A stretch of 64,000 nt of DNA from positions 8,427,008 through 8,491,007 of the forward strand of contig CM119268.1 of assembly GCA_051294375.1 (NCBI GenBank). Reading direction: 5' to 3'. Position numbers and translations under genes: made by a program. Positions 1-64,000 of the stretch are shown here, in pieces. Positions within the stretch are counted from its first letter, which is position 1; every line of letters begins with the position of its first letter. The stretch comes from Paraspadella gotoi. Taxonomy: Eukaryota > Animalia > Chaetognatha. The notes below the pieces were generated by a model. It saw only the letters and a program-made list of their open reading frames with translations. It did not search any database and was not told where the DNA came from.

Positions 1-155
1 ATTTATAAGTTTATTAAATGATATTGACGATAAGGTCAGCCATAACGGGGACATTCTGTTTGGATACGAACGGTCATTCTTACTGACCACGACGGGTCAC
101 AAAATACAAAGACTTCGTCGTCGTCTTTGTTCAAATCATTTGAGCTCCCAAAGTA

Positions 156-175
156 TTGATGATAATAATAATAAT

Positions 176-273
<98 letters not shown>

Positions 274-310
274 TAATAATAATAATAATAATAGTAAAAA
301 TAAATAATAA
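156..310. repeat. (AAT)n microsatellite
   Basis: Near-perfect ATA/AAT run; source of the poly-Ile pseudo-ORF. Confidence 0.98.
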
Positions 311-1177
311 TATTAAATTATTAAAGAAAATAAGATGATAATTGAAATGGTTCTACGATGCTTTTTTTTTTCTAATTCTAATCCTTCCGGCGTTAGGTCC
401 CCATGTTCGTGCACCATAAATCTTCTTCTTCGACACCCGCCCGTAATTTATGTGACCGAGCAAGAAAAGTTTAAGAATAACAAATTGGTTTTTCGAAAAA
501 ATGCTATTTCTTTTTCTTAGTCATTGGATAATGTGTTTTTCTAATCCTTGGATCCCACACAAATCCATCGAAAAGGCTCTCGACACGTCAATAATTTTTC
601 CTATATTCCTTTTGTTTTAATGTTACTTCTAATGTTTTTCATATTACGAACAAGTTGGTCGAATTAAAAATCCATTACAGACTTTTTGCAAGAAACGTAT
701 TCTGCTTGTTACATTTTTCGCCTCAACCAGGAATGATTTCCTCACTTTCTTATTTTCTCTCTTTTTTTTTTTTTATACATCGTAATTCTATAGACGTCTT
801 CGTCGGAGTTGTCGTCGTCAGCGTCGCCGTCGTCGTTTGTTCCTTTATTCGTCTTTGGCGGCTTGCTACGCCATCTTCGTCGATATCTTTGTCTCTTTTG
901 TCGTCGCCATCATCGTCGTCACTGTCATTCTTTGTCCATAAGTCGTACTTATTTGACGATTTTAATACTATCTTTGTCTTCTCTGTCATCAACGTCGTCT
1001 TTTTCGTCGTCATCGTCGTCATTGTCGTCGTCGTTGTCGATTTTCTCGGAATGGTTTCCTAACGTCTTTCGTGATGAGAATTTTTTGGAGAAAAAAAAAT
1101 AAGAAAAAAGTTTGGCTTCATAAGTTATTAATGAGACGAAATTCCTGTCAAGTTTTTCGCGCTTTTAAAGCAGAGGA

Positions 1178-1209
<32 letters not shown>

Positions 1210-1492
1210 AGAAGACCAGAAAGCAAAGAAAGAAAAAAAAAAGAAAAAGAAAATTACAACCACATTTTGTCATTCATCCTCAATCTAATTCGGACTAAAA
1301 ATTTTTTTTCTCAATTTTTCTTCAAACAAGTCTTTTGAAAAAAAAAAAACAACAAAATTCACGCGAAGATCAAGATGTCGCTTCTGTTCACGAATCGAAT
1401 CAAGAATTGAAGAGAAATAAACAAAAGATTTTTGTCTTCATCTTCGACGGCGCCATCTCTCGAGGCAAAAGAAGGACACCGACTCTTCGACG

Positions 1493-1626
1493 ATGACGTC
1501 GCCGTTCGTCCGCGGCGCCACTTCGCGCACCACGATGCCGGCGTCGCGCGGCGCGTCCGTGGCTCCGTCGTATACGCGAGCGCCGCTTTACGTCAGCACC
1601 GGCGCCCATGGAGCGGAGATCAAGAG
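1493..1626 (+). CDS. Candidate first coding exon of an unidentified gene (MTSPFVRGATSRTTMPASRGASVAPSYTRAPLYVSTGAHGAEIKR)
   Basis: GC-rich island. First in-frame ATG after an upstream stop. Ends AG|GTGAAA in phase 2, compatible with the exon at 4138. No homologue recognised. Confidence 0.5.
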
Positions 1627-3450
1627 GTGAAAGTGTGCAATGCGTTTTTAAAATATAACAATAATAATAATACGTAACAATGAAATAATTAGCTTATTTT
1701 TCATTTGATCAACAGTTTTTCTCTGTACAACTTATTGCTACGTAATTCAATTAATAAAAAAAATGTTATTTGATTTACATAATTTACTCTCTCATTGTCG
1801 ACTCTCTATTGATCCGACATTAACACTTCCTTTACTTCACTTTAACCTCAGAAAACTTGGTACTTCTACCTCACCTTAGCCCCCCCCCCCCTTGTGATTA
1901 TTTCCTTCCAATTCTATCTTGACCTTGCACTGAGATTTGGGCTTGGGCTTGGGCACCGGCTTCGTCTCAGGCTTTTCTCCCCGTTAATCCCTTCTCAGCT
2001 CAGACCTTCTCGTGTCAAGATTCTCGGGTTATTTTTGGCACCGTCGCCGGGTCGGTCCTTCTCGATTAGGCTCTTTTTTTTTTTTCTCCGATCCCCCAAA
2101 AAAGAGTATGGACTCTGGACTCTGGATCGACTAAGTCGAGGTTGTTTTTTTTTTTCATTTATTTGGATTCGTTTCAGTCCCTTGTCTCTTGCGGGATGTC
2201 GATGATGCTGTAATTGCCCTAGTTGTTCAAAATTCTTCTTCATCCAAACGGAATCGAACCCGCGACCTTTTCGGCGGGAACGATTGACTTTTTGTCCGTT
2301 CCTTGGAGGATTCGTCTTCATCGCTGTCNNNNNNNNNNTTACCCCGGAAGTTCCACGTCGTCGCCGTCATCGTCGCCGGGATTAACCTTTCATTTCCCCT
2401 GGACCGAGATCCGTAACGTAATTTGAACTATAAATCCGTTACTGTTCTACCAGATTTCCTCGCTATGCCCATAATCCCGACGAAGCGGAAGAAATTCGGC
2501 GGAAAAAAAAGTATCTTTATTTTTATTATTAAAGTCGTAAAATCAACGATCGTAACCGGGAATTCCTGTTTATTTTTTCTCTCTTTCTACTACAACTAAA
2601 AAAGTCTTCGATTTAGTAGAAAGAAAACTTTTTTTTTCCTTTTGTGTTTTTCTTCGGAACGATGCGGTTCGCTTTTTCGAAAGACCGCCAAGGTTTGTAC
2701 GCCTTCGAAAACTCATCGTTAAAAGAAAAAAAAGCAAGGTCTAAGTAAAAGTTAAGCGCTGCGGCAACATTCGATTATTATTTAATCAGTTAAAAAGCTT
2801 AAAATAAAACTTTGATAAACAAATATTAAACTCATTTATCTTAATATTAAGCGAGTTAACTTTCATCAGAGTCACCCCAACGACAGATTGAATAACGCAA
2901 CCCTAAAAAGATGCTTGGCCGCATTTCAGAAAACTTTCAACATATCGATTCTACTTTCTTCCCCACCAGATCCCCTTATCCCCCACTTACCTCAGCTTGT
3001 CTCATCCCCTTAACCCTTCCTCGTCTTTCCATTTTCATTCGCGGTGCTAAGAATGGGACCCGGCTTGATTTGCCGAGCCAGTCGATCATGATCCGCGGTG
3101 CTGGTCGTATCAATGCTTGACCTTTTTTGTCTGAAAGTTGGCGATACTAGGTCCGCACGTTCGCAACGATCTGCGGTGCTAAATCTATACGATCGGCAGA
3201 ATCTGCGGAGCTGGGTCGGCGACGACGGCAGAGTCTGCGGTGCTGGGTCGGCACGGTCGGCAGAATCCAGAGACCATTTGTTTACGAGGAATAAATCACG
3301 GGCGTCGGGGGCGGGTTTCTCGCGCGAGTCGCCAGTCAGTCAACGCCCTCTTGTTTGTCGATCCATCTCCGCACTTTTCGTCGAGGCGTCCGCGCGTGAT
3401 CCGCTTTATGTTGTCTCTCTGTCTCTGTCTTCTCTCTCTCTCTCTCTCTT

Positions 3451-3489
<39 letters not shown>

Positions 3490-3907
3490 AAACAAAACAT
3501 TTCGCAATAGATCTTTTTTTTTCTCTCTTTTCTGTTTTCCTCGACTCATTTTTTTCTCTCTTTTCTTCTTAGTTAATCTTTTTCTTTTCGTTTCTGACTT
3601 TGAAATTTCATTTCGTCAGTTATTCTTTTTTTATATTTCTCTTTTCTTAGTTTCCCCAACTCTTTTTTCTCTTTTCTACAAATCCCATTCAGTCAGTAAT
3701 TTCCTCCCTTTTCTCTTTCTTTCACGCTTTCTTTCTTTTTCATTTTTTTTATTATTCCTTTTATCATTTTTCTCATTTTCTTTTCTCTCTCTTGTTTTCT
3801 CTTTTACCGTGACCGATTTAAAAGATTTCTCTTCGACGAATGGCTTCGTAGGCTCCTTGTCTCCTACCTTTAAATATTTACTTTAAAGTAGGGACCTGCT
3901 ATGTCAT

Positions 3908-3970
3908 TATCTAGTAATAGTGGTGGAGGCCTTAAACCACCAAACCCTGTCCAAAGTCAGGGGCAAGATA
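3908..3970 (+). ncRNA. Twister ribozyme, type P5, family B copy 1 (partly degenerate)
   Basis: P5 UAUCU/AGAUA; P2 (U)AGU/ACC(A); G-G-UGG; AGGCCU; U|AA (predicted cut 3933/3934); P4 CCCUG/CAGGG; L4 U-CCA-AA-GU; T1 CCA:UGG. The conserved GA reads GG here. Homologous to 50729-50807. Confidence 0.6.
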
Positions 3971-4137
3971 CATTCGAATAGCACCCACTATCCCCTCCCA
4001 AGCCCCAAGATGACGCCTCCCCGAAATATAAGCGAAGACTTGTCCTTGTCGAAATAATAAATGATTTAATTTGTTAAATATTTGTATTTAAATCTTTATC
4101 TTTAAAACTTTAAAACCCTCAACTGTGTCGTCGACAG

Positions 4138-4243
4138 GAGTTCGAGCTTCTCCAGCGTCGCCTCCGAAGATTCTCTCGTTCAACTCGCGACGAAACAAAG
4201 GAACAAACTCGATCAAAGAACAAAGAATTTAGCGCTCGAACTG
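4138..4243 (+). CDS. Candidate second coding exon (R|SSSFSSVASEDSLVQLATKQRNKLDQRTKNLALEL)
   Basis: Acceptor gacag| and donor CTG|gtgagg. Open in phase 2 to phase 0, in frame with the 1493 exon. Confidence 0.55.
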
Positions 4244-4349
4244 GTGAGGGAATGTCGTCGTCGTCGTCGTCATTCGAATCTGTCATTTATTACTTTTATC
4301 GTTGTTGTGTGGCGGCTGTAATTAATACTTCGCCACTCAGTAGATTTGT

Positions 4350-4773
4350 TATATATATGCGATTTTATTCGAATACAACGAGGTTGATTCAGTACAATCA
4401 TCATCAACAAACAAACAAACAAAGACAGACTAAGTCTAAGCAAAAAACATAAAATAGAGAGAGAAAAAAAAAAACAGTTAATTAAATAAAATTAATTAAT
4501 TAAAATTTAAACAATTAAAAATTGTTCTTATGTTGTAAAAAATGGAACAAGTTTCTGAAGAACAGTATTTTTCATTGTATATATCTTTGAGATAAAGGTT
4601 TTCTTACGATTATTAAAAATTGTAGATAGGTCGTGGTATCCAAACATACTCCTAAGTTCTCTCACACTTTCCCATCGATTATATCCAAAAATCTTTCGTA
4701 CACCATCATTTACAGCAACATTAAGTCTATTCATATTACGTACAGAAAAAGTTTTTACTTCACAACCATAAAG
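4350..4773 (-). mobile_element. 5'-truncated non-LTR retrotransposon (LINE): end of ORF2 plus 3' UTR
   Basis: 4773-4528 reads LYGCEVKTFSVRNMNRLNVAVNDGVRKIFGYNRWESVRELRSMFG...*, the post-RT LxYGxE...RxIFG pattern of LINE ORF2. Stop immediately upstream marks the truncation. T-rich 3' UTR, AATAAA at 4369-4364, short (TA)n tail. No TSD seen. Confidence 0.8.
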
Positions 4774-5122
4774 TTATGACTAATGATTAATACTAAATTG
4801 TTCCTCGATATTTTTTAGTATTATTTTTATTCGATGTATTGATTTTAAAAACAAATGGAAAAATGCGTCGTTTTTGTCGTAGCCTTTTTATCAAATCAAA
4901 GATCAGCAAGAAGACAGCTGCAAAATCATTTGTGGATGTATGTTTTTTTATAAAAAAAATCGAATAGTTTTAAATACTCTATCTCGACCTTATCGTTGAC
5001 GTCGTCGTCGCCGCCTTTGTTTAATTGTCTTAAAACGAATTTCTCTCTCATCTCCGTGACAGACCAAGTTGCTTCGTGAAATTTAAATGATGAGAAATGA
5101 GCTTTTTTTCTGTCTACGTTTT

Positions 5123-5168
<46 letters not shown>

Positions 5169-5493
5169 TCTCTCTTCTCTCTCTCTCTTCTCTCTTCTCT
5201 CTGACTTTGTCTTACTTTCTCACTCATTATTTATCTCTCTTCTTCTCTCTATCGTTCCCTCTCTATATATCTCTCTCCATATACTTTTCCCCTGAAGCCT
5301 TTTTCGTTGCGAGATTACCTTTTGTTTTTTACGGTTTTTTTTTCTGTCCTCCTTTTTTTTTCTTCCATCGACGCCATCTTTCATGCTTTGATTTCCCGAG
5401 AGAGCGGAAGAGACAGGGAGCGAGAAATCCGTCCTTTCTAGACAAGCAATGAGGGATTCTGATTTCTTAGTCGGACAAAATTTGGTCTCAAAA

Positions 5494-5712
5494 GAGAATT
5501 TATTCGGTGTTTGCATACCAGAAAAAAAATTGAAACTTAGTAAAAATAATAATTCATTCATAATGAAATAGCACAGTACTTCGAAGGCCTCATGAATGCA
5601 CCTGAGAGGAAGACAGAAGTTTTCGAAGTACTGTGGTGTTTCAATATAAATAAATTATTATTTCTTCTAAGTTTCAATTTTTTTCTGGTATGCAAAGACC
5701 GAATAAATTCTC
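5494..5712. repeat. Foldback with ~93-bp imperfect inverted arms and ~35-bp spacer (MITE or inverted Penelope-type pLTR)
   Basis: GAGAATTTATTCGGTGTTTGCATACCAGAAA...CACAGTACTTCGAA is mirrored by TTCGAAGTACTGTG...TTTCTGGTATGCAAAGACCGAATAAATTCTC. Confidence 0.9.
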
Positions 5713-7292
5713 AGATATATTTTGAATCTAAATTCTAATCCTGCCAGAATCAAGACTCTGAAAATCTATTTAAAACTTAGTCTCACATTGGATACATTTA
5801 TCAACTTGTATTGATGGATAGAGATTATCTTTTTGTTGCCAAATATCATAAACACCTTCTCTCAAAAACAGAATCTTCTCTGTAGGCATCACCGAATTAA
5901 TCATTTAATATTTTATAATAAAAAATATTCTATATAAATAAATACATTCATATCTTCGAGTGACCAGAAATGCTTTCCCCTTCGGGACATCTTTCCCGGC
6001 GAAAAGGAGGCCTTTATCCTTTTTTCTCTGGGTAATCCACGTGTTCTTTCGATCTCCGCTGTTGAGACGACGACGACGACGACGACGACGACGACACACG
6101 ACGACGACGACGACGAGGCGAATCGTCTCAACAAAGCGGCCGTTCTTTGCATTTGCATTTTCCTGCTTGAGATTCCCGACTTGGCAGACATTTGCGTTGA
6201 CAAAGCTTTTTTTTCTTGTAGAGAGAAATCAGCCTCACCTTTTCTTTCTTTCTGTCACTTCCCTTTCTTTTTTCTTTGAATCCATTGTATATATACATCC
6301 AGTCGCGTACTTTTCTTTTTTTGTTTTTAAGGTTAATATCTTCATTTCTTTTACTTTTAATCAATCATTTTCACTCTCTTTCTCCTCTTTCCTTCATATC
6401 TAGTAATTTACATAAGTGTTTCCTTTTTTATACTATTTCTATCTTCTTTATTGACAATTTTATTTTCTTTCCTCTATTATTCTTCTTCTTTCTTCTCAAT
6501 CCACTTATCTATTTCGTCACGACCCAGAATCTTCTTCCTTCATTTGCCCTTTTATCGGTGAATCTCGAAAGGACGTTTGCTCCTCGCGACCTCTACGGTG
6601 ATATCTTTTGTCTTCCTCACGTGAAAATATAGGTACCGTCGTCGTCGTTATCGTCGTCGTCATCGACGTCGTCGTCATTATCAAAGAATACAAAATCACT
6701 CTATTAACTAACGAACATGCGCGTTTCTCGAGCAATTTAATTAATTTCCGTGACAATTGAAAATCCTATTCATCGAAACATTGCTCACCCGCCCCGCTCT
6801 CTTTCTCTCTTTAGTCACCACGGTGGCGATCGCAATCACAATTTCCGCGGCGCGAACTGCTTCCTGCGAGATTGGAAACATTTTATTGGTCAAGCGACGT
6901 CGCGTGACTAATATAATATCCATTACGAAGGCCAAAAGCCTTTTCAAAAGCTTTTCTGTGACGATGAAGGGGGACGAGAGCGGGCGAGAGCTTTTAATGA
7001 ATCGATCGAAAAAAATCGGGAAACCGAGAATTTAAACTCGCGTAAAAAAAATTAAAAGGCGCGTGAAAAAAAAAGGAGTGTCGTGTGGGAAGGGTGAGGC
7101 GGAGTGAACTGAGGTGGCGGGTACAAAAGAACAAGGTCACGATTCGTTGTCGACGATTCGGGCGCGAAATTTGAATGGAAGAAATGACGAAATGAGAATA
7201 TTAAAAAATATTAAAAATATTAAAAATGTTAAAAAGTTAAAAGCTAGCGAGAATTTCTGGGGAAGCGGACGTATTACAGACGATAAATCTCT

Positions 7293-7433
<141 letters not shown>

Positions 7434-8106
7434 TAGTAAAAGTTAAAAGCTTGACTCAGTGGCGGTTAGCGAAAGTAGTCCCAACCATCAAGGGACCGCG
7501 TCTTAAGAGGGAGCCAAAAATGAAGGGAAATTCTAGTGGGTTTGAGGGTAAGCCGTTTTAGTGAGGAATCTTGCGGGGTGAGTTGACGTAACTGGGGTAA
7601 AACGACTTGAACTAGTAGGGTTCTTGGCATAAAGATGCCTTGAATGCCAGGAAGCAGCGGATAACCATCACGTTTGAAATAGATCTTGCAGTGAAAGATT
7701 ACTCGCACGCGATAGAGGTTGGAAGAGTGCACGTTTCGCACGTGAGCTTTGCGCGTGCGCGACTTCATCGCGCAAACGGAAAACTCGAGGTCGAGTAACG
7801 AGGTTAATTTTGGGCGGTGAGCATTTTTGAGAAATGAAGTTGAGCGACGCGGATCCAGAGTTCGTACATTTGCTTACGATTTTCTTTTTTTGGTCGACAA
7901 ACTGAAAGGTGAATCGTAAGGAATCGCTCACGGCGTGACTCGTTGTTGTGAAAGAAAGCGATTGTGACTCCGATTTACATCCATTTTTCTGCTTTTGTCG
8001 TTTCGGTTATTATGTTTTTTTTCTCATTCCCTTTTTTTGACGCAGCTGACGTTAGACGAGAAAATCGGATGACGGTTGAGGGAATGCAGAAGGGGAAAGG
8101 GAATTA

Positions 8107-8545
8107 GAAATGGGGACGGGGATTAAAAATGGGGACGGGGAATGAAATGGGGACGGGAATTAAAATGGGGACGGGAATGAAATGGGACGGGGAATGAAAT
8201 GGGGACGGGATATGAAAATGGGGACGGGGAATGAAATGGGGACGGGGATTAAAATGGGGACGGGGAATGAAAATGGGGACGGGGAATGAAATGGGGACGG
8301 GGATTAAAATGGGGACGGGGAAAGAAATAGGGACGGGGAATGAAATGGGGACGGGAATGAAATGGAGACGGGGAATGAAATGGGGACGAGGGAATGAAAT
8401 GGGGACGGGATTAAAATGGGGACGGGAATGAAATGGAGACGGGGATTAAAATGGGGACGGGAATGAAATGGGGACGGGGAATGAAATGGGGACGGGGATT
8501 AAAATGGGGACGGGGAATGAAATGGGGCCCGGGAAACGGGGAACG
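8107..8545 (+). repeat. G-rich minisatellite, unit ~17-18 bp (AAATGGGGACGGGGAATG/GATT), about 24 copies
   Basis: Directly visible tandem array; noisy re-copy at ~18103-18525. Confidence 0.95.
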
Positions 8546-9473
8546 GAGACGAGGACAGCAGCTTGCCGAAACAGAAGCTGGGACATGGAAAGAATGAAGA
8601 AAAATGAAAGGGAGAGCGAGACGGGATTTTAAGGCGGAGGGATTGATATTGCTGAGGTGAGGAAGAGAAGTAACGTAATGGTTGCTAGGGTAAGGTTAGG
8701 TAAGGCCTAATGGAAAAACGAATTGGAAAGTGTTCCTTTCTCAAAAGGTCAGCGCTTCAAAACAGTATTTTCGACCATCGACTCAATTTATTGCAGCAAA
8801 TCCGGGTAGCGAAAATTTGAAAGAAAGAGCTGTGTGATGCGGAATGACGGAGAAAAGGAAAGTGAGATTATGCGATTGGATGTCAACGACCGTTGGAAAG
8901 ATCAGGTGGAAAGTTGCAAAGCTGCCGACTAAAAAGATTCCGAATCAAACGGGAGTTTAAATGTGAAGTCAAAAGGACAAAGAAACGAAATTTTTTTTTT
9001 TTATGATTTTAGAATAAAAAAAAATCTTTGTCAAGTCGAATATTTCACGTCAAATTTCAAACTGGATTCGAAGAGAAGATTTGACTGTCGAAACGATATA
9101 AACAAAGAGAAAAACTCCGATCTTTCGAATAAAAGATGTTTCACTAAAAAAAAAAAAATATTGTGAAAAAAATTATTTGTTGTGAAGGGAAACAGAAATT
9201 TAATTTCTCAAAGACGGATGGCGAACAAAGACCAATGGCGACGACGGCGGCGGCAATAGAAACAACGACGACGACGACGACGACGACGACGGAACACGAC
9301 GACGACATCAACGACGATAACGACGCTTGTTGCCGGAAGTGAAAAACTTGTGAGATTCTTTAATCAGTCGTTAATTGAAATCTCGCACCGATGTCGCGGA
9401 GAAATCGAATTGGACATAGTTTCGAGGTTTGGATTTCGTGTGAGTGATAGTGATTGGAGTTTTTAAGCGTTTT

Positions 9474-9549
<76 letters not shown>

Positions 9550-9574
9550 NNNNNNNNNNNNNNNNNNNNNNNNN

Positions 9575-10450
9575 CATTAAAGAAAAATGAAAGGGAGATG
9601 CGAGACGGGAGTTTTAAGGCGGAGGGATTGATATTGCTGAGGTGAGGAAGAGAAGTTAACGTAATGGTTGCTAGGGTAAGGTTAGGTAAGGCCTAATGGA
9701 AAAACGAATTGGAAAGTGTTCCTTTCTCAAAAGGGTCAGCGCTTCAAAACAGTATTTTCGACCATCGACCCAATTTATTGCAGCAAATCCGGGTAGCGAA
9801 AATTTGAAAGAAAGAGCTGTGTGATGCGGAATGACGGAGAAAAGGAAAGTGAGATTATGCGATTGGAGTCAACGACCGTTGGAAAGATCAGGTGGAAAGT
9901 TGCAAAGCTGCCGACTAAAAAGATCCGAATCAAACGGGAGTTTAAATGTGAAGTCAAAAGGACAAAGAAACGAAATTTTTTTTTATGACTTTAGAATAAA
10001 AAAAAAATCTTTGTCAAGTCAATATTTCACGTCAAATTTCAAACTGGATTCAAAGAAAGATTTGAACTGTCGAAACGATATAAACAAAGAGAAAAACTCC
10101 GATCTTTCGAATAAAAGATGTTTCACTAAAAAAAAAAAAATATTGTGAAAAAAATTATTGTTTGTTGGAAGGAAACAGAAATTTAATTTCTCAAAGACGG
10201 ATGGCGACAAAGACCAATGGCGACGACGGCGGCGGCAATAGAAACAACGACGACGACGACGACGACGACGCGACACGACGACGACACAACGACGATAACG
10301 ACGCTTGTTGCCGGAAGTGAAAAACTTGTGAGATTCTTTAATCAGTCGTTAATTGAAATCTCGCACCGATGTCTGGGAGAAATCGAATTGGACATAGTTT
10401 CGAGGTTTGGATTTCGTGTGAGTGATAGTGATTGAGTTTTTAAGCGTTTT

Positions 10451-10517
<67 letters not shown>

Positions 10518-10540
10518 TAGATAGATAGATAGATATAGAT
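9575..10540 (+). repeat. Near-identical tandem copy of ~8597-9549 across an N gap (probable assembly overlap)
   Basis: Same sequence ending in the same (ATAG)n. The longer re-copy at 16688-22480 contains this unit only once. Confidence 0.85.
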
Positions 10541-10620
10541 ATAGTTAGATAGACCGTCCGTCCGTCCATTTACTAGAAATTAACCATTAATATCTGTTTT
10601 TAGTGCAGAAATGAGAAAGA

Positions 10621-10714
<94 letters not shown>

Positions 10715-11264
10715 ATTATCTGTTTTCACTTATTTTTTTTCTTCTTCTATCACTTTTATTCTCCTTTCTTTTTCTTCTCTATTTTATCCTCCTCTTATTT
10801 TCTCCTTTCCTTTTCCTTTATCTCATCGTTTCTTGTAACCTCGTCATTAGAATCGATAATGGTGGGATTACCTGAGATACGACGTCATTCTCGAGAAAAC
10901 TACGAGTTCCAAATTTCTGCAGACTGAGAAAAAATCGTATAAAAGAGAGAAAGGGAGAAAAAACCATGAAACCATAAAAACGAAGGTATAATGTAAATTT
11001 ACGAATGAAAAAAAAAATTTTTTGAATGTAAGGGTCCTAAAATAAAAAAAAAGGGGAAAAAACCTTCGATAAAAATGTATGGGTTTTTTTTCCAGAGATT
11101 CTTTACCAGCGAAGAAAAACGTGTGTGAGCGAGGGAAAGAAAAAATATCCGACCTCGTGAATTATGGGGTGGAGAAGAAGAGGAAGAGGAGGAGGAAAAG
11201 AAAGAAAGGGAAGGGGGCTTGGTAAGGAAAGGGGTCAAGAAGAAGGAGGGACGAGAAGGGCTTG

Positions 11265-11351
<87 letters not shown>

Positions 11352-11563
11352 AAAAAAAGATTTAAAAGATTTAGAGGAAAAACTATTTACACTTTGCTTT
11401 AAAACAAGAACGGTAATTCCAATGCGTTGCGATGCAGTGACTATCTTTTCATATATATATATGACACGCATTGCATCGGAATCTTGTCTTTTATTCGTTA
11501 GTTGTATGATTTCCTGAAGGCAGCGCTAGAATTCCCTAAGGTTTGAGGTTTTTTTCCTGTATT

Positions 11564-11715
11564 AACAAATGAGCAATCAACCATAGACGAATTATATGCA
11601 TTTTTAACGTAAGAGGGACAGACCGACGGACAGACATACTGACCAACAGACCGATAGACCGACCAAAAAGTGACTTATAGAGTTGCTCCGCGAATACTCG
11701 CGGCGCAATTAAAAA
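11564..11715 (-). mobile_element. Short Helentron-associated (HINE/DINE-1-like) element, copy 1
   Basis: On -: T-run, hairpin TTGCGCCGCGAG-TA-TTCGCGGAGCAA, CTCTATAAG, (GTCG/GTCC/GTCT)n tract, and end TTGCTCATTTGTT that re-uses the subterminal repeat. Confidence 0.65.
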
Positions 11716-12013
11716 GTTTCATGAAACTGATCGAATAAAAAGAAAAATAAGGAATGGTTATTCCAAGGTGTTGCGCTGCATTACTTTTCTTTTTATTTAT
11801 CATATCATTTATTCCTTATAGTTTATAAGATTTTTTTGGTAGACATGATGTATTAACCTTTTTTTTCGTTGTTAGTTTGATAGTAGAAAAAACCAAGTTT
11901 TAATGATATTTTACAATGAATAATAATACAAAAAATTATTAAAACATTTTTTTTCTACTAAGATTTCTTTAGAAACAAAAAGCGGCGCCAGTAGTCACTT
12001 AGATTTGATTTTT

Positions 12014-12173
12014 AACAAATGAGCAACAAACTATAGTCAAGTTATAAGCATTTTTAACATAAGTAGGACACACCGATGGACAGACATACCGACGGACCGA
12101 CCAACTGAGTGACCGACCTACCGAAAAGTGACTTATAGGGTTGCTCCGAGAGTACTCGCGGCGCAACTAAAAA
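12014..12173 (-). mobile_element. Short Helentron-associated element, copy 2
   Basis: Copy of 11564-11715 diverged by substitutions, with the same ends and different flanks. Confidence 0.65.
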
Positions 12174-14242
12174 TGTTGAGATTGAAAAAGGTTTAAGACT
12201 TACGGGAGAAAAGGGAGTAGAAACAAGAAAAGAACGGAGGCAGAGAAACTTAAGGGAATTAAAAAATTGGACTGAGCATCGATCGGAGTCTTGGTTGAAG
12301 CAGAAAGGAGAAAGAAGACCAATAGTAATTGCTAAAGAACAAAGAAAAAGAAGCGAAATAGAGAAAGAAATGCAAGTAAGAGAAAGAAAAGTTTTTTAGT
12401 ATGAATAGGCATTTAGAGAGACCAATAATGGGGATAAAGGATGAAGGAAGGGAGAGAGAGAGAGACGAGAGGAGCATGAAGACTTGGACGTGAAGAGAGT
12501 ATGGAGGGGAGAGAAGGGACGGGACGAACGAGAGAGGCAGAGATTTAAAGCGCGAGATGAAGTAGAGCTCAAAAAATAAAAAGTACGTCAACCGCGAATT
12601 CGTATTTCTCATCGATGAAAAAGCATAAAAAGCGATTTCAAATAACTTCACGGATTTGAAGAAAAATGGATCTATTCATAAAAAATACCATATTTTCCGT
12701 TAAGATTATTTGCTATATTCCCACCATGATTAAGAGAAAGAGAAAAACAGAGAGCACGATGAGAGAGAGCGAGGAGAGAGATGACTGCAGAGACGAGAAG
12801 AGAGAGGACAGAATATATGTATATAATCCCCATGTGCTTGACAGAAACCACATCAGGGTTCCGCCTCTGAGCCACGCTATCGCCTGTTGTCGACCGCCGT
12901 CTGCGATATACGATGTCACATATGACCTTTAACCACTTGACAATACGCGTATTTACTTTTGCCATATTCTATCGGGCCGCCTCACCAGCCTTTCGCCGGC
13001 CGTCGTTCTGGTCGCGGCGCTCTCTCTCCATTCGCCAGATGCCATTCTTAGCGGCTCGTCGAAACGGCGCTGTCCTGCTGCCATTCTTGAGACGGAGGGA
13101 TGAGCGGGAGAGCAAAGAAGATGAAGACCAGATAGACGAGATGATCGACCGAGACGAAGCAGAGGAGAGCATGCGATGAGAGACAAGTATATGTATCTCG
13201 AGAGAGAGAGAGACTAGGAGCATGAGAGAGAGGAGTATAAGAGAGAGAGAGAGAGAAATATATTCGCTTGCTGGATATTTATAATTATCACGTTCGCCGA
13301 ATAGGCATCTCCTTACGGAGTTGAGCCGCAAGTGGTGAACGGAGCGAAAGGCACAAGAGAGGAAAGAAAGACCGAGAGAAAGGAAAGAAAGTCTTAAGAA
13401 TAAAGTTACCAAAGAAAATCTAAAAGAGATTACAAAAAATTAATTTTGAAGCCATGAGGAGCACACAAGGAGCAAGAAAAAAAGACAGATCTAAAGGTGA
13501 GAAAAGTAGCAGAAAAGACTTCAGAGCAGAAAAAAAAAAAATTCTCCGATTAATCAACAGATCAGTGGTCCAGCTTCGCTCGCTAGAGGTCGGAATTGAG
13601 GTGATTTTAATTATACACAACTCCCCAAAACAAAGAACCAAAATATAAATAGCAGGGGAATCTCTCCACTCTTCTCTTTTCCCCTTATCCTTCGTTGCGC
13701 GATGGCTCCCTGCGTTGGTCAATGTCCCTATCCTCATGACATAGATTCACCGCTCCAGAAGGGCGCTCGCTTACTTGCGCTTCTTTATGAAATCCCAAAG
13801 GCCTCGCATCGACTTTGCAGCGTTATATTTTTCGCCGTTAAGGTTAGCTAAACTATATGAGCGTGTTGACCGCGCTAATGAATATCGTAATATATCCCAA
13901 ATTATACTTGTGCGCCGGCGCGCGAACCAAATTTAGAGGACCTCTTTTACTGGATAAATATAATATCAAAATAATTGCGTTGACGCTATTGTATCATATA
14001 CTAAATGTCTATTCATTTCTAGAGTAATAAAAGATAGAGACAAATCTTACAATCTTAACAAAAAGACATTTAAAAAAATAATTTTAAAATCTAAAATCCA
14101 AGTTTTTGTGACCCGGCGATCTTGAACAGCACGGAGAGTCATAAAGTTTCCTTAACTTACGATATTAGCGGCAAATTCCTTATTAGAGTTCGGCGGCTAT
14201 GAGTTTTATTTTATCAAATTTTCATGAAAAGTTACCTTAACC

Positions 14243-14322
14243 CTAAATAGCTAAATACTAAATACTAAATACTAAATACTACAATACTAAATACTACAAT
14301 ACTAATATACTACATACTAATA
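14243..14322. repeat. (AAATACT)n heptamer tandem repeat
   Basis: Directly visible; cleaner copy at ~27740-27832. Confidence 0.85.
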
Positions 14323-16072
14323 CGAACTCAATTCTGACAATTAATATAATACTTCCGGACAATTTGCGCCACGAGCAAATCGGCCGAAGTTCGGGAACGG
14401 AAACCGAATGATGACCTTACATATCTCCCAACTTCTGCTCGCTTCTAGAGACCTCTTGTCTGTTATCTCTTTTGGGAAGAATGAGAAGAGAGACGAGATA
14501 TGAGACGGCTGAGAGAGAAAGACGCGACGAGCACGCATTGATGATGATAAGATCATTACTAAAAAACGCCCCGGGCATGAGCGCAGAAACAGCCCCTTTA
14601 GCGGCACCTATTTGCGGGCCCTCCTAGGCGTCTCTATCGCCAAAATATAAAAACTTTCTGTGCGCCGGCCCCCGGCGGGATCTTACCGCTAACTAAACTT
14701 AAAATCTATCCCGATTTGTAACAAGTATCAATACATTTAATTTACAAAAATAAATACTAGGTATTTTACAAAAAAAATTACTAAAGCGCGCATATCCCTA
14801 AACTATGCACCAACTACATTAAAATATAATGCGAGAGAGACGAGATAGAGAAGAGCAGAGACCCTGAGAGCAGACCACTGTACAGAGACTGACGATCGAC
14901 GAGATGGAGACCGACCTAGACGAGAGAGAGCAGAGATTTGATTTGACTTTGAATTTTTATTCTGCTACATAATTGTTAATAAAACAAAATCTTACGAATC
15001 AACCAGGATTCGCTAACCCAGAGCCGCTACTATGGTAAAACTATACATTCATGTAAAAAAGATAAAATAACATAATAAAATTCATTAAATAAATATAATC
15101 AAAATAATCTCAAATTAAAAAGAACAAAATTTTCCTACTACAGATCATCTTAAGTTTATAGATGGAACCTTTTCCATATCATCCATTTTCAAATCGTCTA
15201 CCAATACTAATATGAGAGTATCTTAGATATAAATTTCCTCTGAATCTCGATTTTATTGTCGTCTTCTAGAAAGTTTTCATGTTTTTTCCATTCCTAACGC
15301 AATCAATTGAGACTCCATCATCGATATATATCACTGGTTCACAGATTGTCTCTTAAGATCTTTGAATGTCTCACACTCTAGCCCACTACCGTATTCCTCG
15401 CTATTCACAAAGAGAATCTGTGTCTTTGTCTTTGTGCATTATTTAGGTAGTCCTTGCAATGGCGTTCCTCTTTTGTAGTTCCTTTTTGTTACGAAGCAGT
15501 TATCTATGACTTGCATCTTAGTTTTAGCAGACCTGAGAGCAGGACGAATCTTCAAGGCCAAGCGCCTTGCGCTCACCCGTCTTTAGACATCCAGCGAAGT
15601 TTTACTTACCATAAGCTGGATGAGTAAAAGAGCGCGACGAAAAGAAAGATAGGAGCTGGCGAAGGTTACGAGAAATAAACTAAGGCGATGGAACTCGTAG
15701 TGAAGAAATAAATGTGTGAATAAAGCGCTGAGTCCGTGATATCCGGTGAAGTCCGGTGAAGGACCCAAGGAGCTGGTGATCTATTACGAGTGATGAGGCG
15801 AGAAGGAAGGGAAATATTTCTTTAGAGATTGCAGCGAGAAGAAAAACAAGAAGCTCGTTAATCATCCTTATCTCTCTATTTTCGTCGTCGTTGTCGTCTT
15901 TTTTCGTCGTTGTGTGCGTCGTCGTCTTTACTTTCGTCGTTGTCGTCCGTCCTTATCGTCGTTGGTCGATCACCCTTCTCTGGCAATTTCATTAGGTCAG
16001 GCACTTTTATTGCAGTTTTTTCATCTCTGGCAGTATTCTCTCTCTTTNNNNNNNNNNNNNNNNNNNNNNNNN

Positions 16073-16665
16073 GAGAGAGAGAGAGCTCAAAAATTAAAAG
16101 AGACGTCTAACCGGAATTCGTTATTTCTCTCGATTGAAAAAGCATAAAAGGATTCAATATCACGGATGAAGAAAAAGATATTCATAAAAAATACATATTT
16201 TCNNNNNNNNNNNNNNNNNNNNNNNNNNNNNNNNNNNNNNNNNNNNNNNNNNNNNNNNNNNNNNNNNNNNNNNNNNNNNNNNNNNNNNNNNNNNNNNNNN
16301 NNNNNNNNNNNNNNNNNNNNNNNNNNNNNNNNNNNNNNNNNNNNNNNNNNNNNNNNNNNNNNNNNNNNNNNNNNNNNNNNNNNNNNNNNNNNNNNNGCCT
16401 CATGGTGCTGACGTCTAGAATTGACGTCATCAAGCAGGGTTTCCCTCTGAGCCACGCGACGCCGTGTGACGCCGCGGAATAGATGTCACGATTATGACCT
16501 TTTACCACTTGACAACGCCGTATTTCTTTTGCCATTTCACGGCGCCAGCTTTTCGCGGCGTCGTCTGGTCGCGGCGCCGTTTCGCAGTTTCGCCATGATG
16601 CCATTCTTAGCCGGCGTCGAAAGGCGCCTGCTCCATTTTGAGACGGAGGGGAGGGGAGAAGAAAA
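16073..16665 (+). repeat. Re-copy of ~12520-13100 (contains a gap)
   Basis: Shared anchors such as GAGCTCAAAAA...GAAAAAGCATAAAA and TATGACCTTT...CCACTTGACAA; a third version lies at ~21970-22480. Confidence 0.85.
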
Positions 16666-16687
16666 AAAGAGAGAGATTACCGGGGGT

Positions 16688-17370
16688 CCGTCGTTCGTTA
16701 TCGTCGTCGTCACGGACGTCGTCGTCATTATCAAGAATACAAAAACACTCTATTTACTAACAACATGCGCGTTTCTCGAGCAATTTAATTAATTTCCGGT
16801 GACATTGAAAATCCTATTCATCGAAACATGTGCTCACAAAAGGCAGCCCGCTCTCTTCTCTTTTGTCACCACGGTGGCGATCGCAATCACAATTTCCGCG
16901 GCGCGAACTGTCCGCGAGATTGAAACATTTATGCAAGCGACGTCGCGTGACCTATTAATATCCATTACGAAGGCCAAAAGCCTTTTCAAAAGCTTTTCCT
17001 GTGACGATGAAGGGGGACGAGAGCGGGCGAGAGTCTTTTAATGAACGAATCGAAAAAATCCGGGAAACCGAGAATTTAAACTCGCGTAAAAATATATTAA
17101 AAGGTCGCGTGAAAAAAAAGGAGTGTCGTGTGGAAGGGTGAGGCGGAGTGAACTGGGTGGCGGGTACAAAAGTAACCAGGTCACGATCGGTCTGGTCGAG
17201 ACGGATCGGTGGCGCGAAATTTTGAATGGAAGAAAATGACGAAATGAGCAATATTAAACATTTAAAAAATATTAAAAATGTCAAAGTTAAAAGCTAGGCG
17301 AGAAATTTTGGGGAAGCGGTACGTATACAAGACGATAAATCTCTTGTGTGGTGTGTGTGTGTGTGAGTGT

Positions 17371-17437
<67 letters not shown>

Positions 17438-20341
17438 ATTTAGTAAAAGTTTAAAAGCTTGACTCAGTGGCGGTTAGCGAAAGATAGTCCCAACCATTCA
17501 AAGACCGGCGTCTTAAGAGGAGCCAAAAATGAAGGGAATTCTAGTGGGTTGAGTAAGGCCGTTACGGAGGAATCTTGCGGGTGAGTTGACGTAACTGGGG
17601 TAAAAACGACTTGAACTAGTAGGTTCTTGCATAAAGATGCCTTGAATGCGCAGGAAGCACGATAACCATCAACGTTTGAAATAGTCTTGCGTGAAAAGAT
17701 TACTCGCCCGGCGATGAGGTTGAAGAGTGCAACGTTCGCACGTGAGCTTTGCGCGTGCGCGACTTAAATTCGCGCAACGGAAAACTCGAGTCGAGTTAAC
17801 GAGGGTTAATTTTGGGGCGGTGAGCCATTTTGAGAATGAAGTTGAGCGACGCGGATCCAGAGTTCGTACATTTGCTTACGATTTTCTTTTTTCTTGTGCG
17901 ACAAAACTGAAAGGTGAATCGTAGGAATCGCTCACGCGTTGACTCGTTGTTTGTGAAAGAAAGCGATTGTGACTCCGATACATCATTTTCTTTTTGTCGT
18001 TTCGTTATTATGTTTTTCTCAATTCCCTTTTTATGACGCAGCTGACGTTAGACGAGAAATCGGATGACGGTTGAAGGGAAGTGCAGAAGGGGAAAGGGAT
18101 TAGAAATGGGACGGGAATTTAAAATGGTGCGGGAATGAAATTGGGACGGGATTAAATGGGGACGGGATATGAAATGGGGACGGGAATGAAATGGGGACGG
18201 GGAATGAAAAGGGATCGGGGAATGAAATCAGGGACGGGGATAAAATGGACGGGAATGAAATGGGGACGGGGAATGAAATGGGGCGGGGATTAAAATGGGA
18301 CGGGGAAAAGAAATAGGGACGGGGAATGAAATGGGGACGGGAATGAATGGGAGAACGGGGAATGAATGGGGAGACAGGGAATGAAATGGGGGACGGGATT
18401 ACACTGGGGACGGGAATGAAAATGGAGACGGGGATTAAAAATGGGACGGGAATGAATGGGACGGGGAATGAAAGGGACGGGGATTATAAATGGGGACGGG
18501 AATGAAATGGGGCCGAAAACGGGGAACGGAGATCGATGGACAGCAGCTTGCCGAAACAGATACTGACATGGATAAGAATGAAAGAAAAATGAAAGGGACG
18601 ATGCGAGAGCGGGAATTTTAAGGCGAGGGATTGATATGCTGAGGTGAGAAGAGAAGTGAACGTAATGGTTGCTAGGGTAAGTTAGGTAAGGCCTAATGGA
18701 AAAACAATTGGAAAGTGTTTCCTTTCTCAAAAGGGTCAGCGCTTCAAAACAGTATTTTCGACCATCGACTCAGATTTATTGGCAGCAAATCGCGGGTAGC
18801 GAAAATTGAAAGAAAGAGCTGTGTGATCGCGGAAATACGGGAAAGGAAGTGAGATTATGCGATTGATGTCAACGACCGCTTGGAAAAGATCAGGTGGTAA
18901 AGTTGCAAAGCTGCGACTTAAAAAGATTCGAATCAAACGGAGTTTAAATGTGAAGTAAAGGACAAAGAACGGAAATTTTTTTTTTTATGACTTTAGAAAT
19001 AAAAAAAAAATCTTTGCTTAAGTTCGATATATTTCACGTCAAATTCAAACTGGATTCGAAGAGAAGATTTTGAACTGTCGAAACGAGTATAAACAGAAGA
19101 GATAAAAAACTCCGATCTTTCGAATAAAAGGATGTTTTCACTAAAAAAAAAAAATATTGGAAAAAATTAATTTGTTTGTGAAGGGAAACAGAAATTTAAT
19201 TCTCAAAGACGGATGGCGAACCAAGACCCAATGGCGACCGACGGCGGCGGCATATAGACAACAACGCCGCTACGACGACGACGACGACGACGGGAACAGC
19301 TACGACGACATCCAACGACGATAACGACGCTTGTTGCCGGAAGTTGAAAAACTTGTGAGATTCTTTAATTCATGTCGTTATATTGAAATTGCTTCGCACG
19401 GATGTCTTGCGGAGAAATCGAATTGGACCATCTAGTTTCGAGTTTGGATTTGTGTGATGATAGTGGATTGAGTTTTTAGCGTTTTGATAGTATAGATAAG
19501 ATAGATAGATAGATAGATATATACTGATAGACTAGATTAGGATAGATAGATAGATAGCACTAGATAGATAGATATGATAGATTAGATATATAGTTAGATA
19601 GTACCGTCCGTCCGTCCATTTACTGAAATTAACCATTCATATCTGTTTTTAGTGCAGAAATGAGAAGAGAGAAGAGAGACAGAGTAGAGAGAGATGAGAG
19701 AAAGAGAGAGAGGAAGAGAGAGAGAGAGGAGAGAGAGAGAGATGGAGAGAGAGCGAGAGAAGAAGAGAGAGAAATAATAATTATCTGTTTTCACTTATTT
19801 TTTTTCTTCTTCTATACTTTTATTCTCCCTTTCTTATTTTCTTCTCTATTTTATCCTCCTCATTATCTTTTCTCTTTCCTTCTTCCTTTACTCTCGTTCT
19901 GTAAACCTCGTCATTAGAATCGATAATGGTGGGATTATCCTGAGGATCGTGACGTCAATTCTCGAGAAAAACTACGAGTTCCAAATCTGAGAAAAAATCG
20001 TATAAAAGAGAGAAGGGAGAAAAAAACATGAAACATAAAAACGAAGGGAGAATGTTAATTTAACGAATGAAAAAAAAAATTTTTGAATGTCTGGGCCTAA
20101 AATAAAAAAAAAGGAATAAACCTTCGGATAAAATGTAATGGGTTTTTTTTCCAGAAGATTCTTATACCAGCGAAGAAAAGAACGTGTGTGAGCGAGGGAA
20201 GAAAAAATATCCGAGCTCGTAATATGGGGTGGAGAAGAGGAGGAAGAGGAGGAGGAAAAGAAAAAGGAAGGGGCTTGGTAAGCAGAAAGGGGTCAAGAGA
20301 AGGAGGGACCGACGAGGGCTTGAAAGAGAGAGAGAGAACGA

Positions 20342-20393
<52 letters not shown>

Positions 20394-21882
20394 AAAAAAA
20401 AAGATTTAACGGATGGACATTTTTTATTTACACTTTAGCTTTAAAACAAGAACGTAATTCAATACGTTGCGATGCAGTGACTTTCTTTTCCAGTGTATTT
20501 ATGACACGCATTGCATCGGAAATCTTGTCTTTATTCGTTAGTTGTAGGATTTCCTGAGGCAGCGCTAGCAGTCCCTTAGGCTTCAGGTTTTTCCTGTCTT
20601 AACCAATGAGCGATCAACCATAGACGATATATGCATTTTTAATGTAACTGGACAAGAGCGGACGGACAGACAGTGACCGACCGACAGGACGATAGACCGA
20701 CCGAAAAAGTGGAGAAGAGTTTGGCTCCGCGAATACCGCCGCGAATTAAAAAGTTTCATGAAAGATCGAGATAAAAAGATAGAAATAAGGAACGGTTAGT
20801 TTCAGAGGTGTGTGTCGGCTGCATTACGTTCCTTTACTTATCATCGTCATTTATTCCTTGATATTGTTTTGGGTAGGAACTGGATGGATTAACCTTCTTT
20901 TGCGTTGTTGAGTTTGATGAGTAGGAAAAAACCGCAAGTTAAGTGATATTTTTATACAACGGATTTAATAGATAGCAAAAATTATTAACATTTTTTTTCT
21001 ATGTAAAGTAGTTTCTTAGAAACAAAAGGCGGCGCCAGTTATGTTCTACTTTGAGAGTGATTTTTAACGAAATTGAGCAACAAGACGTAGTCAGTGTGAT
21101 AAGCATTTTAACATGAAAGTAGGAGCTAGTTCAGCGTGTTCGAGGAGTCAGACTACTTGGAGTCGTGTGTGAGCCGACCTTCTAATATGCTTGTATGGTT
21201 GTACTGCGATGCTCGTATTTGGTTTTGTTGTTGTGTGGTGTTCTTGGTTTTTTTTTTTGTTTTTTTTTTTTTTTTTTTTGTTCTTTTTGTTTTTTCTTCT
21301 GTTTTTTTGTGAAAAGGTGACTGAGGGGTGTCTCCGTAGTTGTGTATTCGTTTGCTTTTTTTTGCGTTGGTCGGTCTATGTTTTATTTTTCTCGTATTAT
21401 GTGGGAGTATGGAATTTAATATATTGTGTAGATGTATCTGTTTATTTCTGGTAGGAAATTTGGATGTTATGATTATATCTATAGAAAAGTATATATGTGT
21501 AGTTTGCAGTGAGAAGATCTTGTTATGATGTGGAATGAAAAAAGGGAGTGTTGCTTGGTTTTTAGTGCAGCGATCTGGAGTCTTGCGCTTTTTTGTTTTT
21601 TTGGTGTGTTGGGAAGCGTAGAATGAGGAGAAAGGAAAGGTTTGTATTTTTGTCTTATATATTGTGTTATATTTTTTGTGTTTGTCTAAAGGAACTTCTT
21701 ATATGTAGGAATAAGTATAGGATTAAGTTATTATTTTGAAATTTGTTATATGATGTGATATTGGTAGTTTTATTTATTTTTTATATGGTATGATAGATTG
21801 TGTGGTTGGCGTGATTGAAGGTAGAGGATGAGAGCAATAAGGGGGGAAAAGGAGGCGGGGAAGAGGAGAGATGATGGAGAGA

Positions 21883-21915
<33 letters not shown>

Positions 21916-21929
21916 GAGAAGAGATAGTT

Positions 21930-21962
<33 letters not shown>

Positions 21963-22136
21963 AGAGAGAGCGAGAGAGCTCAAAAAGGAAAGAGATCCGA
22001 AACTTGAAGTCGTTATTCTCTCGATGAAAAAAGCATAAAAGGATTCAAGTATCACGGATGAAGAAAAAGAATTCATGAAAAAAATACATATTTTCGAGTT
22101 AGGATTTGCTAATTTCACCAGATTAAAGAGAAAGAG

Positions 22137-22185
<49 letters not shown>

Positions 22186-22480
22186 CGAGAGAGAGAAGAG
22201 AGAGTAGAAAGCGCGCCTCATGGTGCTGAGTCCTAGATTGACGGTATCAAGCAGGGTTTCCCTCTGAGCACGCCGGACGCGTGTGACCGCCGGCGGAATA
22301 TGATGTCACATATGACCTTTACCACTCTGACAACGTCCGTATTTCTTCGTGCATTTCACAGAGGCGCCAGCTTTTTCGCGGCGTCGTCTGGTCGCGGCGC
22401 ACGTTTCGCGTTTCGCCATGATGCCATTCTTTTAGCGCGTCGAAAGGCTGCCTAGCTCCATATTTGAGACGAGGGGAGGG
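16688..22480 (+). repeat. Indel-rich copy of ~6636-13100 (probable raw long-read gap fill)
   Basis: Colinear throughout, with dense single-base indels and broken microsatellites; collapses into very low quality at ~21150-21800. Confidence 0.9.
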
Positions 22481-24265
22481 GTAGGGACGGAAGCGCGTGA
22501 GGAACAGAGCCAGAGGTTTTAGTCGGATCTGCTATCAGAGATCCGACTCTATAATCACTTTTTATAACCTCACTTTTTCGGTCCGTCGTCGCCCCCTCAA
22601 TATTGTCGGGCACACACTTATATCAAATGTCAGAACATGAATTATGATAAATTAAGCAAAAAAAACTGATGTCCTCCGTCCGTCTTGTCTGTCCGTCCGT
22701 CCGTCCGTCGTCCCTGCCGTCGTCCGTCCGTCCGTCCGTCGTCCATTCCGCAAAAAGCACCAATTACTCGTGATTTGGATGGATGGATTTAAATGAAATT
22801 TTTGTGTGTGAATAGGTAAGCTGGTGATTGATGCTGGATATTAAGTTTCGATGGAATCGTCCGAGTGGAAATGAGTTTTAATGGAAAAAACAAAAAAAAT
22901 ATATTCACTATTTGAACCCAATTGCTCATGAGTGGATGGGCTGGATTGACCTGGATTTTGTATGTATGGGTAGGAAGTGTGTGATTTGAACAGGACAATC
23001 AAACGTTTCGATGGAATAGTTTAGTGAAATGAGTTTATAATGGAAAAGAAAACAAAGAAAAGCCTGTTTTTACTAATTGATGTCATGCTTCTTTTTCCTT
23101 TTATGATTAAATGTATCTGCAGGATGTATTGAATAAATCAAAGATAATTAATCAGTTAATTAATCAATTAGTAAATAAATTAATCAATAATTAATTATAT
23201 TAGCTCCAATACAATCCGTCATCCGTCCACATCTTAGCAAAAAGCTCCAATTATACTCGTGATTGGCCTGGTTGGATTGGAATAAATGTTTGTGTGCTGG
23301 GTAGGCAAAGTGTGTGATAAGTCTGATATAAATTTCGATGGACTCAGTGTGAGTGGAAATTAGTTTAATGGAAAAAAAACATAAGTGTCGAGATTTAACT
23401 GAAAAATCTTTTTTACTTATTTTAACACCAATAAATATCTATTTAATCATAATTTGGATGGATGATTGAGTTGAATCTTTGTGTGTGGGTGAATAACGTA
23501 TGACGAAGCCTTGATCAGTAAAGTGTCAGTGGAAACGTACCAGTGGAAATGAGTTTAAATGAAAAAGATATAGTCTACATTTAACTTGAATATCTTTTAT
23601 TTATTTTAACCCATGGATGAGATTGAGATGATAATTTGTGAGCCGGTAGGAAAGTGAGTGAAGAAGCTACCGATATAAGTTTTGACGGAATGCAAGTTGA
23701 AAAAATCTATGCAGCTTGAAAATTATGCCAAGTTGAGAAAAATGATGCAAGTTAAAAAAATCTTAAAAGCATAAGGATGCGTCGCTATTGCGTATAAAAA
23801 GAAGAGAGATGAGAGAGAGAGAAAGAGAGAGTGAGAGAGAGAGAGAGAGTGAGAGAGAAAGAGAGAGAGAGAGAGTGAGAAGAGAAGAGAGAGAGAAGGA
23901 AGACATAGAAAAAAAATAAAAAATCTGTAAAAGACTCAGATTCGAAGCCAGAGCCACTATCATAGAAAAAATTAATGGAAAAAACGCGGGAAGAACCCGA
24001 AATGAATGAATGCGATACGAAATTGTTGATGTATCTAGTAATTGATTGGAGTAATCTAAATTGATTGATGTAATAGTAATTTATTGATGTAATACGGAAT
24101 GAATTATTTATTTCGATGATAATTCAATTAAATTGATCGATGATAGTCATCACTGCTGTGATGATAGTCATTTCTAGTGATGCGATGATTGTCTTCATTT
24201 GATTGCGATGATTGTCATTATATGATGGCGGATGAGTAGTCATAAACAACAAATGCGTATGAGTG

Positions 24266-24299
<34 letters not shown>

Positions 24300-24343
<44 letters not shown>

Positions 24344-24800
24344 AAGAGATCGAGAGAGAGAAAGAGAGAGAGAGCGAGAGAGAGAGGAGAACATAAAATA
24401 AAAAAAATCTTAAAAGACTCAGAATTCGATGCAGAGCCGCCTATCATCAAGAAAATTAATGAAAGAAAACCGGGAAAAAAACGAATGAATCAGTGCGATA
24501 CGAATCGTTGATGTATAGTAATTCTGAATTGAGGTAATACTAATGATTTGAATGTAATAGTAAATTAATTCGATGTAATAGGAATTGATTATTTATTCGA
24601 TGATAATCAATTATTGATGCGATGATAGTTGCATGTCACTGCTGTGATGAAAGTCATAGTGATGCGAGTGATTGTGCCATTCAGATTGATGCGATTGATT
24701 GTCATTCATTGATAGCGATGATAGTCGAATAAACAATACAAATGCGTCGTATGAGTGAAAGAAGAGAGAGAAGAGAGAGAGAGTAGAGAGCGAGAGAGGA
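24300..24800 (+). repeat. Tandem noisy copy of ~23790-24300
   Basis: Same order of (AG)n, GACTCAGA..TTCGA..GCC.CTATCAT and a GAT/AAT-rich tract. Confidence 0.85.
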
Positions 24801-25415
24801 GAGAGAGAGAGAGAGAGAGAAAGAAAGAGAGAGAGAAGAGAAAGAGAGAGATTGTAGAGATTGTATGTTAAATGATTAAGAGAATATAATCTCACGAATT
24901 ATATTGTGTTTTATATTTATTGTGTATTTGTTTTGTATTAATATTATATGCGCGGAAATAAGGCTAATTATATTATATTAAGTTTTAATTATTATTAATA
25001 TTATATATTATTATATCAGAATTTTTCTTATACAAATCTATATATTCGTATGTATGAACAGACACACACAGAGAGACAGAGTAGACAGAGAGATAGAGAT
25101 GATATAAAGAGAGAGAGTAGAGAGACTTATTGCGCTGCAGTATGATATATAGAGATTAAGAGAAGCGTGTATATATTAATTAATTAAATAGAGAGAGAGA
25201 GAGAGAAGCTCTTATCTAGTCTTCTTTTATTCTTTCGTTATAGATACAAGTACGTATGGCGCTGCCCGTAAGCGTGATGCCTAGTTCCTATCTTCTATAT
25301 TTAGTGTATTTTTCGGTTCGTCGCCCTGTTCGCGGGCAATTTCTTGTTTTTTCATTATGAATATCTATTATTATTTAAAAAATCTTTTTAAAAAATAAAG
25401 GAGAGAGAGAGGCAG

Positions 25416-25446
<31 letters not shown>

Positions 25447-25564
25447 AGAAGGCTGACAGATCGCTGCAGACGGATATTTTTTTTTCTCGTTTTAGAAGAA
25501 GCAGTGACTCGGAGAAAAGAAGAAAGAGAGAGGACATCACTAATCTAAAACGTTTTTGTTTTGT

Positions 25565-25890
25565 AATAAACACTAAACAAATCAATCCAATATTGAATAC
25601 TGAATACGATGAGAATTTTAAGATCTGATGATTGAAGCTCATATATGAAAATGCACTCTCCTATGAAATCGACGACTTCAGAAGCCATGATTGTCAAAAA
25701 AGCGAGACCGGAAGCTAAACCGAAAAAAAATCTAGATCAGGAACGGGCTTTTTGCCGCCTGGCTCGATGAATGAGAGGATATTATGGTTTGTTTTGATAA
25801 AATGTTATAACAAAAACCATTAATAACTGTCTGACTCAAATTTTAAGGACACTCGATGATGGACAATGCTGAACTATAAATATAACTTAA
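25565..25890 (+). mobile_element. Probable Penelope-like element 3' fragment (GIY-YIG C-terminus plus hammerhead-like remnant)
   Basis: Frameshifted DENFKI... (25608) and EAMIVKKARPE-LNRK (25681-25728) fit the FxIL...ExxxIxxxxPxLN end of the PLE endonuclease. CTCGATGATGGACAATGCTGAAC at 25852 resembles a noisy CTGATGA..GAAAC. Confidence 0.45.
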
Positions 25891-26768
25891 TGCTTTAATT
25901 AAAAAATTAAGTTAATCTATATAATTAATTAATTAATTTCTAGTTAATAATTTAATTAATTAATCAATTGAATTAATTTAATTATCGTAGGCCAGATCCG
26001 ACTTGTTTGCTCCATCAATACTTTGTTTAATATATTCTTATGACCGGCTAAAGGTAGATAATGATGGCAATATTGTTATATATTAAGTTTTCAAAAAAAT
26101 CCTACCTATAAATATAGAAAATAGTAACCAAATATTCGGAAAATTTGCCCCTTCTTTGGAAGATTTCGCCATATAATGATTTTCCCGAAATCTGACATAC
26201 CGGTCTCGAACTCTAGAGGTTTGATTCGTTAGCTTCTGCTTTAACATCTCAACCACCTTTAAATAAAAATTATCACAAAATTGGACTAATTCACTTTCCC
26301 ATATCGTATCATATTCAAAATAACTAAATAAGAAATGTAAAGATAAAATTTTGAGAAGCCTTAGACATAATGGCTATCGGATTCCTGAATTTGGAAAGTT
26401 TATTGTAAAATCACAACTTATGTTAAATAGCGTTGACATTGGTATTGAGTTGAGTTAAAAATGCCCTTATTTATATATAAAAATTGCGATAGAAAATATT
26501 TTCCCGAGGGACCAGTCATTGAAACTGGATGGTTTTATATCAAGATTGATGGCTATTTGTTAGAGAAAAAAATCGCGAGCCCTTCAAGATGTAACAGGAT
26601 CGAACGAGTGTTTTTTTACATCTATTTTTTACCTGAACTTTTTCCCAGGGGCCGTTGACATATTGGTATCAGATTTTAACGAAATATCTCCATTGAAAAA
26701 GTCCTTCCCTCGATTTCTAAGAACGACGTAGAACTCCTAGAGGGGAGAGAAGATGAATGAAGAGAGAG

Positions 26769-26807
<39 letters not shown>

Positions 26808-26865
26808 GAGAGAGAGAGAGAGAGGAGAGAGAGAGACGAANNNNNNNNNNNNNNNNNNNNNNNNN

Positions 26866-27984
26866 GAGAGAGAGAGAGAGTTTTTTTCGCGAGGATATTT
26901 TTATCACGTTCGCCAATAGGCATCTCTTCTTTTTCGAGTGGCGAAGGTGAAGGAGGAAAGGAAAGAGAGGAAAGGAAAGAGAGGAAAGGAAAGAAAGTTT
27001 AAGAAAAAGTTACAAAAGAAAATAAAAGAGATTACAAAAAAATTAATTTTGAAGCCATGAGGAGCAAAGGGAGAAGAAAAAAGAGATCTAAAGGGAGAAA
27101 AGAAGAGAAAAGACTTCAGAGAGAAAAAAAAAAATTCGGCCGATAATCACAGATGTGGGCCATCGTCGCTAGAGGTCGAAATTGAGGTGATTACAAACAA
27201 AAGGGAATCTCTATCTTCTCTTTTTCCCCCTTTTTTTTTTCTGTGCCGATGGCTCCCTGGTGGCTAAGTCCCGATTTCGCTCCATGAATAGATTTCCGCT
27301 CAAAGGGCGCTCGGCTTCTTGGCTTCTTATGAAATCCAAAGGCCGCATCGACTTTTGCAGGTTATATTTTTCGGTTAAGTTAGTAAACATGAGGTGACCG
27401 GCTAATGGAATATCGTAAAACGCCGAAGTATATGTGGCCGGGCGAACCAAATTAGAGGACTCGGTTTACTGAAATATAGAAAGCGAATGGAAATTGCGTT
27501 GGCTATTTGTACAATGTACAATGAGGCATTCATTTTTCTAGAGTATAAAAGAGAGAAAAACTTTGGTTTACAATTTTAAAAAAGACTATTTCAAAAATAT
27601 TTTAAAATTAGAATAAGTTTTTGTGACCGGCGTTTGAACAGAGAGATTAATAAAGTTTCATAGCGATTATTGGGCATTTCTTATAGAATTCGGTGGATGA
27701 TTTTATTTTTATTAATTTCATAAAAGTTAACTTTACCCTAAATACTATAATACTAAATATCTAAATACTAATATTATACTAATACTAAATACTAAATACT
27801 AAATACTAAACTACTAAAATACTAATACTAATCGAACTCAATTATGAAATTTAAAGTGATTAATACTTCCGGACAATTTGCGCCACGAGCAAATCGGCGA
27901 AGTTCGGGACGAAACCGAAGATGACCTTAATATCTGCCCAACACGTGCTCGCTTCTGAGACCTTTGTCTGTTGATACCTTTGGG

Positions 27985-28034
<50 letters not shown>

Positions 28035-28312
28035 GATGATAAGATATTACTAAAAACGCCCGGGATGAGGAGAAACAGCCCTTAGGGCGATCCTATTTTG
28101 CGGGCCCTTCCTAGGGTCTTATCCGCAAATAAAACTTTGTGCGCGCCCCCGGCGGGATCTTACCGCTTAACTTTATACTTAAAATCTATCGATTTGTAAA
28201 AGTATCAAAGTAATATTAATTCTTAAATAACTAGGGTATTTTAAAAAAAATTACTAGGCGTATCCTAAACTTGATACAATAATTAAAAAAAATAGCCGAG
28301 AGAGAGGGAGAC

Positions 28313-28356
<44 letters not shown>

Positions 28357-29362
28357 AGAGATTTGATTTGCTATTTGATTTATTCTGCTCATAATGTTAA
28401 TAAAACAAATTTACAATCACAGGATCGCTAAGAGAGCCGCTACATGATATTATGGTACATACAATTATGTAAACAATATAAAATATACAATTAAAAAATT
28501 CTTAAATAAAATAAACGAGAAATCGGTAAATTAAAAAGAAAAATTTTTATATACAGATCATCTTAAGTTTATAGATGGAACCTTTTCCATTTTTTACATC
28601 CATTACATTTTCAATGTTACCAATTATTTTCAATATTTGAAGTATCTTAGATATTTCTCTGAATTCGATTTTATTGTCGTCTTCTAGAAAGTTTATGTTT
28701 TTTCCATTTTAACGCAATAATTGAGACGGTGTTCTTCATCATCGATAGTGTTACATTGTTCACAGATTGTTCTTTAAGATCCTTTGAAGTTTTTTCACAC
28801 TCTAGCATACCGTATTCGCTATCACAAGAGATCTGGTGTTTTGTTTTGGTGCAATTTTAGTAGTTCCTTGCATGGTTCTCTTTTGTAAGTTCCTTTTGTT
28901 GAGGTTATCTATGATTGATTTAGTTTTAGAGAGAGAGAGAGAATCTTCAAGGCAAGGCGGTACCGTTTTGACATCAGCGAGTTTTACTTACCATAAGTGG
29001 ATGAGTAAAGAGGGAGAAAAGAAAGATGGAGTGAAGGTTACGGAGAAATAACTAAGGCGAGGGAACCGTGTGAAGAAAAAAAGTGTGAATAAAAGCGCGA
29101 GTCCGTGTGAAGTCCGGTGAGTCCGGTGAAGGAAAGGAGCTGGGATCAGTTTTTACGAGGATTGAGGGAGAAGGAAGGAAATATTTCTTTAGAGATGCGA
29201 GGAATGAAAAACGGAGAAAGCGTAAATCATCTTATTCCTCTTATTTTCGTCGTCGTTGTCGTCGTCGTCTTTATCGTCGTTGTCGTCGTCTTTATCGTCG
29301 TTGTCGTCCACCCTTCTTGGAATTCATAGTCAGACTTTTATTGCAGTTTTTTTTCATCTCTT
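26866..29362 (+). repeat. Copy of ~13240-16047
   Basis: Colinear; the two versions differ mostly by single-base indels. Confidence 0.9.
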
Positions 29363-29674
29363 GAGTATCATCCATCACCAAGATTTGCCAATAAACGTTT
29401 ATGTCGTTTATGAGGTATCATATATATTCACTGACTTTCTCAGCATTTCTTTTTCCTAAAATCTGGATATGCGTTTCGCATGATTCCTCTACGTTCAATG
29501 TCCTTATAAAATTGACTTGAGTATGAAAAATATCGCCAAATCGATTTGATTTGTTTATATATATATANNNNNNNNNNAGTTTGGTCAAGAATAATCAACA
29601 AACTTCGTTAATTGATTATATTTATAATCTTAAATTTAGATAATTAAGTCATTTCCTTCACCTGCTCGAGAGAC

Positions 29675-30475
29675 GATCTGAGCGTTGTCTCATCATCGAA
29701 AGCTAGTACATTGTTCCACAGTTCTTTAAGATCCTTTGCAGTTTTTCACACCCTAGCATACCGTATCTCGCACAAAAGAGACTCGTTTTCGTTTTCGTGC
29801 ATTTAAGTAGTTCTTGCACTGGTTCGTTTGTAGTTCCTTTTTGAGCCGTTATCTATGATTGATTAGTTTTACGAGAGAGAGAGAGCATTTCAGGCCAGGC
29901 GGTAACCGTTTGACATAGCGAGTTTACTACATATAAGTGATGCAGTAAGAGGGAGAAAAGCAAGATGGCATGAACGGTTACGCAGAATAACTAAGCGAGA
30001 CGGCTAGAAACAATGCGTGAATAAGCGCGAGTCCGGGAAGTCCGTGATCCGTGAGGAAGACGTTGGCGATCAGTTTTAAACGAAGATTGAGGAGAACGAG
30101 GAAATATTTCTTTAGAGAGCGAGCAATGAAAAAACAGAAAAGCGTAATCACTTATTCCTCTATTTCTCGTCGTGTCGTTTTTTTCGTCGTTGTCGTCGTC
30201 TCTTTATCGCGTTGTCGTCGTCTTTTCGTCGTGTCGTCCACTTCTCGGAATCATACGTCAGACTTATTGCAGTTTTTTTCAATCTCTCTGATATCATGCC
30301 ATCACCCAAGTTGCCAATAAACGTTTATGTCGTTATGAGGTAATCATATATTCACTGACTTCTCCCATTCTTTTCCCTAAAATATGGAATGCTTTCCATG
30401 ATTCCTCTTCGTTCAATGTCCTTAATAAAATTGGATTTTGAGATAGAAAAATATCGCACAATCGATTCTGAGTTA
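29675..30475 (+). repeat. Noisy tandem copy of ~28725-29545 across an N gap
   Basis: Colinear with dense indels. Confidence 0.85.
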
Positions 30476-31262
30476 TAAGTTTAACAATTGGGTTATGATT
30501 TGGGATGATATCTATAATTAAATTTAGATAATTAATCATTCATCCCCAAATTCCAATTAAATGACGCGGCCATCACCTCCAAACCACCTTTTTTCCATCG
30601 CCCACCCCCCGTCATCCCCTCTCACCCTTCACCCAACCTCTTCTCATTAAGGCTCACTCGAGCCTGAGAGAAACCAATAAAATTGAAAGCGTGACATCGC
30701 CTCTTCCTTTCTTTTTTTCTTTTTTTTCTACAATTTCTTTCTTTTTTCCCATCTTTTCTCTTTCTCCTTTCTCTAAGCTTAAAAATTCTCTGGAGTTATC
30801 TATTGGAAAGAATAACATAGAAATACATAAATCGGTCAAGATGAAAATATAGATCGAAAGTTCGGTGCGACTTGGCGTGCTCGACGTTCAAAATAAATAA
30901 TGTACAATTGTAAAATAAATTCAAATTCGCCCTCTCGTTCAAAACTGCATCTTGAAGCTTCTCATACTCGAAACTGAAAAAGGCTTAATTGCAAATCGCT
31001 TTGGATAACCAATATCAAAAAAATAAAATGCATAAAANNNNNNNNNNNNNNNNNNNNNNNNNAATAAAATTTTCTTCTCGGCTTCAGTTTTTGTCGAGTT
31101 TTGAAAATTCTCAGCAAGGAAAACGAATTTATTTTTTTCCTGGAAAAGAAAAAACCAATAAGATAGAAAGAGAATCTCTCGAGAAAAAAGAGAAAAAAAA
31201 AACAAATGTAATTTGAAATTATCATTTGATTATCAATTGTCGGTTTCCTTTTTCGTTGAGCT

Positions 31263-31353
31263 TCAATCTGTATCTGGTGGTGGCATCATTGAACCCCCGT
31301 AGGATTGCTCCCATAGAATCTCTAGGATGGAACCCACGACAGATTGGGCCAAC
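31263..31353 (-). CDS. Candidate terminal exon (E|LAQSVVGSILEILWEQSYGGSMMPPPDTD*)
   Basis: Acceptor ttcaattttag|. The phase 2 reading is compatible with the 39170-39237 exon. No homologue recognised. Confidence 0.3.
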
Positions 31354-34300
31354 CTAAAATTGAACACATTGTATTCCATCCATGCAGGGCTGCGCCCACC
31401 AAGGATTTCGCCCCAGTATTCATATGATTCATCACGGAACTCTTTATTTTTTTAACCGTGCAACAGGTCTTGATTCTGGATAACATCTATTGTTTCTCAA
31501 TGTTTCTGTTGGTTTTTCTGTCGACCCATTATCGTTTTATGTCCTATTTCCTTGCACGAAGTATTTTTATTCGGTCAATTACTCCAATATTCATATTTTT
31601 TTTCTATTAAATTTAACAATTTTGTTTTCTGGGGATTTTTCAATTTTTTCCCTCGAATATCTTTTTTCTTGAAAATCTCAAACGCATTAGCGTAATTATT
31701 TNNNNNNNNNNNNNNNNNNNNNNNNNNNNNNNNNNNNNNNNNNNNNNNNNNNNNNNNNNNNNNNNNNNNNNNNNNNNNNNNNNNNNNNNNNNNNNNNNNN
31801 NNNNNNNNNNNNNNNNNNNNNNNNNNNNNNNNNNNNNNNNNNNNNNNNNNNNNNNNNNNNNNNNNNNNNNNNNNNNNNNNNTTGTCTTCATAGCTCGACT
31901 TTCTTTATCTCTGCGTCGTCGTCGTCTGCCCTCTTTATCATTCTTATCTCCCATTTATTCTATGCTTCTCTCTCCCCGCTTACTATTTCTTTCTTTCTTT
32001 TTCTCTTCTCTTCTTCCATTNNNNNNNNNNNNNNNNNNNNNNNNNNNNNNNNNNNNNNNNNNNNNNNNNNNNNNNNNNNNNNNNNNNNNNNNNNNNNNNN
32101 NNNNNNNNNNNNNNNNNNNNNNNNNNNNNNNNNNNNNNNNNNNNNNNNNNNNNNNNNNNNNNNNNNNNNNNNNNNNNNNNNNNNNNNNNNNNNNNNNNNN
32201 NNNNNNNNNNNNNNNNNNNNNNNNNNNNNNNNNNNNNNNNNNNNNNNNNNNNNNNNNNNNNNNNNNNNNNNNNNNNNNNNNNNNNNNNNNNNNNNNNNNN
32301 NNNNNNNNNNNNNNNNNNNNNNNNNNNATTCTTTTTCAAAAACTACTTTTATTTGCCAAGCTCAAAGCCATCCTTCAAATCCTCACCAGCGATTTGGTTC
32401 GATTCCAACTCGTAATTTTTCATCCTCTCTTTTTTTTTGCCTTCAACTTTCGTCGTCGCCGCGAGATGGAGCGGTAGCGCTTCGTTGGTTGCGTGGAAAC
32501 AAGACTGATTGGCGGAAAACAAATTAACTTCCGGAATCAACTGGAAAACGAGGAATTTAGATCAGAATAAAAGGGAATTGTAGTCGGTAAATAAGGATTA
32601 GATCCGGTCAGCGATCTGGTTGTTAATACGAAAATATAAAAAGAAAGGAAAGACAATCAAAAGCAGCAACAATGAAACGGTTATTTCAATAATATTTCAA
32701 TTATATCAATTGTTATGATACGAAAATGTCATAAATGTCATAACCGCGCCGAGATTTCTCCCAACCGAGACGGAATCATCGTGGCGAACGTCATCGGTCA
32801 ACGCTTTCGAATTACATCCGCGATGAAGGAAGACAATTCGGCTTGAATCGCTGCCTTCGAGATTCTATTTTTAGACTTTTTGTGTTCGACTTCTCATCGT
32901 CGCCCTTCTAGTCTCACCTGCGAATGAGTAAGTCTCATCCGAAGTTTTAAGGATCCTGATTTGAGTTCAGTNNNNNNNNNNTTTTTCGAATTACCAGAAA
33001 ATGCAAAGTCAATGAAAAAGAAGCGGATTATTCATGAACTGGGCTTTCTGCTCTGTCTCTGATTTTCTAGCCAAATTAGTATTTTATACATACTTATCCC
33101 CGTTTTTTAAAATTTTTTTAAATTTAAACAAACATTTCCTTATCAACGCTACTATTTGCCAGCGTTTTAATTAAACTCCCTTCGTTCGTTTCCTCACTTC
33201 GACCGTGAAACCTCGAGACTTTTTTTTCTTTCTTCCTTTTAAATTATTTATTTCCCCTCCCTTTTTTCCCCCGCATTTCTCCGCGACTCAACTTTGTGAG
33301 AGGAAGAGAAGTTGAATCTTTTATTTCTTAATTTTTAAGATTCCCATAAAACAGAAAATAGATTCGACAAATAGTTTGGCCGAAAAGAAACCGGGAGGGG
33401 GTGGAGGAGGAGGCGGAGCGAAAGCTAATTACACGTGATCACAAAAAAAAAATCTCATTTCTTCCTCTCCGAACCTCTCTTCTTTTGTTCCATTTCCTTT
33501 CGTTTTCTTTTCCATCTTTCTTTCGCTTCGCCTCCTCCTTATCGCCCAATATCAGTAGTTTTGATGGTTTTTTAGGCGGCTTTAACCACTCTCTGCTTCT
33601 CCTCTCAGTCTCTCTCTCTCGTCCAGTTCTCTCGGTCTCTGCATCGTCTCTCGACGATCTCTTCTCTCTTCTCATCTCTCTCGATCTCTCTTCGTCTGAT
33701 CTCTCTGCTGCTATCTCTCTTTCCCATCTCTAAAACGTATGCCGAGTCATTTTCATGCGATAACAGTTATTGAAAGGAAGTCGGTCGGAATTTTTAAGTT
33801 CTTGGGTCCCTTTCCTTTCTTCCTCCCTTTCCCTTTTTTTCTCTATTCCTTTCCTTTCTCCCTTCTTTCTCCCCTCCTATTCTTTTTCTTTCCCAAACCG
33901 GGATCACAACGAACTTACCTTTTCTTCAAGGCCGTTTCTCTTCACGAAGGCGCCAGCTCAACTCGCTGACTTCCTATCTTCGCAAGGACTCTAGTACTCG
34001 CTCTTTTTCTCACGTTTAAACTTCCGGTCGTAAGTCATCCACTCATCTTCCCGTCCGGGAGTAATTGCCAACTTCCCTCTTCTCTTAATAATCATTTAGA
34101 AGCTTCTTCCTCGTTTATATCGGCGGTGTTTTGACTATTGATAATAAGAAATCGGAACATTCAAGCATGAGTTAAAGGTAAAAAGGCATGAAGGACTTAC
34201 TGATACTACAGATATCTACAAATTAGTTTTTTATTTTTCATTTTTTCAAGTCTAAATTTATTTTCAAAACTAAATCATCGCTATCCACATTCCACATCTA

Positions 34301-34729
34301 ATCATTAATATCCATTTCATATATTTATTAACCCCATAGTTTTTTTCCTTTCCTCTCCCTCACTTTCATTTTCCTCCCCAACAACAGCAACAGCCTCAAC
34401 CCCCCCCCAACATCAAGGCCGCACCTTTTCTTCCGTCCTCCCATTATCAAGGCCGTTTTCTCCCATTAAGGGGAGGGACTTTTTCCCAGCTCCATCTCCT
34501 TACTCTTCCTGCTAAACGTCCTCCTTTGTTAAGCGCCACAATCGCTGAGTGCCTCAGCTAAGCGCCGTTGCCAAACACGGACTTGTGCTGCTTTATTCAT
34601 CGAAGCGCTATTTCTAACATTATTATCTTTAAATAGTCGGATTTATTTTTTTAAAAATGTTATGTTGAATATGATGGTAATGTGGCAGCAAGACTTAAAG
34701 CTGCCTCACTGCTGTCCGTCCTCAGCCTC

Positions 34730-35090
34730 GTCTCAATGGCTGAGCAGGCTAAATCATCTCATTCCATCCGTGCGTCCCGGGTTCAATCCCTGGGTATCCC
34801 GGTTCTGGCTTAAATGTGACGGTGCCGGTATAAACATGCCAGTGACAGGAGGCGGTCACTGAGGGTCCGCAGCCCCTACGCCAGTTGGTGAGATACCCCG
34901 CGCCCCGGGTATCACAGGCTATCCTCCCGTTGCCATAGTAACTGAGAATCATTAAGGTTAGGATAGATTCGTCCATTTCGTCTTGCACCCCGATTTTCGC
35001 CACTCTTTATTCTTAGTCAATAGATCGATAACTTTCATTCTAAGCCATCCTTGATTAAGCGCCCACATGTCCAAATGCTCCCAACTAGCT
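34730..35090 (+). mobile_element. tRNA-derived SINE-like element carrying a twister ribozyme (3' boundary uncertain)
   Basis: A box TGGCTGAGCAGG (34737-34748), B box GGTTCAATCCC (34780-34790), T-arm CCCGGG/CCTGGG. Acceptor and anticodon stems do not pair, so this is not a tRNA gene. Followed by a GC-rich structured body. Confidence 0.75.
34805..34884 (+). ncRNA. Twister ribozyme, type P5, family A (intact)
   Basis: P5 CUGGC/GCCAG; P2 AUGU/ACAU; G-A-CGG; UGCCGGUA; U|AA (predicted cut 34831/34832); T2 GC:GC; P3 CAGUGAC/GUCACUG; P4 AGGG/CCCU; L4 U-CCG-CA-GC; T1 CCG:CGG. Every element of the twister consensus is present in permuted order. Confidence 0.88.
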
Positions 35091-35099
35091 ACGAGAGAG

Positions 35100-37840
35100 A
35101 GATACCGAAAATATAAAAACGAAAGGAAGACAATCAACAGCAGCGAACAGATGAAACGGTTATTTCAATATATTCTCAATTATATCAATTAGTTATGAGA
35201 GCGAAAAATGTCATAAATGCTCAATACACCGCGCCGGACGATTCTCCTCCAAACTCAACGCAACGCGGAGCATCGAATCATTTCGTGGCGAATGTCCATC
35301 GGTCAACGCTTTATCGAAATTACATGCCGCGATGAAGGGAAGACGGATTCGGCTTCGAGATCGCTGCCTTCGAGATTCTATTTTCTACGACTTTTCTGTG
35401 TTCGACTTCCTGCCCATCGTCGCACTCTCTACCGTCTCACCCTGCGCGACACTGAGTAAGCAGCTCTCATCGCGAAGTTCTTTAAGGATCCTGAATCTTT
35501 CGAAGTTCAGTTCTTCCTTTTTCGGAATTATACCAGAAACTACAAAGCTCAACATCGAAAAAGAAGCGGGATTATTCATCAGAACTGGGCTTTCTCGCTC
35601 TGTCTTCTGATTTTCTAGCGCAGAATTAAGTCATTTTACTACAGCTACTTATCCCCGTTTTTTTAAAATTTTTTTAAATTTAAACCAAACATTTCCTTAT
35701 CAACTCGCTAACACTATTTTCCAAGAGCGTTTTAATTAAACTCCGCTTCGTTTCGTTCTCACTTCGACCGTGAAACCTCGAGACTATTTTTTTTCTTTCT
35801 TCCTTTTAAAATTATTTATTTCGCACCTCGCCCTCGTATTTTTTTTTGTATCCGGCGTTTCTCCGCGACTGCAACTTTGTCGAGAGGAAGAGAAGTTGAA
35901 TCTTTTATTTCTTATTTTTAAAGATTGCCCGCAATAAAACAGAAAATAGATTCCGACCAAATAGTTTGGCCGGAAAAAGAAACCGCGGAGGCGGGTGGCA
36001 GGAGAAGGCGGAGCGAAGCTAATTACAACAGCGTGATCCACAAAAAAATCTCATAATTCTTCCTCTCGCGAACCTCTCTTCTTTTGTTCCATTTCCTTTC
36101 GTTTTCTTTTCCATCTTTCTTTCGCTTCGCCTCCTCCTTATCGCCCAATATCAGTAGTTTTGATGGTTTTTTAGGCGGCTTTAACCACTCTCTGCTTCTC
36201 CTCTCAGTCTCTCTCTCTCGTCCAGTTCTCTCGGTCTCTGCATCGTCTCTCGACGATCTCTTCTCTCTTCTCATCTCTCTCGATCTCTCTTCGTCTGATC
36301 TCTCTGCTGCTATCTCTCTTTCCCATCTCTAAAACGTATGCCGAGTCATTTTCATGCGATAACAGTTATTGAACAGGAAGTGCGGTCGAATGTTTTTAAA
36401 AGTCTTGGGCTGCCCTTTCCTCTTCTTCCTCGCCATTTCCTTTTTTCTATATTCCATCTTCCTTTCCTCCCTTCCTTTATCACCTCCTATTACTTTCTTC
36501 TCCCAAACGCGGGCATCACAACGAACTTACATTTTCTATCAAGGCGCCGTTTCCTCCTTCACGGAAAGGCGCACCGCGTCAACTCCGCTGACTTCCTCTC
36601 TATCGCAAGGCATCTAAGTACTCGCATCTTGTTTCTGCAACGTTTAAAGCTTTCCCGGGTCGTGAGTCATCGCACTCATCTTCCCAGTCCGGGAGTAATT
36701 GCCAAGCTTCCCTCTCTCTTAAATAATCAATTTAGAAGCTTCTTCCTCAGTTTATATCGACGGTGTTTTGATATTGATAATAAGAAAAAATCGGAACATT
36801 GTCAAGCATGAGTTAAAGAGGTAAAAAGGTATGAAGGACATTACCTGATCCATTACAAATACGCATCTCCACAAATTAGTTTTTTCACAGTCTAAACTTT
36901 ATCTTCCAAAACTCAAAATCATGCAGCGCTATCACACATTCTAACAGTCCTAATCATTCACATATCCAATATTCATATATCTTATTACCCGCATAGTTTT
37001 TTTCGCTTTCTCGTCCGCTCCACTTTCATTTATCGCTCCCAAAACCAGCAACAGCGCTGCACCAACATCAGGCCGCACCTTTTCTTCGTCCCTGCCTATT
37101 ATCAAGGCGCGTTTTACTCTCTCGCGCATCTAAGGGGAAGGGACTTTTTCCCCAGCTCCATCTCCTTACTCTTCGCTGCTAAACGCGCGTCCTGCCTTTG
37201 TTAAGCGGCAGCAAGATCGCGCTGAGTGCCGTCAGCTAAGCGCCGTTGCCAACCGGACTTGATGCTGGCCTTTATTCATCGCGAAGCGCTATTTCATAAA
37301 CATTATTCATCCATTCTAAAAAACTAGTCAGATTACTATTTTTTTAAAACATGTTATTCGCTTGAATATGATGGTAATGCTGGCAGCAAGACTTAAGCTG
37401 CCGCTCACTGCCTTGTCCGTCGCTGCGAGGGCGCTCGTCTCAATGGGCCTGAGCAAGGCCTAAATCATCTCATTCATCCGTGCGTCCGGGTTCATCCCCT
37501 GGGTATGCCGCGGTTCTCGGCTTATAATGTGACGGTGCCGGTATAGAACATGCCAGTGACAGGAGGCGGTCAACTGAGGGTCCGCAGCGCGCCTACGCCC
37601 AGTTTGGTATTGAGATACCCCAGCGCCCACGGGTATCACAAGGCTTATCCTTGCCGTTGACCATCACGTAAAACCTGAGAACATCTAAGGTTAGCGATAG
37701 ATTTCGTCGCAATTTCTGTTTGCACCGCCGACTTTTCGCCACCTCTTTATTCTTAGTCAATAAGCATCGCATTAACTTTGCTTCTAAGCCGATCCTTGAT
37801 TAAGCGCGCCACATGTCGCAAATGCCTCCGGCAACTAGCT
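35100..37840 (+). repeat. Insertion-rich copy of ~32625-35090, including a noisy SINE (from 37437) and twister (37516-37602)
   Basis: Colinear with dense extra bases, yet ~36070-36370 is essentially identical to ~33470-33770, consistent with patchy polishing of a raw read. Confidence 0.9.
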
Positions 37841-39169
37841 ATATCGTCATTCCACTAAGCGCATCCTTACTTGCCGACAATGCTTCGCTCCCTTCCGAGC
37901 GCCCTCATTGAGGGCGCGGCGCCGCCGGAACGAAACATTTCACCGGCGATTCTTGAACGGGTATGTTGTTGTTGTGTGCAATGTGTTTGGCCGGTATCTA
38001 NNNNNNNNNNNNNNNNNNNNNNNNNCGGTATTGTTCCGTGAATGGCTTCTTTGCCAAGGCTCTCACTTCGTTCTTATCGCCTGCGACGGTGAGTCGGTGA
38101 CTAAGTTTCTCTTCGCCTTGGTCTTCCCTTCTTCTCATCATCCTTTTTTTAATTTTTATCAATTTTACATAATCCATTAATCATGCGCCACTTACGACGT
38201 ACATTGTACGTACATATGTAAATTGAGTTTCTTTTCAAAGTTAATGTTTATCCCACGAGATTTTCCCAGAGCCTTTAGTATAAGTTCCATGTCGTAATCG
38301 CAGCTTATCGTGAGAGCCATTACTTTGTCTACTTTTACTTTTTTTATGCAGAATTCTGTCTTTTTTTTTAAATTATCATTACGATTTTTTTATATTTACA
38401 ACTACGTACGTATGTATATATTACATCGTTTTTCTCATTTTTTTTCATCCGCTTGTTCCTTAAATCCATGCAAGATAGTTTTTCATTTATTTATTTTCCA
38501 TTCATTGCTGCTTTGACGTTCGCCGAATAACTGCAATCTCACTGTCACTAACATGGATCTGTATTCAAAGGCCCCAGGCGCCTCCTTCACCGCCTGCTCC
38601 GCCTGTTCCCCCTTTGTCGCCGTTCCATCATTGGCCAATGGCATCGATGATGACGTCGGCTTAATGCGCTCTCCCTATTTTTTCCATCGTCGTCTTCGTC
38701 GTCCGATGTTGTCGTTTGAGACAAAAGAACATCGTTACGTCGCGAAAGACAAAGGGGCTCAGCCGGACTCAGCCGGACTCAGCCGGACCTTCGTTGTCAA
38801 TTTAAACCTTCGTTTTCTGCTTTTCCGATGTCGTAGTTGCGCGCGATCAGCTTTCTTGTGAGAGATCTGATCAGAATTGTTCCAGTCTAAACCACGGTCC
38901 GCGAGTTATAGAAAGGCCCACGAACGAGTTGCACGCCAACCAAAAGCGATCTTAATCGGCGCGAGCCGTGTCGTAATATCATGTTATATTTATATTATTC
39001 AGACCTGAGAATAAAAATGAGAAAAAACGACCGCGTTATAACTCGGTGAATTAATATTAATATATATAATATTAATAAATGGGTTGCTGGAAGCAACGTC
39101 AAGTGATGATAAAAATTCCCCAAGAACCCAAGAGGCTCATGGAATTGAAGTTAGATTAGCCATGTTTAC

Positions 39170-39237
39170 TCTCTGGGTGAGACGAAGTCTTGGGCGCTGA
39201 GCTGCGCCTCGGTTGTCCTGTCGCAGGTGGTCGAACT
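39170..39237 (-). CDS. Candidate internal exon (SSTTCDRTTEAQLSAQDFVSPRE)
   Basis: GC-rich island, acceptor atcaatcag|, donor GA|gtaaac. All three frames are open, so the frame is inferred from phase. Confidence 0.3.
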
Positions 39238-39906
39238 CTGATTGATGGATTGGCAAACTTGTTGGGGGCGAAGATTGAGAGATGGAGAAATGGAGAGATG
39301 GGAGATGGGGTCGCTTTGTTTCGGCGCCGTTCTGTGGTGAGCAACTTTACCATAATTTTCTTTTTGTGGAGAAGAAAAAAACGCTGAAGAATAGTCGGGG
39401 AAATAAATTTACGTACAAAGCAAAAAATCGGTATATTTTTATGATTTACTTGAACATAATAATAAACTAACTCAAAGGTTCTACTAAAATATTGTGCTAA
39501 AAATTGGATTCCGCTTTTCGCGCTTTTTTTTTCCCAAAGCGTAACTCTTTTTTTTCTTTCCAAGGGGAAAAAAGGAACATAAATTTTGAAAACGGATACG
39601 GACTTTGAACAAGAAGCTGAGAGGAGAAAAAAAAACAAAGAAACAAAAGAAAGAAGAAAAACTAAGAAAAAAAGTAAAAGGTAATTTGAGGTAAAAACGA
39701 AACAGAGACGCCTGAAAAAAAACCTGCTTTGTAGAAAATGTAATATGTATTAAACGAGTCCACAAGTACAAAGAAAAGAGACTTTTTATTTTTTGACGAA
39801 ATATAACAAACTCGCGACAGGAAATTGGAAATACTCTTTTTCTCTCCGTCGATGCTTATGACCTCTGATTAGTTTTCTCCTTTTTCTTCTTTCAATCAAG
39901 TCTTGT

Positions 39907-39940
<34 letters not shown>

Positions 39941-42900
39941 NNNNNNNNNNNNNNNNNNNNNNNNNNNNNNNNNNNNNNNNNNNNNNNNNNNNNNNNNNNN
40001 NNNNNNNNNNNNNNNNNNNNNNNNNNNNNNNNNNNNNNNNNNNNNNNNNNNNNNNNNNNNNNNNNNNNNNNNNNNNNNNNNNNNNNNNNNNNNNNNNNNN
40101 NNNNNNNNNNNNNNNNNNNNNNNNNNNNNNNNNNNNNNNNNNNNNNNNNNNNNNNNNNNNNNNNNNNNNNNNNNNNNNNNNNNNNNNNNNNNNNNNNNNN
40201 NNNNNNNNNNNNNNNNNNNNNNNNNNNNNNCCAGAAAAAAATTATTAAGCTTTATGTCGTTTCCAGCCTCTCGTTTGAAAACCACTTCACAACCAAAAAC
40301 AAAAATGGTATTTGCCAAAAATTCGCGTTTTTTTCGTCTCATTTTCCACCGTAAATTCCCCAACTTTTTCTCTTAGTTTTATCTGTGCCTCCGATCTTTG
40401 GGCCTTTGCCACAGTTGATTGCCAGTAAAGTGCACAATTCTTCATTCGCTCTTTGTGACTTGCCATTTGGCATTTTCTCTTCCACCTTCCATCCGCCATT
40501 CGCCGTTCTCCTTTTCTTGTTACTTATTATTTCCCCCCCACCCAGAAAAAAAAACATTTGTTAAAAAATCGTTTCACGACGAAAACGTAAACAACAAAAA
40601 AAAAAACAGAAAAAAGTAAAAAAAAAAAAGCGAAGCCAATAGGAAGTTGTTTTGGGAAGATGGATTCTGACTTCGGAGTTTGGTAGAAGAAAAATGAAAC
40701 CGGCGGGAGTCACGAAGAGAGTGAATGAATGAATGAGTGAATGAATGAGTGACTGAATGAGTAAATAGTGAAGTCGGTAAGACCAAACGAAAAAGCCGTT
40801 GGATTTGAGTCAGACTCCTAAACTAACAATGACCTAAACTACACAGTCTGGTTTATAAATTTATCTTTGAATACTTCCCGTTGATTCCTTCTCTTTAATT
40901 CTCGTCATGAAAAAAAAAAATNNNNNNNNNNNNNNNNNNNNNNNNNNNNNNNNNNNNNNNNNNNNNNNNNNNNNNNNNNNNNNNNNNNNNNNNNNNNNNN
41001 NNNNNNNNNNNNNNNNNNNNNNNNNNNNNNNNNNNNNNNNNNNNNNNNNNNNNNNNNNNNNNNNNNNNNNNNNNNNNNNNNNNNNNNNNNNNNNNNNNNN
41101 NNNNNNNNNNNNNNNNNNNNNNNNNNNNNNNNNNNNNNNNNNNNNNNNNNNNNNNNNNNNNNNNNNNNNNNNNNNNNNNNNNNNNNNNNNNNNNNNNNNN
41201 NNNNNNNNNNNNNNNNNNNNNNNNNNNNNNNNNNNNNNNNNNNNNNNNNNNNNNNNNNNNNNNNNNNNNNNNNNNNNNNNNNNNNNNNNNNNNNNNNNNN
41301 NNNNNNNNNNNNNNNNNNNNNNNNNNNNNNNNNNNNNNNNNNNNNNNNNNNNNNNNNNNNNNNNNNNNNNNNNNNNNNNNNNNNNNNNNNNNNNNNNNNN
41401 NNNNNNNNNNNNNNNNNNNNNNNNNNNNNNNNNNNNNNNNNNNNNNNNNNNNNNNNNNNNNNNNNNNNNNNNNNNNNNNNNNNNNNNNNNNNNNNNNNNN
41501 NNNNNNNNNNNNNNNNNNNNNNNNNNNNNNNNNNNNNNNNNNNNNNNNNNNNNNNNNNNNNNNNNNNNNNNNNNNNNNNNNNNNNNNNNNNNNNNNNNNN
41601 NNNNNNNNNNNNNNNNNNNNNNNNNNNNNNNNNNNNNNNNNNNNNNNNNNNNNNNNNNNNNNNNNNNNNNNNNNNNTATTCATTGGTCGAATATTTCGAA
41701 CTGTGTTTCACTGACGGTCAACTCAATGTATAATAAATGTTAACGTACATGATATTAAAAAAATAAAAATAATTCTGAAATCACTTTTCTACTTCCAACG
41801 AAGATGGAGTTTTCCGACGCATCGAACACAAAATATTCGTTGCTCTTTTTTTTTTCTCTCTCTCTTTATCTCTCTCGCCTAATTATGCCTTTCGCACTTT
41901 CTCGCGTTTCGGCCCTGAGGCGCCACCAAGTCAGTCGGGGATTCCAAGTCCATCAGTCTTTCGGGCGAAATTCGATCCGCGGGTTCGACGACCGAATGGG
42001 TCATTCCTTTTCGTCGTCATGGTCGTCGTCGTCGCCGTCGTCAATGACAACGGCCGGAGAGATGGCCAGTGGATGACCAGTGGATGGCCACTGGACCGGG
42101 CATTTGTTGAGCGACTTACTCGACTTACCAACTCCTGCAGGAAAAGCGGCAGCGTTTCATGGTTTATCCCTCACCCTCGCTGACCCAATCTTACCCAAAT
42201 CGGAGGCCGCGCCGCGAACGTGGGACCTCTTGGCCCACGTTTTCGTTTCTTAACACATCTCGCCGCCAAAGATTTCCACGCCAGGGGCGGAGCGAATAAA
42301 AAACCGATGTTCCGCCTCCGACGTCCGTCATCGGTCCCTCGAGGGATTAGATCGGGCGACCTTCCGATAAAACCGGCCTCATGCTCATGGGTTTTTTTGG
42401 TTTTTTTTTTCGATAGGCTTTTTTCGCCGATGGAAATTGAATAGAGATTTATTTACGTCGCAGGCGCCAAAGTTAAAAATGACTGAAAACCTGAAAAAAA
42501 AATTAGTTAAAAAATTAAATCCCTCTCCTAAAAGTTAACATTTAACATTAAATATACATGAAATTTAATAATAATTGTTAAATTTATTTTAATATAGAAA
42601 TAAGTGATTTTTTTTCATTTTCATGTTTTAAAAACACTAACTGATTTGGAAATTAATAATTTAAAAATAAAACTTTTTACGCTTGGATCTCTTTGCAAAG
42701 GACGACCTTGAGTTTAAAAAAATAGAAATTTAATTTAATTTCATCACAAAATTCAAGGTGTTTGCACTAAAAAGGATATACGAACGTATTAAACTAGAGT
42801 TCCAATTCAAAGGGAAGCAATAATACGAAGCCATATCCCACACCGTCACACCGGGCCTTAGCAACCGACGGTTTGTTTATTTCCAAGATAAAAACGGGGA

Positions 42901-42957
42901 AATTCCTCTGGGGGAGAGTAAAGGGCTGGTATTTGTTGATTTGTTTATTTCGCCGAA

Positions 42958-42998
<41 letters not shown>

Positions 42999-44640
42999 TT
43001 TGTTCATTTCCCGAAAGGGGGCGACGGTAGAAAAAGAATTGGTCACAATACGGCTTTTTTTCTCTGTCTATACGAAGACGAGCGCCATCTTGTTTTGTCG
43101 AGAAAAAAAAAAGAGCATCGTGCAATAGAGAGAGAGAGAGGATTTGTTTGTTGCGAAGATGGAAAATATGAGAAGGAAAAAGTGACAAGTAAGCAATGGC
43201 GAACTCGCTGAAAATGTCACCACCGAAAAAGTCAAGTGTTTACCGAGTTTCTTTGAGAAAGAGACGAAACATCGGTTGTGGAAAAAGAGTTTCTATCTAT
43301 TTTCGGTGATGAATAGAATTTGAGAGAGATAGGGTTACGAATAGAAACGAGGTTGAAGCGGTGAGTTGAACAGTAGAAAAGTGAAGTAAGAACTAGCATA
43401 GCGAGGAAGTAAAGTAAGGTAATTACGGTGAAAAATAGTAGGGTGAGAACAGAGAAGGCAGTTGTAATATATTTAGTGACAAACAGAGGTGAATTATGGT
43501 GAAGAAAAAAGATGATGATAACATTCTCCAGGTTTCATCTCAAATTGTGTGTAATCTTAGTGTTGGAAAAAATGGTTTCGTCGACACGTAGGGGGCGTTG
43601 GTTCGACGTTGTTCCCCAGAGGGCGGTTAATGAGAAATCTCCCCACGGGGTTTTTCATTTTATCGTCTCAAACGAGAGAGAGTCTGGTTCCGTCACTTCA
43701 TCAATCATTTTTTTCGCCCAATGACGAGAGTTTTTTTTTTTCTAGTCTGGACGAGAACCTTTTTTTCCATTTATTTATTTATTTATTTATTTATTCTTTT
43801 TTGTTCTAGTATTTATCATTTTCCATATTCGCCAATTTGCTCTTTTTTTTGGATGGCCGTGAGAGGAGCGACTGGTTCGTTTAGGCGTTATCTCTCTCTC
43901 GCTCTCTCTCTCTCTGTCTATCTGTCTATCCGTCTATCTATCCATCTCTCACCCTCTCATTTATTTGGAATTAATTATCCATCCTTTGAAACGTGGACAG
44001 AAAAACTAAACGTTTCATCCAAATGTTGAAACTTAATTTTCTTATGTCTCTGTTTTGCTCTGAGGTTAAAATCTACGAGGAAAAACGCGTGTAAACTGAA
44101 TACGGTGAAATTTACTGACTTCAACAAATTGTGGGTCAGGACACGAGGCGGGTTTATACACTCTCACGTATCTAAAGGACGCATCTCTCTCCTCTCTCTT
44201 CTCTCTCTCTCTCTCTCTTCGTCGTGCTCTCTCTCTCATACTCTCTCTCTCTCGTCTCTCTCCTCTCTCCGTCTTCCTCTCTCGTCTTCCTCTCTATTCG
44301 CTGCTAAAAGGGAACCACTGCTTCAGTGTTCAGGGTCGTATCTTGTAAATTTACAACTCGCTAAGACGAGGAAGACGGAGTAAGTACATCGTTGTGACTT
44401 GGAAGGTTCGGTGTGTCGCTGCTTTAGTTTTCTTTGTCTTTGTTTATTTTATCTTTAATATATTCTGTTGGTAAGTGAATCGAAAGATTCTCTCAGTCTA
44501 TTTAAACAATAGGAAAGAATTTCAATTTCTGCCGTCTAAAAGATCGAGTTGAAGAAAAACAATCCCGTCTCCGGAATCACTTTCTGTTTACGCTGAGCTG
44601 ACTGAGTTGTTTTTGCAAAGCCAATAGTCCGGCAGCCGGC

Positions 44641-44750
44641 TGTAGCCATAAGAGAGCCTCAGAGTCCCTGTAGCCATAAGAGAGCCTCAGAGTCCCTGTA
44701 GCCATAAGAGAGCCTCAGAGTCCCTGTAGCCATAAGAGAGCCTCAGAGTC
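44641..44750. repeat. Perfect 28-bp tandem repeat, ~4 copies (TGTAGCCATAAGAGAGCCTCAGAGTCCC)
   Basis: Directly visible; no spacers. Confidence 0.97.
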
Positions 44751-46997
44751 GCCGCGGTCGTTAATCATCGTAAAAGTCAGTGTTCTTAAAAGTTAGACGA
44801 ATATCAGTCCGCTCTCTGGACTGACGGGAGCGAAACTTACTTTTTTGATAAATAGATGCGAGCGGAGAGTTTGTGTAGGATAACAAATTGTTGTCGTTAT
44901 CTTCCTTATTTTAGATGCCATTGTCTTTTATTCTATTGTAAGACTTGATAATGTCAAAATCTCTTCTCGACATTTTGAATATATCAAGTTTAACACGACC
45001 CGTAAGCGATATCACTTCACCATCGCCCGTTTCTTTTTTCTCTGATAAATTTTAACGGATTCACCGCATCTTTATTTAATCACTGCATTCGGCGTCTTTC
45101 TTTGCCGGATCCTCTCGGCATCGCCGGGATTCGCGCCCGACGCCGCGTAGAACGTCTTCTTTTCACCTTTCACCGTCCCGCAGATCCGCCGCTGCCGCCG
45201 CCCGCCGCCCGCTGCGAGCTGGGGGTTGATATATTTTCACTCAGATATTGCGTTCCTTCCCGACCTATATAATTTGTTTTCATTATTTACATTTTTTTTC
45301 AAATCTCTTGTGATTTTATCGTCTCATTTGTAATCAAGAATTTGATTTTATTCTATTTTATTTTATTATTTTAATAAAACTTCTTTTCTTTATTCTCTTT
45401 TATTTCCGTTAACTCATCATCATCATCATCTTCTCCATCAATCGCCGACATAAATCCCCCGCCCTGAATCCCCAGTTCAGCGTACGTGCCTCCGAGATCC
45501 TCTCGTTGGGGGGAAAAACAGATTTGCATCAAAATATCGTTTTCTTTGATGCCCCGTTTCCGCGTACGGCTCCGTCGAGCGTCGTGGGGTGATTTATCGA
45601 GGGAGAGAGGGGTGAGAGGGTGAAGAGACGTGAGTTCTCACCGAGGAACGGGAAATGAGTCTCACACGGACGTGACGTTCCGTTTGAGTTCGACTCGACC
45701 CCATGTATTTCGTGAAGATGGCCTTTTTACTTCAAATATCACTTGGGCTTTTGATATTAAAAGGTAAATGTTTCTTTTAAAAATCAGGCGGAAAAAATAA
45801 TTAATTAATTAAATAAATAAATAATTAAATAATTAAATAATTAAATAAATATCGTTTTTTTCTCTCTCCAAGGTAATTGGCGCAGAAACAAAAAAAAAAT
45901 CATACATCATACATATAATTTTACGACAAAATAAATTAAATATTAAAACAATGTATAACCGCACTCGACCTTGAATAAACAAACAAACAGGTAAACAACA
46001 AGATAATTTTTTAGGTTTTTCCAAGCATCATATTTTCTATGGGTTTTTTAAACGACTTTCGTCCACTTCCCATATCTTCTCCCTCCCCCCGCCCCCATCG
46101 CCCCCTTCCTTCACCTCGAAGTCGAGGCTAAAAAGTTTTCGAGAAAAAAAAACAAAAACTTAAACTTTTTTTTTTGTCAGTTTTCGCACAAAAATATTTC
46201 CGTCGAAACTGATAAACCAAAGAAATAAAAGAAAAGCTAAGAAAATAAAGCCGCTTCTTTGGTTCCTTATTTACTTGTCCATCGACCTTTGGGTTGACCA
46301 CCCAATGACCTCCGACTGACCGAGACTGACCTCGAATGATCTTAGACTGACCGGCGAAAGGACCCAGGTTCGACCCCAGATCGAGGCAGCGTCGACCCGG
46401 AAAAAAAAAAGGCAAAAGTGGCGAATGCTGGTTCGCTCTTGACCCTGGAGGCGCTTTTCGCGAGGGTCACCCTCTCTGTTTTGCAACTTGTTTTCCCCCC
46501 GCGGCCGACTCTGCCGCTGCTCCTGTCGAAGGCGCCGCCGTTCTCACCGCAGCGGCGCAGCAGCCCGTCCCAAGGCCGACGAAAATCGACTTTTCGCGCT
46601 GATGCCTTGTTCCCCCTAATATTTGGGTGTTTATTTATGGTTTTCTTTATTCTTTTTTTTGGTTCGCCTTTTTTCTTTTTTTTTCGGGGGGTTGATTGGC
46701 TTCTTGTTGTTCTTGTTGTTCTTTTTGACTTTTGTTGTCGTTGTTGTTGTAATATATGATCGGCCTGTTTGGTTTTCTTGTTTCCCAGAACTATTTTTTT
46801 CGACCTTTAGGAAGTGTTTTCTTAAAAAATCGGAAAGATGGCGACCCAATTAACAACAATAACGAGGACGACGACGACGACGACGACGACGATGCCGTCT
46901 CGAATGGCGAGGTCGAAAAATTCCGAAAAAGTTCGATAAATTTAATCAATCATCGAATCTCGATTCACGACGAAGGAATTCATGACAACCCATTAAT

Positions 46998-47091
<94 letters not shown>

Positions 47092-47674
47092 TCCTCGCTC
47101 TTGTTCCTTTCTCTCTCCTTTCTATGGTGCGATTTCCATCAAATCAATTGCCGCACATTATCGGATGATGACGACGATGAAGAACCTTTCTCGCCTCGAA
47201 TGATAATAACGTCGATTCAAAGTCATCGGCACTTTGAAGAATTCATTCTCATCATTTATTATTTACCATTTATCTATTTTTTCTTCCTCCCCCTGAAGCC
47301 AGCATAAATCTATGTAACAAAGGAACGAACGAACGAACGAACGACTAAAAGATAAAAAAAATCGCTTGACCTCCTTGACGGTTTAAAAGCTTTCGCGGTC
47401 TCCTACCGACCGATGTCCGTGAATTAATGACGACGCGAGACAAAAGAACATCGACAATCGTCCTTTTGTTTTATTGTTTTGTTATTTCGTTTCCTTTGTT
47501 TTTTTTTTTTTTNNNNNNNNNNNNNNNNNNNNNNNNNNNNNNNNNNNNNNNNNNNNNNNNNNNNNNNNNNNNNNNNNNNNNNNNNNNNNNNNNNNNNNNN
47601 NNNNNNNNNNNNNNNNNNNNNTTTTTTTTGGAATTATGATTGGAATTGGTCAAACTGCGAGAGACAGGAGAAAA

Positions 47675-47990
47675 AAAGACAAACCGATGGAAAGGCAAAT
47701 ATGTAGAAGGACAGGCAGACCGATGGAAAGGATGATATGTTGTAAGACAGATAGAAAGACAGACACACCCATGGAAAGGCAGATAGAAAGACTGACAGAC
47801 CCATGGAAAGGATGATAGAAAGACAGACAGATCGATAGAAAGGATGATATGTAGAAAGACAGACAGATCCATGGAAAATCAGATAGAAAGACAGACAGAC
47901 CCACGGAAAGGGGAATAGAAAGACAGACAGACCCTTGAAAAGGATGATAGAAAGACAGACAGACACATGGAAATGCAGATAGAAATGACA
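47675..47990. repeat. Degenerate minisatellite, ~28-33-bp unit (GACAGACCCATGGAAAGGATGATAGAAA)
   Basis: Directly visible; produces several spurious ORFs. Confidence 0.9.
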
Positions 47991-49496
47991 ACATACAAAA
48001 ACAGCCAAACAAACAGACAAGAAAAAAAAATACAGAAAATTACATCCGAAGCATATGCTCGACCCGGTCGCACTTTTTTGAGAGACTCGGGGAAAAAATA
48101 AGTAAATCTTTTTGCATGTGACGTCATTCGACGCCGACGATGACGTCAACGCGAATTGGTGGACGTCAGAGAAAACGGAAGGATATGATTATTAACGTAA
48201 TTGAGGCGATTACTGCTCTTGCGATCGAAGAGAATGAAGAATGACTCTCTCTCTCTATCTACTACTATTTATATGCTCTTTCTTAAATAATTTTATAAGA
48301 CCTCGGCGGTTTTCGAAAAACCAATGTTATGTTTACTCCTGAGGGGATAACAGTCTTTCAACCGGAGGATGCCCCTTGGAGGAAGAGAAAGCGATAAGAC
48401 AATCCGGAAAAAGAAACGGAAGAAAATAAAGGCAAAGAGGAACGACCTCATGAAAAAAAATCTTTGTGAAAAAAAGAAAAAAGAAAATGAAAAAAATAAA
48501 GATAGCGTGAAACCGCTTCCGACCACTTGACATCTATGGTGTGGACTGTTGAAAGAATGGGATTTTATGAGATGAGTGTTGAGAGGCAAAAGCATGAGAA
48601 TTGTATAAAGTATATTTTGTGTCTACTCGCTGCGTTCTCCCATGCAATATGTCTTTAGAGACATTACAAATTTCCAGTTTAACGGTAAAAATAGTTTTAA
48701 TAATAAGTAAACAATATCAGACTGGACAAGCGAAATTCGCTCACAAAGGTTTGAGGAAACTCGTTCACAGAGGAATTTCTAGAGAATTATTTGAGAGTCA
48801 TCGCATGTACTGAGATTAAGAATGAGATCATACATGAGAGTACAGGAACAATACCTGTACTCCCAAGTGTTATCTTTAACTAAATATTCCTTAAGAGTTT
48901 TTACAATTTTACAAACCTTAAACTCTCTCCATTCTCCAACCAACGACCAATTCTTACTTCACGTAAAACTCTCATCGGTGTCCTCGGCTTCTCGTAACGT
49001 GAATCGTCGAATCACCGCCTTTCATCGTCTCTCATTCTTTATTCACGTGATTCGGTTTTTGCTTTCTTCTTTTTCCTCTCATCCTCCTACGTGCCTGCTT
49101 TTGATAACCTCGTCTAACACGACCGGTTTTTAAATTGAGCTCGGTCGAAAAAATTACATATATAAACTCTGTATATTTCGAAATATATATAATATAATAT
49201 ATATAATATATATATTTCAATCACAACAATAGAATTCTAGAATTTCATCGCAACCTTTTCCTTCCCTACGCTTTCCAGTGCAGTTGAGTTTTATAAAAAC
49301 GGTTAAAAAAAAAGAACTATTTTATCTCGAAACAAAAATTACTTAACATTACCAGACATGAAAGCAAAAGGAAAACCGAAAAATTATTCGCTCTTTCTTG
49401 TTTTGGCTTTCACAAGGTTTCTCGTTTCCTTCCTCCCACGCAGAAAACCTTTCTCGATCTCTCTTCTAAAGTTTCCTGTTAGGAAAACTCAAAGAC

Positions 49497-49580
<84 letters not shown>

Positions 49581-49857
49581 AAGATGAAGAACAAGAGGAA
49601 GAAAAATTAGCTACGGCCCTTGTACGACCGTAACTCGCGAAGGAGTGACAAATTACCATTCCACCACCATTTACTCTCTCTGTCTCTGTCTCTATCTCTG
49701 TCTTTCTCTCTCTCTCCCTCTCTATCTCTCTCTCTTTCTCTATCTCTCTCTCTTTCTCTATCTTTTGTTTCATCAACTCAACTAGACTTCACCTTCTTCT
49801 TTAACTATTTCGCCAGCTCAATTTTCATAAATCTCGTCTTTATTGTCTGTTTCTACC

Positions 49858-50120
49858 TTTCAATCATCTACATCACCGTCTCAATCATCTACATCACTGT
49901 CTCAATCATTTACATCACCGTCTCAATCATTTACATCATCATCTCAATCTTCTACATAATCATCTCAATCATCTACATAACCGTCTCAATCATCTACATC
50001 ATCATCTCAATCATCCACATCACCGTCTCAATCATCCACATCACCGTCTCAATCATCTACGTCACCATCTCAATCATCCACATCACCATCTCAATCATCT
50101 ACATCACCGTCTCCATCATC
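49858..50120. repeat. 21-bp tandem repeat (TCAATCATCTACATCACCGTC), ~12 copies
   Basis: Directly visible. Confidence 0.95.
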
Positions 50121-50745
50121 AGCATCCTCATCTTCGTCGTAATCATAACTGTCTCCATCTCTACGTCATCGATTTCCGTCGCGAAGAAAAAATTCTTTTT
50201 TTTATTCTTTTTTTTTCATTCATTTTTTTTCTTGATTATCTTGTCATCTACTATTTCCTCCCCTTTTTTTTCTTCTCTATTTTTTCCCATTTCATTTTCT
50301 TTGATGACCTGTCACTTATTAATCTCCTAATCTTCTCCACTAGATACACATTCATGCTCGCCCTGGATTCACGTATTAAGAATGATCTCTCCCTGTTTCA
50401 TGTATTTCATTGTGATGCCCCTATTTAGTATTTACTCTCACATGAACGGCATATGTCACCAATCGGTTACAACGCGATTTCAACAATTTCCGAAGAACAA
50501 ACCTAGAAAAAGACAATGTCCACATCAAGTTTGGCATAGTAAAACGAATTAGAATGTAGCATCATAATATAATATAATAAAAAATATAAAATATAATACT
50601 TAAGGGAGTGGTCTTTTTATACAATTTAAACATTCTTTGAAACATTATACCGCTTCATTGATAGGGAAACCTGGTACTCTGGGAGTGAATAAATGAGACT
50701 GATATAGAGTCTTGATTGAAAGCTTGCAGGGACCTGATCGGTAAT

Positions 50746-50807
50746 TATCTTGTAAGAGTGATGGAGGCCTTAAACCCACAAGCCTGTCCAAAGTCATGGG
50801 CAAGATA
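50746..50807 (+). ncRNA. Twister ribozyme, type P5, family B copy 2
   Basis: P5 UAUCUUG/CAAGAUA; UAA; P2 GAGU/ACCC (one A.C); G-A-UGG; AGGCCU; U|AA (predicted cut 50771/50772); T2 AC:GU; P4 CCUG/CA(U)GG; L4 U-CCA-AA-GU; T1 CCA:UGG. Confidence 0.72.
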
Positions 50808-51053
50808 GCTTATTTATTAAATGAATGAATAATTTTTATATTGGTCGTGCCAATTTCATTTCATAGGTTACTCTTTTAGACTGACTATTTCAATCTTGAC
50901 TTTAAATTTCCCATCATTTTTTCCTTCAACTTATTTCCTCACTTTTTCTCACACAGAATGATCTTACTGAATATTATTCTTTCTATCCATTTCCTCGTTT
51001 TATCTTCGTTTCATCGTCTCACTTTCAATCATAACTTTCTCATTTAGATTGAC

Positions 51054-51088
<35 letters not shown>

Positions 51089-53643
51089 CTGTCTGACTGT
51101 CCCTCATCACCTCTCTCTCTCTCTCTCTTCTCTCTACCTCGTCTCTCTCTCTCTCTCCCCACTCAAAACTTAGTTTTCCGGGAATTTTCCTTCGATCGAC
51201 AGCGACGATGGGTTCTGCAACACCTGCCTATTGATGGTCGCATCTCGCTCTTTCCTGTCGCAATAAAAATTTCATGATGGCGCAAACAATTTCCGAAGGT
51301 CTCCTTTCAATCGCAAGGATAAAAGATGTGGCTCATTTCGAGGTCCTACGTTTCAAATAGAGACAAACATTCTCTCTATTTCTCTCTCTCTCTATCTTTC
51401 ACGATCCTCTTTTTTCATTCCATCCCTCCCCCCGTCTCGTTTCTATTTATTTTCTTTCTTTCTTTTTCTCGCTCACTCTTTCTTTGTCTCCTTCCTTTCC
51501 TCCTTTCTACACTCCCTCTTTCACTGCCTTTCATTATTTTCTCTCTTCCTCGCTCCTTTACCACTCTCTCCCTCTCCCTCTACATGCTTTCTCCTTTCCC
51601 TTACTTTCGCCCCACCGCTCTCTCCCCTTCCCTCTCTCCCTCCCTCCCCTCCTTCTTATTGGGTTGATAAAGATTGATGCTCCTTTGGAGAGAAGAGAAG
51701 GAAAAGGACTTTTATTACTTTCCTTTCTTTCGGGATTCTTTCTTATACCAGGTCCCGGTGTTTGAGCTTCCGGCCCTTCCCGTCTTTCGAAGTCTCCGGC
51801 GGTTTTGCTTTCGTCTCCGCTTTATCGTTTATCATTTAACGCGAAAATATTCAGAGGCGAATTACGAAACGCCTTTAGAGAACGGAATAACGGAAGCAGA
51901 GCGGAAATTTTCCTACCCGGTGATTATTGAGCAATGAGCAGTGATACAAAAGGAAAGTATCTTTCCTTATCAGCTGAATAAAAAATTTAAATCATAAAAC
52001 TTGGAAATACTTCGTATGAAACCGTAGTAATTAATCTTTTTCGATTACGAGTTTCATTAAAAATTCTCCTTTTTTATTAGTTCGAACTTAATATTCATTT
52101 CTCTTTTGACAACCTAGAAAATTGACTTCAAATTACTTTAAGCGTTTCCTCTCCTTTTCACTTTCTTTTCCTTCACCTGAAAATCGTTTGAAATCAACTT
52201 AGATCGAAAAACCGCCCCTTGGAGAAGATTATCCTCCTTAGGTCGTTGATAAGGTTAGACATTGCGATCTCATCGAATACTACTTTCTTCTCTCCCTTCT
52301 CTCTCCTCCCATCTCTCTCTCTCCTCTCTTCTCTGCTCTTTATTCATTTCATAAGTAAGGCTTCCTTGACCCGAAACTTTATTCTTTTTTGCAGACGAAA
52401 CAATGTTAGCAGTTATCTTCTTTGTCGACGTCGTCGTCGTCGTCGTCGTTTTCATCACTGCCGTCGTCGCTGTCTCTATTGCAGAACTTCCTGTTCATTT
52501 TCGATTTCAGCCTCGTTTTCACCTTTGTTGTCGTCGCCATTTTCTTTCTCATGTTTTGTCCTCTGGCAAAAGTCGCACACACTTCTAAACAATTTAATCT
52601 AGATATAATGACTTTGACGAAAATAAATACTCGAATAAAATGACAGTGTATAAATTATTTTTTATTAAAGGGAAATTCAAAAAGGGAAACAAAGCAAGCA
52701 AGAAATTTTTCAGCATGACAAATGTAAATAATTGGTAGACGTTTCAATTCAATTCTAAATGAAATGCAAAAGTTTTGAGGACACTGAAACATTATTTCAT
52801 ATATGTGTGGAAAACAGATTTGATTAACGAAAGAAAAGCTAAAAACATGATATCAAGAGAAAAAAAATCTAAATACAAAATATAACAAAAAAGTAGGGAA
52901 AAAAATTGCCTTCCCCTCCAAAGGGGATGATCTTGATAGGATCATGACCCCTTTTTCAGCGGGGTCAAAGGGTCAACGGGTCAATGTCTTCTCTTCTGGT
53001 TCTTTATCGAATTAATCGGGAAAACACTCCTCCCCTTCTTTGGTTTTCGAAATTTTCCACTAGGGGCGCTTGAGATACATTATTAATCCCTTAAATTAGG
53101 ATATGTGAATATTAAGTTATAAACAAGCTTCGTTTCTAATCATTAATGTATTCAGATAATAAACAATCGTTTTANNNNNNNNNNAAACTTATTTTCACTT
53201 AAATTAGAGTTAAAGAATACTGAGAATTTCCACATCATTTTATTTCAATTTCTCCATTTTATGGAGTAGCACGCAACATACGTATTAAATCTGAAAACTA
53301 ATTTACCAATTCAATATGACAATCGGATTATTCCTCTTTTTTTAGGAATGCCAACATTTGAGTTGGTCATTGTATTTGTATTGGTATTGGACTGGTAGGA
53401 GAGGAATCAGTGGTGCTCGATCGAACTGGNNNNNNNNNNNNNNNNNNNNNNNNNNNNNNNNNNNNNNNNNNNNNNNNNNNNNNNNNNNNNNNNNNNNNNN
53501 NNNNNNNNNNNNNNNNNNNNNNNNNNNNNNNNNNNNNNNNNNNNNNNNNNNNNNNNNNNNNNNNNNNNNNNNNNNNNNNNNNNNNNNNNNNNNNNNNNNN
53601 NNNNNNNNNNNNNNNNNNNNNNNNNNNNNNNNNNNNNNNNNNN

Positions 53644-53678
<35 letters not shown>

Positions 53679-54530
53679 TATACAATTTAGCACACTGGTA
53701 TCTTGCTTTGTAAAATAAGTAGCCAGCTATGTATTTTTTTAAAATTTTAATATAATAAACAAGCAGTGGGTGAAGCTTTTTGTTTCCAGTTAAAGATAAT
53801 GAAATTGAAAAATGATGATTTTTTTTCACAGACAAGAAGGTTGACGTCCAAACTGTTTAAGTGTTTATATCAAACTGTAAAAAACTTTTAATTTATGACT
53901 TGACATATTTAAAACAATATTTTATCATGCTACTTCATTTATTTTTGCTTGTTTTTTACTTTAACGGAAAAATACATGCAAATTTATAGAGTAAAAAAAC
54001 TTTAATGTAATTCAGTCTTTCCTTTTTCAAAATAAAAAAAATCATAAAATTTGTTTTCATATATCTCGGAAACCATTGTAGGAATTTAAAAACGGTTTTT
54101 TGCAACTTAATATCATCCTCCAGGGACCGACAAAAAATATATACAAAATTAAACTGATATTATCTCTGGAGCGAGGTATCTATTTAATCGTTTTGAAAAC
54201 TTTATTGTCGTACAATTAAACAGCTTAATGTAAATAAATCTCACTGTTTTAAATTTCATTAAGCTTGTCCTCTTAAAAATAAATGTTTCTAACGATATCA
54301 ATTTTAACAATTAGGAATATTAACAATAAGGAATATTTATGTATCTAAAAAAGTCACTCAAGAGCATAGCATCCAATTTAGTGACTTGATTGAGTTGATA
54401 GTTAAGATGAATTAATGTTTTAAGAATCAACAAAAGTGGTCAGGATATATATTGGTAACTTAAGTTATGGCAGCTTAGATTGAAAATCGTGTAATGAATT
54501 TACACTGACACTGGCAGTTATGGGACCTTA

Positions 54531-54577
54531 CCTGTGACTCACTCACGCTGCCTTTTCTGTCGAACCTGCGGCTGAAG
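54531..54577 (-). CDS. Candidate exon end (…FSRRFDRKGSVSESQ) of a gene divergent from CCDC62-like
   Basis: Strong donor CAG|gtaagg. Only one frame is open. The 5' part is lost in an N gap. Confidence 0.3.
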
Positions 54578-54869
54578 NNNNNNNNNNNNNNNNNNNNNNN
54601 NNNNNNNNNNNNNNNNNNNNNNNNNNNNNNNNNNNNNNNNNNNNNNNNNNNNNNNNNNNATCTTCCCCTCGTCTTTTTGTTAAATTTTTCCTTATTTCTC
54701 TAATCACATTGTCTATTTCGTGCAAGTGATTCTAACCTACTTCTCACTTTTCTCTTTTGCTCCTCTCTCTCTTTTTTTCTTTCCTTTCTTTTCTCCGACT
54801 TCCTTCCATAATCTTCCTCCCTCATTTTCTCTCCCTAATTTGTAATTCAATCCCGAAAGAAGATTATGT

Positions 54870-54972
54870 TTGACGCGTTTCTTAGCGACGCGAAAGACGG
54901 CGCCGAGTTTCGCCGAAGGATATTTTTTTTTTTTTTTTTTTTTTTTGGACCAGCCGAGCGCGGGAAAAAGTC
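54870..54972. promoter_or_regulatory. CpG-rich candidate (possibly bidirectional) promoter with E2F-like sites
   Basis: GCGCGGGAAAA (TTTTCCCGCGC on -), ACGCGAAA, ACGCGT and GGCGCC lie just upstream of the CCDC62-like exons. Confidence 0.35.
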
Positions 54973-55149
54973 GGTTCGACACAAAGCTCATTCGCTGGAG
55001 AGAAATTCACTTTTCTAATAAAGAAAAATTAGGCTAAAGGCGGACGAAATGTCGCTTGAATTGGGATAGTGTGGCCATGAAAAGAAAGAAGACAAGGACA
55101 AAGACAGAAAAGTAGAAAATATAATATAAAGAAAAAGTTGATGTTTTGA

Positions 55150-55343
55150 TCCAACGGATCGGATAATCAGCTTACAGTACAATGTTTATCACCTTCACCT
55201 CAACGAGCCGATGGCGACACTTCACCGAATACCAATCACCATTACCGTTCACCACGTAAACAGTTTGTCGAACATATTGACGGGACCAAGAAAATCCTAG
55301 CACGATCATTTACGCCAATTCGATTTTCTTCGCTGACTGAAAA
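55150..55343 (+). CDS. Possible upstream exon of the CCDC62-like gene (SP/TP-rich; needs an indel correction)
   Basis: Open frame SNGSDNQLTVQCLSPSPQRADGDTSPNTNHHYRSPRKQ...FTPIRFSSLTE with donor gtaata. Phase is off by one base at an A-run, and no in-frame ATG is visible. Confidence 0.3.
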
Positions 55344-55394
55344 GTAATATAATTATTTATGAATCTCCTCATTTCCCATCTCTCTCTCCCGCAG

Positions 55395-55571
55395 CTGACC
55401 AGCGCCCTGCGCCCCTCTTCTTCTTCCTCTCCTTCCCGCGGCCACGCTTCTCGCGCTTCCGTCGCCCTCGCGACCGGAAGCGCTTCCCGCCCCGACGCCA
55501 CCACGGCGTCGCCACTCAAACCCCGTTCAAGCAGCCCCGTCATCGCTCGGGCTTCCACCGTCGCCTTTCAG
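55395..55571 (+). CDS. CCDC62: CCDC62-like gene, Ser/Pro-rich N-terminal exon
   Basis: Polypyrimidine tract + ccgcag| acceptor, CAG|gtataa donor, 177 nt, phase 0-0, joins the next exon in frame. Not itself homologous to vertebrate CCDC62. Confidence 0.65.
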
Positions 55572-55583
55572 GTATAATGTTGA

Positions 55584-55619
<36 letters not shown>

Positions 55620-56576
55620 NNNNNNNNNNNNNNNNNNNNNNNNNNNNNNNNNNNNNNNNNNNNNNNNNNNNNNNNNNNNNNNNNNNNNNNNNNNNNNNNN
55701 NNNNNNNNNNNNNNNNNNNNNNNNNNNNNNNNNNNNNNNNNNNNNNNNNNNNNNNNNNNNNNNNNNNNNNNNNNNNNNNNNNNNNNNNNNNNNNNNNNNN
55801 NNNNNNNNNNNNNNNNNNNNNNNNNNNNNNNNNNNNNNNNNNNNNNNNNNNNNNNNNNNNNNNNNNNNNNNNNNNNNNNNNNNNNNNNNNNNNNNNNNNN
55901 NNNNNNNNNNNNNNNNNNNNNNNNNNNNNNNNNNNNNNNNNATGCCTGATATCTTCTCTCTGCTCTCAGCCGATCGAAAACACAATTCCAGCCTCCTAAT
56001 TAAANNNNNNNNNNTTTCGCTTCTTTTCTTCGCAAACCGAATAAGCAGAGGCACGAGACAGAGTCGTTGTTGTCGTCGTAATTGGCGTCGTCGTTGTTGT
56101 TGTTGTTGTCGTCTTCGTTCTCCTTTTGTGGTCGAAGGTCGAGAGATTTTCATTTCGTAAAGATTCGCCTCTTTCGGGAATGGCGAAGTTTAAATCGGTC
56201 CGTTGGGGAAAATTCAGTTCATTGTTGCNNNNNNNNNNNNNNNNNNNNNNNNNNNNNNNNNNNNNNNNNNNNNNNNNNNNNNNNNNNNNNNNNNNNNNNN
56301 NNNNNNNNNNNNNNNNNNNNNNNNNNNNNNNNNNNNNNNNNNNNNNNNNNNNNNNNNNNNNNNNNNNNNNNNNNNNNNNNNNNNNNNNNNNNNNNNNNNN
56401 NNNNNNNNNNNNNNNNNNNNNNNNNNNNNNNNNNNNNNNNNNNNNNNNNNNNNNNNNNNNNNNNNNNNNNNNNNNNNNNNNNNNNNNNNNNNNNNNNNAA
56501 AAAAAAATTTAAAAAACTATTCCGCGTTTGTTTGCAAAATGGAAAAAAAATGTCAAAATCCCAAATTTATTTTCAG

Positions 56577-56636
56577 GGAAATTATGCGTCGGAAGTGGAA
56601 AACTCGACGATTCACAAGCAGAGACGGGAGCTGCAG
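56577..56636 (+). CDS. CCDC62: CCDC62-like exon (GNYASEVENSTIHKQRRELQ)
   Basis: ttttcag| ... CAG|gtaacg. Matches the recalled human CCDC62 segment SEVEISTIEKQRKELQ. Confidence 0.9.
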
Positions 56637-57404
56637 GTAACGAGATCTGAGTTGTCGTTGTCGTTGTCGTTGTCGTTGTCATCAATGTCGTTTATCATCG
56701 GCATATCATCGTTAATATCATCATTATCGTAACATCGTCGTCATCGTGTTTATCATCATGACACTCATCTTCTTCATTATCTTTATTAAAATTTTAAGTG
56801 AATAACATCTTATGATCATGACATCATGATTATCATCATTACGATCCTTTATAATCCTGAAAAAAAGAGAGAGATCCCCCTTTCCCCTTCCCCTCATTTC
56901 CCCGCTTTTACCGGCCCATGCGCTTTCCCCCTGTCCTTTTCCCCTCTTGCCCCTACTCCTTTCCCCCCTCCTCTTTTCCCTTCCCGCTCTCGCTGTGCCC
57001 GCCTTCCTTTCCCACTTGCCCCTTGCCCTCATTCGCTTTCCGCCCTTCCCTCCCTCCTCCTGGCTCCTTTTCCGTCCTTGCCCCCTTCCTCCTCCTTTCT
57101 CCGGGCCTTCCCTTCGCTTGTCCTTCCTCCCTTCCCTGCCTGTCCTGTTCGCCCTTTGTCGCTCGCTCCTTCCCCCCTTCCGCTCCCTTCTCCCTCTCCT
57201 TTCTCGCCTTCGCTTTCCCCACTTTCACCTTCCCGCTCCCTCCTTTCCTCGCCTTTGCCAGGCGCTCCATATGCCATNNNNNNNNNNNNNNNNNNNNNNN
57301 NNNNNNNNNNNNNNNNNNNNNNNNNNNNNNNNNNNNNNNNNNNNNNNNNNNNNNNNNNNNNNNNNNNNNNNNNNNNNNNNNNNNNNNNNNNNNNNNNNNN
57401 NNNN

Positions 57405-57531
57405 CAAGAGCTGAAGGACCGCGACCGAGAACTCAACGTCATGGTGGCGCAACATCAAAAACAAATGGCCGCTTGGGACGAAGACAGACAAAAGCTCCTC
57501 TCTCTGGAGCATAAATGCGGTCGACAAGACG
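57405..57531 (+). CDS. CCDC62: CCDC62-like exon, 5' end in gap (QELKDRDRELNVMVAQHQKQMAAWDEDRQKLLSLEHKCGRQDG)
   Basis: Matches the recalled human segment ELKDRDKELNDMVAVHQQQLLSWEEDRQKVLTLEERC. Phase 1 donor G|gtgaga. Confidence 0.92.
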
Positions 57532-57745
57532 GTGAGAAGTGGATCAGGGAAGTAAGGAGTCGGGAGAGAAGAGAGGGTTAGGATAGACAAAAGCCTCTCT
57601 CTCTGGAGCATATATGCGGTCGACAAGACGATGAGAAGTGGAGCAGGGAAGTAAGAAGTCGGGAGAGAAGAGAGGGTTAGGATAAACAAAAGCTCCTCTC
57701 TGGAGCACAAATGCGGTCGACAAGACGGTGAAGAGTGGAGCAGGT
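57483..57745 (+). repeat. 99-bp tandem repeat (~2.7 copies) spanning the exon end and splice donor
   Basis: Units start at 57483, 57582 and 57681. Confidence 0.93.
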
Positions 57746-59771
57746 AGGGGGCAGGGAAGGTGAGTTCCGACGACGGGAGATCGAAGTTGAGGAACTGAGA
57801 TTAATGAGAGATGCGAGGAGAATGGGCGACGATCAGCGAGAAAATGGGTGAGGTATTAGCGCGGTGAAGAAGATAAGTTTGTGTGAGACGAGAAAGGTCG
57901 AAGCGTGAGAGGAGAAGCGAAAGGTGAGGTTATATGAGGAAAAGAGGGTGGAAAGGGTAAGTTTAGTGATTTTGGAGCTAAGAAGAGAGAAGAAATTTGG
58001 GCTCGTGAGGTCAAGGTGAGGGTCAGGTTAAAGAAAGCACCGAGGTTTGGAAAAAAAGTTAAAGATTGACCGCATACGAATCTGACGTTAACGAAGGAAG
58101 GGGTGATGAGCGTGATGATCGGTGATGAGCGGTGAGTAACGGTGAGAAGCGGTCGTCTCGAAATGTTTAGCAAGCCGGCGGCGAGAGAAAAGGGGTCAAA
58201 CTCAAAGCATTGTGCGAAAGACGTTCTAAAGAGAAAAAAGAGACAAAAAGGAAGAGATAAGTGGAGCAAAAAGGATTAGTGACGAGAAAATAAGAAAGGA
58301 GAGACAAGAGAAGAAAAGGAGAGAGATAAGTAGAACGAAAAAAGGATTAACGAAAATAAAAGGAAAAGAGAAAAGAAAAGGTAAGATAAGATAAGTGGAG
58401 AAAATGAGAAACGGAGAAAAGACATTTTTCAAGCAGCACGTCGCTCTCATGCGGATCGGTTTTTCTTGAAAAAAAAAATATTGTTTATCCGCCGAAAATG
58501 TATTCAGAGGAGCGCCTAAAAAGAACTCTGTTTACCCCCATGAAATTTTTTTACAATTTGAGATTAACTTTCATTTTAGTTGAGTTATTTAAACTGGATT
58601 GGAGCTGGAAGAAGTATTTGCAGACGGGTGATAAACAACTTACTTTTTACAATATTAGGGAAAAATCGTTTATTTATTGAATGAATTGATTAGTATTATA
58701 TTGGTTGTACATCTCTCATATTTATAGTACCTAGGAACAAATATTTTTTATACTCTTTATGAAAATATGTAAGATTACTTGTTTTACTATATTAGACTTT
58801 ATGTACTTTATGTCATATTTCGGTTTGCAATATTCTCGATGCAAAAGGCTAAACGATACAAAAAAGTTAATTACAATAAAGAGAAAGGAAGGCGCCGTTG
58901 ATGGCTTGATGCAGACATTGCAAATTGTAAACACTGACAAAAGAAATGACAACGACGACAAAAAAAAAATCCGAGAAAACTGGAAATAGACGACGTCATC
59001 GAAATGAAAGATGAGCTCCAAGTTATAAAAAAAAAGAATCGACGGCCGCGGTGACATCTCGGGGCGAAAAAAAAAAACTAAAGCGAATCGCTGCCTCGTT
59101 TATTGTTAGTATGTTTGGTTCCGAAGACGAAATCGACTTTTGGAAAATAGAAGCTTTAGTAAACAAGTGCGCAATCACAGCCGCCGCCGCTGCTGCCGCC
59201 GCTTCCCCCGCTGCAGACGCTGTCGCCGCCTCGAGCGAAATCTTAACGACTTCATCTTTCATTCGCCAATGAAAGTTTTTATCTTTTTCCGTTCGTGGAT
59301 AGTTCTTGTTGTTGTTGTTGTCATCGTCTTCGTCGTCTACGTTTTTACGCATCTCGAGCTTAATTATTTTGGTTTAATCGTTTTTGGTTGACCGTAATCA
59401 ACAACCCATGAAGGCGAAGCCTTCTNNNNNNNNNNNNNNNNNNNNNNNNNCTGAAAGAGAGAGAGAGAGGAGAGAAGAGGACGAGAAGAGAGGAAAGAGG
59501 AGAGGAACGATACAGCTTGTCCAGGAAAAAAAAAAGCGCCAACTTTATTTCAGACTTTAAAAATCACCTATGAACTTTATTTTTTGAAAGATTAATTATT
59601 TAAAAATTATTAGTTGAAAGATAAGTTGGCATAATTTTTATTTATAATCGCGGCCATCCGTTTTTAGGAAGCAGTGATTGTTTTAAAATAAAGTATTTTA
59701 CGCAGGCAAAAACTGAATCAAAAAAGAAATATTTAAAAAAAATGTTTTTATATTTAACAATATAAATTCTT

Positions 59772-59972
59772 AGAAATAGTTAAAAGGATGAAACAAAAAA
59801 TTTGTTGTAATAACTAATTTTTTTTTATTATTGTACATGTTTCGACTCTTTAATGTTACGGAGTTATCGAGGCTGATACAAGACTCGTACCACTAAAGAG
59901 TCGGAACAGTTGTACAATAATAAAAAAAATTGTTATTACACACAAATTTTTTGTTCATTTTAAACTATTTTT
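59772..59972. repeat. Foldback with ~95-bp imperfect inverted arms (probable inverted Penelope-type pLTR or MITE) in a CCDC62-like intron
   Basis: AAATAGTT...TTATTATTGTACA.TGTTTCGACTCTTTA is mirrored by TAAAGAGTCGGAACAGTTGTACAATAATAA...AACTATTT. Confidence 0.85.
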
Positions 59973-61563
59973 AAATAGTAATAAAAGAAAGTCAAAATAC
60001 AAATTTAAATTTAAAACATAATGTGTAACACTAAGAAGTACGGATGGAGATGAAGTATAGCTGGGATTGCCCCAAAGATCCTTAAGTGTAATCTTAAAGT
60101 TTATTAAACAAGTCGATGAAAAGACGGATCTATAATTTTAAAGTTTTTATACGGAATTTTAAATGAGAGGTTAAATGAAATGATCAATATACATGTGGAG
60201 AGAGAGAGAGTTAAATAGAAAGTAGAGAGCTATTCTGATAAAATAATTGTTAGATTTTACACCCTGGATAAAAAGAATCCGCTAAATTTTTTTATTTTAA
60301 ACTCTCAATAAGTCCAGCTTGCTTATTTCTTATTTGTTAGATATGGGCTTATCAGTAGAGAGACGATAGAGATGTGATAAGTTTGAAAAAAAAATTGTTT
60401 TTTATAAAATTAGTAGAACGTCAAGTATAAGTGAAAAGGAAAATGATATCCAGTCTTTAATAACTAAGAAGTTATTATCTGTCTTCTATATTTGAAATAA
60501 GACTTTCTGTTATAAATATATTTTTTATTAAAAAAAAAAATATTTTATAATTTTATTTATACAAATATAAAAACATTACACATGTGTTTAAACCAATTCT
60601 GAATGTCAAAAACTTTTTTACAACCACAATGATACTCAAATGATAGCTTTTTGATTATTTTTATAAAATGTTTTGATAAGATATAAGAAATAAAAATAAT
60701 TCGGATATAGATTTAAAGAAATCGATTTTCCCAAGTTAGTTTTGGGAAATACTTCAGTTTAGAAAATTATAATCTCTTAAACCAACTATGACCAGATTGT
60801 AAAAATAAAATTTAATCATATTGGATTCTTTCTTTTAACAAATTTTAATTTTTAATATAAAAAATTTTTAAGAAATGTTCTTTTATAGTTATCTTAAATT
60901 TAAGTTATAAAGGAGACAAAATTTTTTTTGTACCAGGAGTACATTTAGAGGTGAAGAGCAAACTCAGAACAAAAAAATAGTATTTGAAATGATTTAATCG
61001 AACTCAGAATATATTAGATGTGAGGATAGATATGAAGTTAACTAGGTAATAATACAAATATTTTGTTCATATTGTTGGTATACAGGAAATAGTGAATAAT
61101 AATATATTTGTAATAATATTCTTATAAAATTAGTAAATTTTAATAAAGATTCAGATTCTTCATAAAAAGTTTAAATCAAAAATAGTGAACAAAATAATAT
61201 CAAAATTACATAATTCGAATTCTACAAGACAATATTTAAAAAATAGGAAAAAAGAAATAAAAATTTTATCATTTTTTTATTCTCATGTTACTGAAACTTT
61301 ATGTATGTTAAAACTTTTTAGTCATAGTTTTGCGATACTAAACATTAAAATATAAAAAATGACGACCGAGTTTGAAAAGCACTTTGTGCCGAACTCACCC
61401 AAAAAAGATGTGACTAGAATGCAAAGCTGCTCAAAAAATAAAAGAAAAGGGAAAAAAATAATCGCCTATTTTCACCGGCCTCTTTCCTCTTCCATCCTTT
61501 CCCCCCCTCACCCTCATTACACCCACCTAATCCACCCACAACTCCAAACCACCCCATCCTCAG

Positions 61564-61763
61564 GCGAATTGAATTCGATGACGCAAAAGGTGACGTCGCT
61601 CACGGTTCACGTGAAGTCGTTGGAACACGAAACGTCGTCGCTGCGCTCGTCGCTCGACTCGGCGCACGCGCAGGTGAAGGCGTTGGCGACGGACAACGGA
61701 GACGTGAAAACGCGAGCGGATCAGCTGGAGTCACAGAACAACAGACTCGCCAATAGCGTGAAG
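61564..61763 (+). CDS. CCDC62: CCDC62-like coiled-coil exon (G|ELNSMTQKVTSLTVHVKSLEHE...LESQNNRLANSVK)
   Basis: cctcag| acceptor in phase 1 matches the previous donor; AAG|gtgagt donor. Aligns with the recalled human segment GELHKRTEIIRSLTKKVKALE...LEARNETLSNTLV. No later exon recognised within the window. Confidence 0.88.
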
Positions 61764-63471
61764 GTGAGTGGTTTTGGGGGTGATGGTGAGTGGTGAGGGG
61801 GTGAACGGTGAAGAGGGAATGACGGAAGACGAGAGGGCTATGACATCAGTACTTGGCAATATTTTGTATTTTTGTATTTTATGTACATCGTGAATAAACG
61901 TTTACAAAACTTCTGATGGGAGAAGGAAAAATCTCTCACGATAATGGAAAAAAAAAATTCGGTCCCCGGATGTAGATCGACGACATTATTGTGGCTTCCG
62001 TATGAAAAAAAAGAAAATGGGGTTCGAGTTTCGGGGTCGAAGAAACGAGAATCGATTTCGTCTCACACGAGATTTCGATCACGTGACACCGAGGAGGGCG
62101 CGAGTGGCGAGTGCTCTCGGGAGAGTGCCAGAGCGAGACGAGATCTTTGGAGATTGTTGAGGCTCAAGAGTCCCTCTCTTTCTCTCTATCTCTCTCTCTC
62201 TCTTTCTCTCTTTCTCTCTCTCTGTCTGCGTATTTCCTGTTTGTCTCTGTCTCTGTTTCCCTGAGACTCGATTCGCTTTACTCGATCTTTATGAGAAATA
62301 AATTTTGCTTTCTAAGAATCTTTATTCCCAAAGGCGAGAATGATTTTATGGCAACGCAAACTCTCTTTCTNNNNNNNNNNNNNNNNNNNNNNNNNNNNNN
62401 NNNNNNNNNNNNNNNNNNNNNNNNNNNNNNNNNNNNNNNNNNNNNNNNNNNNNNNNNNNNNNNNNNNNNNNNNNNNNNNNNNNNNNNNNNNNNNNNNNNN
62501 NNNNNNNNNNNNNNNNNNNNNNNNNNNNNNNNNNNNNGTCATCAGAAGTATGATGTCGTATGATGCTTTATTTTAGTCTCTTCTTTTCTTTTACTTTCTT
62601 TCGGCCGCTGGTATCTTCAATTTGCCTATTCGCTTTCTTCTCAACTTCCCTATTTGTCAACACGCTTCATTATCAATGTATTTAGCAATTTTATTTTAAT
62701 TCTTTGTTTCCTCTTTTGTTTTGACCCTCGCAATTAAACAACTCCTTTCAACTAAACAGTTAAATTCCTAAGTCGCTTTCGGCGCGCTAACAATGGCGTC
62801 GGGGTTCCATCGGTTCGCCTCGGCATTGAGACTTGATGGACCGAATTCTTTTGTTTGAAATTAGACGCCCTCTAGTAGTAAACTCGGAAACGATGTGGCG
62901 GCGTAGAAGGACAATTGCGTCAATGACGACGAGGGAACGTGGGCCATTTGGTTTAATGATAACCACGAGGCAAACAACAAAGACGACTACGGCAATAAAG
63001 AAATATTGTTCGTTAAAGAATAACGAGTTTAACTTTAACATCGTTACCGACGACAATAATCGCGAATTTAACAAAAATGAACTTTGATCACACCTGATCT
63101 ACACTTCCGATGATCCTTTAATCTTGCTTTAAGCTTGAAGAGAACGTAATGTTTTTTTGTTTACTTTTTTTTTGGTTTTGTTTTTTTTTATTTTGTCCGT
63201 TTCGCACTTCACGCTGCGAAGAAAGAGCGAACGTTTTTTCTTTCTTTTTTTTTCTGTCTTTCTTTCTTTTTTTTTTCTTTCTTTCTTTCTCTCTTTATTT
63301 TTTTCTTTCTTTTCTTTCTCTTTTTCTTTGATTCTTTCTTTCTTTCTTTGTCCATTTTCTCTTTTTTTTATTTCCTTCCCTATCCATTTGTTGACGGAGA
63401 GCGAGAGGTTTTGTATTTGTCGGGAATGGCAAGTGGTCCTCCTCGTGTCGTTATCGTTGGGAAGTGGGGGG

Positions 63472-63712
63472 TGGCGGAAGTGACGAGGTGGGCATGAGGA
63501 AAGTGGGCAGGGCGGAATTGGGCAGGGCGGAAGTTGGCTTGGGCATGGGCGGGCCAAGTGAGCATGAAGAAATTGGTTTTGGTGGAAGTGTGTGAATTAA
63601 CTCGGCGGAAGTGTCGATGTAGTTGCCCTGGCGGAAGAAGGCGAGGTAAAGTGGTCTTTGGTAAAGTGGGAATAGCGGAAATAGGCGTGGTAGAAGTAGG
63701 CGTGGCCGAAGA
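63472..63712. repeat. Degenerate 15-bp periodic G-rich repeat (GGCGGAAGTGGGCAG-like), possibly DNA-transposon subterminal repeats
   Basis: The periodicity shows as a 5-aa repeat GKVVF/GKVGI/AEIGV/VEVGV in the overlapping ORF. Confidence 0.6.
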
Positions 63713-64000
63713 GGAGACGCTAAAGCCTCTCGGTGAGAGAAAACCTGCTCAGGAGCAGGAGCCCAAGTTTGAAGGAATATTCTCGATTCCTGAAGAGCAT
63801 TTTTTGTATACGACCAAATTTTTTTCGCCAAAGTTATGGCGCGACCTTCCTAAGAAATTGGACGAAAGGCAGGCGACTCGCTCATGGAAAGAAGAAAAAG
63901 GAGGAAAATATGATCCCTCAAAAGATCCTATTTGGCCATTATGTAAGTTCCTTTGACACACCCACCTTTATATCGAAAAGATGGCTGTCTTTCCCGGTTA

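What the first reader, a model, noticed from the sequence alone, without database searches (positions are those of the whole stretch)
34730..34884. tRNA-derived SINE with an intact circularly permuted (P5) twister ribozyme right behind its Pol III promoter
Seen: A/B boxes followed 15 nt later by a complete twister fold (P5, P2, P3, P4, both pseudoknots, GA, U|AA). T1 is CCG:CGG, against CCC:GGG in the rice Osa-1-4 twister and CCU:AGG in env22 as I recall them, a compensatory change. Known: twisters in eukaryotic retroelements (e.g. RTE 5' UTRs) are typically P1 type and define the 5' end. Inference: here cleavage at 34831/34832 would cut off the ~100-nt promoter head, which is paradoxical for a SINE. 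It could indicate self-limiting retroposition, a processed 5'-OH/cyclic-phosphate RNA that can be religated or circularised, or a Pol III-driven ribozyme RNA gene family.
Basis: partly seen in the sequence, partly recalled or inferred. Interest (0 to 1): 0.9.

Follow-up and report, generated by a model that had tools for sequence, protein, structure and literature searches.

The report
Twister ribozyme inside tRNA-promoter LTR
A high-copy 257-base repeat carries a tRNA-type promoter sequence followed by a complete twister ribozyme fold; it is likely the terminal repeat of a small retrotransposon rather than a SINE, whose RNA would cut itself into unit-length pieces that could be closed into circles and copied back into the genome.

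Summary
The twister fold is real. All six helices named pair fully, a descriptor finds it once in the window and in 0 of 154 shuffled windows, and Rfam twister-P1 aligns in exact register over U|AA to P4 (E 0.15). The P5 model is not reported. Copy variants at 1% or more spare the core.

The SINE label is not supported. Contigs put the repeat's ends at 34681 and 34937, 49 bp upstream of the tRNA head. The ends are TG...TA with a 9-bp imperfect inverted repeat, a 4-bp duplication (GTAA) flanks them, the flanks favour ATAT on both sides, and there is no tail. This fits a solo LTR of a Helenus-like Pol III mini-retrotransposon (PMC10886601).

In an LTR-internal-LTR parent, cutting in both LTRs would give a unit-length RNA that keeps the promoter at its 3' end, as in plant retrozymes.

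Not shown: an internal region or primer site, cleavage, transcription, circles. Six literature searches found no twister in an LTR. Verdict: new variant of a known kind.

The parts
34677..34680 (.). left 4-bp target-site duplication (GTAA)
   Evidence: sequence; same 4 bases at 34938-34941
34681..34937 (+). 257-bp high-copy repeat, likely a solo LTR; TG...TA ends
   Evidence: loose ends before 34681 (34, 56, 6, 19 contigs in X1, X4, X9, X7) and behind 34937 (30, 51, 10, 21); depth thousands of times the flank
34681..34689 (+). left arm of 9-bp imperfect terminal inverted repeat (7 of 9 match)
34684..34705 (+). 6-bp hairpin in the U3-like part upstream of the promoter
34730..34793 (+). tRNA-like head with intact T arm; not a functional tRNA gene
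   Evidence: first 8 nt match the tRNA-like start of Helenus-3_CGi; T34791C variant turns a G.U into G-C in the T stem
34737..34748 (+). Pol III A box
34780..34790 (+). Pol III B box
34806..34883 (+). circularly permuted (P5-type) twister fold with P3: P5 34806-09/34880-83; P2 34814-17/34834-37; G34818, A34819; T1 34820-22/34867-69; 2-bp P1 34823-24/34829-30; T2 34838-39/34872-73; P3 34841-46/34855-60; P4 34862-65/34874-77; G34861-C34879
34831..34832 (+). predicted cleavage site U|A
   Evidence: aligned to the UAA of Rfam twister-P1; cleavage not tested
34893..34914 (+). 7-bp hairpin 3' of the ribozyme; its 3' arm repeats 34792-34798
34929..34937 (+). right arm of terminal inverted repeat
34938..34941 (.). 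right 4-bp target-site duplication (GTAA)
37378..37667 (+). second, indel-ridden copy inside a local duplication of 32629-35091 at 35106-37841; probably an assembly artefact
   Evidence: descriptor does not hit it

Best explanation
This is a high-copy 257-bp repeat with TG...TA ends and a 4-bp target duplication that holds tRNA-type A/B boxes followed by a complete permuted twister fold; it is likely the solo LTR of a small non-autonomous, Gypsy-mobilised retrotransposon (Helenus-like) whose Pol III transcript would be cut by the ribozyme in each LTR into a unit-length RNA that would be circularised and reverse-transcribed. Steps: (1, inferred) Pol III starts just upstream of the A box in the 5' LTR; the LTR has no T4 run (shown), so it would read through the internal region into the 3' LTR. 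(2, predicted) The twister cuts U34831|A34832 in both LTRs, giving a monomer with a 5'-OH and a 2',3'-cyclic phosphate that carries U3 and the promoter at its 3' end; the cut would also stand in for a terminator. (3, inferred from retrozymes) A host RtcB/tRNA ligase closes the circle, a host tRNA primes on an internal primer site, and a Gypsy reverse transcriptase and integrase make and insert solo-LTR, full or multimeric DNA with a 4-bp duplication.
For: Ends, duplication and symmetric ATAT-type flanks. U3-like 49 bp present in the bulk of copies. Animal Helenus: tRNA-like LTR, 4-bp duplications, Gypsy-type primer sites; solo LTRs noted (PMC10886601); several of its LTRs begin TGTGGCAG. Twister evidence. 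Variants at 1% or more of depth in X4 or X7 within 34806-34883 fall at 5 of 78 positions (34823, 34824, 34830 in P1; 34870 in L4; 34879, G-C to G.U); none breaks a core pair. Chance of that placement is 0.002-0.007 if sites were independent, which they are not. Nine of nine bacterial loci found with only the L4/P4 side also carry the CGG partner strand; one, the only one so tested, scores 48 bits as twister-P1. Retrozyme model, including solo-LTR products from a circle (PMC4918200). Two wasp Helenus LTRs show, by eye, a hammerhead in the same place. Weak polypurine-tract hint: loose ends finishing AAAAAAGG six bases before the left end in 2 (X1) and 4 (X4) contigs.
Against: No LTR-internal-LTR copy and no primer-binding site were seen; no genome is held. 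The right end is TA, not CA (also so in a few Helenus LTRs). No Rfam hit at gathering score and no twister-P5 report. A competing hairpin 34827-34840 covers the cleavage site, and the twister fold lies 7 kcal/mol (alone) to 10-17 (in context) above the pseudoknot-free MFE; the bacterial controls lie 3.6-5.2 and 5.6-10.9 above, so this copy is somewhat worse. The family is young, so conservation is partly recent ancestry. Some diverged pieces start at 34716-34731. No autonomous partner ORF was recognised in the window.
Confidence: 0.5

Rival explanations
1. It is a Helenus-like LTR, but the twister is attenuated or a passenger. The element replicates as a linear RNA with ordinary strand transfer, and the ribozyme at most trims or limits transcripts.
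For: Competing hairpin over the cleavage site and unfavourable 2D energetics; 2-bp P1; published animal Helenus LTRs mostly show no ribozyme by eye, so the family can do without one.
Against: Core spared by variants; P1 is dispensable for cleavage (PMC5408937); bacterial twisters are also disfavoured by pseudoknot-free folding.
Confidence: 0.22
2. It is a non-autonomous cut-and-paste element (Ginger2-like MITE) that carries a tRNA-plus-twister cassette as cargo; DNA moves, RNA plays no part.
For: TGTNR left end, 4-bp duplication and AT-rich target also describe Ginger2 (PMC2836005); only stand-alone 257-bp units were seen; many near-identical copies (1167 of 2213 contigs at 99% or more in X4).
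Against: Ginger2 inverted repeats are 50-180 bp; here 9 bp, imperfect and asymmetric. A DNA route would not select for the ribozyme core.
Confidence: 0.13
3. One reading: a tRNA-derived SINE copied by target-primed reverse transcription, self-limited by the ribozyme, like the Schistosoma Pol III hammerhead repeats.
For: A/B boxes; several diverged pieces begin at 34716-34731 and a few loose ends lie before 34717; precedent in PMC6765202.
Against: The main left end is 49 bp upstream of the head; the right end is sharp with no A-rich or simple-repeat tail; the duplication is 4 bp with symmetric flanks; no pile-up of ends at 34832 (1 contig before 34833 in X9 among the rows shown).
Confidence: 0.1
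4. The twister fold is a chance look-alike in a repeat.
For: No Rfam hit at gathering score; best E 0.15; folding z about 0.
Against: 0 of 154 and 2 of 68,121 shuffles; exact register with the Rfam consensus; near-identical L4/P4/T1 in bacterial P1 twisters.
Confidence: 0.05

Closest known systems
Helenus / TRIMp3 (Kojima 2024, PMC10886601)
   Same: tRNA-like A/B boxes inside an LTR-sized unit; animal members make 4-bp duplications; TG start; solo LTRs occur; first 8 nt of the tRNA-like part match Helenus-3_CGi at a similar offset (45 vs 50).
   Different: This unit adds a twister after the T arm. The paper's main text has no 'twister', and 'hammerhead' and 'ribozyme' occur only in a reference. 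Four twister-type strings had 0 hits in its supplement. Internal region not seen here.
Plant LTR retrozymes (Cervera 2016, PMC4918200)
   Same: Ribozyme inside an LTR of about 300 bp, 4-bp duplications, solo LTRs, Gypsy-type mobilisation; model of double cleavage and circularisation.
   Different: Type III hammerhead rather than twister; plants; no Pol III promoter mentioned in that paper.
Schistosoma Pol III SINE-like repeats with hammerhead (via review PMC6765202)
   Same: Pol III promoter and self-cleaving ribozyme in one repeat; the promoter ends up at the 3' end of cleaved units.
   Different: Hammerhead; tandem arrays rather than LTR-type ends and a 4-bp duplication.
Twister variants of Schistosoma Perere-3 RTE elements (Liu 2021, PMC8501958)
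   Same: Twister class used in a retroelement.
   Different: Autonomous non-LTR element; the ribozyme sits at the 5' end and defines it; no Pol III mention.
Rfam twister-P1 (RF03160) and twister-P5 (RF02684)
   Same: All conserved residues and pairs of the P1 consensus from U|AA to P4 align in register.
   Different: Permuted at P5 while keeping P3 (78 nt against the 58-position P5 model); below gathering scores.
Animal non-LTR retrozymes (Cervera 2020, PMC7229834)
   Same: Ribozyme repeats in animals that give RtcB-ligated circles.
   Different: Type I hammerheads in tandem repeats without LTR, primer site or polypurine tract.

Membership tests
Twister ribozyme | P2 (4 bp) and P4 stems, with optional P3 and P5 | tested here: met
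   P2 4/4, P4 4/4, P3 6/6, P5 4/4
Twister ribozyme | Pseudoknots T1 (3 bp) and T2 (GC:GC) | tested here: met
   3/3 and 2/2; same T1 in 9 of 9 bacterial loci
Twister ribozyme | Conserved catalytic G, GA, U|AA and L4 U/A | tested here: met
   alignment to RF03160; roles from PMC5408937
Twister ribozyme | P1 stem | tested here: inconclusive
   2 bp only and variable among copies; dispensable for cleavage
Rfam twister-P5 / twister-P1 | Score above the gathering threshold | tested here: not met
   0 hits; P1 17.6 of 67.2 bits; P5 not reported. Clear bacterial twisters also miss the threshold
Twister ribozyme | Site-specific self-cleavage | not testable with these tools
   needs in vitro assay
tRNA-derived SINE | tRNA-type A and B boxes | tested here: met
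tRNA-derived SINE | 5' end at the tRNA head | tested here: not met
   main left end 34681; a minority of diverged pieces start at 34716-34731
tRNA-derived SINE | A-rich or simple-repeat 3' tail | tested here: not met
   no A4 or T4 run in the element; sharp end at 34937
Helenus (animal TRIMp3) | tRNA-like sequence inside the LTR | tested here: met
   head starts at position 50 of 257
Helenus (animal TRIMp3) | 4-bp target-site duplication | tested here: met
   GTAA in this one copy; ATAT-type flank majority on both sides in other copies
Helenus (animal TRIMp3) | TG...CA LTR termini | tested here: inconclusive
   TG...TA with 7 of 9 inverted match; TA ends occur in some published LTRs
Helenus (animal TRIMp3) | Two LTRs around an internal region with primer site and polypurine tract | tested here: inconclusive
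   no joint or primer site among the rows shown; weak polypurine hint in 2 and 4 contigs; no genome held
LTR retrozyme | Self-cleaving ribozyme in the LTR (hammerhead by definition) | tested here: not met
   twister, not hammerhead; would work alike but is not a member as defined
LTR retrozyme | Circular RNA monomers in vivo | not testable with these tools
   only contigs were offered
Ginger2 DNA transposon | Terminal inverted repeats of 50-180 bp | tested here: not met
   9 bp, imperfect

The most novel reading that the evidence does not exclude
An animal LTR retrozyme driven by RNA polymerase III and processed by a twister: a tRNA-promoter mini-retrotransposon that replaced both its terminator and its R-repeat strand transfer with ribozyme cutting and circularisation. 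With the unremarked hammerhead at the same place in two wasp Helenus LTRs, Pol III LTRs would have captured self-cleaving ribozymes of different classes more than once, defining a recurrent 'Pol III LTR retrozyme' design and giving a permuted twister a defined job in a eukaryote.
Probability: 0.4. Interest if true: 0.8.

Novelty: new variant of a known kind. Interest (0 to 1): 0.62.

Why it matters
Twister ribozymes have few assigned biological roles; the one retroelement case I found in print is a non-LTR element in Schistosoma. LTR retrozymes are described from plants with hammerheads, and Pol III TRIMs are described without ribozymes. This element would join the three: it extends LTR retrozymes to a likely animal host and to the twister class, and suggests how a Pol III LTR element can set its RNA ends without a terminator or R repeat. 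It would also be a source of abundant small circular RNA. It is short, young and high-copy, so cleavage, circles and parent structure can each be tested cheaply. It also shows that Rfam thresholds miss P3-containing P5 twisters.

Tried and rejected
Whole genome: none held, so no copy count, duplication survey or parent search. Rfam gathering scans: 0 hits in the window and 0 in 9 bacterial loci; the 901-nt E-value scan gave only 2 chance snoRNA hits. Metagenome pattern scan: 58 loci, none aligned to the element by blastn; chance. Viral contig scan: 0. RF02684 in 2 bacterial genomes: 0, and the control also rang nowhere; uninformative. No RNA holder listed. X9 and X10 are only guessed RNA and all runs are contigs, so expression, RNA ends and circles could not be assessed. 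X10, X11 and X12 (organisms B, C, D) gave 1, 5 and 1 contigs at low depth; not used for host range. Host clade: a putative exon gave no homologue and only unspecific coiled-coil look-alikes; host not identified. Earlier scan notes: nothing. The second window copy was rejected as independent evidence (likely assembly error). The MAFFT alignment with bacterial twisters was out of register in P2/P3, so pairs were tabulated by script. A possible displaced acceptor-stem strand at 34889-34894 (6 pairs with 34730-34735) is within chance and was not used. The loose-end and joint tables were cut (405 and 316 loose-end rows, 12 and 5 joints not shown), so an internal region could be hidden there.

Full report
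Observation. The window is gappy, microsatellite-rich eukaryotic DNA (3,217 N; no recognisable transposon ORF among 143 frames); the host was not identified. At the reported place there is an A box at 34737-34748 and a B box from 34780, then a twister fold from 34806 to 34883. Every named helix pairs fully: P5 4/4, P2 4/4, T1 3/3, T2 2/2, P3 6/6, P4 4/4, plus G34861-C34879 under a bulged A; P1 is only 2 bp. A descriptor for the P5-permuted core hits once in the window, in 0 of 154 block-shuffled windows and in 2 of 68,121 shuffles of the local 201 nt. The descriptor was written from recalled twister anatomy after seeing the sequence, so these rates are indicative.

Rfam. Nothing reaches a gathering score, and the 901-nt E-value scan shows no twister. 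On 131 nt, twister-P1 is the best hit (17.6 bits, E 0.15) and aligns in exact register from U|AA through P4, failing only on the strand that is permuted to the 5' side here. Twister-P5 is never reported; it has 58 positions against 78 nt here, and the tool keeps only the best overlapping clan hit. As a control, a 19-nt pattern from the P4/L4 side found 9 loci in bacterial genomes. All 9 read as P1-type twisters by eye and script, all 9 miss Rfam's gathering score, and the one tested by E-value scores 48 bits, E 5.6e-10. All 9 carry the CGG partner of T1, which the pattern did not ask for; they are related, so this counts as one or two events. It confirms CCG:CGG as a natural T1 against the Rfam consensus CCC:GGG.

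Against activity. Pseudoknot-free folding gives z about 0. The twister-compatible fold lies 7 kcal/mol above the MFE alone and 10-17 in longer contexts, with a hairpin at 34827-34840 over the cleavage site. Six bacterial controls lie 3.6-5.2 and 5.6-10.9 above. So the method penalises true twisters too, but this one more. P1 is dispensable for cleavage (PMC5408937, passages and section 11 read).

Variation among copies. Contigs from public runs were laid on the region (7 of the 12 runs listed). Within 34806-34883, changes at 1% or more of depth in X4 or X7 occur at 5 of 78 positions: 34823 T>A (60 and 43 contigs), 34824 G>A (20, 16; G.U to A-U), 34830 A>C (48, 21) and A>T (31, 25), 34870 C>A (11, 3; the variable L4 base) and 34879 C>T (15, 10; G-C to G.U). 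None breaks a core pair. Random placement would do so with p 0.002-0.007, but the sites reflect few subfamily events and phase is unknown. Core changes exist below 1% (34821: 5 and 4 contigs; 34822: 2 and 0; U34831: 5 and 3), and decayed copies with internal deletions are common (table 5).

What the element is. Depth over the repeat is thousands of times that of the flanks (X4 about 670,000-780,000 against 72-290; X1 about 85,000-260,000 against 8-22). The tool warns this is no copy number, but it marks a high-copy repeat; 1167 of 2213 X4 contigs are 99% or more alike, so it is young. Loose ends pile up before 34681 (34, 56, 6, 19 contigs) and behind 34937 (30, 51, 10, 21). The unit is therefore 257 bp and starts 49 bp upstream of the tRNA head; depth over 34692-34711 matches depth over the head. 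It begins TG and ends TA with a 7-of-9 inverted repeat, is flanked by GTAA on both sides, has no A4 or T4 run, and other copies favour ATAT-type flanks on both sides. These are integrase-type marks, not those of target-primed insertion (established knowledge). Against this, several diverged pieces begin at 34716-34731 (table 8): either a subfamily with another U3 or a SINE-like relative.

Comparison. Kojima 2024 (PMC10886601; main text parts 1-4 of 6 read; supplement parts 1 and 5-9 of 11 read, the whole file searched) defines Helenus: short non-autonomous LTR elements with a tRNA-like sequence in the LTR, 4-bp duplications and Gypsy-type primer sites in animals, and solo LTRs. The window unit fits on head position, duplication and left end, and its tRNA-like part starts with the same 8 nt as Helenus-3_CGi. 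The paper mentions no twister and four twister-type strings find nothing in its supplement. By eye, Helenus-2_SyJa and Helenus-2_SyUm LTRs hold a type III hammerhead right after the tRNA-like part; this was not run through a tool. Ginger2 shares the TGTNR end and 4-bp duplication but has 50-180 bp inverted repeats (PMC2836005, passages). The defining LTR feature, an internal region with a primer site and polypurine tract, was not seen; the only hint is a purine run ending six bases before the left end in 2 and 4 contigs. I therefore call it Helenus-like, not a member.

Mechanism. Shown: ends, duplication, promoter boxes, absence of a T4 run, ribozyme anatomy. Inferred: Pol III starts in the 5' LTR, reads through, and the twister cuts in both LTRs. 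The monomer would run from A34832 of one LTR to U34831 of the next and so carry U3 and the promoter at its 3' end. Plant retrozymes are modelled this way, with ligase-made circles that yield solo-LTR, full or multimeric DNA (PMC4918200, passages); RtcB circularises animal retrozyme RNA in vitro (PMC7229834, passages). Schistosoma Pol III hammerhead repeats solve the same promoter problem with tandem copies (PMC6765202, passages and section 11 part 2; primary paper not seen). A lone solo LTR, as here, would be a dead end that yields a roughly 100-nt head and a 5'-OH 3' piece.

Novelty. Twisters in retroelements are known from the non-LTR Perere-3 (PMC8501958, passages). Searches for twister with SINE, with LTR and retrozyme, type P5 in eukaryotes, with tRNA-derived and Pol III (0 papers), with long terminal repeat and Helenus with ribozyme listed no report of a twister in an LTR or Pol III element; most listed papers were seen as listings only. 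The library lacks most subscription papers, and Repbase and the original twister paper with its supplements were not seen; they may already list this repeat. Verdict: new variant of a known kind, interest 0.62; ribozyme fold about 0.9 likely real, LTR-type element about 0.7, full circular mechanism about 0.5.

Noticed in passing
PMC10886601 supplement, Helenus-2_SyJa-LTR and Helenus-2_SyUm-LTR: By eye, a type III hammerhead with intact core lies directly after the tRNA-like part of these two gall-wasp LTRs; the paper's main text does not mention it.
   Followed up: partly
L059-L067, about positions 1468-1540 or equivalent: Nine P1-type twister ribozymes in gut Firmicutes genomes share 17 of 18 nt of P4/L4 with the window element (the search pattern required this) and fall below Rfam's gathering score; L061 lies near a small repressor-like ORF (label from recall), suggesting a prophage.
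   Followed up: partly
window 32629-35091 vs 35106-37841: Tandem near-duplicate at 83% identity with many small insertions; short-read contigs lack several of the extra letters at 35145-35204. Probably an assembly artefact. Similar duplicated blocks occur at 6636-12068 vs 16688-21124 and 13243-16036 vs 26866-29368.
   Followed up: partly
window 34788-34798 and 34904-34914: A short direct repeat brackets the ribozyme; 34893-34899 can pair with either copy, which could be a folding switch or the scar of the ribozyme's insertion.
   Followed up: no
window 34761, 34764, 34767, 34823, 34830: These changes occur in many contigs and together in one diverged X11 contig, pointing to an older subfamily; its 34830 changes would weaken the hairpin that competes with the ribozyme.
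   Followed up: partly
window 57405-57533 and 61356-61796: Likely coding exons of a coiled-coil protein; resemblance to CCDC62 is from recall and was not confirmed.
   Followed up: partly
window 34703-34886: One contig of run X10 (organism B, RNA by guess) matches 184 nt without a difference at depth 5; may be carry-over or a close relative.
   Followed up: no

Follow-up and report, generated by a model that had tools for sequence, protein, structure and literature searches.

The window (the whole stretch of 64,000 nucleotides that was analysed) is microsatellite-rich eukaryotic DNA with N gaps. Large stretches of 6677-30467 and 32629-37841 recur at 72-90% identity with many indels, beside N gaps, and copy counts within the window are therefore inflated by noisy long-read duplicates. 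On the forward strand, 57405-57530 and about 61500-61775 are probable exons of a coiled-coil protein gene, which matched generic coiled-coil models in Pfam below the cut-off only and which we take to resemble CCDC62. The layout of a type-P5 twister ribozyme is found in a short mobile unit (family A) and, with imperfections, in two copies of another repeat (family B), at the following positions:

34681..34937, forward strand: family A unit of 257 bp with TG...TA ends, delimited by a depth step, loose contig ends and an empty-site contig
34677..34680, forward strand: left 4-bp target-site duplication, identical to 34938-34941, with no extension to 5 bp
34938..34941, forward strand: right 4-bp target-site duplication, identical to the left copy
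34737..34748, forward strand: RNA polymerase III box A, tRNA-derived, from the A+B box pattern
34780..34790, forward strand: RNA polymerase III box B, from the A+B box pattern, with the tRNA T-arm around it intact
34805..34884, forward strand: type-P5 twister fold of family A, descriptor match with 0 imperfections
34805-34809/34880-34884, P5; 34814-34817/34834-34837, P2; 34840-34846/34855-34861, P3; 34862-34865/34874-34877, P4 of family A
34818-34822, GAnGG strand; 34820-34822/34867-34869, pseudoknot T1; 34838-34839/34872-34873, pseudoknot T2 of family A
34831-34833, U|AA of family A, with the predicted cut between 34831 and 34832
34823..34830, forward strand: family A P1 segment, 8 nt, self-complementary with centre CCGG, from sequence and pairing energy
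3908..3970, forward strand: type-P5 twister fold of family B, copy 1, with 3 imperfections and the P1 segment at 3927-3932
50746..50807, forward strand: type-P5 twister fold of family B, copy 2, without P3, with 2 imperfections and the P1 segment at 50765-50770 (centre GGCC)

All type-P5 twister parts are present in family A in the sequence order of the Rfam Twister-P5 consensus: P5, P2', GACGG, the P1 segment, U|AA, P2, GC, an added 7-bp P3, and P4 with the loop UCCGCAGC. P2, P4, and P5 are fully paired, both pseudoknots are complete (T1 with 3/3 pairs, T2 with 2/2), and the conserved bases of U|AA, GAnGG, and loop L4 are intact. A type-P5 descriptor that is blind to P1 matched family A with 0 imperfections, with 0 matches in the 60 block-wise dinucleotide shuffles that set the chance level. 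An Rfam search of the window returned no twister, either at the gathering threshold or at E up to 10; the type-P5 model RF02684 misses family A and both family B copies. Family A resembles RF02684 in part order, in P2, P4, and P5, in both pseudoknots, and in the U|AA, GAnGG, and UCCn.AGY loop motifs, but it has an added P3, scores below Rfam detection, and sits in a eukaryotic mobile element. P1 differs as well: the consensus has a hairpin of 7 bp (eight microbial examples, 4-8 bp), and families A and B have a 6-8 nt palindrome.

The sequence-only reading had proposed that the P1 stem is replaced at 34822-34831, and likewise in the second family, by a self-complementary sequence, and the sequence is as claimed: the 8-nt UGCCGGUA lies between the GAnGG strand and U|AA in family A, and the 6-nt AGGCCU occupies the P1 place in both family B copies. 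Its estimate that hairpins there reach at most 1-2 bp is also borne out. The family A segment forms 2 bp and a 4-nt loop at +5.0 kcal/mol and that of family B 1 bp and a 4-nt loop at +5.6 kcal/mol, with computed homoduplex energies of -10.9 and -9.1 kcal/mol, respectively. The stable P1 hairpin typical of type-P5 twisters is thus lacking (1-2 bp, +5.0 to +5.6 kcal/mol), and we file both families as type-P5 variants because P1 is reported to be dispensable in type-P1 twisters. An intermolecular P1 of 6-10 bp had been proposed as well; the self-complementarity stands, but the usable helix has 8 bp in family A and 6 bp in family B, not 10 and 8, because, judging from the twister layout, the longer duplexes would take up the last G of T1 and the U before the scissile bond.

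The layout of family B is that of family A minus P3, with compensatory letters at T1 and T2 relative to family A. Copy 2 has the conserved bases of U|AA, GAnGG, and L4 intact, whereas the defects of copy 1 include the conserved A of the GAnGG strand and a broken T2. The descriptor matched the copy at 50760 with 2 imperfections (chance mean 0.07 matches per shuffle) and the copy at 3922 with 3 (chance mean 0.38 per shuffle, too high to stand alone), and the latter was called because of its 85% identity to the other copy. The two copies are 85% alike over 81 bp, and their similarity is confined to about 80 bp. Inspection by eye of 50150-50900 for a GIY-YIG or reverse transcriptase remnant of a Naiad element beside family B revealed no recognisable frame. 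From its sequence, family B likely uses the same palindrome device as family A. Degenerate look-alikes of a minimal hammerhead core, too decayed to call, lie at 4005-4040 and 50695-50730, downstream of one family B copy and upstream of the other; they would be consistent with family B having arisen from a Penelope-like element.

Family A is represented by one real locus in the window. A second, apparently independent insertion at 37378..37667 (forward strand) was rejected as a noisy duplicate of the same locus, with the same flanks and many indels; the surrounding 33895-35091 and 36505-37841 are 81% alike, again with many indels. To delimit the element, contigs of four of the 17 listed sequencing runs were aligned to 34480-35100. 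The results given here are from run X4; the other three aligned runs, which carry other organism labels, gave 1, 5, and 1 contigs, too few to use, and were left out. Depth steps and loose contig ends fall at 34681 and 34937, and one contig joins 34676 to 34938, an empty-site allele that confirms the 4-bp duplication. There are 1691 contigs on 34681-34937, of which 835 are at least 99% alike. Summed depth on the unit is 3,000-6,700 times that of the flank, or 1,350-2,900 times with a single-copy depth closer to 225, depth not being equivalent to copy number. We read these contig depths as a young family of near-identical copies numbering on the order of thousands. No relatives of family A were detected among the metagenome contigs searched.

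The ends of the unit form a 9-bp imperfect terminal inverted repeat (7/9 matches) and pair with each other in the predicted fold. The A+B box pattern, written after the sequence was seen, has a single match in the window and arises in 1 of 20,000 element shuffles; ARAGORN detected no tRNA gene in the unit, and no T4 terminator lies within it, the first being at 34994. The animal Helenus TRIMs (TRIMp3; Kojima 2024) are described as having tRNA-derived A and B boxes, 4-bp duplications, solo LTRs, and up to thousands of copies (PMC10886601), and family A shares with them the tRNA-derived boxes in a short LTR, the 4-bp duplication, the solo unit, and a copy number in the thousands. The Helenus criterion for LTR ends is TG...CA with a short inverted repeat, whereas family A has TG...TA with 7/9 matches; two Helenus LTRs in the supplement of that paper also end in TA. 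Family A further differs in having about 145 bp 3′ of box B, which hold the twister; the available text of PMC10886601 names no ribozyme in Helenus, and its main text mentions ribozymes in a reference title only. Family A is likely to be the solo LTR of a Helenus-type TRIM. No internal region, primer binding site, or polypurine tract was seen around the solo unit of the window, and no two-LTR copy was seen either there or among the best-supported X4 contigs listed. A SINE was rejected on three counts: about 55 bp of the unit precede box A, an A-rich tail is missing, and the ends are inverted repeats flanked by a 4-bp duplication. A head-to-tail satellite is unsupported, since none of the 15 joints listed (of 17) connects end to start at high depth. 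A MITE is less likely than a solo LTR, given that the inverted repeat is an imperfect one of 9 bp and that promoter and ribozyme fold fill the interior.

In two wasp LTRs of the PMC10886601 supplement, Helenus-2_SyUm-LTR and Helenus-2_SyJa-LTR, a type III hammerhead was recognised by eye; it has a loop-loop pseudoknot and lies immediately 3′ of box B, the same slot that the twister fills in family A. No twister was found in the bivalve, fish, brachiopod, and nemertean Helenus LTRs examined in that supplement, and a screen of it with eleven 9-letter twister loop variants gave two matches, neither of them a twister.

Because a hairpin needs only the outer pairs of the P1 segment, its central four bases are the test of whether the palindrome itself is selected, as had been proposed. 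The centres CCGG (family A) and GGCC (family B) are both perfect Watson-Crick palindromes, for which the chance is 0.065 each and 0.004 jointly. For a microbial control, six pattern scans of viral, prokaryotic, and metagenomic contigs supplied 233 loci, of which the descriptor kept 22; eight long-stem type-P5 twisters and one with a short P1 (L224) were used, and 13 were dropped. A palindromic centre occurs in 0/8 of the well-formed long-stem twisters, whose P1 hairpins span 12-23 nt. Five of the dropped loci are junctions of tandem type-P1 twisters, three more have a type-P1 reading, and five are likely chance matches with 3/4 pairs in P2 and doubtful context, one of which (L232) has a 6-nt P1 that is self-complementary if G.U pairs are allowed. 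The scans recovered no eukaryotic short-P1 twister from these collections. L224 (297-340), a type-P5 twister that is well formed, occupies a gap between genes on a phage-like metagenome contig; its P1 region is 5 nt with an off-centre 4-nt palindrome, and its relative L206 has a normal 4-bp GNRA hairpin. The tandem arrangement is exemplified by L063 (55-160; also L059, L182, L186, and L219), in which two head-to-tail type-P1 twisters lie about 55 nt apart in gut-type phage or metagenome contigs; their junction mimics a short-P1 type-P5 twister.

Naiad elements were published as lacking hammerheads, and the available text makes no mention of twisters (PMC8557442). We surveyed by eye the last 330-600 nt of 53 of the 54 consensus sequences in File S5 of that paper, a range that motifs further upstream would escape, and found a type-P5 twister in seven of the 53 tails: Mley, 1_Movir, Mgal, Bpla, Mphi, Scon, and Mmer, from a ctenophore, a cubozoan, and five bivalves. 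P5, P2, P4, and both pseudoknots covary among them, with T1 reduced to 2/3 pairs in three of the seven. The P1 region consists of two self-complementary stretches in 7/7; the first has five different centres (CGCG, GTAC, CTAG, TGCA, and GCGC, the last three times), and in Bpla the second is altered on both of its sides. A loop screen of the Naiad supplement with six 9-letter variants gave 10 matches, none of them a twister. The Naiad and window twisters are alike in their type-P5 fold and in having self-complementary sequence where P1 would be, but there are two palindromes of 8-12 nt in Naiad and one of 6-8 nt in the window families, and the element class of family A is different; a common origin is only a possibility.

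Conservation of the palindrome across genomic copies had been put forward as a check, and in run X4 the data bear on it only weakly. None of the inner six P1 positions has a variant at 2% or more, which is weak evidence because the same holds for about 248 of the 257 positions of a young family. Variation along the element peaks at the outer pair (34823 T>A, 12.8%; 34830 A>C, 6.1%, and A>T, 2.4%), so some family A copies would have only a 6-bp duplex. Summed depths at these two sites are 39,199 and 34,861, which would fit a linked change in an older subfamily.

Folding was predicted with a program that ignores both pseudoknots. The unconstrained monomer of the 80-nt family A core misfolds (P2 probability 0.01), whereas its dimer adopts a swapped layout with P5 at 0.98, P2 at 0.79, P3 at 1.0, P4 at 0.59, and the palindrome duplex at 0.97. 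The dimer free energy, -11.8 kcal/mol, ranks tenth of 256 centres, and swapped P2 exceeds 0.5 for 13/16 palindromic centres vs. 31/240 others. Among 10 control twisters, monomer P2 exceeds 0.8 in seven and is not formed in two, and swapped dimers are also predicted in two; monomer P2 in L224 is 0.85. In the full element, or the form that begins at the Pol III start, the twister layout of family A is disfavoured in monomer and dimer alike, with swapped P2 at 0.15-0.19. The palindrome duplex of the damaged family B copy 2 has a probability of 0.10.

The arrangement resembles that of the dimer-type hammerheads of Penelope-like elements and amphibian retrozymes (PMC6765202, PMC7761336, PMC7229834), in which the helix beside the cleavage site is cut to 1-2 bp with a palindromic tetraloop, also in a retroelement host. 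The ribozyme class is different, and dimer cleavage has been measured there while for the twister it would follow from predicted pairing. Axolotl hammerheads cleave as monomers to 6% (1 bp and a palindromic tetraloop) or 22% (2 bp and a tetraloop) and far better as dimers (PMC7229834). Family A is also like the plant LTR retrozymes in having a ribozyme fold inside a short LTR, a 4-bp duplication, no coding sequence, and solo LTRs (PMC4918200). The plant elements have a type III hammerhead, whereas family A, known from DNA sequence alone, has a twister fold and its own Pol III promoter; LTR retrozymes being defined by a hammerhead in the LTR, the comparison is to how they work. LTR retrozymes are still mainly known from plants and with hammerheads, according to the available text of a 2026 preprint (10.64898/2026.07.22.740005). 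A weak-P1 twister in an animal retroelement has a precedent in the T-variant twisters of Schistosoma Perere-3, but these are type-P1, lie at the 5′ end of a LINE, and have P1 partly formed by the target site, with no mention of dimers or palindromes in the part of the source available (PMC8501958).

From the fold predictions and the hammerhead analogy, we favour dimer-enhanced twister cleavage, probably between two LTRs of one transcript rather than dependent on concentration, and give it a probability of about 0.55. As in the axolotl hammerheads, dimerisation would be expected to enhance cleavage more than to be absolutely required. The favourable evidence comprises the palindromic centres of the window families (2/2), the Naiad count of 7/7 vs. 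0/8 for microbial long-stem twisters, the swapped-dimer fold, and the axolotl hammerhead geometry; against it are the predicted misfolding of the full unit, the variable outer P1 pair, the duplex probability of 0.10 in family B copy 2, and the 5-nt P1 of L224. The earlier proposal of selection for the palindrome therefore finds support in the Naiad comparison and the predicted swapped dimer, tempered by the dispensability of P1 in type-P1 twisters, whereas concentration-dependent cleavage is probably the wrong in vivo picture for family A: with the unit likely being an LTR, a transcript would naturally supply the partner itself, in its other LTR. Transcription would start by Pol III near 34726 in the 5′ LTR, and a two-LTR transcript would carry two ribozyme copies, whose palindromes may pair as an 8-bp helix that replaces two strained 2-bp hairpins. 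Each active site would then combine the 5′ half of one copy with the 3′ half of its partner, and the two cuts would free a unit-length RNA whose 5′-OH and cyclic-phosphate ends could be joined into a circle by a host ligase, as with plant retrozymes (PMC4918200). Circles and solo-LTR transcripts, holding one copy, would be cut slowly. The niche itself does not demand dimers because the wasp Helenus hammerhead looks monomer-competent.

A rather unlikely alternative is that the ribozyme acts as a monomer, the one or two P1 pairs stacking on T1 and closing the 4-nt loop during co-transcriptional self-cleavage, with the palindromes incidental or an ancestral leftover. P1 is dispensable in type-P1 twisters (PMC5408937), and its length, energy, and flaws had no effect on cleavage among 1948 scored type-P1 twisters (PMC11662667); moreover, 6-8 nt could sterically span the helix end, L224 provides a natural 5-nt P1 whose monomer is predicted to fold, and the outer P1 pair of family A varies. 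The last point cuts both ways, since the positions that a monomer hairpin needs most are the most variable ones. The published P1 tests, as far as the available sources go, concern type-P1 twisters, in which P1 is an open end and not a tight covalent linker, and a monomer leaves unexplained why centres are palindromic in 2/2 families here and in 7/7 Naiads vs. 0/8 long-stem microbial twisters.

The palindrome might instead act after a monomeric cut, which would leave it as the free 3′ terminus of the upstream product, by pairing two RNAs for packaging, strand transfer, or priming in the manner of a retroviral dimerisation site. The segment would indeed be terminal and unpaired after the predicted cut, its homoduplex energy is favourable (-10.9 kcal/mol), and the host is likely an LTR element of a kind that borrows Gypsy particles (PMC10886601). 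We nevertheless judge this improbable: the palindrome is placed identically in Naiad Penelope-like elements, which have no particles, and the hammerhead precedent is one of catalytic dimerisation. Most improbable is that the folds are inactive passengers, family A misfolding in its real transcript and spreading without cutting, and family B being decayed relics. The predicted misfolding of the full element, the 2 and 3 imperfections in the family B copies, and the absence of a ribozyme in most of the published Helenus LTRs examined in the PMC10886601 supplement would agree with this, but family A has lost no helix, neither pseudoknot, and none of the conserved bases. In run X4, variants at 2% or more are also absent from its catalytic core, although this is a young family.

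A broader form of dimer-enhanced cleavage, which we hold only tentatively, is that two unrelated classes of animal retroelement, Helenus-type TRIMs and Naiad, use twisters gated by palindromic-P1 dimerisation. Family A would then be an animal LTR retrozyme in which cleavage of the Pol III transcript requires its two LTR copies to pair in cis and frees a circularising unit safe from further cutting. Type-P5 twisters, dimer-type hammerheads, Helenus, and retrozymes are each known; a palindromic-P1 twister in a likely Helenus-type LTR appears to be new. Our literature searches listed nothing on twisters that are dimeric or palindromic, or that occur in Helenus or Naiad, although the Roth 2014 alignments and the supplement of PMC11662667 could hold short-P1 examples of type-P3 or type-P5, and the sole twister dimer met in the literature is, in the text available, a crystal artefact. 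If the broader claim were true, the dimer gate known from hammerheads would have arisen a second time, in a ribozyme unrelated to them, which would suggest that retroelements generally need to restrict cutting to tandem or two-ended transcripts. Helenus and Naiad, whose descriptions include no ribozyme, would each gain one, and LTR retrozymes would extend beyond plants. Palindromic-P1 twisters may be common and missed because such folds escape Rfam, and RNA engineers would have a ready-made logic part in a natural twister that depends on two copies.

Another conserved and apparently pseudoknotted fold was recognised by eye in 9/53 Naiad tails, none of them twister-bearing: CGi, Sglo, Olur, Tgra, Pmar, 1_Skow, 2_Skow, 1_Pfla, and 2_Pfla. 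It is preceded by a 10-nt palindrome that varies between families (centres CCGG, CTAG, and CATG), with a looser version in 2_Chem, and from these sequences it is a candidate for an undescribed dimer-type ribozyme.
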